64,000 nucleotides of DNA from Phoronis australis (lineage: Eukaryota > Animalia > Phoronida), in NCBI GenBank assembly GCA_002633005.1, contig NMRA01000376.1, forward strand, positions 4,410 through 68,409. Direction: 5' to 3'. The position numbers were made by a program, and so were the translations under genes. Shown in pieces: positions 1 through 64,000 of this stretch (its first letter is position 1; every line of letters starts with the position of its first letter). A model generated the notes under the pieces. It ran no database searches and was not told the origin of the DNA. It worked only from the letters and a program-made list of their open reading frames with translations.

Positions 1-1544
1 AAATAGGTTCGACCCCTACTGGTTCCTAGGTTCGACCGGCCTGTACGTAAGGAACTAAACACCAATGCTATTTTAACATACTAAGTACGCTTAACATTCC
101 AAAAAAACATCAACGACCACTAACTACAAACTATAAATACACTACATATGCAAACGAATCACGAGATATTACCAACAAAACAAAATAATGAAGACTTTTC
201 GAGCAAGCGATAGCACATTCAGTTACAAGGAAAAAATGGCGGCTTTCAGGACAAGTTCCTGAACTGATGAGCCGGAAATGTGGGTACGGAAATAACCGAT
301 GACAACCAGTAATCATACGCTCAAAGAGAAGGGTCAAATACTGTTCAAAAATCGCTTTTGGCAAGAAAGGCGAAAAGAATATAAAGAAAGGGTGTCGAAA
401 ATAAGATTTTATGTAGTAAGTATTTTCGGATACTAGAAGCACATTGGCAGTTTGCAAGAAGGACTTTAATAATTTTCGCATGAGTCATAGTTCTTTTCTC
501 ATCAACTGCATTTCTTTTGAGAGGGTGGTCGGCTATTTGGTTTCACCGGAAATCAGCAATGCCTTGCCGGAGTGCTGAGGGAATTAGCAACGGATCTCCA
601 AAAAGAATTTAGGCGAATATACGTACTAGAACTCTGTGAATTTTGACGAAATAGGGACGTTAAATATACAAATGCATATAATACGTCATTTTTGATCCCT
701 TGTGATATTTCCTCTCCTTTGTAAACAAAGATCTTACCCATTTTCTCACCACACGTCGATGACAAAAAATGGGGGCAATCACATCAAGATTTTATGTAAC
801 GCTAAGAGTAATAACTGAGGAACGCTATGATTGGCCAATGATATTTATTCAATTCTGATTAGACCAAATGCTAGTTACGAACTGTACCTTTATTTCGCCG
901 CTAGGAGCTTGGGTAGTTCAGGTAGACGTCTTCCCATGTTTATTTGTGACTGGTTTTTCGTGTAGAGATGACAGTTGTAGAAAGTTGGGCTAATTAATCA
1001 ACAATAACTTTGTAAGCCTTAAGCACACGTGTTTTGCAAAATGGTTGTGTTCGTTTACCAATTAATGATTTCACATTCGCCGGCCAAAGTATCTTATACA
1101 CGATGTTTTGAGTTTGCGATAGTTACCAGTGCTGTAGTGGTAAAATTAGATGTCAGTAAGCGTCCAATGCTCATCGTATCACCTAGAGCACTAAACTTTA
1201 AAAGTGCATTGAATTCACAAAACCTAACTCACAAACAATGTATAGGCCTATTTTTTACTCATGAGTGGGTATTAACTTCGACTCTGCAATGGCGAATCTA
1301 TGTCACAGAAAGGGGCCCAATCACACATATTGGAAGGCAAAAGTCCGCGTGCATTCCAAGCGGTCTCTGAAGGGAAGGGCAAGGACAATTTTCAAGGAAA
1401 GTAGGCGGGTCAGGCCCAGAATTGATATGATGGCGGCGTTTTTTGGTCGCCCGTGGGATGTGTCCTCGGGGCTCTCTATCCGCCTATGGTATTCATCCGC
1501 GCACTCAGGGGGTGCTCGGTGGGCTCGAACGAGCCCCCCATTTG

Positions 1545-1620
1545 GCGAAGTGGGCAAAAAAGTCCGCCTCAGAGAAACAAAAACTCCGGAAAAAATAGAA
1601 AACCATAAAAAAGTCCACTA
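1545..1620. repeat. Dispersed repeat fragment; inverted partner at ~45440-45515
   Basis: gggcaaaaaagtccgcctcagagaaacaaaaactccg matches the reverse complement of cggactttttgtttcgctgaggcggtcttttttgccc. Confidence 0.65.
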
Positions 1621-3836
1621 AAAGTCAAGAATTACCAAAACGCGACGAATTAACAATTTATAGCTCTTAAAGATGTATTTGCATGTTCTTAACTATCCTA
1701 AAGCAGTACAGTAGGAACTAAATGACAATGCTATTGGAACATTGTTTACGTTAAACGAAGTGCAGTTGTATTCATTGACAACTTGTAAATGTGAACACAA
1801 AAATTTCTACAAATAGGTGACCTTTCGACTAATGACGTATCCTGGGGGCTCACATAGCCTTCATCACGCAGTGTTATTCCCCAACACCACGTCACGATAC
1901 TTACTGGACACGGTTGAGTGATTTTTGGCGGATCATTTTCGGCACAAAACTTGTTCTTAAATGCATTTGGCAATTCTCAACCTACATCATATTCACATCG
2001 TCGCTATATGTTGTGTTTCTAACTAATCATACCAAACAATCATAGAGATAAGGAATTAGCATGCAAGTTCCACTTCAACGTACCCAATGAATCTTAGTAA
2101 AAACGTTCACATTCTCAAAAACTCGAGCCTCCAATTTTTTACGTCTGGTTGCGCTAATGGGTAAGATACCATAGTTGTTTCTTTATCTTGAAATATTAAT
2201 CAAAAATTTCATAACTCGGCGAACATGTGTTACTCCGGACGCTTCAGACCAATTACAAAAACACGATGCTACTCAAGCACTGATGTTTTGAAGAGCTCAC
2301 GTGCATGCACTCACATATCGTTTTCTTGCAGGCAGCTGCTCGTAATTTTCATTTAATTTTAAAGTTAGTAAAACACCAGGTAGTAGTGACCAGTCCAAAG
2401 ATAGAGTGCTTTATATAATAGTCACAGAATCATCTACAAACTTTTTGTCGACAGTCTTGTTACATGATTATCTGAACTGAGAACTGTCAGCAGTTCCGTG
2501 ATGTCGAATCATCCACGTTTTGACATGAAGCTGTGGGTCGAACATGAAAAGCGGGGGACTATTGACCTTCCCAAACAGTGAGCTAGAGGTAGTTTCTAAT
2601 TTCAAACAAGAGCGTTTGTATGCTACAATCAGGTTCATTTCGCTGAATCCACGTTCACATTCAGCTGTATTGCAAGAAAGAGTCTTAATGCAGAGGTCCA
2701 GTTGTCACAGAGCACTTGGTAGGTTGTCTGCTCCAACAGTCTCCTCCATGTCTACGAATCCACGCATTCCTCTGATAGCCCCGGCGTTCTGGCAACCAGC
2801 AGAAACAGGTGGCAAATACGCCTGACTTGGCGCTCGCCATATGTTTTATCCCGGATCCCGTCGGCCACGTTTTGGGGTCCAAGATGCCCAGAATAGAGTA
2901 GAGCAAAATGACTGCTCATTATTGGCAAGTCAACGCCACTCCGAGTTTGCAACATCTTTTTATATAAATTATCCAGGATATATGGTCACGGAAAAGGCCT
3001 ATTCAGCAACGATGCTGTCGTCAGCTTAGCAGTGCATCGATATCGTAAGCTATCGCATCAAAACTACGCTTCACTATACCGTCACTTACTGCGCGTTGGT
3101 GCTACGTTAAGATGTAATAGAATGGTTGGCTGCGCGTAAAGTAACTTACGGTGAGTAGACGGTACGTTTAAATGTCAAAAGGTGGTTGGCTGCGCCTACG
3201 TGCGTCTACGCCCTACTACAGCAGTGATATTCACGGATTTAGATGAAATTTGAAATAGACGAACAGTCAACGCACAGTACCTTATTTCATATATCTTCTA
3301 TTAAAGAATATTGAAATCTTGCCGACAGGTCACATTGGTCCTAAGCGCATACGCTGTTGTCGGTTACACCTCAGAAAATACGATACTTTCCAGTGCGTCG
3401 GCGTACGCCAGTAGAAGTGTTACTTATGCGACAAGTTTTGATAGATACATTTTTTTCTATTATTTTATTTTCTTAACTCTGTTCGCTGTTAAGTGTTGAA
3501 TCTGTGTTTTGGACGCTGAAATTCTTCAAAGTGAAGGGATGGACAGTCGCCTCAAAAATCCAACTGCACCAGGCAACATAAGAAAACCAAGGAACTGTCA
3601 ATCAAAAGCTCTGTTCGTGAAATGCATCATAATGTTTAGTTCCAACTTGTCAATCAAGCTATTAATTGCAGCCAAGCAGGGCGTGGAAACGTAAGCACAA
3701 AGACCGTCCTCTATATTAGTCCGGAAAATTCGTTGCTAACGAAACCACAAATAAGTTTTCTTGGTGGGCTTTGGATACTTACAGTGCAGATCAATGATTT
3801 GCGGAACGATCGAGGAAAATGGTTGTCGATATAAAA

Positions 3837-3982
3837 CATGGGCGGCGCACCATAGGGGCTGGAGGGGCTGTAGCCCCCCAATTTTTTCACTGCTACGCTG
3901 CACATGGTCTATAGGTGGTGCACCACAGGGGGGGGCTGATCGGGCTTTAGCCCCCACTTTTTTCTGTGCTGTGCCGCCCATG
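3837..3982. mobile_element. Small TIR element (CATGGGCGGC ends), dimer of ~70-bp units; second copy at 50258-50394
   Basis: Starts catgggcggcgcac, ends gtgccgcccatg; internal ggggctggaggggct.tagcccc motif shared with the second copy. Confidence 0.75.
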
Positions 3983-5242
3983 TAATACAAGTGGTATCCG
4001 CAATATGAGTCAGAATCAATTAGCCTAACTGGAAGTGAAAGAAAGTCCCCTTCCTAACGTGTCGCAGATATGTCTTATTTTACTAGAAACTGATTTGAAT
4101 TAAGCAAACAAACAATTATGGTGGTGGAGCATATGTCAGCCAGGGCGCTTTTAACTAAGCTATCAAAATGCATTAGATCAGCTGTAGTAAATTTTTCACA
4201 CTAGAAGAAATTGTCAGGGATTATTTCTAAGCACGTCAATTTATTTCAATTTTATTGGAGATTGATTGATGTTAAGTGAGGGTTTACTCAAAGCATTCTC
4301 TTTGCAGCGAACGTATCACGGCAAAGAAATAAAACATAGCAATGAGACAGCGATAATTTATCTGTTTATCTTTGAAGCCCGCCCCAGATGGTGAGTATTG
4401 CCCGACAGATTACAGGCGCAAACATGAATTAGTTTACAGTGCACGCGGCTATGTGAGTATTTTTTTTTCATACACATGCAAAGTGACTATTGAAAATCTT
4501 CAAGAATTTCAGTTTGTTGAATATCAGTTTCGTCTTCTTATGATAATTGAAGGTTTTTGAAATTTAGAGTAAATCATTTCAGTGACAAAAAGGATTGTTG
4601 AATTGTCAGTTTATGAAACAAAATGAAAGTATTTTGCTTATCACTTGACTTCTCTGGGGAATTGTTATATTGTGCAGGGAATTTTGATAGGTAAAGGTCC
4701 AATAAACACACAAATTACGGCAAAATTTTTTATTTCGATCACTCGACAGTAGTTTTCGGGAACAAATTTCAATTCAAACAAACGAGTCTGCTAACAATCC
4801 GATGACGTTACTTTGCAAGACCAACTGCGCCTTTGAGAGGCCCGTATCCAGCATTGTCCAGGGGGTGGTTCGAATTTTTGGAACGTTGGACCTTTGATAT
4901 TTTGCAAAGGTCGACCCAGTCTAGTTTTCAATAAGGCCATTGACACACTTTAATTTGGGGGAAGGAAGGGAAATCTGCATACACAACAATGACTCTCAGC
5001 TCTATGTTCCTGAGATGAGACGGAAATGAGGATGCCGCGACGGTTGCTTCTAAAGAATGGGACTCAAATTCGGAATGTAATGCGATCCAGAAAGAGGACA
5101 TTCTCGCGTTACCTTCCGCCAAACTTCCAAATCAGGCGTGCTTAAATACATACTCGGACGGAATTTTTTAGTATGAGAATGACTTGACGAAATTTTTATC
5201 TGGTTGTATTTTTCGATTTACTTGCATCGCTGGAAATGGGAA

Positions 5243-5288
5243 AAGTTCACTATTCTGAAGGTTCACTACTCTGAAGGTTCATTACTCC
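5243..5288. repeat. 16-bp tandem repeat, about 3 units
   Basis: aagttcactattctg aaggttcactactctg aaggttcattactc. Confidence 0.7.
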
Positions 5289-5539
5289 TAAAATATCTAA
5301 AATTTAGAACCAAGGTTTAATTTTTATACTTTTGCATGCAAAAGTAAACGATACTTCGGTTATTAGATGCGCTGAGTGGTGTACGTATACCGAGAACAAC
5401 GTCCGTGAACTATTGCCCGCCTGTCTTACGCATACGGAAAACTAAGAACGTTCTTGCATTTTTCAAAGGATACCAAACCCAGATTTGGTCTATTGACAGA
5501 TACTTTCCCATCCAGTTCTCTAAAACTAAAGAATACTCA

Positions 5540-5849
5540 GTACGCTTTTTGCGGCTTACACGACAACTGTGGGAAAAGTCCACCCACCAAGGACCATATT
5601 GTCCATACTGTGACATGGAGTGTATGAATTTTCAACAGATTCCTTCCTTAAAATGGATTCTAAGCCCTATTTTGATGATTTCAACCAATCCTCATTCTCT
5701 CACTTGCTGATGCATCATCGGCGTCAATCTTGAAAGATAAAGCAGGAATCAAGTAAGAGTTCATACGAGCTATCTAACGAATTGGACATTATGGTCCTTA
5801 GCGAGTGGTCTTTTCCCACAGATGCCGCGTAACTCGCTAAAAGCGTAGG
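5540..5849. mobile_element. MITE-like element with ~65-bp imperfect inverted arms
   Basis: tacgcttttt...tgtgggaaaagtccac...aaggaccatattgtcca (5540-5606) versus tggacattatggtcctt...ttttcccaca...aaaagcgta (5783-5849). Confidence 0.7.
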
Positions 5850-5964
5850 TCACGCTTGTCCCTTTAACATAATTTGTAAGGATTTTTATAATTTTCCTAA
5901 AACGTTAAAGGGTTGTCGAGCCTTTACAGAGCATTGTTTTGTTTCAGCGACCTGGAATGGAAAG

Positions 5965-6140
5965 TAATTAATTGCGGCGTAAAGAAACTTTGTACGGCGT
6001 AAAAGTAATTATTTGCGACATAAAGTAACTTTTAGCGCAGCAAATACTTTACGCCATAATGTAATAATTACTTTAAGTCATAAATAGTTACTTTACGCCG
6101 CAAATAGTTACTTTACGCCGTAAATAATTACTTTATGCCT
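5965..6140. repeat. ~21-bp minisatellite arranged as two opposed arrays
   Basis: gcggcgtaaag.aa.t units, then aaatagttactttacgccg units (the reverse complement). Confidence 0.7.
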
Positions 6141-6644
6141 CCAACCAGTATTACGTCACGTAATTTAACGGCGTAACGTTCACCCATCTGGCCAACGATA
6201 ATGTCGACGATAATGCTGTAGCAACCACGCACGTTCAAGGCCAATGAACAACCTAAAGCCTCCTCTAATCATCTGCACGATCTTGTCATAAGCGCAAACA
6301 TCACTCGGGCGAAGTTGGGCCCTGGTGTAAGGCCCGATAATTACGAGAAGTGCTTTGAATCAGAAACAAATTCTTCTAAATTATTTATAATTGTAGTTAG
6401 TTGAACTAGTAGCTGCAACAATTTTGTTGTCCATCTATATCCTATCTTTAACGGATAGGCTGGGGATGGACCTTTTCCGAGGGAAGTTCAATCGAACCCT
6501 CCCCCCCGAACCCCCCTTAGCTACGGGCCTGTTTACAGGAAGTTGTTTTTGACTACAGGGGTCTATTTCATCATAGGCAATGAATGAAATCTCTGATTGT
6601 ACGCACAAGCCTTCACGTCACTGCTGTGTTACCAGGGTAGAGTT

Positions 6645-6763
6645 CAGTAACGCTAGGACCTTGCTAAAATCTAGCCAAAACCACGTGTACTCATTTAAAA
6701 TAGAAGTCAATATCTAATGTTATCTCGCAAAGTCTTGCTTTTTAGCGAAATCCTAGCGTTACT
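6645..6763. mobile_element. ~120-bp MITE (TIR CAGTAACGCTAGGA); second copy at 28761-28881
   Basis: cagtaacgctaggacc...ctcatttaaaata...agtcttgctttttagcgaa.tcctagcgttact in both copies. Confidence 0.85.
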
Positions 6764-7319
6764 TCCCAGGTCTTACTTCGAGCGAGTATGTCGTCTGCTA
6801 ATCAGTGGTCGCTTTGTCGCTATTTGGATTGGCGATTTGGCTGAACTCACACCCGTGTTTAAAATTTTTGAACTGTCGTAAAGCGTTAACTTCTTAAATA
6901 AACCTCACGTTAATACCAAGAAATAATTACTGGGCTTATAATTTGTGATTTCATTAAAGTTGACTTAAAACTTGAGCGCCTAAAAATATCTCACTTGATC
7001 AAAAGCTCAAAGTCTCTGAGAATATATACATAACTGCTTGTTACTGAGACAATTGCTATGAATTACTTTTAGACTATGATGCGCTAAAAATTACTCGGCT
7101 AAACCTTTTTCATTTGTTGTGAAGTGGGAGAGTAAGACCTTCTTACTGATTTAAGTCTTAAGTCATTTTCATGGATTAATGCGGCTTTAGAAGTTGCTAC
7201 GTGATTCAAATATGCAATACTAGGCTTCGACAAATTAATTCCCTGAGTGCCAAGATGAACGCTTCTTTGGCCACCATTAGCGTGTATGTACGTAAACTAC
7301 CGTGCGTAAATTGCACTAG

Positions 7320-7502
7320 TATTTACAATTGACAAATGTGATTAAAAACGAAAATCTGAAGTTTTACATTGATGACACCGGGACAGTAAGATAACGACAT
7401 TTGTCGTGTTTGTCTTTCAACGAGATAAGAATGCATTTTATCTCTGACTTGAAGCCAGTTGGCAAATGACGAGTATCCAGTCACCAGACTGTTCAAAATT
7501 AG
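7320..7502 (+). promoter_or_regulatory. Putative CLCA promoter and non-coding first exon with clustered GATA and forkhead-like sites
   Basis: AGATAA 7389-7394 and 7423-7428, TTATCT 7438-7443, TATTTAC 7320-7326; strong donor AG|GTAAGA at 7502/7503; the ATG exon begins at an acceptor 2 nt before the ATG, implying an upstream exon. Confidence 0.4.
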
Positions 7503-8216
7503 GTAAGATCAAAATACCCTGTTTTGAACTATTTTTGTTAATATCCATAAACTATCTTGTGATGCGACGTGTGTTACATCCCGTAGTGCAAGTGTTTGAA
7601 GGCTGATACTAGCAAAATAATTGTTTATATAACAGTCCGTAATGTTGAAGCGAACCGCGCCAAGTTTACTTTTCCGTAATATGCCTAATTAGTGTTCAGC
7701 TATGATTGATTAAACAGCACCTCATGTCTGAGTCAACGAAACAAGCTTAAGTAAATTAAATTTTGAAAACTTTTGACACACAGCTAGTTTTTTTCCTCAA
7801 TTCACTTAGCTTACTGCGTTATATTAAAACGGGAATGTTTACACGACAACTAGTGGAGTCTCGCTGACTGAACAGAAATGCTGATGAAAAAACTCAAATA
7901 AATGACTGTCACTTTTGTTAACCGAAATTTGTTTTGTTTGATGCAGGTGTTTACATGAACATGCTTTTACATATCCCATTCTGCGAATCACAGTCAAAGT
8001 GTTTTCTTTATTTTTTTTTTACAATTCAATGGAAGTACTTTCATTGCATATTCTGACTTCGGATAAGGTATCCATTGTACTCTGTCTTCATTTTTTATTA
8101 CAGCACGTTGCAGTAAGTGGATTGATATCATTTAATTTCGATCAAAATGGAATGTTAAATTTAAAATATTTTGATTCTGATGCCACTGCCACTGCTGTAT
8201 TTTGTTCTTGACAGAA

Positions 8217-8372
8217 ATGGTCCGCCTCTTGCTGACGATCTGCTTAGTTCTCCTGGCACCGTGCGGCGCGGTGAGAAACCCCTACACGCTGACCAGCAAC
8301 AAATACAATGGTCTGTTGATTGCCATATCTGAGGACGTGCCGGAAGATTTGAATCTGGTTCAGAAAATAAAG
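8217..8372 (+). CDS. CLCA: CLCA coding exon 1 (signal peptide, start of CLCA_N)
   Basis: acag|aaATG; MVRLLL...YNGLLIAISEDVPEDLNLVQKIK|gtgaat. Confidence 0.9.
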
Positions 8373-11300
8373 GTGAATTTTCATCGCTTTTCCATTAAGA
8401 ATTTGAAATTTTGTTGGGAGTCCCTACAATTTATCTGCCGTAAAATTGCGGAGGAGCAAAACCAAGGTGCATGGGCGTATGTGCCAAAAATTGTTCGTGT
8501 GACAACCAATTTAATTCACATGGGCCTTAACACCGTATAGGGAAGGCCTTGAGTGTTCCCGTTGTACGAGCTTAAGTTTTGACATCTAAGCTAAAGTTAA
8601 AAAATAGCATCTTGAGGGGGTTCTCCACAGGTTTTATTTATTGGTTATTTCTCAATTTTCACACCTGTATTTTGGTCTTTGCTTACTGCAAAACAGTATG
8701 GGCTCCCAGACTTACTTTTTCCGTTACAACCGCTCAAACAAATAGCAGGCACCTCTGGAAAACTGAAAAAAACGCAATTTACACGAGTTATTGAAAAGCT
8801 GCCTCTAACGCAATAAATGATTGAAATCCATTCTACGATGTCAGTAATATGTTTTCAAACCAACTTAACTGATTTTCTAACGTCAGCGTGAGTTACCGTT
8901 TTGTTCTTAATTTGAGTAACTCAAATTTTAGTCTTTTGGATTCTATACAAAAGTTACACCGTTATTTGTGTATTTTATGCTTCATTTTGATGCCAACCAA
9001 GTCTTTTAAGGGTCACTTTTTTCGTTTTCGAGCTGTTTTAGCTCAAACAACGTCAAGAATGGGCAATTTGGACATCTCAAAATAGCGTCAATTTCAGGAT
9101 CGCGATTAACCTGCTGCCTTTCACAAGATTAGTTTATGTTTTTCGGGTTGTGAAGTAACTTTGGTCTATGTGAACAATCAAGGAAAAGTTTCTTCTTTAA
9201 CACTTTCAAAATTGCGTACGCACGTACAGTTAATACTTTGGTACTATCGTTTAGTATTACGTCATTGTAGAATTTGATTACGCGCCAAGATAAAAAATGA
9301 GCGCAAAATCAGCATTTTTGAAATCAAAAGTCATTAGAAAATTAATAAAAATAATCATATTCAGGTGTTTTCTAAATTAGTCAATATCTTGAAGCAACCA
9401 CTGTTTTACGGCTTTGTGCAAAACTTTGTCGAGCCCCCATAAATTAATTTGACTTGAGGCAATTAATCTGATAGTAACTGACATTTTTGGAAATCCGTAC
9501 TCACTGAGTAACACGTTTGTTCAATAGGATGGGTTCACCGCCATGTCAAGAGACCTGCTTGTGGCTACCAAGCGCCGTGCCTACCTTGGTAACGTCACTA
9601 TCCTTATACCGTATTCGTGGACTGAGAGACCCGAGTGGCAGAAAGCGAGCACAGAGTCGTATGAAATGTATGTGCACTTTACTGAATCAATAGTGATTAG
9701 TTTCAACCATCAGTAAGGTACCCGGTCTAATCTCCGCACCCAGACTCAGTCGACTTTGATACAAACTCGAAACTTAACCAATAACGCTGCACGATTCGAG
9801 TGCAAATTTGTAAGTTTAATGACCACAGTGATCCATGAAATTGGTCAATTTTCGAGTCGAGTTTCGAGATCAGAAACACCAATGATAAATTAATTTCTGA
9901 ATTACATGCAATTCCTCTCTTCTAAGTACTGAATTTATGACTTGACACCTCAACTTCTCCTTTTCCAGAGCTAACGTGATAGTAGCCGACCCAAACCCCT
10001 TGGCTGGTAATAACCCGTACGTTAATCAACCTGGCCAATGCGGTGAACCGGGCGAGTACATGCACCTAACACCGAGGTATTTGACAGACCGTCGACTGGC
10101 CAGAGAATGGGGACCCACCGGTATGTCTTCGCTTAGGAAAGCTTGGAAATACGAGATTCTAAATGTTCTTGTAGCTACTGTAAATACTCTTCCCTTTACT
10201 TCCAACGATTTAAAACAGGATGAGTTGAAATACAAACATTTCGTAACTTTCAGTCCAGTTTGTGTTTGCTTTTTTAGTATTAAAATATATATATTTTTAA
10301 GTGAGCAGGGTTTCCTGGAAACCTCGTAACAAATGGCTGCAGTTGAGTGAGTACCCATATTGCATGAGTCACCTGTCATTGACGACGGCGCCCATTTTAT
10401 TTGGTGGTGCACCACCAAGATAAAATTGAAACTAAAACATTCGTATCAACTTCAGGAAAGTTTGAAAATATTTGGAGTTGTGCTGAATGAGCATAATTTG
10501 GGCTTTTAAGTTTCGACTGAACTAATTTGACCCAAATCCTACTTGATGAAGTTTTTAACTAAAATGAAGCAAGCGGAAATAGTATATTTGAACGAAGATG
10601 GCGGACCAGAATTATACGGTCTGTGTAGGTTAGTAAGCCTGAGTTGAAAGAATGAATAAGGGAGTGTGTGTTGCGGTCGGTTCAAATTTGTACGTTTTCA
10701 GCAGACGTGGTGTCTCGGTGTTCTCTTCAAATTTATTCCTTATGCCACAAAATTTCTAAATACACCAGGGCGTATCTAGCAATTCTTGTTACGGGCGCAA
10801 AACGAGGTCATAAAATTCGATGTTAAAAGATTGACAATTTAAATGTGATTGTGGTTTATGGCATAATAAAGACTGTTGTTGGGTAAATGTGTGTGTTGTG
10901 GTTGTGAGAAATCAATATTTGACCACGCTGTGGATCTTATCACTTTCTCGCTGTGGTTCTTTTCATTTTTTCGCGGGACATCAGAGAAGCCCGGATATGA
11001 TTTAAACTTGTACACCAAGCTCCCGTGTTCATGGATATGACACACTGCCGCTGGCTACGTTCATACGTCACACTTTTGTCCATGGGGCTAACAAAATTTT
11101 GCTTTCTCATTTGGCATGTTGAATTCACTAGTGTGATGCAGTAGTGCCACAAAGGATGGTTTAGTGATACTGAAAATGTAGTCAGATAAATGGTGATTGT
11201 AAACATTTTAAAGCGCCATAGTTCCTAAAAGCGTCCTATCTAGCCTTTACTGTGCAGCACGGTAATATTCTGGCTTACGAATGCCAAATGATGTCGCATG

Positions 11301-14300
11301 GATTTCGCGAGCTATTGTTTAACTTGTGAGGTCCATGCGACGGGCGTAAGCGCGTCGCATGGTTATCGCTTATGGGACGTTACCATCGTTTTCCTTTGTT
11401 GCGTCTTTGTTGGATGAAACAATACAGGTCACCGGATACCGTACCTTGGGCGCATATCAGCCGTTTACTGATAATTGCTTACCATTATCTTTATTGTAAG
11501 AAAGAAAAACAAAGTGAGCAATGGATATGCCTATCTGCCGATATCTATGCGGCGAGCTTGCGTCCTAGTTTCCTGTGGTAATCACGTGCGATCACCGTGG
11601 GCAAATAAAATCTCTGTAAGGCCTTCGCTAACCACAAATCACTTCATGGAAATGTAGGCTTCTCCTGTAAGGCTACAGATCAGCTTGTCTGACGAGCGTT
11701 CACGTGTGAACTTTTCAAGGCATGTGAACCCTGTATAAGCCAACTCAAGAAAGGGCATGGTTTAGTGAATATATTTTGAATATCTTGCATTTGTATCATT
11801 TTATGAATTGTATTAGCACTTGTTGATTTTTAAATCCACCTTTAAAATGGTGTTCGTTAATATGGTTTTAACTTGGTTTGTTTTTGTTAACTCTATGACC
11901 TTTGTTTCGTCATTTTCTTTGCTCACAATTGAGCTTAGAAAAATCTCGAAGGTAACTGAAGTTAAAAATTTTCAGGTAAAACCATTTTGCACGAATTTGG
12001 CCACTTACGCTGGGGTTTCTTTGACGAGTACCCTATACCAAAACAGGGCTACAAACGGTTTTATCACTCAACGGCACCAGACGGTAGTGCGGTAATAGAA
12101 CCAGTGAGGTGTTCTAAGAAGGTAGGCCCATGTTATTGTTGTAGTAATATACAGCACACATCATGTGGACGTTCGTTTTGCATTGAAGATACCGCACATG
12201 TTGAACACTGCATGAAATGGGAGTTTGAAATAAAGGGTTAATAGTACTTTCAGAACTTATGATATTCAGTGTAGTGACTGAGATTTGTTAGTGTTTAAAA
12301 GGACAAGAGCTTACATTTAGCTTCATTAGTATTATATTTTAACCACGAATATGGACAAACTCTTTCAAATAGTTTAACTGATGCATTTAGAACTTGCTGT
12401 TTTGTTCCTAGGCTTATGGCGAAATAAAACACGAGGTTACAGGAAATGACTGCAAAATGGATCTGACGACGTCACTTCCGGAAGACGCGTGCAACTTCTT
12501 TCCGCCACGTAACAAGCGTCTGTCGCCTTCTACTGGCTCATTGATGTTCTGGCATTTTATGACTTACGTACGTTCACACTTAGCATATAAAGCAGCTGCA
12601 AGAGATGGGCATAGTAGCGTAGTAAAGCCAGAACATCGTGCGAAACTTGCGAGGTACTTGCAGCGGCGACAATCTTGGTGTACGGGAACGGGACTTACAA
12701 CTCAAATAAAGCTGATTCTAATGCGATTTCCATCGTTTATGACTACCGCAAGTGCAGCTGGCTACTTAAAAAAACGAACAAAAACACACCAAATCAGCAT
12801 TTTTGTCCCCTAATGCCACCGTTCGCATGCGATTACTATGAACTGAGAGACACTGCATCCGACTGACGAAGTCTTCTGGATTGTAGAAATCAGGAAACAG
12901 GTGTGCATAAAAAGTCAGATTTTTAAAAATCACTATTAAATCTCTGAGTGGTACCTGGATTTCCTGCTTGTAAGCTGCAACAGTCAAACAAACGTCAGGA
13001 CTGAACAAAAAGTGGGTGAAGGTTTCTACAACTAGAATTCTTTCAACCAGAGCAGACTCAAAAACCAAGCAAATGCCATTCGTAGCCATCACAATCTGCA
13101 CAAAACTCAAAATAGCCAGCCAATCCAGCAGGCACTAATTTTTAATGAAATTGGGGGAGGCAAATTCACCTGTGACTCAAAAAAACTATTAAATGCCACC
13201 CTCCCATTGCAACTAAATGTCACGGGCAATGTGTACATTTGTTATTTCCTATTCGTAATTTTAGGATTGGCCAACACCAGTAAGCCCTTATTCAGAAGAG
13301 TTGTCTTGAATGGCAAATAGTTTCATTGTTCTTGCCGTTAAGGAAAATATAATACTATCACGGTAGGGCATACCATGATGCCAGTTTTATGAGAGAAAAA
13401 TGCCCAATTCGATTTTCCTTTTGATCCAGCTAAACAAGGAGGAAAGCAGCTTTTAAATAATACCATAAATGCTGATTTTACTGCCCAAAGCACAATTTTA
13501 CATCATATTCCTTAATTTCTTGCACTAACATTCAAAAGTTTTTCATGCTATAAGATACATAACAAATTATCAAATATACTTTAAAAGTTCTTTGTACTGT
13601 GCGTGGATAACTTTTTAAGAGATTTAACTTTCCTTGTCATAAGTAGAGGCAAGAAATCAAATGCTGAAAATTGAAATGGAGCAGTCAGACACACCTTTTA
13701 CATTACGTTGAACCTAAAAACCGCGGTAATCTATAATGTTACCAAGTACGCATTTTGCACTGTACAGTGTAGGTTATGGTCAAATTTAAATTATTTGAAA
13801 TATGCCATCTTCTTTTATCAAATCACCATAGAAATGTCACGCTAAACAACCAACAAAGCATAACCCGAGTGGAAACTCTTGTACAAATTCAACCAACCAC
13901 TGGCGATTTGACGTTTAAGTACAAAGATAAATGTGTAGTCTGTCATCCACGGCGCTGTCCTTGTAAACTACTGATAACACTCTTGTACAAATTGTATCGC
14001 CGAATAAAGATGAGATAAAAGCCATGTTGGAAACAGTAGCTCGCGTCTACATTTAAGAAACACCTAGTGATCAAATAAAACTTATTCATTAACTCTGGAG
14101 TAAAAGCGTACATAAATCACAGCAACTCATACTGTTGTCTGTGAAGCATAAGAATGGTGGACGCTTTTGCGGACTAATAATAAGCTTGTTGATAAAAAGT
14201 AATTATTCTAATGATCGCCCATATTTATCGACATCTTTAAAGCAAACAAATTTATGCGCCTTTTTGACAGTTCCCTTCATTTCCAAGAATGTATTTGCGA

Positions 14301-17300
14301 TATGTCACATTTCTAGCACATGTACCAATACAGTGTAGCTCATTTCCACCGACGTTTTTAGAAGAATTCATATAGGTTGTGCCTGGTTTTGAAAAGGTCG
14401 GTGATTACGATTGAAAGTAACATTGCTACGCAGTGAACAATTCATGGTTGCCCGTACTTGTTTATTATTTCAGACGGCCAATTTCTGCGACAATGATCCA
14501 ACTGACGAAAATAATCTGCACAATTCGGAAGCACCCAACAAACATAATATTCTCTGTGGGGGTCGAAGTCAATGGGAAATAATGCGAGAACATGTTGACT
14601 TCAAAGGTGAGGCAAACTGTATTCTATCTCCAGTTTTCTTTGGTCCAGAAATTTGTAAACTGACAACATGATTCAGCTTAAACGCATTCGGAGTTTCATA
14701 TATATTTCCATGGTCCAAGTTCACACACGATAAAACAAACAAAGCAATGTAATTGATCTAGCGTAGCTTATCCTGTAGGCCTACATATAAAAAATTGCAG
14801 TTAAGCGTGTGCGTTTGACAATACATTCGTTCTTGCTTGGGTGACAAGCTTGAACCTGAGACAAACGAAGCTGTGAAAAACATAATGTAGAGAAAGTGTC
14901 CAATAGTTCAAGCTAAGAATGGCGTGATTCGTGATTGGTTAAACAATGTGTTTCCTAGATAAAAGTAATGTTCCCAGTATTATCCACTGAACAAAATGAC
15001 AAGAGCTCTAGTATGCTTCCAAATTTTAAAAATTGATTGTTCGAATACGGCGTGCAGTGTAGTTAGTGGTGAATGGTCATGGTGGAGGAAAGAAATTTGA
15101 TTTTCAATGTATACGTTTGTGTGGTTTTAGCATAGTGAAAAACAGAACAGTTTCACTTCCTTAACATTCCGTCAGACGAAGGTCCCATTTGAACGGAAAT
15201 TTTTTCTCAAACTAAAGTTATATTTGAAGCCTACATTATAACGTCGTGCGGAAAATGACAAATTGTGTTGAGGGAACGTGGTAAGAACATAATTTCGGTA
15301 TGTGGGAAAAATTGTAGCCCACAAGAAAAGAAACGTAATGAGTAGAGAACTCTTTCGGTATATGAAGGAAAGAGATTGTCTATGCTGGATGCTCTCTGCA
15401 CAAAGCGCCTATAATAGATCCACCCTCTAAACACTCCAAAAATGTCAACATGAGGTAAATATGTGTCTTCCTACGTCACTTAATACACATACCTCCATGG
15501 TCCAGGCATCAGCCAGGGCCATGGTTCCAGTATGTCCATTAGTACCAACAGAAATGTTGGCCACAGCAGTTTCCTCAGGACTGGACACTAACAAAAGTCT
15601 ACGCCTTTTACAACGTTATTGTACATGTTCTTTGCCACAAATTCTGTGTCTGGCAGTTATTTCTTTACATCATTGTACCATTTTGAATTTCAGCTAACAA
15701 CAATCCAGCAATTGATGGTGACTCTGACGTTAACACCACGCCAAATTTCAAAATCGTTCAACGAGGCACACCCCGTGTTGTTCTTGTTTTGGACACTAGC
15801 GGTAGTATGCAGGTAACTAGTCCTCGTTTCACGCGGCTGTTCAGCCACAGCCGGTGCACATAAACACGTACAAAAACTAGTACACGCCACACAGCACAAC
15901 TAATAGTCCTATTTCTGGAATACAGGTAACATGCACATATAAAAAACGTAATGAGGGTCTTATTAATCTCACACTTGTTTAGAAAGACTAATTATTTTCA
16001 AATTTCGTACCATTAGATCCATATTTTGCGACTGTATTTGGTGTCATAAAATTGTTGACGACTGTAATAACCGGGATGTGCGGAATATTATGATTTTTCG
16101 GATATTGATTGACACGTTATGTAATAACAAGCGCTGTCGTTCGTTTATGTTGCTCTAGGTGAACGACAAATTGTTGAAAGCAAACCAAGCAGCGACAGAA
16201 TATCTTCGTAGTGCTGTCGAATCAGGCACCATGGTTGGTATTGTCACTTTCTCCAGTGACGCCATTGTTGCACATCGCATGATTGAGATCGCAGGCGAAT
16301 CGAGTCGTCAGAGTCTGATTGACGCATTACCAGCACGGGCAAATTTCAGCACGGCGATAGGAAAGGCCATTCTCAAGGGAATCGAGGTTGGTACTGAGCT
16401 TTATTCGTTCATTCTGTGTCACGTACCCCATGGATGAGTGTATACAGGATGTCACTGGCCGTTGCTAATAGCTTTCGGTGCGATTATAGACGGAAAACTG
16501 GTTCGAGTTAATCACTTTAGTGACCGTACGTTCGCAAGTGTACTGATGTGAAACGTCCGACGTACTGTCTGCTCTATGCTCCAGCCAGTGCTGCGAAGCC
16601 TTGGCTTGTGATAAACTCCTGAGTCACTTCCAACAACTGTTACACTCGTTTATTCAATCAACCTGCTGTTTCTATATCTGGCTCTCTATTTACTAACGCT
16701 GTAACTGCTGATTCTACACGTGCATCTGAACTGTAACTTTAACATTTAAGTAGTATGGTTAGGCAAAAATAACTGCAAACAACAACATTAGCATTTTCTT
16801 TCGTTAACACCAAGACTCAGAAAGATCAAATGCATGGCAGTCTATATGAAGCCACGTGAATTTAGGTCGACCAAAATATGTAGTAGTAGTAGAAGTAGTA
16901 GAAATACACTTTATTCACGTTAAGACAAAAAAATACAATTAATACAAAATTACGCTTATGGAGACACCGTGACGATTTGAGCAAAATTAACTGCTAAGGT
17001 ATCCCACGGGCAGAAAAGACATATCGGAAATAAGACACGTCTCCATGAAAGATTCAGGATCAGATTAAAAAGAAATTTCTAAAGGATTTTTTATGTAACA
17101 GCATTGTTCGCTGGATCACTTAATATTTTGACAACATTTACCTTTTACGTTCACGGTAATCTCAAACATTAACTTGAAAGCAAAATTTATGATTCTATCG
17201 ATGGGAATAAGTGTGCAATTTCATTTTTAAGAGTGGTGAACAAGCTGCAACTCCAAAACAGTAAACAACGGTTCATGCGTTATTGCGTGTCAGATCCGCT

Positions 17301-20300
17301 ATTAGAAAAAAACAGTTTTCATTTACACACGTGCAGCCTTATTTATTTTCATTTAACACGGGCTGTTTATTAATATTGTAAAAGGTACTGGGTTTGGAAT
17401 CTACTATCGGATTAGGTCTGTCGGCAATTAAAGTTACATATTTGAAAAGAATCAAAAATTAATCTTTTAAATTACTCAGTGATTTCATTCAAACTGTTAA
17501 TTTCACGATGTAGCATATGCTAATTGGCTATTTACCACAAATGTGTCAAAATGTGATGGAAATACAATGGGGCTTCTGTTGTATATGTACGACGCGTACC
17601 AGATTAGACAGAACTTTTTCATGTTTGTCACGAAAAATTTAATGTACAATAATTTGCGTTAACGGATACATATGACCTAAAGTATCCATGAATCCAACTG
17701 CACTGTAATTGCACGGTCCCGGATAGAAAGAAGAAAAATGGGTTGTTACATAACGTTTCAGAAATGCCCGACTGATTCTAGCAATCGTGTTGGAAAATAT
17801 CGCATCCACGGATACATCACAAGTTTATCCAACTGCCTGCCGTCGGAGATGCAGCCCACAACACGGTAGTGAAACTTCAAAGGCACTGGAATGATCAAAT
17901 ACAATTAATGCAGTCGAGAAAAATTTTGAACAGAGCAAGGCACCAACAAATAACATGAGAAACTCCAATGCCTCGAAAACGAGGCTAGAGAACAGCTTGA
18001 CAGAATTTGCAGCATTTTGGGTAAATACGGCGAGATTCAAGTGTCGCTGTGTAACCTGGGACCGTCCTATTAGAATGTATGACAAGTCCTCTATGTCTCA
18101 TATTGCCATGAATTGTGTCATCATGATTCCAAAGACTGCTTACATCTATTCCCTTTTACAGCTTCTCGAAACTCAAGGGGACGCGCGTGGTGGCAAGTTA
18201 TTGCTTCTCAGTGACGGAATTGAACGAATCAAACCGTTTATTGCCGATGTGAAGCCCACTGTTGCGGAGAAGGGTGTCATCGTGGATACGATTCGTTACA
18301 CTGCGTACGCAGACGAACAACTTCTGTCTCTTGCCGCCTCCACCGGAGGAATGTCGTTTTTCACCTCGGATAAGGATGGCGCTACGGGTCTCAACGACGC
18401 CTTGACAAAAACAGTTACAGACCGCCAACAGAAGACCAGCTTTGTGAAGGTAATGTACGAGATAAGTTTCACGATGAACAGTTTGCGAAATCTGAGATTC
18501 CAACACTTTCAAATATACATTCAGGGTAACCCCTACCGAAAAAACTAACCCACAAAATTTTGAATAAAATTATGAATTTCTATTCTTTTTGGAAAGAACA
18601 AAAAATTTATGAAAACTAACTCGTAAACTAACTAAACTTGTCCGTAGATTGAAATCTAAGTCTATCAAATTTGGAAAATAGTCTCATGTAGGATAAAAAT
18701 AAAAATAATGCAAACTGTTCTTTGGGTCACTTGGAGTCTGTTTAAAATAACTCACCAGCTTTGCGAATTAATTGTGAAAGTTTGTTCACGTTGACATCTA
18801 TTGACTACGGTAACTTTTAGGGACATTGTACAATATAGCACTACAGCAAGAGAAATGATATGATAGGACATAATAAAATACAACACAATGAAATAAAGTA
18901 ATGAAAAAAAAGTCTCATTGACAGGGATCACTCCGGAGAAAACCTTTTAAAGTGTTTAAAACCACCAATTTGATATCAAAAACATCAAAAAACAGAAGGG
19001 CCCACCAAACGATCAAGGGTCATATGAAGCGCCAAGGGGTTCTTAAGTGAGCACCTTTCTGCGCGTTGATTTTTTGGATGTAGTCAAGCTTAACTTTTTA
19101 ATAATTCATTTTAATAAGGCATCTTCCGTTGTGTTTAGTGTGAAAAGTCGTCAGATAGTAATGCTCGTTTTCCCGTAACGTTTGTAGTGGTTGTGACAAC
19201 TCGGTAATTGGCCACGCTGTGTTTCTTTCCACTTTCCCGCGGGACATCAGAAAAGCGTGGATATACCACAATTTTGTACAAGAAACTCGCGTGTTAATGG
19301 ATACACAGGCGCTGGGTACGTTTACACGCCACACACATGTCCGTGGGGCTAAGAAGCTTTCGCTTTTCTTCTTATATTCTCGTTTGGCGATGTTGAATTT
19401 ACGGTTGTGATAAGCAGTGTTATACAGGAAGATTTAATGATGGTGACAATGTAGTCATTGGGCAAAACATGGTAAATAGTGGTTTTAATAATAATTCATT
19501 TACTCACTAAAGAGAATATTTTAATTTCCCCTCTGAGGATTAATTATGAAAATAATAACAGGAAGAACTTATATCACTGGAAACGGTCTTAATTCCAATG
19601 TTATGTACAACAAAAACTTGTACGTCTTTTTTCACCTCAAGTGATTTTAGTGCGAATGTTTATAACTGGTGCCGGTCATACACAAGCTGCCTACAGTCGC
19701 AGAATTTATGAGTAACACTGTTACAGATCTTCAGCGATTCTTTCAAACTCAGCGCCCGCTCCAACTACACTGCAAGCATCTTGATAGATTCAGACATTGG
19801 CAGCAACAGCGAGGTCGTGGTCACGTGGTTGACGTCCGAGGTACCTCAATTCAGCGCCAGTCTCTACTCCCCCAGTGGCTCAGCGGCAGCCGTTCGAAAG
19901 TTCGACACATCAAAAATGTTAAGAGTCTCGATAGACGGAAACGCTGATCCAGGAAAATGGCGTTTTGAACTGATCAATCCAAATGAGAAAGAGTACCAGC
20001 TGCAGATATCCGTGACATCACGTGCAAAGTCGTCGTCAACCAAGCCCATCACACTAACGTCTTTCCTCAGCTCGTCCAAAGTTGATTTCAATGGTATGAG
20101 GATTTATGTTTTCACCTCATTTACATGTATACAAATAAAGTACATGGGAAAGCAGTATTACAGTATGTACAATGTAAGTTGTCTTGCTGTAAATACAAGT
20201 TCAGCGAATTTCGTGACTCGTTCTCCAGCGAATGGTCTGTATCTTCAATAGTTCGCGACTTAGTTTCATGGGTCCCTGCTCAGGTATGTAACGCAATTAT

Positions 20301-23300
20301 TACTGTGACAGGTACCTTACTCTCGCTGTGTCCTTTGATATTTGTACTGTAATGTAACTGACATTCCTGTTTTATCTGCATTTAGCCACTGAAGCTTCGA
20401 AGACGAGACTGATCATCTACGCGACGTTGAAGAAAGGCTTCACTCCCGTTGTCTTTGCCAAAGTAACTGCTGTGATTGAGTCTTCTAAGAAGACTTACTC
20501 CCAGCCGCTGTACGACAATGGCTCTGGTATGTGAATATAAGCTGTCATCCACAGATGAGATTATTCATGCTCATTGTGTTTCTGACTGAAAACGATGGCT
20601 TACGTCACAAAATGAAATTGGTCGAAATTGTTACTTCGATACATTTCTCGGCTTTTAAGTATTGTTTCCAAACTTGGTGAACCGAACAGCATAGTACTAT
20701 TTGAATTTTAATGCCGCTTTAAACCATGTTTTGATATCAAATAGGCGACATGTTGCTCTTCCAAAGCAGCGTCATAGTGTTGTTATCCTTTACACATTGC
20801 TGATGTAAATTTGGTTGCATTAAAACGCCTGGAAATCCCTCGATTGCCATATTGCTTCGGTGGTTGAAATCAACCCGCCGTAACAAGCTAACTTTATATG
20901 CTTATTTGCACAAAATACTCAAAAATAGGGACTCAAATGTGCTACCTAACTTTAATTTTCAATACCTGTGTGGATTTGCGCAAACACTGGTTGATCTTTC
21001 TAATGCTACTTATCTTCGTTACTAAGTCAATTTTCAGCTTTGGTGATCACCGAGAGTGAACTTCATGCAATGCCCCTAATTTAAGTCCCTATTTATTTTC
21101 ATTGAATTAAGAGTTAAATTTCAGGTGTATTATATAAGGAGGCCATCATTCAAAATCTCATAATAAACATAAATTGATAGAAAATTCATAACATTTTTGA
21201 GTTAAAGACACTTTTCCTTTACATTCAACAATTTAAAACACAGGATGTTTCGTGAGTCGAAAGATGTCTCTAAAATATAAACTTTAACATTTCTTAACCT
21301 TCAGTCCTGTTTGCGTTTGTTTTATTTTACAATTAATTTAATTTTTTGTTGAAAGTGGATAGGTTTTCGCGGAAACCTTGTTACCTATGGCGGCAGTTGA
21401 AAAGGTATCCATAATACATGAGTCACCTGTCACTCACTACGGCGCCCATTTTAGGTGGTGGTGCACCACAAAAATAACAATTAAACTAAAACATTCATAT
21501 CAAAGTCACTTAAGTTTGAAAATATTTGGAGTTGTGTTGAATGAGCATTATTTGGGCTGACGTTTCGACTGAACAAATATGCGTTCAAATCTGTTTTGTA
21601 ACATTTGTAACTGTAGCGGAAAGAGTATTTTTAACATACACAAACTCGTGGAAGATTTAGGGAAATTAGTCGAGTACCTATTTGAGAATGCTTCATGCAA
21701 CTGGCCACTTGAACTTGGACTAAAGTAATAACGAACACACATCATTTTTAGTCTGGTTCTGTTGTTTTTACAGAAAGCGCGGTTTCATTGCACACTTAAA
21801 ACCACGCTCATTCGATACAATTTTCAGTACGACGTTATAATGTAAATGACTACGTCACACGGAAATGAACGAACTTGTATCGAATGAACATGCTTGAAAT
21901 CATGCACAAGTATCATTGCATTGGTTTTTACGCGCAAAATGTGATGACCCTAAGTAATTGACTTCTCAGAGATCGCCAGTCCTTTGAATTCCCAGAAATG
22001 ATTTCTAACGTTGATATAAAAGAAGAGCACTTATGACGGCACGCAGCCTAATTCAAGGCCTGTCGTTTTTACGTCGGAAATCGACAGCAAGTGTTTTGAA
22101 ACTTTAATAAATATTCAAATGACAATCTGGCTATGATTTAGAATGTAATACCTATAGACACCTAACCCCTGTTACAGAGTAGATTTCCGTTGCAGGCGCC
22201 GACACTTCTAAGGAAGATGGTGTGTATAGCGGTTACTTCATAGATATGGATGGCGATGGAGACTATTCCGTTACGGTTAAAGTTGATGACGATTCGGGAC
22301 AGGCCAAATTGAAGTCTGGCGAAATAACTGGCGCTCAGAATTCAATCAATGTCGGATACTTGGAAGGAAATGAAAGTACGTTTCCCTTTGAATGTCACAA
22401 ATCCTTTGATTGCTCTTTGTGACAACAAGATAGCTTGCATAAAACAAATCCAAGTGGTGGTACGATGACCACGAATGGACTTTTTAGTTTAAGACCACTA
22501 GCATTTATTTTTTGCACTGGTGCTCTTGAAAGTCCATACTCTTGGCTATGATTCCACATAAACCTTTTTCAATTCTTACCTAATACAGAATCTCTCATTG
22601 CATCCACCTGGTCAGATCTCGCCCTTAGCTTCCCGACCTCAAGCGTTTCTCTGATCTTGTTGAGGCTTGTCGCTTTTTAGATGATTCCTGATGGAGCCTC
22701 CCGAGAATGTTTGCTAGCACTGTGTCAAAAAGTTTAGCTTTCAAATTATATTAGTAGTGTGAAAATATGTTCCCTCTTCGTCCGAAGCATTGTAACTAAT
22801 AGTTACTACACTATAAAATGTTCTCTTCAAACGGGAAGTTGTCATTTACATGGGTTGCACGTTTTTGAAACACTTAGTACAGAAAAATGAAGATTACGCA
22901 GAGACATTTAAACAATTTCAAGAAGAATACGTATTACGTGTGTATTCGGCAATCGGTGTTCCAAATTATTTTATTGCTTGTTTTAGCCGAAAAAGTCAAA
23001 GTGGTGTTGCTGCCAATTGGTCAGATTTCTCGAGTTACATCCGGAGGCTTCTTCAAAGTTCAGAACCAGCCGACCGGAAGTGTCGATATGTATGCACCCG
23101 ACGCCATTACTGACTTAGAGGTGCGTGCTAAGTGCGGATATCTAGCACAAAGCAGTTGACGCAGATACCTGTCAGCGTGTCGTTAATATGCCCATTTTGT
23201 CGTGCTAAACGTTTTTCAATGTGCTTCACGAATTGTCTGACGATTGCATCATCCGTTAGAAAGCAATGCCGTAAGTTAACTATGCAGGAGCGTAGCTACA

Positions 23301-24534
23301 ATATGCGACAATACGTACGCGCATCGTAGACAAAATGAAAAACAGACTGTTATATTTGAGTGAAACGGGACGATTTTGTTCGAGCTTTCCATCGAGTCAA
23401 AACGTGTCTCTACATCAAATTTTATGAAACGGTTTGAGCATTCTAGAAAAAATGGCTATCTACGCCCCTGTTATGCTACTGCATAAGACCTTGCAAAAAT
23501 TAGGGTTCCGTCTCGGAGCCACAGGTGCCTCTCGAAAGTTGTGTCGAAGAGGTGGTGTCATAATTGTGGCGACCATGGGAGGGGTTAAACATTTGTGACA
23601 ATAAGCTAATACAGCTTAGGGAACAAAAAATGGTAAAGTCTACACTGGCAAATGGAATCGTCTTTATTCAAGCATGCTGAGTGGCGAAGTAATCAGTTTT
23701 CTTGTACAATGTAAAATTGGTGTGCGAAACGTTATTTTATTTTCTCCAACAGAAAATCCATTGAGATGTAGTCAATCCATTGATCATTGGCTTTTTGAGA
23801 GAAAGTGGCCCCACAACCACGTGTGAATGCTGTTTTTGTATGTAAACTTTCAGATACTTGAAACAAATCATGACTCCTCCACTGTATCCCTCCGCTGGAC
23901 GGCAGTTGGTGACGATTTAGACAAAGGACAAGGTATTGTTTTGGATAATAAACGTGTCGTTCAAAATGTGTCATATAAGACCTATGAAACATTTAGAATA
24001 CACAAATAGGTTTATAGAGAAATTTTTGTGTTAAGTAACATAATTGGCATTTCAGATAGACAGGAAATTTATGCATGTTTTATCATAATTTCAGCCATGA
24101 AGTATGACTTAAGAATGGACTCAAGTGTCACTGAATTGCGAAAACGTTTTGACAAGGCAAGCACTGTACTACAAAAGGATCTGATTGAAGGTGATTTGTC
24201 GAATCCAAAAGCAGCAGGGCAGACGGAAACTTTCGTTGTTAAAGTTGACAAGACAAAAGGCGGTTCTTTTGCGTTTGCTGTACGAGCCGTTGACGACAAA
24301 GATCAACCGGGAAAAGTTTCTAACGTAGTTCCAGTTGCTTTCACCACTGAAGCACCTCAGAGGTATCTTGGGATTGACCGCCCGGCGGCGTTGTCAACTG
24401 GCGCCATTGTAGCAATTGCTGTTGCTACAGCTGTGGTGTTGATTGCGCTGGTTGTGTCTTTAGCCATTTTCGTGGGGAAGAAAAAATCTTCATCAAGAGT
24501 CGACTCTGAAAAGGCTCTGAAAATCCACGATTAG
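8217..24534 (+). CDS. CLCA: CLCA-family calcium-activated chloride channel regulator (zinc metalloprotease + VWA + beta-sheet-rich + FnIII + C-terminal TM), 15 coding exons, ~952 aa
   Basis: join(8217-8372,9528-9667,9969-10120,11976-12121,12412-12567,14474-14606,15694-15812,16159-16386,18162-18449,19727-20093,20386-20526,22196-22375,22987-23120,23854-23932,24095-24534)=2859 nt, in frame, all GT-AG. Motifs: signal peptide MVRLLLTICLVLLAPCGA; PY..QPGQCGEPGEYMHLTP; HEFGHLRWGFFDEY; HNSEAPNKHN; VVLVLDTSGSM; LLLSDG; DNGSGADTSKEDGVYSGYF; WTAVGDDLDKG; TM GAIVAIAVATAVVLIALVVSLAIFV followed by KKK. Confidence 0.95.
9528..9667 (+). CDS. CLCA: CLCA coding exon 2
   Basis: DGFTAMSRDLLVATKRRAYLGNVTILIPYSW...ESYE; tag| and |gtatgt; not in the ORF track. 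Confidence 0.9.
9745..9870. repeat. Short repeat fragment; inverted partner at ~51429-51454
   Basis: ggtcaattttcgagtcgagtttcgag is the reverse complement of ctcgaaactcgactcgaaaattgacc. Confidence 0.6.
9969..10120 (+). CDS. CLCA: CLCA coding exon 3
   Basis: ANVIVADPNP...PYVNQPGQCGEPGEYMHLTPRYL...WGPT. Confidence 0.92.
10308..10522. repeat. Dispersed repeat; direct copy at 21361-21575
   Basis: Shared catgagtcacctgtca...acggcgcccatttta..tggtggtgcaccac...agtttgaaaatatttggagttgtg. Confidence 0.85.
10840..11210. repeat. Dispersed repeat; diverged direct copy at ~19100-19460
   Basis: Shared cgcgggacatcaga.aagc..ggatat...gtgtt.atggata...gcgctgg.tacgtt...tgtcc.tggggctaa. Confidence 0.75.
11976..12121 (+). 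CDS. CLCA: CLCA coding exon 4 (HExxH zinc site)
   Basis: KTILHEFGHLRWGFFDEYP...EPVRCSKK. Confidence 0.93.
12412..12567 (+). CDS. CLCA: CLCA coding exon 5 (Cys-rich region)
   Basis: AYGEIKHEVTGNDCKMD...CNFFP...GSLMFWHFMTY. Confidence 0.88.
14474..14606 (+). CDS. CLCA: CLCA coding exon 6
   Basis: TANFCDND...LHNSEAPNKHNILCGGRSQWEIMREHVDFK. Confidence 0.92.
15694..15812 (+). CDS. CLCA: CLCA coding exon 7 (VWA start, MIDAS DxSxS)
   Basis: TPNFKIVQRGTPRVVLVLDTSGSMQ|gtaact. Confidence 0.92.
16159..16386 (+). CDS. CLCA: CLCA coding exon 8 (VWA)
   Basis: VNDKLLKANQAA...VGIVTFSSDA...STAIGKAILKGIE. Confidence 0.92.
16881..17030 (-). mobile_element. Possible non-LTR retroelement (L2/CR1-like or SINE) 3' end
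   Basis: Minus strand ends AATAAA gtgtattt followed by an imperfect (CTA)n tail; no RT ORF recognised upstream. Confidence 0.35.
18162..18449 (+). CDS. CLCA: CLCA coding exon 9 (VWA)
   Basis: GGKLLLLSDG...GVIVDTI...LAASTGG. Confidence 0.92.
19100..19460. repeat. Copy of the 10840-11210 repeat
   Basis: See partner. Confidence 0.75.
19727..20093 (+). CDS. CLCA: CLCA coding exon 10
   Basis: IFSDSF...IDSDIG...LYSPSG...ADPGKW...ISVTSRA. Confidence 0.9.
20386..20526 (+). CDS. CLCA: CLCA coding exon 11
   Basis: LIIYATLKKGFTPVVFAKVTAVIE...LYDNGS. Confidence 0.9.
20922..21190. mobile_element. Fragment of a TIR element (AATAGGGACTCAA); related fragment at ~30040-30295
   Basis: Shared cgagagtgaact, ccctatttattttc and ctcataataaa; aatagggactcaa here versus ttgagtccctattt at ~30282. 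Confidence 0.55.
21361..21575. repeat. Copy of the 10308-10522 repeat
   Basis: See partner. Confidence 0.85.
22196..22375 (+). CDS. CLCA: CLCA coding exon 12
   Basis: GADTSKEDGVYSGYF...GDYSVTVKV...VGYLEGNE. Confidence 0.92.
22987..23120 (+). CDS. CLCA: CLCA coding exon 13
   Basis: ISRVTSGGFFKV...DMYAPDAITDLE. Confidence 0.9.
23854..23932 (+). CDS. CLCA: CLCA coding exon 14 (FnIII)
   Basis: VSLRWTAVGDDLDKGQ. Confidence 0.9.
24095..24534 (+). CDS. CLCA: CLCA coding exon 15 (FnIII end, TM, stop)
   Basis: AMKYDLRM...PKAAGQTETF...FAVRAVD...KVSNV; hydrophobic TM; TAG 24532-24534. Confidence 0.93.
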
Positions 24535-24962
24535 GAAGAAGTCGAAGTGTCTGGCGTCAGCATGATAGCGGAATTTGAAATAATGTTGTTGATGGAATAG
24601 GCCTAATATGCAGATTGACCTGGTAAAGTGCTGTTCTACTATAAACTATCGCTTGTAAACGCGTATAATTTTTTCCTGCTTTAATTAAGACTCCGAAGAC
24701 TAAAATCAGGTAGGGTCGACACGTTTTAAAAGTAGAATGTAGCAATGGAGTCAAATTAAGAGGATTTTTGTAATTCGCATTTCGTCCACTCTCTGAACGA
24801 CGTGTAAACAAAATTGTCTACTATTTACCAACCTCGTTAGACGGTTTGTCGAGTTCAGAGGATGTACCAGATGGTAAAGTTTAATGGTATTTTAATACTT
24901 ATGGTACACTGGTGTAGAATCGTGTGTTGTAGCGACATGAATTAATAACCAAACAGTGATAT

Positions 24963-24968
24963 AATAAA
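24963..24968 (+). terminator. Candidate CLCA poly(A) signal
   Basis: First AATAAA seen downstream of the stop, ~430 nt after it. Confidence 0.5.
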
Positions 24969-25074
24969 ACTGCTTTTTTGAAAAAAAATTGCAGAAGACG
25001 AAAACGCGTGCGTCCACGCACACGAGAATATTCTTGTTCTGACTGCAGTTCAGGGACATAGAGGGCTCACCATC

Positions 25075-25528
25075 AGGTTATGTAGAGCCCTAGAAAATGT
25101 CAACATTTATCTAATTTCGGAACAACATATCTCAGAAATGGCTAATCAGATTCACATGAAACTGTCAGACACTGTGTCATTTGCACTCTTCCCCTAAGTT
25201 ATAAATGCCCCACTGTTGCATGAGGGGCTATCGAGAATACGATTGTTACGATTTTCACGAAAAAATCTTGAGATTTCGTCTTGAACATTTATATCAACTT
25301 TTATTTGGTCTGATATCGATGCCGTCGTTTTGCTATCATATAACTTCCTTTCTCCCTAAATTGTTCTGAAAAGACATGCTCACGTGACCCAATCCAACCA
25401 GATTGGTACAAGAAAAAAAAACAAAATCTTTTTACTTTTACAAACTGTGTACTTTCCCTGAGTTAAAATGTAATTTTGTAGATATTTGACTAGATACGTA
25501 GTTTTGTCAATAAGGTCCTACATAACTT
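25075..25528. mobile_element. ~455-bp MITE with TIR A(A/G)GTTATGTAGGACC; second copy at 50711-51178
   Basis: aggttatgtagagccc...ggtcctacataactt; internal gattca..atgaaact.tcaga and catgctcacgt shared with the second copy. Confidence 0.75.
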
Positions 25529-25939
25529 TAATAAGGCATTTGAGCATACATAACTGTCTGAAATTTCCATTAATCGTCAATTGACCTATCGCCAAGATTT
25601 TGAGTGACAGCTTAACTGACCAACCAGAACGCAGCATTTTTGACACACCTTCGTTTCCAAGCCACCATTTTACCCGACAAACAACACGTTGCCGGGTACA
25701 GCTTGTTGGTTGTTTGTCCACTTTTCGCAAGGGACGGAACTTGCGATAGCTAAATTCTCCTACCCCTGATCATCAGCAATTTCAGACAGTATTTGCAGCT
25801 GATTAGAAGTGTATTTACCTACGAGGAAAATTTGTTTGCTGCACGAACAATTGAGGTGGGTAATGAAGGTGGGGTATAATTCCGTGTTCCCCTGTTCCAA
25901 CACAAACTCAGTTGTAGCGGGTTAGTATTAAATAAATGT

Positions 25940-25945
25940 TTTATT
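25940..25945 (-). terminator. Candidate poly(A) signal of the Tec-like gene
   Basis: AATAAA on the minus strand ~20 nt after the stop. Confidence 0.55.
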
Positions 25946-25964
25946 TGGGACTACATCCACAGAT

Positions 25965-28051
25965 TCACACAAGCGTTATCCTCTCTTCACTGGAAATTAT
26001 TAAATTGGAATTAGAACCAAACTCGTGAAAGCTCGACTTCTTTTCTGAGTTTGAAAGTTGATACGGCACCTTTTGATCATTTATCTGTACCGCTGAATGT
26101 TCTCTTTGTCCAGCGCTGCGTTTAACTGTCTCGTTCTTTACAGCCAGACCATTTTGTCTTACTTTCTTTGCATTCGAGTCGATCACCTTAGTTTGGCTAC
26201 CCAAATGTTTTACACCTGATAATTCCGAGAGTCGACGTAGTTTCGTCATCTTATCTTCACTTAAATCAGCTTTGATTTGTGAAGAAGAACTTGTTGGCTC
26301 GTTTGCTGTCTTTGGTTTTCGTGGTGAAGGTATCGGAATCCCAGTGTGCTGTGCCGGTTTCTTGTCATTAAATGAAACGCTTCTTGAACTCCACCAAGAA
26401 AATCTTGGCAGGCGTGACAGTATAGAGTTAGGGAGTGATTTCACAGGTTTATCGTTCGGGGATCTCTTGTCTACGATAACACTACCGTGACTGCCATTGA
26501 ATGTATTAGTGCTAACGTCTCTGTCCGAGATTTCATGTTTTTCACCTTTTGGCGCCGGTGAGTTTTTTTCAGGTACATAAATCGCTTTGTTCTGCAACTG
26601 AAATTTTGTATGGCAGTCATTTAAATTGTCAATATTTTGTCCAATTTGCTCGGATGGCAGCACGTTAGGTTCAGTGTCTTCGTCACCAACAGATGGCACA
26701 GGGGTAGCAATTTTCTTTTCAACGTGGGATTTCATTTGCCGCTGCAAACTGCTAACCTGCGCTCTCAACAATGAGATTTCACGAGACAAAGAAAAGTTGT
26801 CTTTCCTGAGTTTTTCGTTTTCATTGGAGAGCTGTGTAACTTCCGACTGAAGACGATTTGAGGCTTTCTTCATTTCTTCAATTTCCTCCGCTTTTGTGTT
26901 AACCGCTTTAGCTAAATTTGACCTGTCAGACTCCTGTTTTAGTTTCCGATTTTCTTCAAGTAAGTTAACTACTTGTTCACCAAGACTTTGATTTTCCTCG
27001 GTCAGAAGTTCCACCTCCTGTCCCAGGGTCTCGTTGCGTTCCTTCATCATAACATTTTCTTGTTCGCTCTCAAAACACTCTTGCTGCACTCTTTCAAGTG
27101 TCGAGTTCGCTATCACTATAGTATCATCAACGCATCTCCGAAGAGCATCATTTTCTCGTTTCGCATCTTCTAATTGCTTCACAGTTTCCTCTAACCTAGA
27201 GTTAATGGCAGACAACTCTTGCTGGTGCTTCTTCACGTTTGCCTCTGATGCTTGCAATATGGCGTCTTTCTCCCTTTTAACTGCCTGGTATTTATAATTA
27301 CTTCTCTGTGCCATATGCATCACTTTAGACATGTGCATTTCTGCTCTCAAGTCCCGATACGCCTGCGACTCGCATTGAGGGCTATACGCAGAAGCTGAAC
27401 TGGGCATAGTGGTGCTAGCGCGGCTAAGGAAACCCTCTTGAAGTAAAGAGTTGTCATCACTATACGAGGTTGCTTCATTATTAACCGACTCGCAACTATT
27501 GGCTTTATTCACCAGTGAGGGTGACATGCGATCTGGCTGATTTTCAACCTTTTCCAAATTGTCTGATGAAAAGCTGCGGATTTTTTCGGTCCATTTGTCG
27601 CCATCGAAACTCAAGGCCGAACTACTTCCACTCTTGCTTTTCTCGTTTAGTGCTATTGTACTGCTCTGTAGTTCTACGTGGCGAATGTTGTTCAACGTTC
27701 CAGCAAAATCAGAAAGCGAAGTCCACTTCTTTTCAGACTCTGACAGCAAAGGGATTGTGTTACATGGCAATAAGGGTTTTCCAACAGGGAGTGATTTGAC
27801 ACTTGAAGAACTTCTAGTTACTACTCGGGAGGAATCTGTACTACGTACGTTAGTGACGTCACAAGGCCTCTCCGGACTTGAACCCGCTGTCGACGATAAC
27901 AACGACATGTTCGAAGGCGTTCGCTGGCCGTAGCTAAACAGAGACATGTTGGATATCGCTCGCTGACCAAAATTAACCATTGAACCGGGCAAGGTCGTCT
28001 GAGTGGACGTAGATGAGAAGGAACAATTTCTCTCGGTCATGTGACTTCTCC
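25965..28051 (-). CDS. Tec-like terminal exon 17: ~695-aa Ser-rich and coiled-coil tail
   Basis: Longest ORF in the window; acceptor ttcacag at 28052-28053 in the phase required by exon 16; heptad-rich E/K/L/Q segment at ~26720-27360. Confidence 0.9.
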
Positions 28052-31000
28052 CTGTGAATGAGATAAAATCGTGTTTGTATAAAAACAGATACTGTAGAAT
28101 GAAATCACGCATTTGTTGTGATCTTCAATTATAGAAATTTCATGCATTGTCAAGTCTGTATTCTACATAAATAAGAAAACGTCTTTAGGATTGTGTTCCA
28201 TGAGAAATACTGCCCTGTTCTAGGCAACTTACGGCAACTTACCTTTAAAAAGTTTGGGTATTTTACTGGATGACTCTTTCGGTAAGCTCTTTTCGACTTG
28301 TCTGAGGAGTTTCCAAACGTCACGACAATTGGCACGAGATTCTGGTTCCTTGAATGAGAAAACGTCGAGATTCACTTCCATGATGGACACATTGTAATAT
28401 TGCCGATGGTGGTGGCCCGGGAAGGTGGTGGAGGGTGCGGATGGGGGAGGTGGGGCTGAAGCTCGATTTGTTACGGTGGCCCTCGCTAATGTGGCTGGTC
28501 CCCGTTATCAATTTCTACCCCACCCCCTGCACTGCTAAGACCGCCATCTCGAGGGTTCTTATTCTTGCAAGTGCCTCAGCTGAACGGGAGAAAACTGTTT
28601 CAATAATTTCCATGATAGCAAGTAGGACCTAGCAAAGTGGCCACTGTTTTTGCTTTTGGTGATGGTGCTTTCATAAACGCCGAGACATGTCAAGCCATTT
28701 TAAATCCATCGTTGTTTTAACGATTTCTGCCAATCCTCGTTCTGTCTCCAGGCGTGCGTTCAGTAACGCAAGGACCTACGCTAGGACCTAGCTAAAATCT
28801 AGTGATCTCATTTAAAATACACGGCAATATCTCACGTAATTTCGCGAAGTCTTGCTTTTTAGCGAAGTCCTAGCGTTACTGCACGGGAGGCTGCTATCTC
28901 TGATTTAGGTAACGAAAACCGGAATCAAATAGAAACACGTACTCACTCTATCATAAAAAAGATTTTGTGGTGGGTGGTCTTTTCCCTATATTTGTAGTGT
29001 AACTCGCCACAAGTGTTGTTCACGTTTGCGGCATCAGCAGACTTTGTAAGAAGTATTCAAATTTGCCCTAAGCTTTTGAGAGTTGATGGGGATTACATTG
29101 TTTTATTTTAATTTACACAGCTGGGTGGGGAAAGGCGTAATTCATATATTTATTGCATAGGACGAAATGAGTGTAGTATCCTTTTAGTGAGAAAATACAG
29201 CAATGGGGACCCCTTAGCTACTTGAGGTCCTGGTTTAAAGCATCGTTAACATACTTGTAAAACCGCCACTAACTAAAAGTGGTAGCGGAGGATGTAGTAG
29301 TCATTGGTGGCAGGGTTGAGGAAAGAGCTGATAGCGTCAATGTTTGTGATTGCTGTAAAGGTGGTGAAGTTTGTTAATGGTAAAAACAGAGGTGGTTGCA
29401 GTGATGGGGTGGCAAGTGGTACTAGTGAGACTACAAGTTACGATTTTGGGAAAGGTGGTGGCTGTGGTCGGCGTGATGGAAATGGGTTGGTTGAATCATA
29501 AATGACAGATAATCTCAAAAGACACCCAAGGAACGCTTTGAATGCAATGATTTAAGAACCGCCATTAGTAAGTAAGGCACGCATGCGTACTTTGTGCTAT
29601 TCTGCCTGCAACATGCAGTTGGCAATATTCTTTTCCTATACTAGAGACAATGACAAAAACTTTTTATGTATTTGTTGTACTTCACATTACTTTAATCACA
29701 CACAAACACACATACACGCACGCACGCGCACGCATACACATGCACACCACCACCAGTTCGTTACTTACCTTCCGAAGGCAACTCTCAGCAATAGTTTGAA
29801 GATTAGACCCAAATGTGGTCTCACCAGAGCGATGCGTGTTACCCAAAATCTAAAAGAAGCGGAATATCGATAAGGCCTTCATTTCTGTACATTTTCACCA
29901 ACAGTAAATTTCTCTCGCTTTGGAAATAAGTAAAGCAAAATACACGGCCCTAAATCCTCTGTGTATTTGTGAAAACAACTATTGGCCACTCTTATACTGT
30001 TTCAGTTTTATTACGAAGTCAGCTTTTGGCTTTGATACAAATCGAGAGTGAACTCTACGTTGAATTCTCAATATTATCGAGAATAAATAGGGACCTTTTC
30101 ATGCAACGCCTCTGATTTAAGGACTAAGACCCTATTTATTTTCGCTGTACTCAGAGCTCAGTTTTTATATTATTAGAAAATGTCATTAGCTAAAGAAGAG
30201 CTCATAATAAAGATGAAATGATAAAAATTACTTTTGTAAGTAAGGAAAGACAAAAATAGGGAGTAGATTTAGGGAACCAAGTTGAGTCCCTATTTGGGAC
30301 TGTTTCTTTTAACAGGACATAGAAAGACAACATACGACATACAGAGTCATGCTCCCTCACATCAGGATGCCTTTATGTACACGTGCACCTTGTGCACAGT
30401 CATTGTACAGTTAGTACACACCTGTTCCAAAGTTAACTCTGTACACTCGGGACAGCTGAACGACATCCACAGCAAAACACCAAAACTCCACACGTCAAGT
30501 TTTGTAGTTGTTGTCATGAAACCATGAGCGTCAGCCACCTCTGGCGGCAGCAATCGGTGTCGATTATAGGACACATGATTTCTTGGGTAGGCAACGCCTT
30601 CGAACCTGGAAATTTTGCACCAGTTTGATATGAGAATTGAGATTATTAAGTACATGTATACCAAGTCTCACGAAGCTCTCTTATTTCTCCATAAAAGGAC
30701 AAGTCGTAGCTAAATTCCCAAAATTTGAGGGAAAATAACGGGAAGACAACACCATCTAGACTTACGTGTACCTTTTAGCTGACTGGCCAGATGAAAAGCA
30801 GCCAGCCAGCTATCCTTGGCGCAAAGATGTATACTAAATATACAGCTTTGCACCGATGTGGGTAAAATACTGGACATATAAGATCTGACCGAAAATTAGT
30901 GTCATTAAAAACTACAGTCTTCCTTGAGTAAACTAAATTATTTATCGGTGTTGGAAAAAATGGCGTTATTCTGCTGCTAAAGTTGTAGAGAGATCTTTAG

Positions 31001-34000
31001 CGACGGCTTTCGGCGCAATGAAATATTGCGTCACCTATTGGCCAGTTTCTTTATCCGCCGATTCTTCAATCAAGTGTTCTTATTCCACGAGGTTGCGTAG
31101 ATGTTAAACAAACTATCGGAACTGGCTTCATTTAGTTACAAGTTTTTAGGATTTTGATACCGAAAAACCGAATTCCAGGAGAAATTTTGCTGCTGTCAAG
31201 CTATCACCATCTCCTGAGAGATGTCGCAAAAATTTAGGAAATGGCGCGTGCGCGTATCACGAGCGTACTGTTTTCAGAACGACGACATAACTTTTCTTTG
31301 TCAGAAAAGGCGGAGGATTATGCAAGAAAATGACGTTTATTAGATTGTTTTCCACTTAAACGGCTGTAACGGGCATGGCGAGTGTCGTTTGATTCCCAGC
31401 AGATTTTGTATGCACCCCGTCCGGTCTTTAGCTCTACATGTTGATACAAGTTTCATGGCGAGGTGACGAGCAGAACTACCCTGGCTGTGTGCAATTTCGG
31501 GTTCTATGGAAGCTTAACACAGAGTGGCACCTAGCTGTATTTCGATGATAGTCTTCATACAGCTAGCTGGCTGGCTACCAGCCATCTAGCTGTCAAAAAA
31601 TACCGTCAAAATACAGCTATGTTTCACTGTGTGTTCAGCGCCAACAGACCTCGAAATTGCTGACAATCTGGGTACTTCTGCTAGTCACATCTCCGTGAAA
31701 CTTGCATCAACATGTAGACCTTAAAACAGACGTTGGTGCATGCAAAATCAACGAACACTTACCTTGTCCGTTTAAGTGAAAAACAATCTAATAAACGCCG
31801 TTTTCTCGAATAATTTTCCGCTTTTAGTGACAATGAAAAGTATGTCGTCAGTTTGAAAAGAGTGCGCTGGTGACAAGGCACGCGTCATTTCCTAAAATTT
31901 TGCGACATCTCTCGGAAGATGATGACAATTTCACAGCAGCAAAATGTGCTCTGAAATTCGGTTTGCTGGTATCAAAAGACTAAAAACTTGTAACGAAATG
32001 CAACCATTTCCGATAATTTGTTGTGACATGTACGCATTCTCGTTGATTGAAGAATCGACGAAAAAAGAATCTGGTTAATAGGTGACGCAATATTTCATGG
32101 CGCCGAAAGCCGACGCAAAAGATCGCTCTACAAATTTAGCAGCAGAATAACAGTAGAACGCCATATAGAGCGATAAATAATTTAGTTTACTCAAGGAAGA
32201 CTGTAGCTTTTAATGACACTAATTTTGTGTCACATATTATTTGGTCATTTTTTTACCCACACCGGCGCAAAGATGTATATTTAGTATATAGTTTTGTACC
32301 AAGGCTAGATGCAAGGCAGGCTGCATGTCTTTGGCATGAGGTCCTGGGTTCTAGTCCCAGTGACCCCCACATTCCAATAGAACGTTTGCTTTCAAGATCC
32401 AGAGTTTGTTTTTGAATATTAAGTCAATCACGTGCAAACCAAAGAGTGCCTGTAATGAAATAAAAATCTCAGAGCATTTGAAGAACACAACAAAGCGACA
32501 AAATTGCTTGCTAACATGCGGATTTACCTGAATGCTTTATTATCCTAACTGAATTAAACATGAAAATTCTCAAACAAAAAGTGAGACCAACTAAAAATCA
32601 TATCCGGTTTCTCTATTTTTCAAACATAAAAAAGAAATTTAAATTATCGGTACCCTTCACTTAAATAGTTCTTGGCAACGAAATGACAATTACAGTATGA
32701 TAGTTTCCTTTAACAGAAGAGAGAAGTGAATTAGGCCATGCATTAAACTGATCAGGTGCATGTACATTTAGAATGGAATTTTTTTTCGCTAAATGTACAA
32801 ATGATGTATCCCCCAGATTGCACGGAGAGATGCAGAGATAGATTGAGTTACACTTACTGAGCGTAATGAAATCCTGTGATGACCACCGAGCTGCTATGTA
32901 CCGTGCAGTTTTCAGGAATCTGTGGGAAGTAAAAATACCAGCCTCTGTCTAAATAGAGAACTTATGCTGACGCAGAGAGAGTTCAGCCACCGCGGGAAAG
33001 TGTGACATCGTCACGATCATTAACTAAAGCATGTTACATGTACACACAGGTGACTGAGTGACGAGCTTTTTGTTGTCCAGGAGACACGTAAATTTATGTC
33101 ACTATGACATCTAAATTCCTCGATAGAGTAATCGACAGCACAAAAAAACGTTTATGTTTGCTTGTTGTAGCAATGTCGGAGGTTGCGACAAGCAGACGGA
33201 AAAGCTTTGAGTCCAATTTAACATATCACCAACAGAGGTCAGAGAAAATAAAAAGTGTACAGAAATGCAGCGAGCACATTAACCTAAACACAAATGTTGG
33301 CTGAATACAGCAAAACACTATTTCAGTCGTGGTCACTTTGTGAAGCGTGACAAGGTCAGTTGTCCATAAGCTTACAAATGAATGTTTACCAGTCTCCATA
33401 TAGTTACAAAGTCCGAGGAAAGTATGCATATAACATGTACCAAAAGTAACGCCATACCAATTCATTGTGGACGATTCCCCTTCTTCCTAGGTACGTCATG
33501 CCAGCGCACACGTCCGCCATTAATTTTAGGTACGCCGATGCTTTCACGTTGTTGTTTAACACGTAATCTTTCAGGTTAAAGTCACCATGGTAATCGGTAA
33601 CTACAGTGAAGAAACTTTCATCTGTTCCCAAGGCAAGAAGGCGCTGAATGTTACTGTGGTGAATGCATCTGAATGATCAAAATTGGCATTCATGTTAAAG
33701 ATGAGTTAACAGCATGGAACTGAAATGTTAGCCACTGTTTGACATGCGCGCTCCATCGCAAACGGTATATGTATTATCTGGTCATACAAAACTTAAATGG
33801 TGCAATGTATAGCCGACTGTTGACAGAGGAGATGGACCGAAGTCCCGCCTATCACATGCGTGGGACTAGGTATTGTTCAAAGTTTTGCGCTGCTTTCCCC
33901 AAGAGTGACACGCGTCACTAGGTGTCACAGAAGTTTGAAAAAGTCGGTAATGGCCGAACAAACGTAGCTTTTAAAATTTTCGTGTCATAAGTCGCTACTG

Positions 34001-37000
34001 GATAAGTGGTAATTTCCGCCGATATGTGAAAGACGTAATGGTTCCAAGCAAAGCCAAGAAAACATGATTCATATTTAAAACTCATAGCTTACTTGCTCCT
34101 TAAAGAGGTCTGGAACTAGATAAACAAACTAAATTGCAATTGAAAGTTATTCTCTGCCACTGTAACAGAATTCAGCATGTTCACCAGATATTTGTAAGGT
34201 TTTTGGTAAAGATTTTTAATTTCTGTGAATATAAAAGCCTTTTCTTTTATTTTCAAATTTCAAAAAAGGCCTGTCAACTGCTCGCCGCTTCGTCAATTTT
34301 TCTCCCACAAGGCAAAGCACGTCTCCTTATTTGGTATGGCAAGACATAGAGGTAGCACATTTCTCTTTTGTGAAAAATGTGACCGTCAACCTCAAGGGAC
34401 TTCAAGCAACTGATTGTGAGCGCATGCGCGCATTTATCATAATGGGAAGGAGATTAGAAACTCTGTGGTAACCACAAAATTTTTCCTTCGCGCGTATTTT
34501 AAAAATAGTGAATTTTGTGATTTTTTCTGGAAATTTGCTCACACGGAGGAGTGAATTACTCTGTGCAAGACGCTGCAAGATGATAATTTCGTCAGAAATT
34601 GTTTAAAAGATATTTTTGACGAGATTTCGCATTCTATGCCTCTTTAATAAAGGTACATTGTCGTCGTGTATACAATGTAGTTGTTATGACTTACAAAAGA
34701 ATGTCGGTCATTTGTTTGAACTTCTCTCTGTCACTATTAGACGACGAATGCTCTTTATATACCAAAAGCTCTTCCTTGAAATTTCCATCGCGGTAACAAG
34801 CTGTAGATATTTCCTGGAATTCAAATAAATGAACAGCAATAGAGAAGCCAATTCGAAACGACATGGGGTTCTGCTACATAAATAACGGTACCCGTTCTCT
34901 TAAATACAATGTCTGAAATCAGGCATACAGTCTTTAAATTTGAACATGTTTTTGCGACAATCGGCGCAAACGGGCGCAAAACTCATGATACACGCGCGTC
35001 CCTCGGTTGCATAAAATTGTTAAAGCTCTTGGCAATCCCACCAGTAAATTCGTAAAAAAGCGAGCTTTCATCCCCGGCTACTGAACTTGGATAGCTAAAA
35101 TGTGCCATTGCTTGTATACACTGAAATAGTCATATTTTGAACAAATTTATTTTAGTTCGTCTTTAAGTGGCGCCCCAGAATTTTAATTCAAGGTCGCACA
35201 TCTCCTAGTTCTCTGTGGCGTTGGACACGGTTTTCTCCATCAAATTTAAGAGCTAGTCCACGAAAATATCAAAATAAATTTTAAAAAATCACTTTAGTGG
35301 TCATCTTTCGGATTCTTTTTTAACTTTGTGTATGTAATCGTGGTGGGGCTCTGACACAAAAACCAATCACCAACTTTGCACTTGTTGACCTCTTAGTTTT
35401 GTACCTATAGACCTTCGAAGGTTCACGAAGAAAATTGCACGTTTTTGCATACCGAAAACAGCAAGTTTTCTACTGTAAAAACAGTTAGATCTTATGCATT
35501 GAGAGAAAAAACGTAATGAGATTAGGAAGTGGGATGTAAGGATTACCAAATAAACTTGACACTAATAATTTCGCGGCATTCATTACTTGACAGGGGAGAT
35601 AAGTCCGGAGGCACTTTTTTGTTAACGGGTGTCACTTGAGTGCTTCTATAAGCCAGTTTGCAGGGCTGTGGACATTCAACGATATGTTTATGGATAGATC
35701 TTGGATGGGTAAAAAAAAATAATTAAAAACTCTCGAATATGCTTTTTTCAGTTTTTGTTCTAAAAACGCTCCAATGTTATTATTATTAGTAGTAGTATTC
35801 TACGCTTTTTAAACAAGTTTTTGTATCTTTATTACATTTAAAATGGTTTCAAGATGAAATAATTAATGAAAATTAACATTTTAGATACCATAATGCTGTC
35901 TGACACATGCATACACCATTTCACTCATTAAGCGTTCATAGCTGACTATGAGTCAGAGGTTACGCAGGCACTGGTGATGACATGTTAGCCTTGAGCCAAT
36001 ATCCAAAACGGTTGCCGCGCTTAGAGACAATTTTTAGGCTGACGTGAATAATTCACGTGAAATATTCCGATTCGTACACTATTTCAAGGTGATTTAGCTT
36101 CATGAAGGATTCTTTGAAATTAAGGGTTCGAGACTATGTGAAGCAGACGAACCGAAAATTATTTTTTCACTCTACAGACAAAGCCTATACACAGGAATGG
36201 CGTGGATGTCTGAAACACAAGAATGAAAAACATCAAAATCCCATGGTGCGTTAAAAAATCGACGCTATTTATGTGTTGAATTTTGACATTCACTTTTGAT
36301 AGAGTTGGCCATCTTGCATTTCAGCTGCATAGGTTACGAGTTTAAAAGTGCCTAAACATTATATTCACAAATATTATAACAATAAAATTTAGTAACATAC
36401 CCTTGTCTACGATTCTGAACAATCCCTGAGTTTAAACCAGAATTTAATCACGCAGATCTAATTAAAGTGCTCACAATTCGCGTTAGACAACATGGCGACT
36501 TTTGTTGAACTGAAAGACGTTTTCAAACGTCTACATTGTCGTCGGTGAAGATTTAACACATTTGTAGATACACTGCTGCAAAAAGCAGTTTTGTACAATT
36601 TTCCGGTTTTTGTGCCATAAGAATTATGAATGTCCTATTTATTTGAATAGGAAGTGTCCATTCAATTGACCTTGCACTCTGCTTAAGTTTTGAAATCGTT
36701 TTTTGTTTGAAAGTCAACTTTTCTTCAAGGTGTAATTATGTATATTTTTCTAAGTTTTATGCATAAATTGCGCTTTTGATTCATGTTTTGTAACTACTTA
36801 CTTTCTAATTCAGCATCATCAAAATGCGAAAAATCTTACTTGATTTGCAGTTTCCATCTGGATTATGAAGAGTGAAGTTTCCTCGGATCTTTCAGCCTAA
36901 TAGCTTCATTTTTTATTATCATACTTGTCAAATTCTAGCTTAGAAGGAACGCTTTTATGGTACTGAGTCGGCATGGTAACAATTATGCATGTCCGCTTTG

Positions 37001-40000
37001 ATAATAAACGCGATTTTGATTCAGCCTGCATTGCTAAAATTCTTAGTTACTTATTGTGGCAAAAGGTTATCAAGATCATTTTAGTTTACATGTTAATTTT
37101 GTACTCAGAAAACTTTGTTAGATGTAAGCCTTAGCTATAACGACAACCCGTGCATCCGAAATATTTAAATCATGTTATTTTTATCTCCTATGGGAGTGTG
37201 CCAGCAAGTGACAAAATCTGTTTTGGGTGGAATTGGTTAAATGGTTAGTAGCCAGTAACAATGACAAAATCAGATTGCCAGGACAAAGCATCAGTTACTG
37301 TAACAGCTGACGGGGGGGGGGGCGGCACAGGTTAGACATATGAACGGTTTCCAAAACGCTAAAACTGCTACTGGTGGTGCAGCACTGGTTAGAATCATTC
37401 GGAAACGTGCATGTAAATAATATTAGATTTTGATCAAATTTGAAGTAAGAAATGGAAAACAAAAATGACGCATGTAAAACGAGTTTCGATATTAATCAAA
37501 GGCATCCTCATGTAAAATAGTAGACAGAAATAGAGAATGCTACACTTGTCTCCAGTTTATGACATGGGCAAAACCTCTTAGAAATGTCGTCTAAGTCCAG
37601 AGTCTTGCCAAGAGCGCACACGTTTTCAGCAGGTGAGACAAAATACATAGATATCCAGAGATTTAACACAATATCTTTTTAGTTTTTTTTTAGTTCCACC
37701 ACCTCTCACAACCCCCTTTCAGTTCTGCAGATAGATGAGTTGTCGTAGCAAGGATTGTGAGAGTAAATGCCTTTCTTACCCACGCAAAAGTAGTGTCCAG
37801 TTTATTCAGAACTTTAATGTTAGATAAGTCTGATGTCCAGTAGGCGTTGAGATGGGCCTGAGTAGGGTGGGTTTGCAAATGGACACCGAACACTGGAAAG
37901 AAAAAGAAAAATATGAACAACAAAACACGTGACTCTTCAAACTTTTCAAAACCTTTTAAAAGTTCGCTGAATCCTTATACTTTACCATTTTGATTGCTTT
38001 TGAATTGCTTGAAATTAAACTAGAAAAAATTCTATGAGTTTCATAAAGTTTCGATTTGTTGTCACGAACACGTTGATACTATGTTTCGAACTTTTATGGG
38101 GCATCGATTACTTTTTATCGCGATATTTACTTGTTAGAAAATGTTAGGAAATATAATGTTTTATATATTTATAATCGTTTAGATGTATACTATACAAAAA
38201 TTGAACATCAAGACGTCTTTCTCCAATGTATGTTCCAGCAAGTGGATGTCAATTGAAAATAGAAGTTGTGAATAACTAGAAGCGTCGAACGAACCGCAGA
38301 ATTAGTGGAAGTGCGACTTTCTTAATAGAGCTCCGTTGTTATTAAACAGGCCAAAAGTTTAAAAAAACCATTGCCGTATCAGCCTTGAACTGATTGATTA
38401 AAAATGATTTTAATAAAATAAGGTAAAACTCCTTACCTTGATGCCTGCGATAATGGTCCAGTAACTGAACCAGCGAATCGAACTCGTCAGTGCTGATGAC
38501 ATAATATTGGCCTTCTTCTGTTTGGTAGATACCCACGTGCTTGACTGCGTCACGGGCACTGTAATGGTGGTAGTATTTACGTGCTAGTTTGAAAATGCAA
38601 ATATACTGTTACACACGACTTGTCGGTGGAATAGGGACTACTAAAAACTGTATTTTCAGAATTTAATTTTTGTTAATGAACGAGTTTAATGATGAAAACT
38701 CTTTACGCACATATTTAAGAATGCAAAGATTTACACGATCAACAATTGACTTACTTAATCGACAAAACCAAGCGTTTGCGACAACTTCGCACCAAAAACG
38801 CACCAGGACCCTAAAAAGATAAGGAAGTGTATTAACAAAACGATTGATAGCAATTCAAAATATGAGAATGAATTATAACAAACAATGTGAGAGGTATAAG
38901 TTTGCGTTATTCTTCCTATCCAACATTGGAATATAAAACTTTTGTTGCAAAGGTTGCCCCTTTATTCAAGCTAGCAAACACAGCTATTCTCACACAAACT
39001 TTAAATATCATTAAAGCCTTACGTGAGGTCGAAGAACGAACAAAGCCAAGGCAGACGACAACTCTCTAAAGAACCACGGCTGCTGATACACGGGAGGTAA
39101 TTGTAACAACGTTTGCGACAACAATCCCGACCGGTTTGTGGCTTTGGAGTAGACGCGCCAGATCCACTTGTCCGAGGCATCAAGAACGGTGAGTTCTTCA
39201 TTCTAAATAAAGCCATAAATGATAAGTTGCCTCGGTGATAATGACCAAGTCTTACATTTTCAAAGAAAGACTAGTTATTGTCCCTGTTGAATAAACAGGT
39301 AGTCACTAGAGCCTACATAGCCACGGAAGCATATCTCGATCTTTTTATCACATACCTCTCACACACTTTTTGCAAGAAAGGGAGTGTAACCACTTGCTTT
39401 CCTGCTGTATCACGATGGTGGTGGCAATTTCTTTTCTCTGTAAACACTGTTCATGTTCAGAACTAGCTCTTCCCTTCGTTTTGTCCTTTTTCAAAGTTCA
39501 CAATTTAATAAGGTTTACACTGCTGCGCGACACGCACCAAAATTCCTGCAGATGGTGCATCATCGGGACCAATACGCACCGCATAGCCATCTCTCAACTA
39601 GTCCACACACGCTAACTTAGGCTCTATGAAAAAAATTGACTTGCAACATTTTTGTCAATAACCCTGCTTCTCATGTTAACAACCCTTTTAGAAAAACACA
39701 ATATTCAAACCTTTCATTTTATGCGCCAAGCATCAATCAATAACAAATTGTCAGAAATAACTTCGTAAGAGTAGGGTACAAGTTGAGGTGTAAAAAATAC
39801 TAAGGTTCTTTGGCGGAAGATTGGTTTAGAGCAAATTTTTAAAACACCGAACTCAATGACACGCTTATGGGTGACATTGATTAATTCAACAACGGATTTC
39901 CGATTTCGGTCTAAATTAACGATTTCTGAATAACGTTTTGTAAAATTCTTTTCCTTTGCTGGTTCAAGATGTTGGTTTGTTCAAAACATTGTGTTTGTAC

Positions 40001-43000
40001 GGTAGGTCCTCTCTTGTGACTTACAGCATGTGTCAAGCGTATTTCGCACATAGTTAATTCTGTTGCTTTCAGACGTTCATTTATTAAACCACGCTGTTGT
40101 AAAAAATACCTTCTGTACGGACATCTGTCCTGGTGCCGATGTGTCCACTGAAGACTTGGTTACGACTGTAAACCCCCAAAACTGACAGGCCGGTGGAGGC
40201 GAAACAAGCTGAAAATAAACCACATCTGTTACCAAATCTTACCAACGACGTCAATAATTCCATATGTGTTTTAGAAAAACAGTTCTGAGCAAACTATTGT
40301 GTTATTTCCTTCCGCAATCACATGGCATATTCGAAGTAAACAGTAAATAGAGGTGCGTTCCGTAATGCTAGACACTCGCGACACACTTGCGGCAAGACAC
40401 CTTGGCTCGTGACATAGTAAGTAGAGTTTTCCTAGTGATTCAACATTCCAGCCTTGTCCACCATTCACTGCCGTGTCGGCAATTTTACTAGTAGACTAGT
40501 AAGATCGCGTTCTTACTCGCAAAACATTGGCCTTTCATGCGCATGATCTTGCGTGATCATGACAAAATTACATTAAATTCGCCTCAGGCCGGAAGGCACT
40601 CCAGGTGTCAAAGTTACTACAACCATATCTAATGGAAATTTAGAGCAATTAAACTACATTTCAATAATTAATTTTTGGCAAATTCAACCTTGTTAAATCC
40701 TTCTAGTCGGCGAGGAAGTCCTAGTATTGTCGTCTCTTTACACCCCGTGTTGGTTCGTCTCGCAGATCGGCAACACGCCCACCGTCCGTTGCTATGGATA
40801 CCGTCATGAAAGTGCGTTTGCCACGTTTCGTTTTGAACACACGCTGAAACGAGTAGGCAGAGTCTATGACACATCTGCCGCGTTTATGTAATTGTCTATC
40901 AGTAACGACTTAACTTTACTTTGATTTTTAAAAAGATGCCTTTTAGGGACAATGTTCCTCACTGACATCATTGTTGACTGGCAACTGTAAATAATCTTAG
41001 AGCTAATCTGGACCCATGTGTATTACGTACAATGCTTTTTACGTGTATTCAGAGTGATGTCGTTAAGTTTCTTTTGTAAAACAGTGAACATTTTTTTTTT
41101 ATCTCACCTGCTCGTATTGCATTCAGCCAATTAAACAACGTTTCCTCCTCTGGGGCAGAGAGTAGCAACATCTGTTGACAGTCGTTGTCTTCAAAATGTA
41201 CCTAAATGCTCAATGGTATTAGTACTGATTTCGCATTTTAATGTGGATTTAAACTTGCGTTCAGTGCAAGCAGTGAAATTTTGATTTAGACCATGTATGC
41301 AAACTTATACAAATTGTCTTTAACTTGTTCCTAAGTGAAGTTTGGGTTTGCAAAACACCGAGGGTTCGTTAATTCTCGAGACCACGCGCGACGCGCAAAA
41401 TGACACGCCGTGACAAGTCAGCTTGTAGAGCCTCGGTCTCGTGCTAAAGATAACTGGCAGTTCTTTTGAAGCCGGGAAATCCCATCCAGTTCGAGTAAGG
41501 GACAATTTAATACCAATTTCATTACGGAACGTGGTCTAACTCAAATGTTGTTTTGAGGATAGAAAGTGGGTTCATAGCACCTTTAATTAAAATTAGGCTG
41601 TCTTTAACGTAACGGCTAAAGAAAGACATTTTTTACAAGAGTGCCATTATGCGTACAACACAGAGTAGAGATTTATGAGAAGAAAAATATCCCGAGCAAC
41701 TGGAAGTGACGCTACGTCTTCATGGTTATTAATAATTTTAGTGCAGCTGGCTATGAGGAATTTCTGATAAAAAAAACCAGTACACGTATTTAGAAAACGG
41801 ATTCAAAAGTCCTCCTAAAAGTAAGGCCGGACATACGATCATGACGGGTGTTTGCGTAATTGTAGAATAAAACGACATCTAAACCAAATTCTGTAACTAA
41901 TCACTAATATAAAGGCATCTGGTGCGAAACCGCAGCTCGGTTATTCTTGCGAGTCAAAAATCTCGGAAAACACTTCGTGCGCTGCTTAAGATGTTCTCGA
42001 GACTAATTTCTAACTATTAATGATTAGAAAGCCTTTAAGTCCGCAATCATTGTTGAGAAGCAACCAGGTGTCTTAGCCGGTTGACCCAGCCAAATCCGGC
42101 GTCGAAGTCACTGAATCGTGAATCAAGAGCAGCCAGTGAATTTGGAAGTTGTTACCATTGACAGTCCCTTGCAGTAAAACACTAATCGGTAGTATAAGAG
42201 AAGCCAGTGACAAACACACCCAGTACAAGCCTCTTTTCAGCCATAAGTGCACAGTCGGTTTCGCGCAAGCCAAAACCAGTCAAGATTGTGACTGTATTCA
42301 GTGATTTTCATATTTGGAAAGTCACGTGAGTTGACTAGCCTAACAGGTGCCACGCAAGTGCCAGCATTTACTACTAAAACATCGCTGCGCAGCATACGTG
42401 GAGAGTGAAAGCATAAAATTGCGATGAGAGGACCAATCCGTGCACTTGTTGGGTGTGTCAGCCGTTGCTGCTAAGACATATAAATCGGAGCCATCTAATG
42501 TCTGCTAGGTAGTAATCTTGCACAGCACATCACAACTACATTGAAGGAAAACTACCGGAACAACCCAATCTACTAGCGATCCTAGTGGCTAAATACAAGT
42601 CCCTTATTAACTACTCTCACCTGTAATACATACTCTTTGCTCTCAACACTGCAAGCCAAGCGCTCAACACACACAATGCTCGGTAGTGCCACTTGTACTG
42701 TTGGCTCGGAATCATCATCCTAAAAAATTTTCGGCTTAGTTACTTTCAAAACTATTTTACACAGGTGAAACTGCTAGTTTCCACCAGGTACCTATATATA
42801 AGTGGGAGTCTTGTACATGTAATATTCAAGGTGTTGCTTTGGTTGCGTGACCATGTCTTGATAAATGTTAGCAAATCCCTAAGGTTCATTCGTAGCAAAA
42901 CAGCAGTACCAACAAAATGACTAAATTTCCACTGTCATGAATATTTTAAAAAATAAAGTAAAACGCTGTCACAGTTGTGTAAATTAACTTTCCATTTTTC

Positions 43001-46000
43001 TATTGCATGATCATTGTCAACTTTTTCACCCCCAGTACCGTGACGTCTGTCGTTTACTTCACGGAATTTTCAGACTCAATTAGAAACAAAACTGTTCCAG
43101 CTGAGGCGGGATGCCCACTCATCGGCGGTTCCTCGAACGGATCTCAGCCGCCGACGGAAGAGCCTCCGCACCCCCCTCCCCTTCCTTGGCCGCAGACGTA
43201 TTCCTATATAGTGTTACAATGGCCAGGGCAGGTGACGAACAGGAAGCATTGGCTGGAAACAATTCCATGGTCGCGTCTCTAAATTCCAACTGCGATCCCT
43301 AAATCCCTGTTCCAGACCACCCAATTCGGAACCAGGTGCAATTGTTTTTATACAAGCGCCCTTAAACTCCAAAACAAGAGCCGGAAACACTCCATACCTG
43401 GTGACCAATCTCTACCCGCAACCACTCCTCGGATATGGAGTTTGCCGGGCACTAAGCATGCGTCGAATTCAGGGGCGCGGTTAAGGGATTTGTACCGCGG
43501 GACCGATGTTTACTGGCTGGGGTCCACGGGGTCGTAACTCAAAGGCGCGCCATGGAATCGCTTTCATTCCTGATAAATCTGGATACGAAAAAGTGTCATT
43601 TAATTAGACCAGCTATTTCTGAGACGTTGTTCCGAAGTAAACCCACATTTTTACATTGCCTAGAGTTACTCAAGGATACCCAAAACTCATTTTGGTATAT
43701 AGCTGCATCAAATGCATGACATGAGTAGCGTACTTATCCAATTCGCGGGCGCCCAGTATTATTTGGCTTTAACCAATAATATTTACAATAACAACACAAA
43801 ATTCAATATGTCGTCTGTCGTTCCTTCGTTAAACTAGTTTATGTCACAGAGAGTAAACAGCGATAGAATTTGTGATAAATTATGCGAGAGGCACCACATT
43901 CAAGAGAATCACTGGCCTATGGCGAAAAGGCTGGATGATAACGTCCCAATGTCATCGCTTGACCTCAAATAATGATAGGCGAATATTAAGGTTTTGATTT
44001 ACATGTACATGTACAAGAACAGGTTCAGGAAACGAACTCGACACGCCAGCCTGGCCATGATTTCGAACAAGGACGATGGTCTTTTCAGGCAGTATACAGT
44101 AATTTTGAATGACCGACGAATAACAGCACCACAGGGAACTCCCACAGAAGGTGCACACAGGGCGTGGCACACAGATCCCGGTGGTTTTTTCACTGCCAAA
44201 TTGCCTAAAAGAGTACCGCTTCTCCGACAGGTTGCTGTCTCTGATTTATTCGCCACAAAAGGGGATCGGTTAGGAAGTTATAGAGCTAAAAAGATGACGT
44301 GGATGAAATAAATCTCCGAAGAGTGTTTTTTTCCTGGGAGCTCCTTATTTGGTGTCCATCATCCCAATGGGGTGGGTATCAATTTTCCACACCGTCAAAA
44401 ATATTCAAGCATTCCCTGATCAACCCACAGGTGCGCGAGCACACACCAGGAGTACAAAATAATATCTCTTTCTACTGACATATCTTTAATCATCCAGTAC
44501 ATCACAGACTCTTCATTGTAGTGTTCACCGATCACCGTCCCTATTGTACACTGACCTACTATAATGGCGTATAAACAACCACAAATATTAGTATTGCACG
44601 ACTGATGTCACAGTCATTCGTATCGCCTTTAGAAAACAGCAATCATTATTGATTTCCAAAGCTATCAATTGTAACAAAAATATTCAAATGGCATTCTTGC
44701 GGCTATCGTGTTCGATTTGGCCATTGTGTATTGTGTAGAATTGGCCTTTGCCATTGTTCGGCCATTCTCCTTTGTCCTAAGATGCCTGGCAATGGGACGG
44801 CATTACCAGTCATTATGCAGGTTTCCCTTCCTCAATGTAAATAGGCGAGGGAAAATTTGTCAGAATGTTCGTGACCCAGGGAGTGCTTCGTACAAACGTT
44901 GTTTTTAAACCGGTATTTATCCCTAACAGATTATATGCATTGCAGGTGATAACTGTAGATGAACCTTTTGTTGCAAATGTCTGACTCTGACATTGAATCA
45001 AAGTCCCTGGTTTTGTAAATACGTTTCGTTGTCAATTACGCTATGTCCTGTTGGGGAATGTGTGCAAATGTTTTATAACAGTTTTTATTTGGTTAACATT
45101 TTTGCACTCACTGATCCCAACACCATTACCAGAATTCCTCGATAATTTAAGTACCATTCACAGTTGAAGCATATTTATGTACTTTTAATTTGAAGCTCTG
45201 AAATTCATTTTAGTCAAATTAGTAGATTATACATTATTTTTTAGTACTGCGTTTGAACTCACCAATACACAAAAACAAAAACACAATACACGTAATCACA
45301 TACCCATGCGTGCACCCAGCCTAAAATATAGGGGGACTCGAACTGGTATGCGGACCTTTTACTGAAAAAATCAGCGAGGACTAAAAAAAAACGGGCCACT
45401 AGGTTCAGGCCTACGGATTGTGCATCCGCGCCTAATTCCTGTGGGCTTTGTGGATTTTTGTCTCCTTTACTCGGACTTTTTGTTTCGCTGAGGCGGTCTT
45501 TTTTGCCCCCTGGGTGCGCCCATGCATACCTAACCAGAATAAGCGGTGGCTCGAACAAGTGTTTTTGATTTTTCCTCTAGTCTAATTGCCAGTGTGATCA
45601 CAGTCATACGAGGGTTGGGATGAAGCGATTACAAGTCATGAATGTTTAACTATTTACTTTGAAATCAATTAAAACCAAGCACAAATATTGTTGCGCACTA
45701 TAGTCGCTTAATATGGCAATAGGATTGATCAGTCAAATACTTGTCACATGACTTATTAGCTCCATGGTTCGAGGAGGGTAGTCAAGGTTAAAATCGGATT
45801 ACCCAAGAGCCATTTAGAAATTTGCGAACAGAAGTACTTACATTGTCCAATAAATTCCTAAGATTGTCGAAAGGTGGAACTTAATGGCTTGATTATAGAA
45901 CACCTGAGGTTAAAGAGGTCGTTTTACTTGTTACCGGGACATGATGTGCTTGCCCTAAAGGCCGAGGCTACAATGTTGTGTGCCAGATTACATCACGTTA

Positions 46001-48462
46001 TGTCTGTGGTTCGATACTCTGGCACAGGGCATTGCGCAAAAATATGCATCGTAATTGAATAATTTGTCCATGAACTATTATTGAATGTAGATGAATGGAT
46101 TTACGACTAGTCTTTCGTGTGCAGTTCTTGGCAAGTCTCCCGCTGTAAATCGCAAATACACATGATTCTTTAGAAGCTAAACTTTCTTCCAAACTGCATT
46201 ATGCCCAACTTATATATGAGAACTAACAGAGTAAAAGTTTTACTTTTACGAATACACACATGGTCTCAAAATCTGAAAATGCCATAATGAACACGGGATT
46301 GATGCTATAGTGACTAGATAGGGACGTGTCACCACCATTGGATATACTATATTTTTTACTTCTCAGGTATCGTACCGGGCAGGTATTTCTGCCTTTTCAA
46401 GCATTCCTTGTATGGTGATTTTGGCTTGGGTACCATTCAAGCGCACTTGTCAACTGTCACGCCTTTGGCGGGATTGTCCTGCTTTTTGAATATTTGCTCC
46501 CTCACACCATGAAAATGTCTCGTGAAATTTAAAAATTTCCACACCATTGTAATATTTCACGCGATGTAGCTCTCTTTTCCCGTTCAACTAAAAAAAAAAA
46601 CGCCGTCAGGGTGTTTTCTGGTGTGGCGGCGGACATTTCACCCTAGCGTTTGGCATAGACCCAGATGTCGAACTTTGTTTCCTGTTGTCGTGTTTTTTTT
46701 GTCAATCCAGGTTCCCGCTTTTTATTTTCAAATAGTGGCAACTATGACTTGCGGATTACGCAAGTACTTCGTTTTCCTGGATTTTAGATTGGTGGCAATC
46801 CGCTACTTATTATCTAAAAGAGAATCCCACGAGATCTAGAAATCACAGGAGCGCATAAATTGGGTTATTTATGATGTCAAGGAAATCTTTCATTGTTCAG
46901 TTATTGTTTCTTTGACAGTTTAGATCTGGAGCATTTTGTTCCGTAGCGGAATGTAATGCTACTTAGCCCTCGGGTATAACTCTGAATGTTCAGTACATGT
47001 TACCTGGTATCACAGTTCGTGTACAAGAGAAAAAACGCAGGGCTGCCGTACGTTGTAACAAAATTCTTGTCCTCGCGGCCACTTTGTTTTCAATATCTGT
47101 AACTGCAGGTTACATTTGTTTCCTTCTTTAGTGTTTTATTTGAACAATGAATTTGATACATTAGGGGTACGTTAATGCCAGCGTTTTTCGTGTTTTTTCT
47201 TCTAGTTCCCTGGCGGCTGTGTCGTAGAAGTTGGACGGTAGTTCCCATTTACATACATCATACAAAATATTCTTGTTTTACCTTTTAACGTCTCCAATGA
47301 GGAGCATGTGTTCACAATAAGTAACCATCATGCGGTTAGAGGTCTTCAAGACATTTGGTGATATTCCAACTTTTCTTTATTTTTATACTGTTGCTATTAA
47401 AGTAAACTATATGTTTGCCGGGTTCGTACTAGAAACACATCGCGAAGACGACAAGGCGTGTAAGAAGGGGTTACGACAAGACAATTAGCTTAGTACTGAC
47501 ATGGATGGTGTCAAGTTGCCCAAAGCTGGCTGTACTGTAATTTGCACTCGTAATTTTGCGAACTGTGACCAACGCGGGAGTGTTATTAGCATTCAAAATT
47601 TTAAGGTTTCCTATGGAGGTCGTAATAATGCAGGTTTCATTGTATTTGGTCCTGACATTACACGTAAACTCAACCCTATTCCAGATTGTTTGCTAAACAC
47701 ACACTGGGATGTTGGATATAAAAGTACCATCGCCGTACGATGTTATTGCTCTTCACAACTTGACCAGTGCCGCAACTCATGTGATGTAACAAGTGTTTTT
47801 GAGGTTGTACTTGCAGCAAGATCACGGCTAAAGCCCTAGTTTCACGTTGAAATGGAGAACTATGATGCATCTCATTTTGAATACCAACACTGTCGACATA
47901 ACAAATGGCATTGTCATTTGACCCATAACATGAAGTTCTGAGCAACATAAATAACATCATGCGTGTTAAGAGAAAGTTACACGTCCGCAAGGATGATCGA
48001 TCCATCGTTACAGAAACTGACACAAACGCGTGCCAAACGGCAACGGGTAAGCCGAATAGGCCCTGTATAGGTTGAACTTTTTTCTGACCCCCCGCACACG
48101 GAATGATTCCAATCAACCCATGGTTGTGAATCAACTGGGTATGCATAGTTTGCAATTCCAGTGCATCGACTTGGCTTATTTGTACATTACAACAGAAATT
48201 CCTTGCTTAAAGTCAGTGACCCAGGGTGGTGACCATACATGCAGGGCAGTTACCTTAACAAAGAAGTTACGCTGTTGCTCTGCAGCTTGATACGAGTGAT
48301 GGTAAATGAAATTGCTTTTGTTAGAGCACTTACCCATTTCTCCTGCGATGCGTAGAATTTCAAGCAGTCATCAAGCACGGCGTAGACCTTAACAAACGTT
48401 TCGCATACAAAGTTAAGACCCCTGCGATATTTTATATCCACAACACCAGATAATTTCTTCAT
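25965..48462 (-). CDS. Tec/Btk-like predicted pseudokinase: PH - Btk Zn motif - degenerate SH3 - SH2 - inactive kinase fold - long Ser-rich/coiled-coil tail; 17 coding exons, ~1320 aa
   Basis: complement join(48334-48462,42621-42719,41108-41201,40689-40843,40110-40208,39023-39202,38755-38810,38437-38558,37780-37892,35587-35665,34695-34800,33458-33668,32858-32919,30422-30605,29769-29849,28243-28348,25965-28051)=3963 nt, in frame, all GT-AG. Motifs: FHDG...WACC...GC (Btk motif); WFFRELS, GAFLVR, VKH (SH2); HSNIQRLL, GMTYL..GIVHNEL, LLPPE, DVWSFGVLLW, CLRKEPESR (kinase fold). The start codon is the least certain part. Confidence 0.88.
28243..28348 (-). CDS. Tec-like exon 16 (subdomain XI, SKIP motif)
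   Basis: EPESRANCRDVWKLLRQVEKSLPKESSSKIPKLFK|gtaagt. Confidence 0.8.
28761..28881. mobile_element. ~120-bp MITE, copy of 6645-6763
   Basis: cagtaacgc...gcgttactg termini. Confidence 0.85.
29697..29753. repeat. Imperfect (CA)n/(CACG)n microsatellite
   Basis: cacacacaaacacacatacacgcacgcacgcgcacgcatacacatgcacaccaccac. Confidence 0.75.
29769..29849 (-). CDS. Tec-like exon 15
   Basis: ILGNTHRSGETTFGSNLQTIAESCLRK|gtaagt. Confidence 0.8.
30422..30605 (-). CDS. Tec-like exon 14 (activation segment, alphaF)
   Basis: RLLPPEV...TTKLDVWSFGVLLWMSFS. Confidence 0.9.
30797..32326. mobile_element. ~1.5-kb foldback element with ~560-bp imperfect inverted arms
   Basis: Left arm ~30797-31363, right arm ~31768-32326; aaaattagtgtcattaaaaactacagtcttccttgagtaaactaaattatttatcg versus cgataaataatttagtttactcaaggaagactgtagcttttaatgacactaatttt. 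Confidence 0.9.
32858..32919 (-). CDS. Tec-like exon 13 (catalytic-loop end, DFG replaced by GFH)
   Basis: cacag|IPENCTVHSSSVVITGFHYA|gtaagt; 62 nt, phase 0/2. Confidence 0.82.
33458..33668 (-). CDS. Tec-like exon 12 (kinase subdomains IV-VIb)
   Basis: CIHHSNIQRLLALG...VVTDY...LKDYV...DVCAGMTYLGRRGIVHNEL. Confidence 0.9.
34695..34800 (-). CDS. Tec-like exon 11 (beta3 and alphaC)
   Basis: CYRDGNFKEELLVYKEHSSSNSDREKFKQMTDIL|gtaagt. Confidence 0.75.
35587..35665 (-). CDS. Tec-like exon 10 (N-lobe insertion)
   Basis: cacag|PCKLAYRSTQVTPVNKKVPPDLSPLS|gtaatg; 79 nt, converts phase 0 to the phase 1 required by the next exon; no homology support. Confidence 0.55.
37780..37892 (-). CDS. Tec-like exon 9 (SH2-kinase linker, degenerate Gly-loop)
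   Basis: FGVHLQTHP...YWTSDLSNIKVLNKLDTTFAW. Confidence 0.8.
38437..38558 (-). CDS. Tec-like exon 8 (SH2)
   Basis: VKHVGIYQTEEGQYYVISTDEFDSLVQLLDHYRRH. Confidence 0.9.
38755..38810 (-). CDS. Tec-like exon 7 (SH2 FLVR)
   Basis: GPGAFLVRSCRKRLVLSI. Confidence 0.88.
39023..39202 (-). CDS. Tec-like exon 6 (SH3 C-half, SH2 start)
   Basis: NEELTVLDASDKWIWRVYSKATNRSGLL...QQPWFFRELS. Confidence 0.85.
40110..40208 (-). CDS. Tec-like exon 5 (linker, SH3 N-half)
   Basis: LVSPPPACQFWGFTVVTKSSVDTSAPGQMSVQK; phase 0/0. Confidence 0.7.
40689..40843 (-). CDS. Tec-like exon 4 (Btk zinc-binding motif)
   Basis: THFHDGIHSNGRWACCRSARRTNTGCK: H-x10-CC-x9-C. Confidence 0.88.
41108..41201 (-). CDS. Tec-like exon 3 (PH C-terminal helix)
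   Basis: VHFEDNDCQQMLLLSAPEEETLFNWLNAIRA, with the invariant PH Trp. Confidence 0.85.
42621..42719 (-). CDS. Tec-like exon 2 (PH)
   Basis: DDDSEPTVQVALPSIVCVERLACSVESKEYVLQ|gtgag, resembling Tec-type I.CVE...YPFQ. Confidence 0.8.
48334..48462 (-). CDS. Tec-like exon 1 (PH beta1-beta3)
   Basis: MKKLSGVVDIKYRRGLNFVCETFVKVYAVLDDCLKFYASQEKW|gtaagt; acceptor-like gtgcag 8 nt upstream of the ATG. Confidence 0.7.
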
Positions 48463-50257
48463 AATTCGTACTGCACCCCCAGGCAAATACCGATGGGTGT
48501 CCGACGATGCTCGATCAGCAATCCTGTTCAATCCTCGCTGGCGTGTAGGGCAAGGTAATCATCCTATCAGCCGCAGTAGGAAAACTCTTAATGTGAAATG
48601 TTCACCATAATCGTTGATCAACAGCTAAAATATTTCACATTTGATGGCCAAACACGATAGGTTTCACTGGCCGCGGACACACGCTTTATCCCACACTCAA
48701 TGCCATTAGTCGCAACACTGCGCGCATTGGGTGTTTACATTATTCATGAATGAGCGAAGCCTCCATCTCAAGCTAAGGGAACAACAACACTCGAGGACCA
48801 TGGGATTGATTTGACGAGCAGCGGAGTTGGGACAGGGTGTGCGCGCCAGTGGGGTCGTATAAGAGATGTCGTGAGTTGATCGTACACAAAGAAACAACAA
48901 GCATTCATGGTACAGGTTGGTGGTTAGTGCAGTCGGTACCTCCCCCGCTGATTCCCGGATTCCTTAGAACTTTCAAGTGATATGTGTATAACTGTATTCA
49001 ATAACTAGGCCTGCGGCCCTTGTTACAATCAAATCACCAACAATTAAATGTCAAACACTAACAGTAATGCGAGCTCTTCTTCGCTTGATTGCGAAATGAA
49101 CACATTTACATGTTGACCATATAAGATCTTTTCCTCCATATATACACATACATATTTATATATACGAACCCTGACAAAAAATCACAAATATCTGTGAATA
49201 AACATTAGTCTTTTTCACGCCTTTGATCCGTTGCATTTACGATTAACGTTACCAACTCCGCAACGCAACGATTTATTTGGTGACTACTGGATAAAAAACT
49301 TCCATTGCCAGTCATCTCCTGGTCTTCCGCCAATGTCATGATCGTATCTCAAACGTAGACCTGGTTTTTCAAATAGTTGTTCTTCAAAACTTTATACGAA
49401 TTCAGTTAATTCTCCATTTTTGCCTAATTTACTCCAAGACTTAAATTAAGATTTTTGATACAAATATTGATGTTCAACTCAACTGTTGTATACTGAGACT
49501 AAAATAAAATTGATAACTTGATTTTCAAAAGTGTAACAATGCGATGCGTTTTCAGATTTTATATTGCATTTAACATATTTGTCAAAAGAAATGTAATTAT
49601 TTACTGCTTTTGTTTTTGCTACGAAGAATGCATTTTCCAAAACTATGTATTCATGCCAGTATTTACTTGAAAATGTGGTCTCGTAACCTCCTCAGTAACT
49701 TCAAACTAACTTCTGAATGTTTTTCTAATCTAACAGAAAAATAACTACATGTACTCTAGCTTGTGTGTGTATAGTTGGCTCCTATACACAGCTTCACAAT
49801 TCAAGCAGTTGCTAGGAATTGCTGGTGGGGTAGTTAAGTTGTCTTAGGGAAACCGATAGGGCATCAAGCGCAAATGATTTTCTTCCACGTAACATTAACA
49901 CGGAAGCTTGTAAAGCAGAAAGAATCCGTTACAAATCGAACGACCCAGTACTAATGTCAACCACTAGTAACCGACTCGGCTGTTGTCCGCATCGGTCATA
50001 GCAGAAGACCACGTGACAAATTATGAAATTTAAAAAACATGGCTGTTCCCATGTCACTGTTCTGTCTTTTCTGTGCGTTTGTAAATTGTGTGTGCATGTG
50101 CTCCTATATGACCCGTTACAAAAAAGCCCGTATTAACACTAAAATATCTCGATTCATTTGATGACGACGACGAATTCAGCCAATTTTGTTCTACATGCTT
50201 CGCGTCAAACTCCTCTGGTATCAAATTCACAGACAAGATTTCAGGAATAGTTATTTT

Positions 50258-50394
50258 CATGGGCGGCGCACCTTAGGGGGCTGGAGGGGGCTATAGCCCT
50301 CCCTTTTTTCAGTGCAGTGCGCCACCCATGGTCTATGGGCGATGCACCACGAGGGGCTGGGAGGCTATAGCCCTCACTTTTTTCAGTGCCCATG
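50258..50394. mobile_element. Copy of the 3837-3982 CATGGGCGGC element
   Basis: catgggcggcgcacc...gccacccatg gtctatgggcgatgcacc...gcccatg. Confidence 0.75.
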
Positions 50395-50710
50395 ATTTTT
50401 CGCACAAGTTTGTCACCTGAGTAACACCGTCACTTGTATCACACTCACGTACAGTGCCATTTTAAAAATATCGGTGAATGGAATTTCACATTTTACCTCT
50501 TCACCAGGCTGATTGAGTTAACTGTATTGGTCGCTTGAGAGACTACTTTAAACGCCGCAACCCTGTTCAGTCTTTGGCCAAGGGTTTGGCTTCACACGTG
50601 CTCTTAATACCGAACGCGGGTAGATGATGAGTCCTCAAAACTGCTAATTTTTACATTCGCACTCTGACAAACAAAATCTAAGCAAGTAAACAACGAGTAA
50701 CTTGTTATTA

Positions 50711-51178
50711 AAGTTATTTAGGACCCTATAAAATGTACAAGTTTAACTAACTCGGGAACATATGTCTGATTGGATTCATAATGAAACTTTCAGATAAGTT
50801 TATGCACTGTTCTCCAAATGGCTGTTGGGAATTGTTCTTAAAATGTTCCACTTTTGCACGAGAGGCTATCAAAAAGAGGACTTTGGCAAATTTTATGAAA
50901 ATGAGTATTTCGAAAACTGTAAGAGCGTTTTGAGATTTCTTCTCGAAAAACGTTTAAATCAAACAATATTTGGTCGACATGCTATTGGTGTGAACGTATC
51001 TCTTTTGTTTGTTAAATTGTACTAGCAAGGCATGCTCACGTAGCCAAATTAATGGCAGGTTAAAAAAAATTAAATACTACCAGCTTTTTTCTTTCAAAAA
51101 ACATACATTTTTACGTAGTTACGATATACAGTTTGTGGGTATTTAGCTAAATATGGTGGGCAAGGTCCTACATAACCT
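50711..51178. mobile_element. MITE, copy of 25075-25528, flanked by TA on both sides
   Basis: TA|aagttatttaggacc...ggtcctacataacct|TA. Confidence 0.75.
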
Positions 51179-51507
51179 TATTGGGATTAATTGACGCAAC
51201 GCTACTACAGCATTGTGGTGCAAAATTGATGTTTACTGCTTAGTGGACGCGTTTTGGTATTTTTGCTCCCGGGTGTCAAAAAACCTTCGCTCCACCACTC
51301 TATTCGGGCGCGCTCATTTTCCGCGGTTTTATATAAAATAATTATTTGGTCTCACTGCAAATAAACTTTGATGAGTTGTGCACATGTTTTAGTTAACTCA
51401 GCTCAAGGCTCGGAGTCAATCCTCTATACTCGAAACTCGACTCGAAAATTGACCAAAAACTGCACGCTTTGAGAAAATTTGTACTAGAAACACGCAGCGT
51501 GATTTAA

Positions 51508-51938
51508 AAGGGAACTGTAATTTATTCTGAATAAATTCTGGATAGTTTTCTATGAATTGTTGATTAATTTCACAAATAATTCAACACCAAAAATTAAACT
51601 TATACTCTCTAACGAAGCTAAAAAAATTACCGGCTTGGAGCGCTACTTAGTCTCGTGACGTATTTGGCGGGGGCAAAGTCACTGTCCTGTGTTAGCGTGC
51701 AATCAAGTAGCGTTTTTCATATTGTCGGAATAGGAAATTTTAGTGTGAAATGTCGGGTCACCAGGGATACCTGTTTGAGCCGAGGCAACACAAAGTGATA
51801 CCCAGTCATCGTCATCGTCAGACGAAAATNCCATGAATTCGAATTGGCTTTAGTTTGGCACGCAAGTCAGGCAAATGTGAGTTTTATTTGTATGTTAGAA
51901 CCGATTAACTGCAACATTATTTTGACTACAGTCCCCTT
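51508..51938. mobile_element. TTAA-flanked MITE (Kolobok-like termini)
   Basis: TTAA|aagggaactgta...tacagtcccctt|TTAA, 11/12 TIR match; spans an N at 51830 so the length is uncertain. Confidence 0.65.
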
Positions 51939-51942
51939 TTAA

Positions 51943-52242
51943 GGGACACTGTCGGTTTACAGCCGAAAAAGATGGATGGGAATTTTGACCAGAACTACAA
52001 AACAAAAAACGGTGTTTTTGTGTTTTAAGTACAAATCGTCAATTCTCGACGCTGTCTGCCAGATATTTGCTGGAATTAAGTCCCGTAACTTTATAATTAC
52101 TACTTAGGTACGCTTAAATTACTGCGATTGGGGTTTACTTCCGTCCGCCAACAGAGCGTTGGAGTGCGGCCGCTCATGTCGCTGGTTCCATTCCGCGTCG
52201 TGGCTGATTCCAGAAATCCACTATTCTCGCCGATAATGCCCC
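51943..52242. mobile_element. Second TTAA-flanked MITE abutting the first
   Basis: TTAA|gggacactgtcgg...ccgataatgcccc|TTAA. Confidence 0.55.
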
Positions 52243-52546
52243 TTAAATTTCACGTTTAGTGTCCGTACATTACACTCTGGGCCCTGGCAGGCAGGTGCTC
52301 ACATAATCACTCACGGAATACGAACATGCACAAAATCTGTGATCTTGTGAAAAAGCCGCGACCAACGCTATTGGCCACCTGGTGTGAGTCACGGGTTTAA
52401 TTCCGGCAAGTAAGTCGTCTGCTCACTAACCCGAAAGTAGCGCCTCTACTGGGAATTCCATATGAAAATATCCGAGTTGCGAACCTGTCTATAGTTTATG
52501 ACTTCAAGCAGCAGTAGTACCTTAGCCACAGCAACAGAGCAATGTT

Positions 52547-52752
52547 TCAACAATTTCTATAACTAAGAGAATTCATAGCAAATCCAACTGCTTTAATACC
52601 AGCCAGAATTTCTTCCCCACTTGGTTTAATGTCCTCTCTTTTCACTATAAACCCACCCGGCGTATCAAGGGATGGGTAAAGTTCCAACGTATACGAGTAT
52701 TTTATTCCAGCTTGTGCCTTTGCCCAGTCGTATGAAACACCAGATGCCATAT
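52547..52752 (-). CDS. Carboxypeptidase last exon (E270, stop)
   Basis: [26 protein letters not shown]...GGFIV...IKPSGEE. Confidence 0.93.
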
Positions 52753-55700
52753 CTGTCAAGAAAAAAATGTGTCAGCAGAAATTAACTTGATGAAAGTCCG
52801 AAGTTTGCCGAAAAAGGCAAACTTTTTACGTGGCCCGTTTACAGTTATAAAACTGATTTTCACCTTCGTCCTCAAAAGCGATTTCTCGGCTTGGGAAGAT
52901 CTGATATTTGATATTGCTCGAGGCAATACTCGGCGCACAAGGTAATCAATCTCGAAAAGCCAAATTATTGAACCTTTTGAACCAGTGATCTGTCAGTTCT
53001 GCCAAGCCTAGAAATCGCTCCTGATCTGAGTAAAGACCAACTTGACAAACGTATAAAAGTGAGTGGACTAAATCAAATGTTAGTTTTTGACAGAAGTGTG
53101 GGACGGGAGAATTTTTTTTTTGGCAAAGCCCACTCTTTGATATGTGCCCATTTAGCAAGAGGTCAGATGATTCAATAATTTCTCAAGACTTATATTTTAT
53201 TTGAATTAAAGTAAGCCTAATACGTTTTTCAGTAGACACGAATAAATCACACCAGGGCTTTCTAATAGTGAGCCCCAGGGTGTATATTCAGAAAAGAAAA
53301 AATACCTTTTTAATCTTATAACTCGGATGCAAATGCAGGCCTCCTTTCCAAACTGATGCCTACATGTAGTTGACGAGAAAATGAGTCGTCCTAAGTGTTT
53401 CCTTTGCAGCAAGTATATTCCCAAAACGACATAACGATTAAAAGCAGGCACTTGAGTCAAATGACTGTAAACTTTAATAAAGTATTGTTTCTGACCGGCA
53501 CTTGTTAAAACAGTAAATTTTGTAAAATTCCGAAACTTTTGATATACTATAGTGGGCGTATATTTGGGAAGAGTAGTTTGCTGAAATTCTTGGAAAACCA
53601 CGCAGGTGAATGACACCAAGATATTTGTCTTGTGAATGTTACTTGAGCTCCGAAAATTATCTTTTACTTGTTTACGAAATAATAAGCGTAATCTTACACA
53701 ACACTTTCGCCGGTGAGCCTACAGTGAAGACACGACCGTTGACCGACAGCAAGGCCATTTTGCCGATCTGAGCAACTCTGAGCTGAAACAAGAAATCACA
53801 AGAGTAAAACAGCGTTGCAGTGTTACATATCAGTACATGATTGAACACGGCAGCGCTCCATTAGGCCATTTTATATAACTCAGGTGACAACACGCAAGTA
53901 TTCGCGAGGTATTACCGTGTACTGTATTACAAGAGAATCGTGACTTGTCGAACCAGCTTACCGAAGCCAAGGTGGCACTGTACAGTTAGACTGTAGCAGC
54001 GCGCAATTTGCAGAGCCAACAAATTTTCATTTTAAAATATTTGGGGTAAGTCAGGTTTGATAGCAGTTTTGAGGTACTGTAGGCATTATAGACTAGTAGG
54101 TTCAGTGAACTTGGATTGCTTGTGTTTGTGAACATATTGAGAATGAGAAAAGTGCTCTAGTTCTGCTACAAGATGGCTGCCCACTAAAGCATCGTAGCTA
54201 CGAGAAATCTGTTGCGATTTTAGGTATCCCTCAAACAGCCCAGAAATGCAAAAAAGTGTTGGATGACAGTGTTCTGGGGCCACATTTTTGGAAACTGCAG
54301 GAAATTTTCTTACAGAATTTAGTGTTGGCTTATATCTAGAATTGACACGGAATTGGTGGTTTGGGGCTGAAAACTGTCAGTATTGCGTTTTTGCCACCTT
54401 TGTCGGAGCCTCCCTTTCTATTTCGTTGGAAGTGAAAGGGAACAAAACGAGGTAGAAGAAAGCTTATGAGGGCTTGTTGTGAAAGGAACATCTGGCTCGT
54501 TTGTTAACTGCCCAGCACAGTCTTTTGTCCTGTATGACAACAAGCAGGCCAATTATCTCCCAGGTTTCAAAGGGTTACTGAAACCTGGCAAAATGGATTG
54601 TCTTAACTTATGTTGTAGACGGGCGATTTTGGTGATTCAAAAACTAAACATGATCAGCATTTGACAAGGAATGCAGAAATGCTATTGGTTTATGTTCAAA
54701 TATGTTATAACTTAACTTTCATTTTTAGCAGCACAGCCCAGTCACGCTAGATACGATCTGATCGGAGATTAGAGCAATTATCGAACAAAAGAGAGCCGGC
54801 CCTCCAACTATAAATGCCATGGAGTTAATCAGTCGTGTAAGACATTGGCTACAGGGGTGATCTTCCCAACTTGTTGTTGGTCAATGGAATCGAACAAGTT
54901 GGGAGCAAAGGAAAACGCCGTAATGTCACATGTTTTCATTTTGTTCAGAGTGGAAGAAAGGCAGCAATTAAGTGAGTGACGTGTGCACTGCTCAGCAAAA
55001 CCCAGTGAGAACTGTATACTGACTCCCAACGTCTTCTTTCAAGAACGGTGCATTGTAGTAGTTCATACGAATGCATAGAAATCCTCAAGATACAACGCAC
55101 GCGCGGTGAATCCGGAAGTTGCTCACAGAACGTGGGGGTTTACATAGCAACTTAAATAGATGTTGAAGACGACTTAACCATACAGTTGTTAGAAACAAAA
55201 GAATGCTCTGTAACCCTCGACAACTCTCAAAAGTTTGGAGCAAAATTCGTTAACGCCTTACAAAGTCTGCTAAACGGACAAGCGTGACTTATACGTTTTA
55301 GGAGACTTACACAAGTGTAGGGCAGACCACCCACCGTGAAAGATAATATCCTATTTTTGATTCATAGATTGTGAATTTTGACTCGAATTTTGCATTACCA
55401 GGTTGCAGCACGAGTCCTTGGTTGAAACAAATACGTTAACAAGACAGATCTAATTGGCCTCTGACATTATTGTTATGGACCGTGGCGACACCTAGCGGAT
55501 GTATGTGCGACAACCATGGCTGATTTTAGTTTGTCAAATTCAAAGTGTTACGGGTTTTTGTTTGAAATATTGAGAGCAAAAAATATGTGCAGTGTATTGG
55601 AAAATGCATATTTTTAGGGGACATTTAGGGTAAATAAAGAGAAAATTTGGACAGCAAAGGTAATATAAATTACGAGATATACATCATACGCAAGAGGGTG

Positions 55701-58700
55701 ACTCAGTATAATAAGAGGGTGACCAAGTGAAAGTAGGTGATTGGCGGGTGGGCAGGTACAGAGCCTGTATGGTGCGGATGGGCAGGTACAGAGCCTGTAT
55801 GGTTTTGTCTAGGGGGGTCAGGGAAGTAATAAACATAAGATAGATCTTCTGAAGAAGAGGTAGGAGCAAAAACGGGGAGCGTGCGCCCCCCCCCCCAACC
55901 AAAAGATTGGGGGCGGGAGATAGCTTTTTGCGCCCCAATATTCCAGGTGTTAATATCACTTAATTAACAATTCATTATTTAAACTTTGTTTTAAAATAAA
56001 GTTGGAAAATTAACAGACTCTCCACCCCAAACGGCCATCAAATGTTTCCTACGCCAAAAGTGACTAGTTCTTACGCCATCCAAACACGTGTCCAGATCTT
56101 TGTTTCGAAATTTCAGAGCTTACGACATTCTACATTCAAGCAAGGGGGGTCTGTGGCCAGTTACATAAAACGGTCCCAAATAGCGACTCAACAAGGGCAG
56201 ATCTAGGATTTTTTTAAAAGGGGGGTAGGATCCAAGATTTTTAAACAGGGTGGTCCGAGTTAACAATTTGAAAATTCTAGATTTGATATCACTAAAATCA
56301 ATGGAAATGTGGGAGTCCGGACCCCTTTCATCCCCCCCCGATCCGCCTGTGCGGAGTCCCTAAATCTTTTGCGTATTTGTTTCGTTCTTTATTCACAGCT
56401 GTTATACTTTTCTATCATGTTATCTTTATTATGAGCTCCTCTTTTGACTTATGACGTTTTCTAATACTATAATTAAAAACTGACCCCCTAGTTCAGTCAA
56501 AATATTTAGGGAATGTTTCATGAAAAGAACCCTACTTATTTTCCATAATATTGAGAATGCAACGTACAAAACTCACAAATACGCAGTAGATTTAGGGAAC
56601 ATATTAGTGTCACTATTTGGGACTGTTTCATGCAACCGGTTACTTGACCCTCAGTATCCGTGCCTGGTGGGATCTGAATTGGGTAGCGAATTGGGGTGGG
56701 TTGTGGTGAATGAAACTGGGGGCAACAGGGGTAGGGGGTTGAAAACCAGCAAGAGGTGGAATTCCTGCCTGCAGTCCAGTAAACCTGCCTAGTGTGCCCC
56801 CATAAAACAGCCAAGATGCCAATCTAATACACAGCCCATTTAGGGTATTTTTACGATGCTTTCCAGCTCTTGTAAACCATTCGCATTTTATCAAATCAAC
56901 TATTAGTTGATTACTTAAAGGCATATTCAGCCTACATCGGAAGGTAAAAATGGCCAACTTTAAAGTGAATAACTTAAGGACGCCTTATTTCCTGACTTGA
57001 TGATTTAAGACGGGTGTCAAAAGAACAATCTGAACCTGCGACATCGTCACTGAGTGTAACGGGGTGTCCAAGGTTAATACACATGCTACCAAAGTACCCA
57101 CCGATTTAAGGCTCAATGTGCCTTTAAAAGAACACTTCCTTCAACACTTCCTATAATAAATTATCAAGCAGGTTAAAAAAACATAAATTAATATTTACTA
57201 TGCACTGGCACCCACTCCGTGATATAAAATAAATGTGCACCTCGAACTGCAGTCAAAATTGCACAAAAAGTGATCCATCTCCGCCATCTATTTGTTTCAT
57301 GTTTCGTTAAACACTGTTAAGCCATTTTGACAATAATTTTGGACAAGCACTATTTTGTTAAAAACAGAATAGCACTGCACTTAAATTCGTCCAAAAATAA
57401 AGTGGTGCTGATGTCTCCCTCCGGTCTCTGGTAGAAATCAACAAAACAGGGTTTAGCATTCTTTTAAAGCAGTTATGTGCATATTCTTAGAGACTTTGCA
57501 CTTTTTTTCAAATGAGGTTTAATTTTTTTTCAAAAAATAGTTGTGTATAGTGTAAACAAATTTCTGACTTAAGTCATACGTCACTTTTATGAAACAGACC
57601 CCTACTGCAGATGTATATATTCTGGCACACGCGGTTGATTATAGCCTAGAGCCTTATGCTTTTTACCAGTGTACTTCAATCTGAATAACGGCGTTCTATC
57701 ATCGACTTCTCGACTAACGCTCTCAAAATGGCGTTTCATTCTAGCTTCCACTCGCGAGAATCTTGCGTTACGGTACGAGTCCCATTTTTTAGCGTTCATA
57801 AGTGTGAATATTGCAAACAAAATGTTGAATTATGTAAGAAAATACACTTTTTCATTCCATATTGTAACTTTCTCTCTAATATCTTGCGTTAATGACTCCG
57901 GGTCCCAGGTTCTCGCAGGATTCATGGATAAACGTATACATCTAGGCTAAACCAGTTATAGTAGGCCTACTGTCAATTCAGAAAAAGTGACGCAATGATT
58001 TATACGGCATGCTGGTACGCATGCATTTCAGACGTCGGTAAATTTAGTGGCTTTGAGAGGTGACATGACCAAAAGAAAAAAAAAACGGCGCCAAGACAAA
58101 ATGGCCCCAGCCGGCTATTTTAGGGCTTGTGGAACTATTTCGTTAATATCTGTCATTTGCAAATCACAGTCGAGCGCTCTTCTTCAAGATCCGCCAGTGT
58201 CACAAACGGAAAGAATACTTACCAATTCTTCGTTATCATCGGGTTTCTCTGTAGTATGTGCCCATGGTAACAGCCACATTTGAGCATGTGAATGGAGCGA
58301 CAGATAAAGAACGAAACTATTTTTGCTATTTTTGAGAAACTGCGCTATGTTTTTACTGCATTTTTCCGAAAATGGATGAGGTCCGGGATATGTATTGGAA
58401 CAAGGGCTATGGTTTTCTTCTGATCCTGAAACAGAGAATGAAGTTTTAAATTTAGAACAACAATAACAGTAAAGCAAAAGAACATACTGATTGTGATGAT
58501 TTATGAAGCTTGTTATAAATTTCGTTTTGTAAATAATTAGTACTTACGACCATGATCATTGTCAAAGTTCCTGTTAGGATCTGCACCCATACAACCACCG
58601 TAATTAGTGCGCGTTTTTCTCCATAAACGGTCCTGCAAATAGGAGGCATTCGTACAAGTTCTTTCTGATTCTTCTGATGAGTGCACAACAAATAGTTTCC

Positions 58701-61700
58701 TCAAAGGGGCATTGTTGGTTTAACAGCCGACAAACGTATTTTGCGGCTACTGTTGGATGGTTTAGACTTTTTGAGGTTATTAGGTTTGACTAGAGCTATG
58801 AAACAACAAAATGCGTTGCGTTCATGTGATTTTGTTACAAATCGCCAATTCCCTTCGTTTTGTCCAGACATTGTTCGCTGAAATCAAGGCCGGGGACTGC
58901 ATCCGTGAAATACGCTTAAACGACGCGAGGGTTTCAGGTTCCATTCCGTGCAGGGGTTGACTTTAGAAAATCGCAGTTCTTGTCGATAATGTCCCTCTAG
59001 GACTCGTAGGAAAAGTGGACCCGCTTATAAAGATAAAGCACGTGCGAAATATGTTAAGGAAAAATGCGTTATTTTGGAAATACATGAACATTCGTTTATA
59101 TGCAACGGTGCGTTGCNACTTTTTGAGGTTATTAGGTTTGACTAGAGCTATGAAACAACAAAATACGTTGCGTTCATGTGATTTTGTTATAAATCGCCAA
59201 TTCCCTTCGTTTTGTCCAGACATTGTTCGCTGAAATCAAGGCCGGGGACTGCATCCGTGAAATACGCTTAAACGACGCGAGGGTTTCAGGTTCCATTCCG
59301 TGCAGGGGTTGATTTTAGAAAATCGCAGTTCTTGTCGATAATGTCCCTCTAGGACTCGTAGGAAAAGTGGACCCGCTTATAAAGATAAAGCACGTGCGAA
59401 ATATGTTAAGGAAAAATGCGTTATTTTGGAAATACATGAACATTCGTTTATATGCAACGGTGCGTTGCAGTCAGGTCTAAAAAGTGGTACATTGAGTTTT
59501 CTTTAAAAATGTCAGTTGATAATGCAACGATGTACTGTAAGTGAAATTTAGTACCAAAAAAACCTTCAGTTCGGAATGCCATGTGCTTGTAGACACCTTT
59601 ACAATGAATGGCTAAGTGTTTCTAAAAAGTCCCTTTTAAGTTTCCGTGTTAATTGCGATTGACTGACACTTTGAATATCAGTGCCCGAATATGTACTCAC
59701 TGTGAATGTGAATTCATAGCCGTCTGGGTTGGCGACAGGAAGCATGAAAAAATTAAAGTTATCCAGCAGTTTTGTTGTCTCATCATCTTCACCGTAGCCC
59801 TCTAGTAACTGAAAGCATATTGAGCAAAATGAGGTTAAAAGCCATGGTCTCGCACAAATCATATTTTGGAAAAAAGATTTAAGAGAAGCTGTAACGAAAT
59901 TTTCTAAAATGTAACCGAAATCCCCTGTCTGAAGCATCGATCACGTACTAAATTTCAAAACTAATGTCACATACACGAAATGAGTTGAGCACAGCTCTTG
60001 AGTGACAGGGCAGAGATGTTTGGGGTAAGTAGTGCCACGAAAAGCTCCGTGAGAAATCGCGATGCCTTACAAGCACAGTGAGCTTTCACTCGCGACTATC
60101 GTTCGTTACATTCCCGGCCCCTGACCTCTGTGAATTCGTAATTTATAACGACAGCCCGAAGTACAGACATGACGAAACCAGAACATAATTGTCTTTGAGT
60201 GACGAAGCGCAAATCGAGTGAATATTCATAGCTACTTTACTCACTTTGTCAATCACATAAATCAGCGTTGCCACGGTAATCCACTCTCTGGCATGCATAC
60301 CGGCATCAATCCATATCGAAGTTTTGTTTCGTTGGATTTGAGATCCTATCTGAAATCATGTTAGTTGTTTGGAGATGACGCAGACACGTCGGAATGTCCA
60401 ATTTCTCATCAAATTATCAATGTCGCGCTTAATTACTGTTTTGATGGGCTAACTTTTCACAAGACGGCTTCAACATAGTTATACTATTATTGTGGAGGAT
60501 GTTTCCACAGGTTTGTCATAAGTTAGTCACGAAATGATGCTCTTTCAACACGCTATCAATATTTTCAAAATATAGAGAACTTGATTTCTTATGCGTACAC
60601 ATACACACAAATAAGAGCTGTGAAATTTTCTTGTAATAATTACTTCTCTTAACATACAAAAAAAATCCTGTCTTCAAAATCCCATTGAAAGTTTTCAAAA
60701 ATAATGACATTTCCGAGACAAATGACTAGAAATAAAATAGTCACAGTGGATACACTTGATTGTCTTCGCCGGTTTCGCCGGGTCAACCGGCTATAGCATC
60801 TGGTTGATGTCTTCCGTCTTTTAAGCCAATCAAATGTCTTCTCGGGTTGACACGGTGGAACCGGCGAAGTTAATGAACAAAGGTTTCCTTCTCCTTTAAT
60901 CATTGGGCAAAACTGGGAACTTGAATGTTACCTTAATAACCTTTTGTGTTCTGTCTTCAAATGTTGTACCGATGTCAATGGTAGTCGCCAGATGGGGGTA
61001 CCTGTTGGTTAACTGTTCTAACCACAAGTTAATCTGGAATTTAAGCGACAATCAACATGTTTATCAACACTTTCGTTTAAGTGCAGATAGCTTCAACACA
61101 CGCACGTGCGTAGGCCTATTACAGAATTCCAATGTTCGGAAAAAACTTTCGAAAAGGAACTACGTATGTTATTAGGTAGTTCAAAATTAGCTTTAAGATT
61201 TGTGATCATAATCGAAAAGCACACGTAGAAGCTCGTATGGTTCAGCTGCTAAATATTTCTCAGCAGAGAACTTTTCATTATAGATAAGGTCTAATCATTG
61301 AGAACTGATTGTCGTATGTAGGCCTACTTGCGAATGTCTTGGAAAATTTCCCACGACTACGTCATCCGGTGCCTCTCGTCGGTGCGTCCGGTGATCGTGC
61401 AGTTCGCCATCAAGTAAACTGGAATGGCATATTCATTGTAGTCACTGTGCTGTTCTTAAAAACGTAAAGATTTTAGGTCTGCCAATTGCCAGCCCTACGG
61501 AAGCAAAGGTTTTAGAGATGAGTCACATATACTTTGAATACTTTATAAAATAACTCATACATGTTTACTGAGCCAAGAGTCGTTTTTAGTGGCGTAGCCA
61601 CTGTACAAAGCGGACCGCCCTGACAGGGTACGAGGGCTGCGGCGTGACGACTTCGGAGGTCGGCGGTACAAACTTGGTGATGAACGAGGGGACGTAAAGC

Positions 61701-61997
61701 TGGCGGTTACTTTGGGTAGCGGGGTGGGAATATGCAGCGAAACTATCTAGGCCCCTAGTCAGTGACAATTTGGGTGCTTACAACTAATTGGTCCCATGCA
61801 CTAAATTCTTGTTCTTGGAAGATGAAACGATGTAATAAATATTCAGTATATATCATAACTTACTCTTGAATGCTGTCAACAACTACGTCATAATTTAAGC
61901 TCAAGTTCGCCATTGTTCTCTCCATTACCTCCAGGTGCGCGGGCGGCACGCGAAAGGACACACGATTGTTCAGGAAAGGTGAACTCCAAAAATCCAT
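52547..61997 (-). CDS. M14A procarboxypeptidase (CPA/CPB-like), 5'-incomplete: signal peptide and first propeptide exons not found in the window
   Basis: complement join(61864-61997,61328-61418,60932-61033,60245-60349,59701-59808,58548-58632,58223-58425,53698-53782,52547-52752)=1119 nt in frame. Motifs: propeptide DFW; [11 protein letters not shown]; PVANPDGY; RLWRKTR; GADPNRNF; LHSH; [11 protein letters not shown]; KYSYTLEL. Confidence 0.93.
53698..53782 (-). CDS. Carboxypeptidase exon
   Basis: [28 protein letters not shown]; phase 1, completes Y248 with the next exon. Confidence 0.88.
55744..55803. repeat. 30-bp tandem duplication
   Basis: gcgg.tgggcaggtacagagcctgtatggt x2. Confidence 0.8.
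56192..56351. mobile_element. hAT-like MITE remnant (GGCGGATC-type ends)
   Basis: caagggcagatctaggatttt...ccccccgatccgcctgtg; no TSD seen. Confidence 0.5.
58223..58425 (-). CDS. Carboxypeptidase exon (H196)
   Basis: [14 protein letters not shown]...[17 protein letters not shown]. Confidence 0.93.
58548..58632 (-). CDS. Carboxypeptidase exon (R127, N144, R145)
   Basis: [24 protein letters not shown]. Confidence 0.93.
58766..59468. repeat. 351-bp near-identical tandem duplication across an N (probable assembly artefact)
   Basis: 58766-59116, N at 59117, 59118-59468; three substitutions seen. Confidence 0.9.
59701..59808 (-). CDS. Carboxypeptidase exon
   Basis: LLEGYGED...[15 protein letters not shown]. 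Confidence 0.93.
60245..60349 (-). CDS. Carboxypeptidase exon (Zn ligands H69, E72)
   Basis: [18 protein letters not shown]. Confidence 0.93.
60932..61033 (-). CDS. Carboxypeptidase exon
   Basis: [34 protein letters not shown]. Confidence 0.9.
61328..61418 (-). CDS. Carboxypeptidase propeptide/enzyme junction exon
   Basis: [30 protein letters not shown]; phase 2/0. Confidence 0.75.
61864..61997 (-). CDS. Carboxypeptidase propeptide exon
   Basis: tgcag|[22 protein letters not shown]...YDVVVDSIQ. Confidence 0.85.
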
Positions 61998-64000
61998 CTG
62001 CAATGTGTAATGGTTTAGTATTAAACCTACCGAAAATTTTCAAATTTAAGCAAGGGCACTCTTGCTGAAAGGAGTCAAGACGGAACCAATTGCATTTGGA
62101 TTTTAAAAATATTTGTCACCAGACAAGGCACACTTACACTCAAAATAGCAGTGTTTGTATCGCGTAGACACTGGCACTTTCTTTATCACGCTCCAAAATT
62201 CTTTTCTTACGAACATCGTTGTTTTTTCCACGAGAAATACCCCGTTGAGCAAAGAATAGGGAGGAATAATATTGTCATCGCCTTGCGCAACCTCGCATAA
62301 GGTCTATAGCTTTTCACATAGAAAACCAGCGTGAGGTGTCACGAACCACAGACGGAATCCCGCAGAGCAGTAATAGGTTAACTATAACTATAGCTGTAGA
62401 GTTACGAAAATCGTATATTTTGCAAAAAGGTCTATTGTGCGGTTATGAGAAAAAAAAACGTTGTTCAGTGAAAATCCCCGAAAATGGTTCGCGATGGGTG
62501 TTAAGTTTGCAAAAACGATAAGAATGTGAGGATTCTCTTTAATGATCAGCTGCGTACATTTGTTTGCAAAGGGGCACTCAACAAGAGACTTTTAAGCACA
62601 GTTCCAAAAGAGCCTCCCGTAACCATTACACAACAGGGATTGGAATGGCCAATGAGAAAAAAGAGGAAAATTGTCCAGCCGGTGTATCATTCCACAAATA
62701 AATAGGTTTGTGTGAAAGAAATATTCTTTGTGTAAAATTTAATGAATTAAACGTTTTTACATGAATAGCATCAAAATAATGATAAAAAGAGACGAAAAAA
62801 GAGTTATCAGGAAATCAAATAAAAAGAAATCGAAACCTAAAAAGAGGAAATCCTCGTAAAAGAGGAAAATTCCAAGCCTTGACACATGTTCCGGAGTAAC
62901 AGGAGATTCCCTGAAGGGACCTGTGTCCAACTGGGGTTGCGTTCCACAGACGCCATGGATAGTTTCGACAATCGCAGTTAGGTCTCGCCCAACATAGTCC
63001 CGAATATGACGGACTTCCCCTGCATACTTGATGTGTTCTGATATTTCGCTGGAACTGTTACTGGCATGGAGTCATAGAATCGCAAACCGTCCTTTTGGAA
63101 AGAATAATTGTTACATACAGCGGCAAATCCACGATTTCAAGTCTTTGATCACTTCATCGAAATCCTGGCCTAATCTGAGCATGGTTTCAGTGCAAACATA
63201 CATTGTATGGAACAGCTATTCGGTGAACCCCGGATGTACCTGGCAAGCTGCATTCAGTCCCTTTACACCGCTGATACATTCAGTTCTCGTGCTTGAAATT
63301 ACGCATGGCAAAAACTGCATTGTATGTTTCAGAACCAGGACTGTTAGAGGGAAACCTAATGAAGTGTCGGAATAAGATCGACAATTGTAGAGAAAAAAAC
63401 ACAAAAATAAACATTTACAGGGCAAAATTTACAAAGAATAAGAACCATAGACATCGTGTTGTTTCCTCACCCCGCTAGCTTCTAGGTCCCGAAGAGCTTT
63501 CAGCTGATACTCGTTAGATGGCGTTACTCGGAATAGTCTGTGGCTGAAATGTATCATAAGAATTAAAGACGTGGGGCTTTGTAACGAAAGTTATGCGCCT
63601 GTGAGTAGTTAAGATATGGTCTTACACTTGTTTAACGAGTCAATTTGTGACAAATACACACCCGACCTACAACAAATTGCAACAAAAGGTTTTACGGTGG
63701 TTTTGTGCTCTACTGGGTATGCTTATGAACAGGAAAAAAGCCTACCCGGCAAAATCTGACCACCGAAAATAACTGCGTCATTTCCAAGATGGCGGCCACG
63801 ACGTTTCGAAATCACTAAAAATACAATTTCTTCAATAGTTGTGATGGAGACATAATTTTTAGTTTTAGTCCATAGTTTTAAGGAGTGAGCAACTCACTGG
63901 TGTGGTTAAAATTAAGATATCGGTCAGTATTTGATATGAAATTTAAGATGGCGGCTAAAATTCAAGAGCTAAAAATCACTGATTTGTCCATTATTTATAA

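Follow-up and report, generated by a model that had tools for sequence, protein, structure and literature searches.

The minus strand of a 64,000-nucleotide stretch of the Phoronis australis genome (contig NMRA01000376.1, positions 4,410 to 68,409; hereinafter, the window) carries a multi-exon frame that combines a Tec-like array of domains, an altered kinase fold and a long C-terminal extension. The question raised by this locus is whether the frame encodes a single protein that has given up catalysis for another role or is the remnant of a kinase gene. Our preferred answer, to which we assign a moderate probability, is that the gene encodes one 1,298-residue Tec-derived pseudokinase acting as a dimeric scaffold.

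The frame extends from an ATG at 48462 to a TGA at 25965, and the spliced model comprises 16 GT-AG coding exons, with 1,298 codons and no internal stops (Table 1). The 11 exons between 39202 and 25965 have canonical GT-AG ends and agreeing phases, and jointly yield 1,106 stop-free codons; the 5' exons 1-4, which encode the PH domain and the Btk motif, are also linked by GT-AG joins that keep the frame open. The uninterrupted frame of the original prediction is thus recovered but its count of 17 exons is not, and the difference would fall in the linker between the Btk motif and SH3. The path from the Btk exon to SH3 is the sole uncertain stretch of the gene model: exon 4 has no strong donor, the best one being AAG/GTTGAA at 40689 (phase 0). 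This late donor is favored because a metagenomic protein fragment, P0002 (see below), resembles exon 4 until a few codons before 40689. The linker exon that follows (40208-40110, phase 0-0) supplies a PPP stretch and, as judged by eye, the first half of SH3. A 28-nt candidate exon (39283-39256) resembling an SH3 strand was dropped because its phase is shifted by one base relative to exon 6. The surrounding segment of the minus strand, 39446-39202, includes a strong-looking donor at 39356 in addition to this AG/GT-bounded 28-nt segment, and an alternative exon or an assembly indel is possible there. Within intron 1, positions 43509-44285 attract about 2 reads in the gene's direction in each of the RNA runs X2 and X3; these reads lie next to two open frames (92-97 codons) and a pyrimidine-rich AG, and might reflect a repeat, an additional exon or an alternative start.

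Table 1. The modelled pseudokinase gene, motifs in its tail and neighboring genes (positions within the window).
Feature	Position	Strand	Evidence
Exon 1: start codon, PH strands 1-3; Lys kept at BTK K12 place, R28 equivalent apparently Val; no Pfam PH match alone	48334-48462	-	GT donor; by-eye comparison to PH of P0001
Exon 2: PH middle strands	42621-42719	-	AG/GT ends, phase 0-0; aligns with PH of P0001
Exon 3: PH last strands and C-terminal helix	41108-41201	-	Pfam PH E 0.15, PH_17 E 0.049
Exon 4: Btk zinc motif, 3' end uncertain	40689-40843	-	PF00779 E 1.9e-9; ITK and BMX Btk motifs matched in PDB
Exon 5 (inferred): PPP and first half of degenerate SH3; alternative acceptors 40181 or 40165	40110-40208	-	Splice scores, phase, gapless by-eye register with SH3 pattern
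Exon 6: SH3 second half and SH2 start	39023-39202	-	Lck/Hck SH3-SH2 E 0.027-0.6; Atlas SH2/SH3 clusters 0.82 (lead only)
Exon 7: SH2, FLVR arginine intact	38755-38810	-	Sequence
Exon 8: SH2 C-terminal half	38437-38558	-	Pfam SH2 E 5.2e-6; PDB SH2 matches
Exon 9: SH2-kinase linker Trp and glycine loop LDTTFAW, no Gly	37780-37892	-	Alignment with kinase profile and BTK row
Exon 10: beta3 Lys (34756-34754); Met at alphaC Glu place, +15 residues	34695-34813	-	Profile alignment; BTK spacing identical
Exon 11: hinge to catalytic loop, HRD = HNE	33458-33668	-	Pfam E 6.6e-9; PDB alignment
Exon 12: catalytic Asn kept; DFG = GFH (32874-32866)	32858-32919	-	Profile alignment
Exon 13: activation segment Tyr (30589-30587), PPE, alphaF motif	30422-30605	-	Pfam E 1.1e-4
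Exon 14: alphaG-alphaH	29769-29849	-	AG/GT ends, phase 0-0
Exon 15: subdomain XI Arg and alphaI; no stop before AAG/GTAAGT	28243-28348	-	Splice signals; no Pfam or PDB match alone
Exon 16: 694-residue tail, Ser/Thr-rich disorder flanking central coiled coil	25965-28051	-	Open frame, model, RNA contig at 27231-27385
Coiled coil, tail residues 229-447; predicted parallel in-register homodimer over 233-370	26709-27365	-	AlphaFold models
RSVSF, RVxF-type candidate PP1-docking motif	26370-26384	-	Pattern fit; short, chance possible
C-terminal ITLV, class I PDZ-type candidate motif	25968-25979	-	Pattern fit; short, chance possible
CLCA-like multi-exon gene, signal peptide and C-terminal hydrophobic helix	8181-24531	+	Pfam CLCA E 0.0019
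M14 zinc carboxypeptidase exon	59602-59940	-	Pfam E 1.6e-11

The PH-Btk-SH3-SH2-kinase order of domains is upheld by Pfam and PDB matches and by shuffle controls, with the first half of SH3 assigned by eye. Comparison of single exons with Pfam detected the Btk motif (PF00779, E 1.9e-9), SH2 (E 5.2e-6) and PK_Tyr_Ser-Thr (E 6.6e-9 and 1.1e-4), and weakly, on one exon, PH (E 0.05-0.15); the expected domain family was missed in 7 of the 12 exons scanned, and the PDB sequence search with exons 1, 5, 10 and 15 produced no match at E 10. When joined, the PH exons score 13.4 bits against a real PH domain, that of a sturgeon RASAL-type protein (P0001), compared with at most 5.2 bits for 500 shuffles, and the exon spanning the SH3-SH2 junction resembles Lck/Hck (E 0.027). 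The Btk motif retains its zinc ligands, a His and three Cys. By contrast with BTK, which contacts PIP3 through residues that include K12 and R28 (PMC6511029; PMC11311582), the counterparts of K12, N24, R28 and Y39 in the PH domain include, by eye, only the Lys, the rest being Thr, Val and Phe. The aromatic and Pro ligand residues of SH3 are lost (by eye; partly visible in the Lck/Hck alignment). In SH2, the FLVR Arg and the betaD His are retained and the alphaA2 Arg is lost (by eye). Thus, the lipid-binding Arg of PH and the ligand surface of SH3 look lost, a degeneration absent from the original prediction, which narrows the scaffold model to SH2, the surface of the kinase domain and the tail.

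In the kinase domain, the three Gly of the glycine loop, the alphaC Glu, the HRD Asp and the DFG Asp are lost together, and the beta3 Lys stays. The strings LDTTFAW, LVYK, KQM, HNE..PEN and GFH, previously proposed to occupy the places of the catalytic motifs, align in register both with a generic profile built from 13 Ser/Thr kinases of bacterial and viral contigs (54 bits; 2.3 bits for the best of 300 shuffles) and, by eye, with the BTK row. In the profile alignment, Met replaces the alphaC Glu, the HRD Asp is replaced by Glu and the DFG Asp by Gly; the glycine loop and the beta3 Lys lie outside the local HMM match and were placed by global alignment and by eye on the BTK row of the PMC8662651 supplement, in which the Lys-to-alphaC-Glu spacing is 15, the same as here. 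The structural motifs, namely, PPE, the alphaF motif and the subdomain XI Arg, are retained as predicted, as are the linker Trp, the gatekeeper Thr, the catalytic Asn and the activation-loop Tyr. As a Tec hallmark, PPE is not exclusive: the motif is present in ALK and missing in BMX and ITK. A Phe occupies the place of BTK G480, beside C481 (register by eye), and bulky residues in the G480/C481 region of BTK block ATP binding (PMC9636578). The GxM motif of the beta3-alphaC loop and the GxKF motif of the activation loop, which are regulatory motifs of the SrcM subgroup (PMC8662651), are both lost, as judged by eye against the rows of that source. Pseudokinases are defined here by the loss of at least one of the beta3 Lys, the HRD Asp and the DFG Asp, and both aspartates are absent; from the Tec catalytic set of Lys/Glu, HRD, AAR and DFG, Lys and Asn alone are kept. 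Given these catalytic failures, the protein is best called, from its sequence, a Tec-derived pseudokinase and is not to be classed as a Tec kinase. No alternative exon restores HRD or DFG: the six frames of the window contain no second kinase-like exon. Intronic HRD- and DFG-like strings were dismissed given their non-kinase context.

The same pattern of losses bears on an unlikely alternative, the best surviving of those we considered, under which the protein would regulate an active Tec or Src paralogue, allosterically or as a decoy, by means of the dead lobe or SH2, with the tail involved only in localization. JAK JH2 and HER3 are precedents for dead kinase lobes with regulatory functions. 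The persistence of the fold-stabilizing motifs and the linker Trp after the loss of catalysis would fit such a role, as would the assembly mediated by the pseudokinase surfaces of SgK223 (PMC5660093), whereas the disappearance of GxM and GxKF and the loss, by eye, of the SH3 ligand surface speak against it.

The connection of the kinase domain to the tail is supported by the signals around the intervening intron. Exon 15 ends in the donor AAG/GTAAGT, and 4 codons into the following intron the frame would stop; this intron is 191 nt long, has a pyrimidine-rich CAG acceptor and phase 1 at both sides, and contains no AATAAA. Such a signal is located 20 nt 3' of the tail stop codon. We infer that exon 15 is spliced onto the 694-residue tail exon, a frame that would remain open by chance with p ~4e-17 at the local stop frequency. 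For the predicted fusion joint, 28243 to 28051, the splice signals and phase fit, but the joint is absent among the 15 RNA joints listed of 85, all of which are at repeats; no spliced reads at any junction of the gene are found among these 15. An RNA contig from run X1, presumed to be an RNA run, is identical to the tail over 155 of 155 bases (27231-27385). With about one fifth of each run read, runs X2 and X3 together place ~38 read-equivalents on three tail bins in the gene's direction and ~2 in the opposite one, and run X4, one of the three raw-read runs, gives no tail coverage. The bins with the SH3/SH2 exons receive 0.2-1.9 read-equivalents per run in X2 and X3, those with exons 4-5 receive zero reads in the gene's direction, and expression is ~0.5-1.2 RPKM. 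The tail is weakly transcribed, and for a library of the usual kind the read direction would be that of a minus-strand mRNA; otherwise, read-through from the adjacent CLCA-like gene is possible. The concentration of RNA at the 3' end of the tail and the lack of junction reads could indicate that the tail exon forms a single-exon gene of its own or an alternative end, with the pseudokinase stopping 4 codons past exon 15; in-frame Met codons near the start of the tail frame and a GC3 of 0.42 in the tail against 0.49 in the upstream exons would fit as well. We nevertheless consider such a split distinctly unlikely: a consensus donor, a CAG acceptor and matching phases delimit a short intron devoid of AATAAA, there is little room for a promoter, a single AATAAA follows the tail stop, and a 3' bias is normal for poly(A) data.

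A single spliced product would thus carry the tail, which had been described as a long coiled coil. A coiled coil is indeed present but accounts for only ~220 of the 694 residues, the rest being Ser/Thr-rich and modelled with low confidence: AlphaFold run without an alignment gives pLDDT <50 for 455 of the 694 residues and a confident helix at 229-447. Two copies of residues 225-450 were modelled as a parallel in-register coiled coil with a score of 0.45 (best of 3 controls, 0.00), contact agreement between runs of at least 81% and pLDDT of at least 72. In a microbial benchmark, 21 of 30 solved dimers and none of 23 monomers reached the mark that we used for dimers; in a eukaryotic one, 17 of 29 dimers did so, including 1 of the 7 that lack an older solved relative, and none of 30 monomers. 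The tail is accordingly predicted to form a parallel homodimer, and generic coiled-coil likeness may explain why it passes. Searches of the tail against Pfam and Atlas returned generic coiled-coil matches or none, with Atlas recognition below threshold; Foldseek with the tail model gave no match, and no F-actin-binding or F-BAR family was detected by Pfam. Two short candidate motifs, RSVSF and the C-terminal ITLV, conform to the RVxF pattern of PP1 docking and the class I PDZ pattern, respectively.

The origin of the gene from a Tec kinase is supported by the domain order and the intron positions but not by the best matches of individual exons. In agreement with the PH-SH3-SH2-kinase architecture of the Tec family (PMC8662651), PH is followed by the Btk zinc motif, and SH3-SH2-kinase follows PH-TH. 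Nine of the 15 introns coincide with human BTK introns in position and phase, and the segments between them differ in length by whole codons; these matches were picked post hoc, by comparison with BTK alone, and of the nine BTK boundaries 3 are taken from papers and 6 as background. The published boundaries include c.391/392 and c.1908 (PMC12722325) and c.1631 (PMC7302398). The introns located 3 codons after DFG and 2 after the CW motif are placed exactly as in BTK (anchors L528 and W634), and the published boundary c.520 (phase 1) has no match in the weak phase 0 donor. The intron positions of Src, Abl and Csk differ from those of BTK. The PDB matches of the Btk exon are Tec proteins, and no other single exon has a Tec protein as the best match; among the kinase exons, the best matches are the Src-Abl ancestor/Csk for exon 11 and RON/ALK for exon 13.

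This mosaic of similarities suggests an alternative that we regard as improbable, namely, a chimera in which a GAP1/RASAL-type PH-Btk was placed on a Src-, Csk- or Abl-type SH3-SH2-kinase. The Btk exon has its best match in a RASAL-type protein, with which PH also aligns well, and the SH3, SH2 and kinase exons match Lck/Hck, PLCgamma/Yes/Src and the Src-Abl ancestor/Csk first, but single-exon scores separate these families by 1-3 bits only. Moreover, two introns, one following the DFG+3 codon and the other the CW motif of alphaH, match BTK exactly, as do those after HRDL and in alphaC, and the DVC, NC and PPE residues fit the Tec rows (PMC8662651 supplement). The C2 and RasGAP domains that precede PH-Btk in the GAP1/RASA family are missing from the model, which begins at PH; none of the 12 exons scanned with Pfam matched C2 or RasGAP. 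Taken together, the sequence features support Tec descent.

A search with the Btk exon against 1.84 billion representatives yielded 2 matches, the sturgeon RASAL-type protein and P0002. The latter is a fragment of 68 aa encoded on a 69-kb metagenome contig; it has a Btk motif and, downstream, a segment similar to exon 4 (43% identity), and might derive from a Tec gene or from the orthologue of a related animal. Searches of the protein collections with single-exon queries detected no orthologue, but such queries are short and these negatives weak: the exon 11 search retained 0 of 38 candidates at E 0.001, the Btk alignment search 0 of 45, and the tail matched 0 of 7,971 proteins of 1,216-3,470 aa, so that a shorter stand-alone relative may exist; viral contigs contained no homologue. 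One metagenome locus that matched the tail encodes a bacterial coiled-coil protein and was dismissed as a chance match.

To what extent the frame reflects selection can be gauged from simulated neutral decay of the 603 N-terminal codons, which remained stop-free in 2 of 300 runs at 90% identity and in 0 of 300 at 80, 60 and 40%. Because such runs lose the frame and, even in the best-conserved exon, just 22 of 68 residues are those of the nearest solved kinase, we conclude that the frame was kept by selection during divergence. The claim of a pseudokinase rather than an old pseudogene is supported by the motif losses, the neutral-decay runs and the weak, strand-biased RNA. A recently inactivated or selectively relaxed duplicate heading to loss, which would account for the degenerate binding surfaces of PH, SH3 and the kinase domain, the very low expression, the one weak donor and the lack of a detected orthologue, is highly improbable given that the frame has outlived ~70% amino-acid divergence with the zinc ligands, FLVR and fold motifs kept. 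Equally hard to credit is an active kinase of a non-canonical type, relying on the kept Lys and Asn together with the Glu in place of the catalytic Asp. The beta3 Lys, the gatekeeper Thr and the Asn of the catalytic loop persist, and the loop end IPEN resembles the KPxN of Ser/Thr kinases, but four catalytic elements are lost at once and a Phe stands at the place of BTK G480.

As for the function of the dimeric scaffold, kinase-inactive BTK still signals, with a phosphorylated Tyr of the kinase domain recruiting HCK, and kinase-dead ITK still drives actin remodelling (PMC11311582; PMC9636578). In the phoronid protein, SH2 would dock the dimer onto tyrosine-phosphorylated partners, with the coiled coil doubling the valency; an active Src- or Tec-family kinase would phosphorylate the activation-loop Tyr, and the phosphorylated Tyr would recruit further SH2 proteins, so that the dead kinase domain becomes a docking surface. 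Location would be set by the C-terminal PDZ-type motif, not by PIP3 binding of the degenerate PH domain, and the constitutive coiled coil would take the place of lipid-triggered PH-TH dimerization. We tentatively propose, at slightly less than even probability, that the protein is a dedicated, constitutively dimeric phosphotyrosine scaffold that dropped catalysis, PIP3 sensing and SH3 binding, whereas dimerization and location were taken over by a tail with PDZ and PP1 docking motifs. Of the catalytically dead scaffold initially envisaged, the first part is supported by the missing catalytic residues and the open frame, and the scaffold role goes beyond what the sequence and the dimer prediction provide. 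On the best reading, the gene is lineage-restricted and its product reads phosphotyrosine.

Compared with the Tec kinases (BTK, TEC, ITK, BMX, TXK and invertebrate Tec/Btk29A), the gene has the same domain order (PMC8662651; PMC11311582) and nine of the introns, and shares PPE with BTK, TEC and TXK, but lacks the catalytic, GxM and GxKF motifs, the R28 equivalent and the SH3 ligand residues, and adds the 694-residue tail. Kinase-inactive BTK (K430R/E, C481F/Y/R, L528W) and kinase-dead ITK are similar in that a Tec architecture signals without catalysis, as the phoronid protein would; unlike this evolved, multiply substituted protein with its own predicted dimerization tail, these mutants carry single substitutions and working PH and SH3 domains. 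The PEAK pseudokinases dimerize via helices that flank the kinase domain, and their disordered region is N-terminal. Two of these, SgK223/Pragmin and SgK269/PEAK1, are dead, helix-dimerized scaffolds of tyrosine-kinase signaling (PMC5660093), and the phoronid protein as proposed here would resemble them. They lack PH, Btk, SH3 and SH2, and the phoronid protein falls outside the PEAK group by architecture. The Fes/Fer kinases oligomerize through coiled coils. In Abl, SH3-SH2-kinase is followed by a long C-terminal extension (PMC8662651). In contrast to the phoronid protein, Abl and Fes/Fer are active enzymes without PH-Btk.

In agreement with the earlier remark that no described protein of such architecture was known, we found none, and no Tec pseudokinase, among titles and abstracts, a coverage that does not extend to the main survey of pseudokinase evolution (Kwon et al. 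2019). Full novelty is weakened because supplement S1 of PMC8662651 already counts 15 of 1,085 Tec-cluster sequences as pseudokinases, with no description in the rows examined. If the present reading is correct, the gene would be the first of the Tec-family pseudokinases to be described, and the tyrosine pseudokinases would gain a cytoplasmic architecture with SH2. Kinase-independent signaling by BTK explains inhibitor resistance, and its structural basis has been studied only through point mutants; the gene may represent a natural equivalent of the kinase-dead BTK variants found in drug-resistant lymphoma and would offer a natural test of the surfaces that carry the kinase-independent function. 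Long evolution without catalysis shows which Tec features are kept for scaffolding and which are dropped, those kept here being the zinc motif, the SH2 arginine, the linker Trp, the activation-loop Tyr and the C-lobe. The weight of this case is limited to that of one genome, with no orthologue found and a predicted kinase-to-tail splice.

The window is intron-rich, with 39.8% GC and an observed/expected CpG ratio of 0.94, a composition of animal type that points to a non-vertebrate. The pseudokinase gene is located between the CLCA-like gene and the M14 carboxypeptidase exon, and is arranged tail to tail with the former, which ends ~1.4 kb past the pseudokinase stop. The intron between exons 12 and 13 contains a 1.5-kb foldback element (30807-32311) that consists of four nested inverted pairs, 83-90% complementary, and is heavily matched by repeat reads. 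A 352-nt duplicate at 58766-59469, with 98-99% identical copies and a single N at 59117 between them, is probably an assembly artefact.
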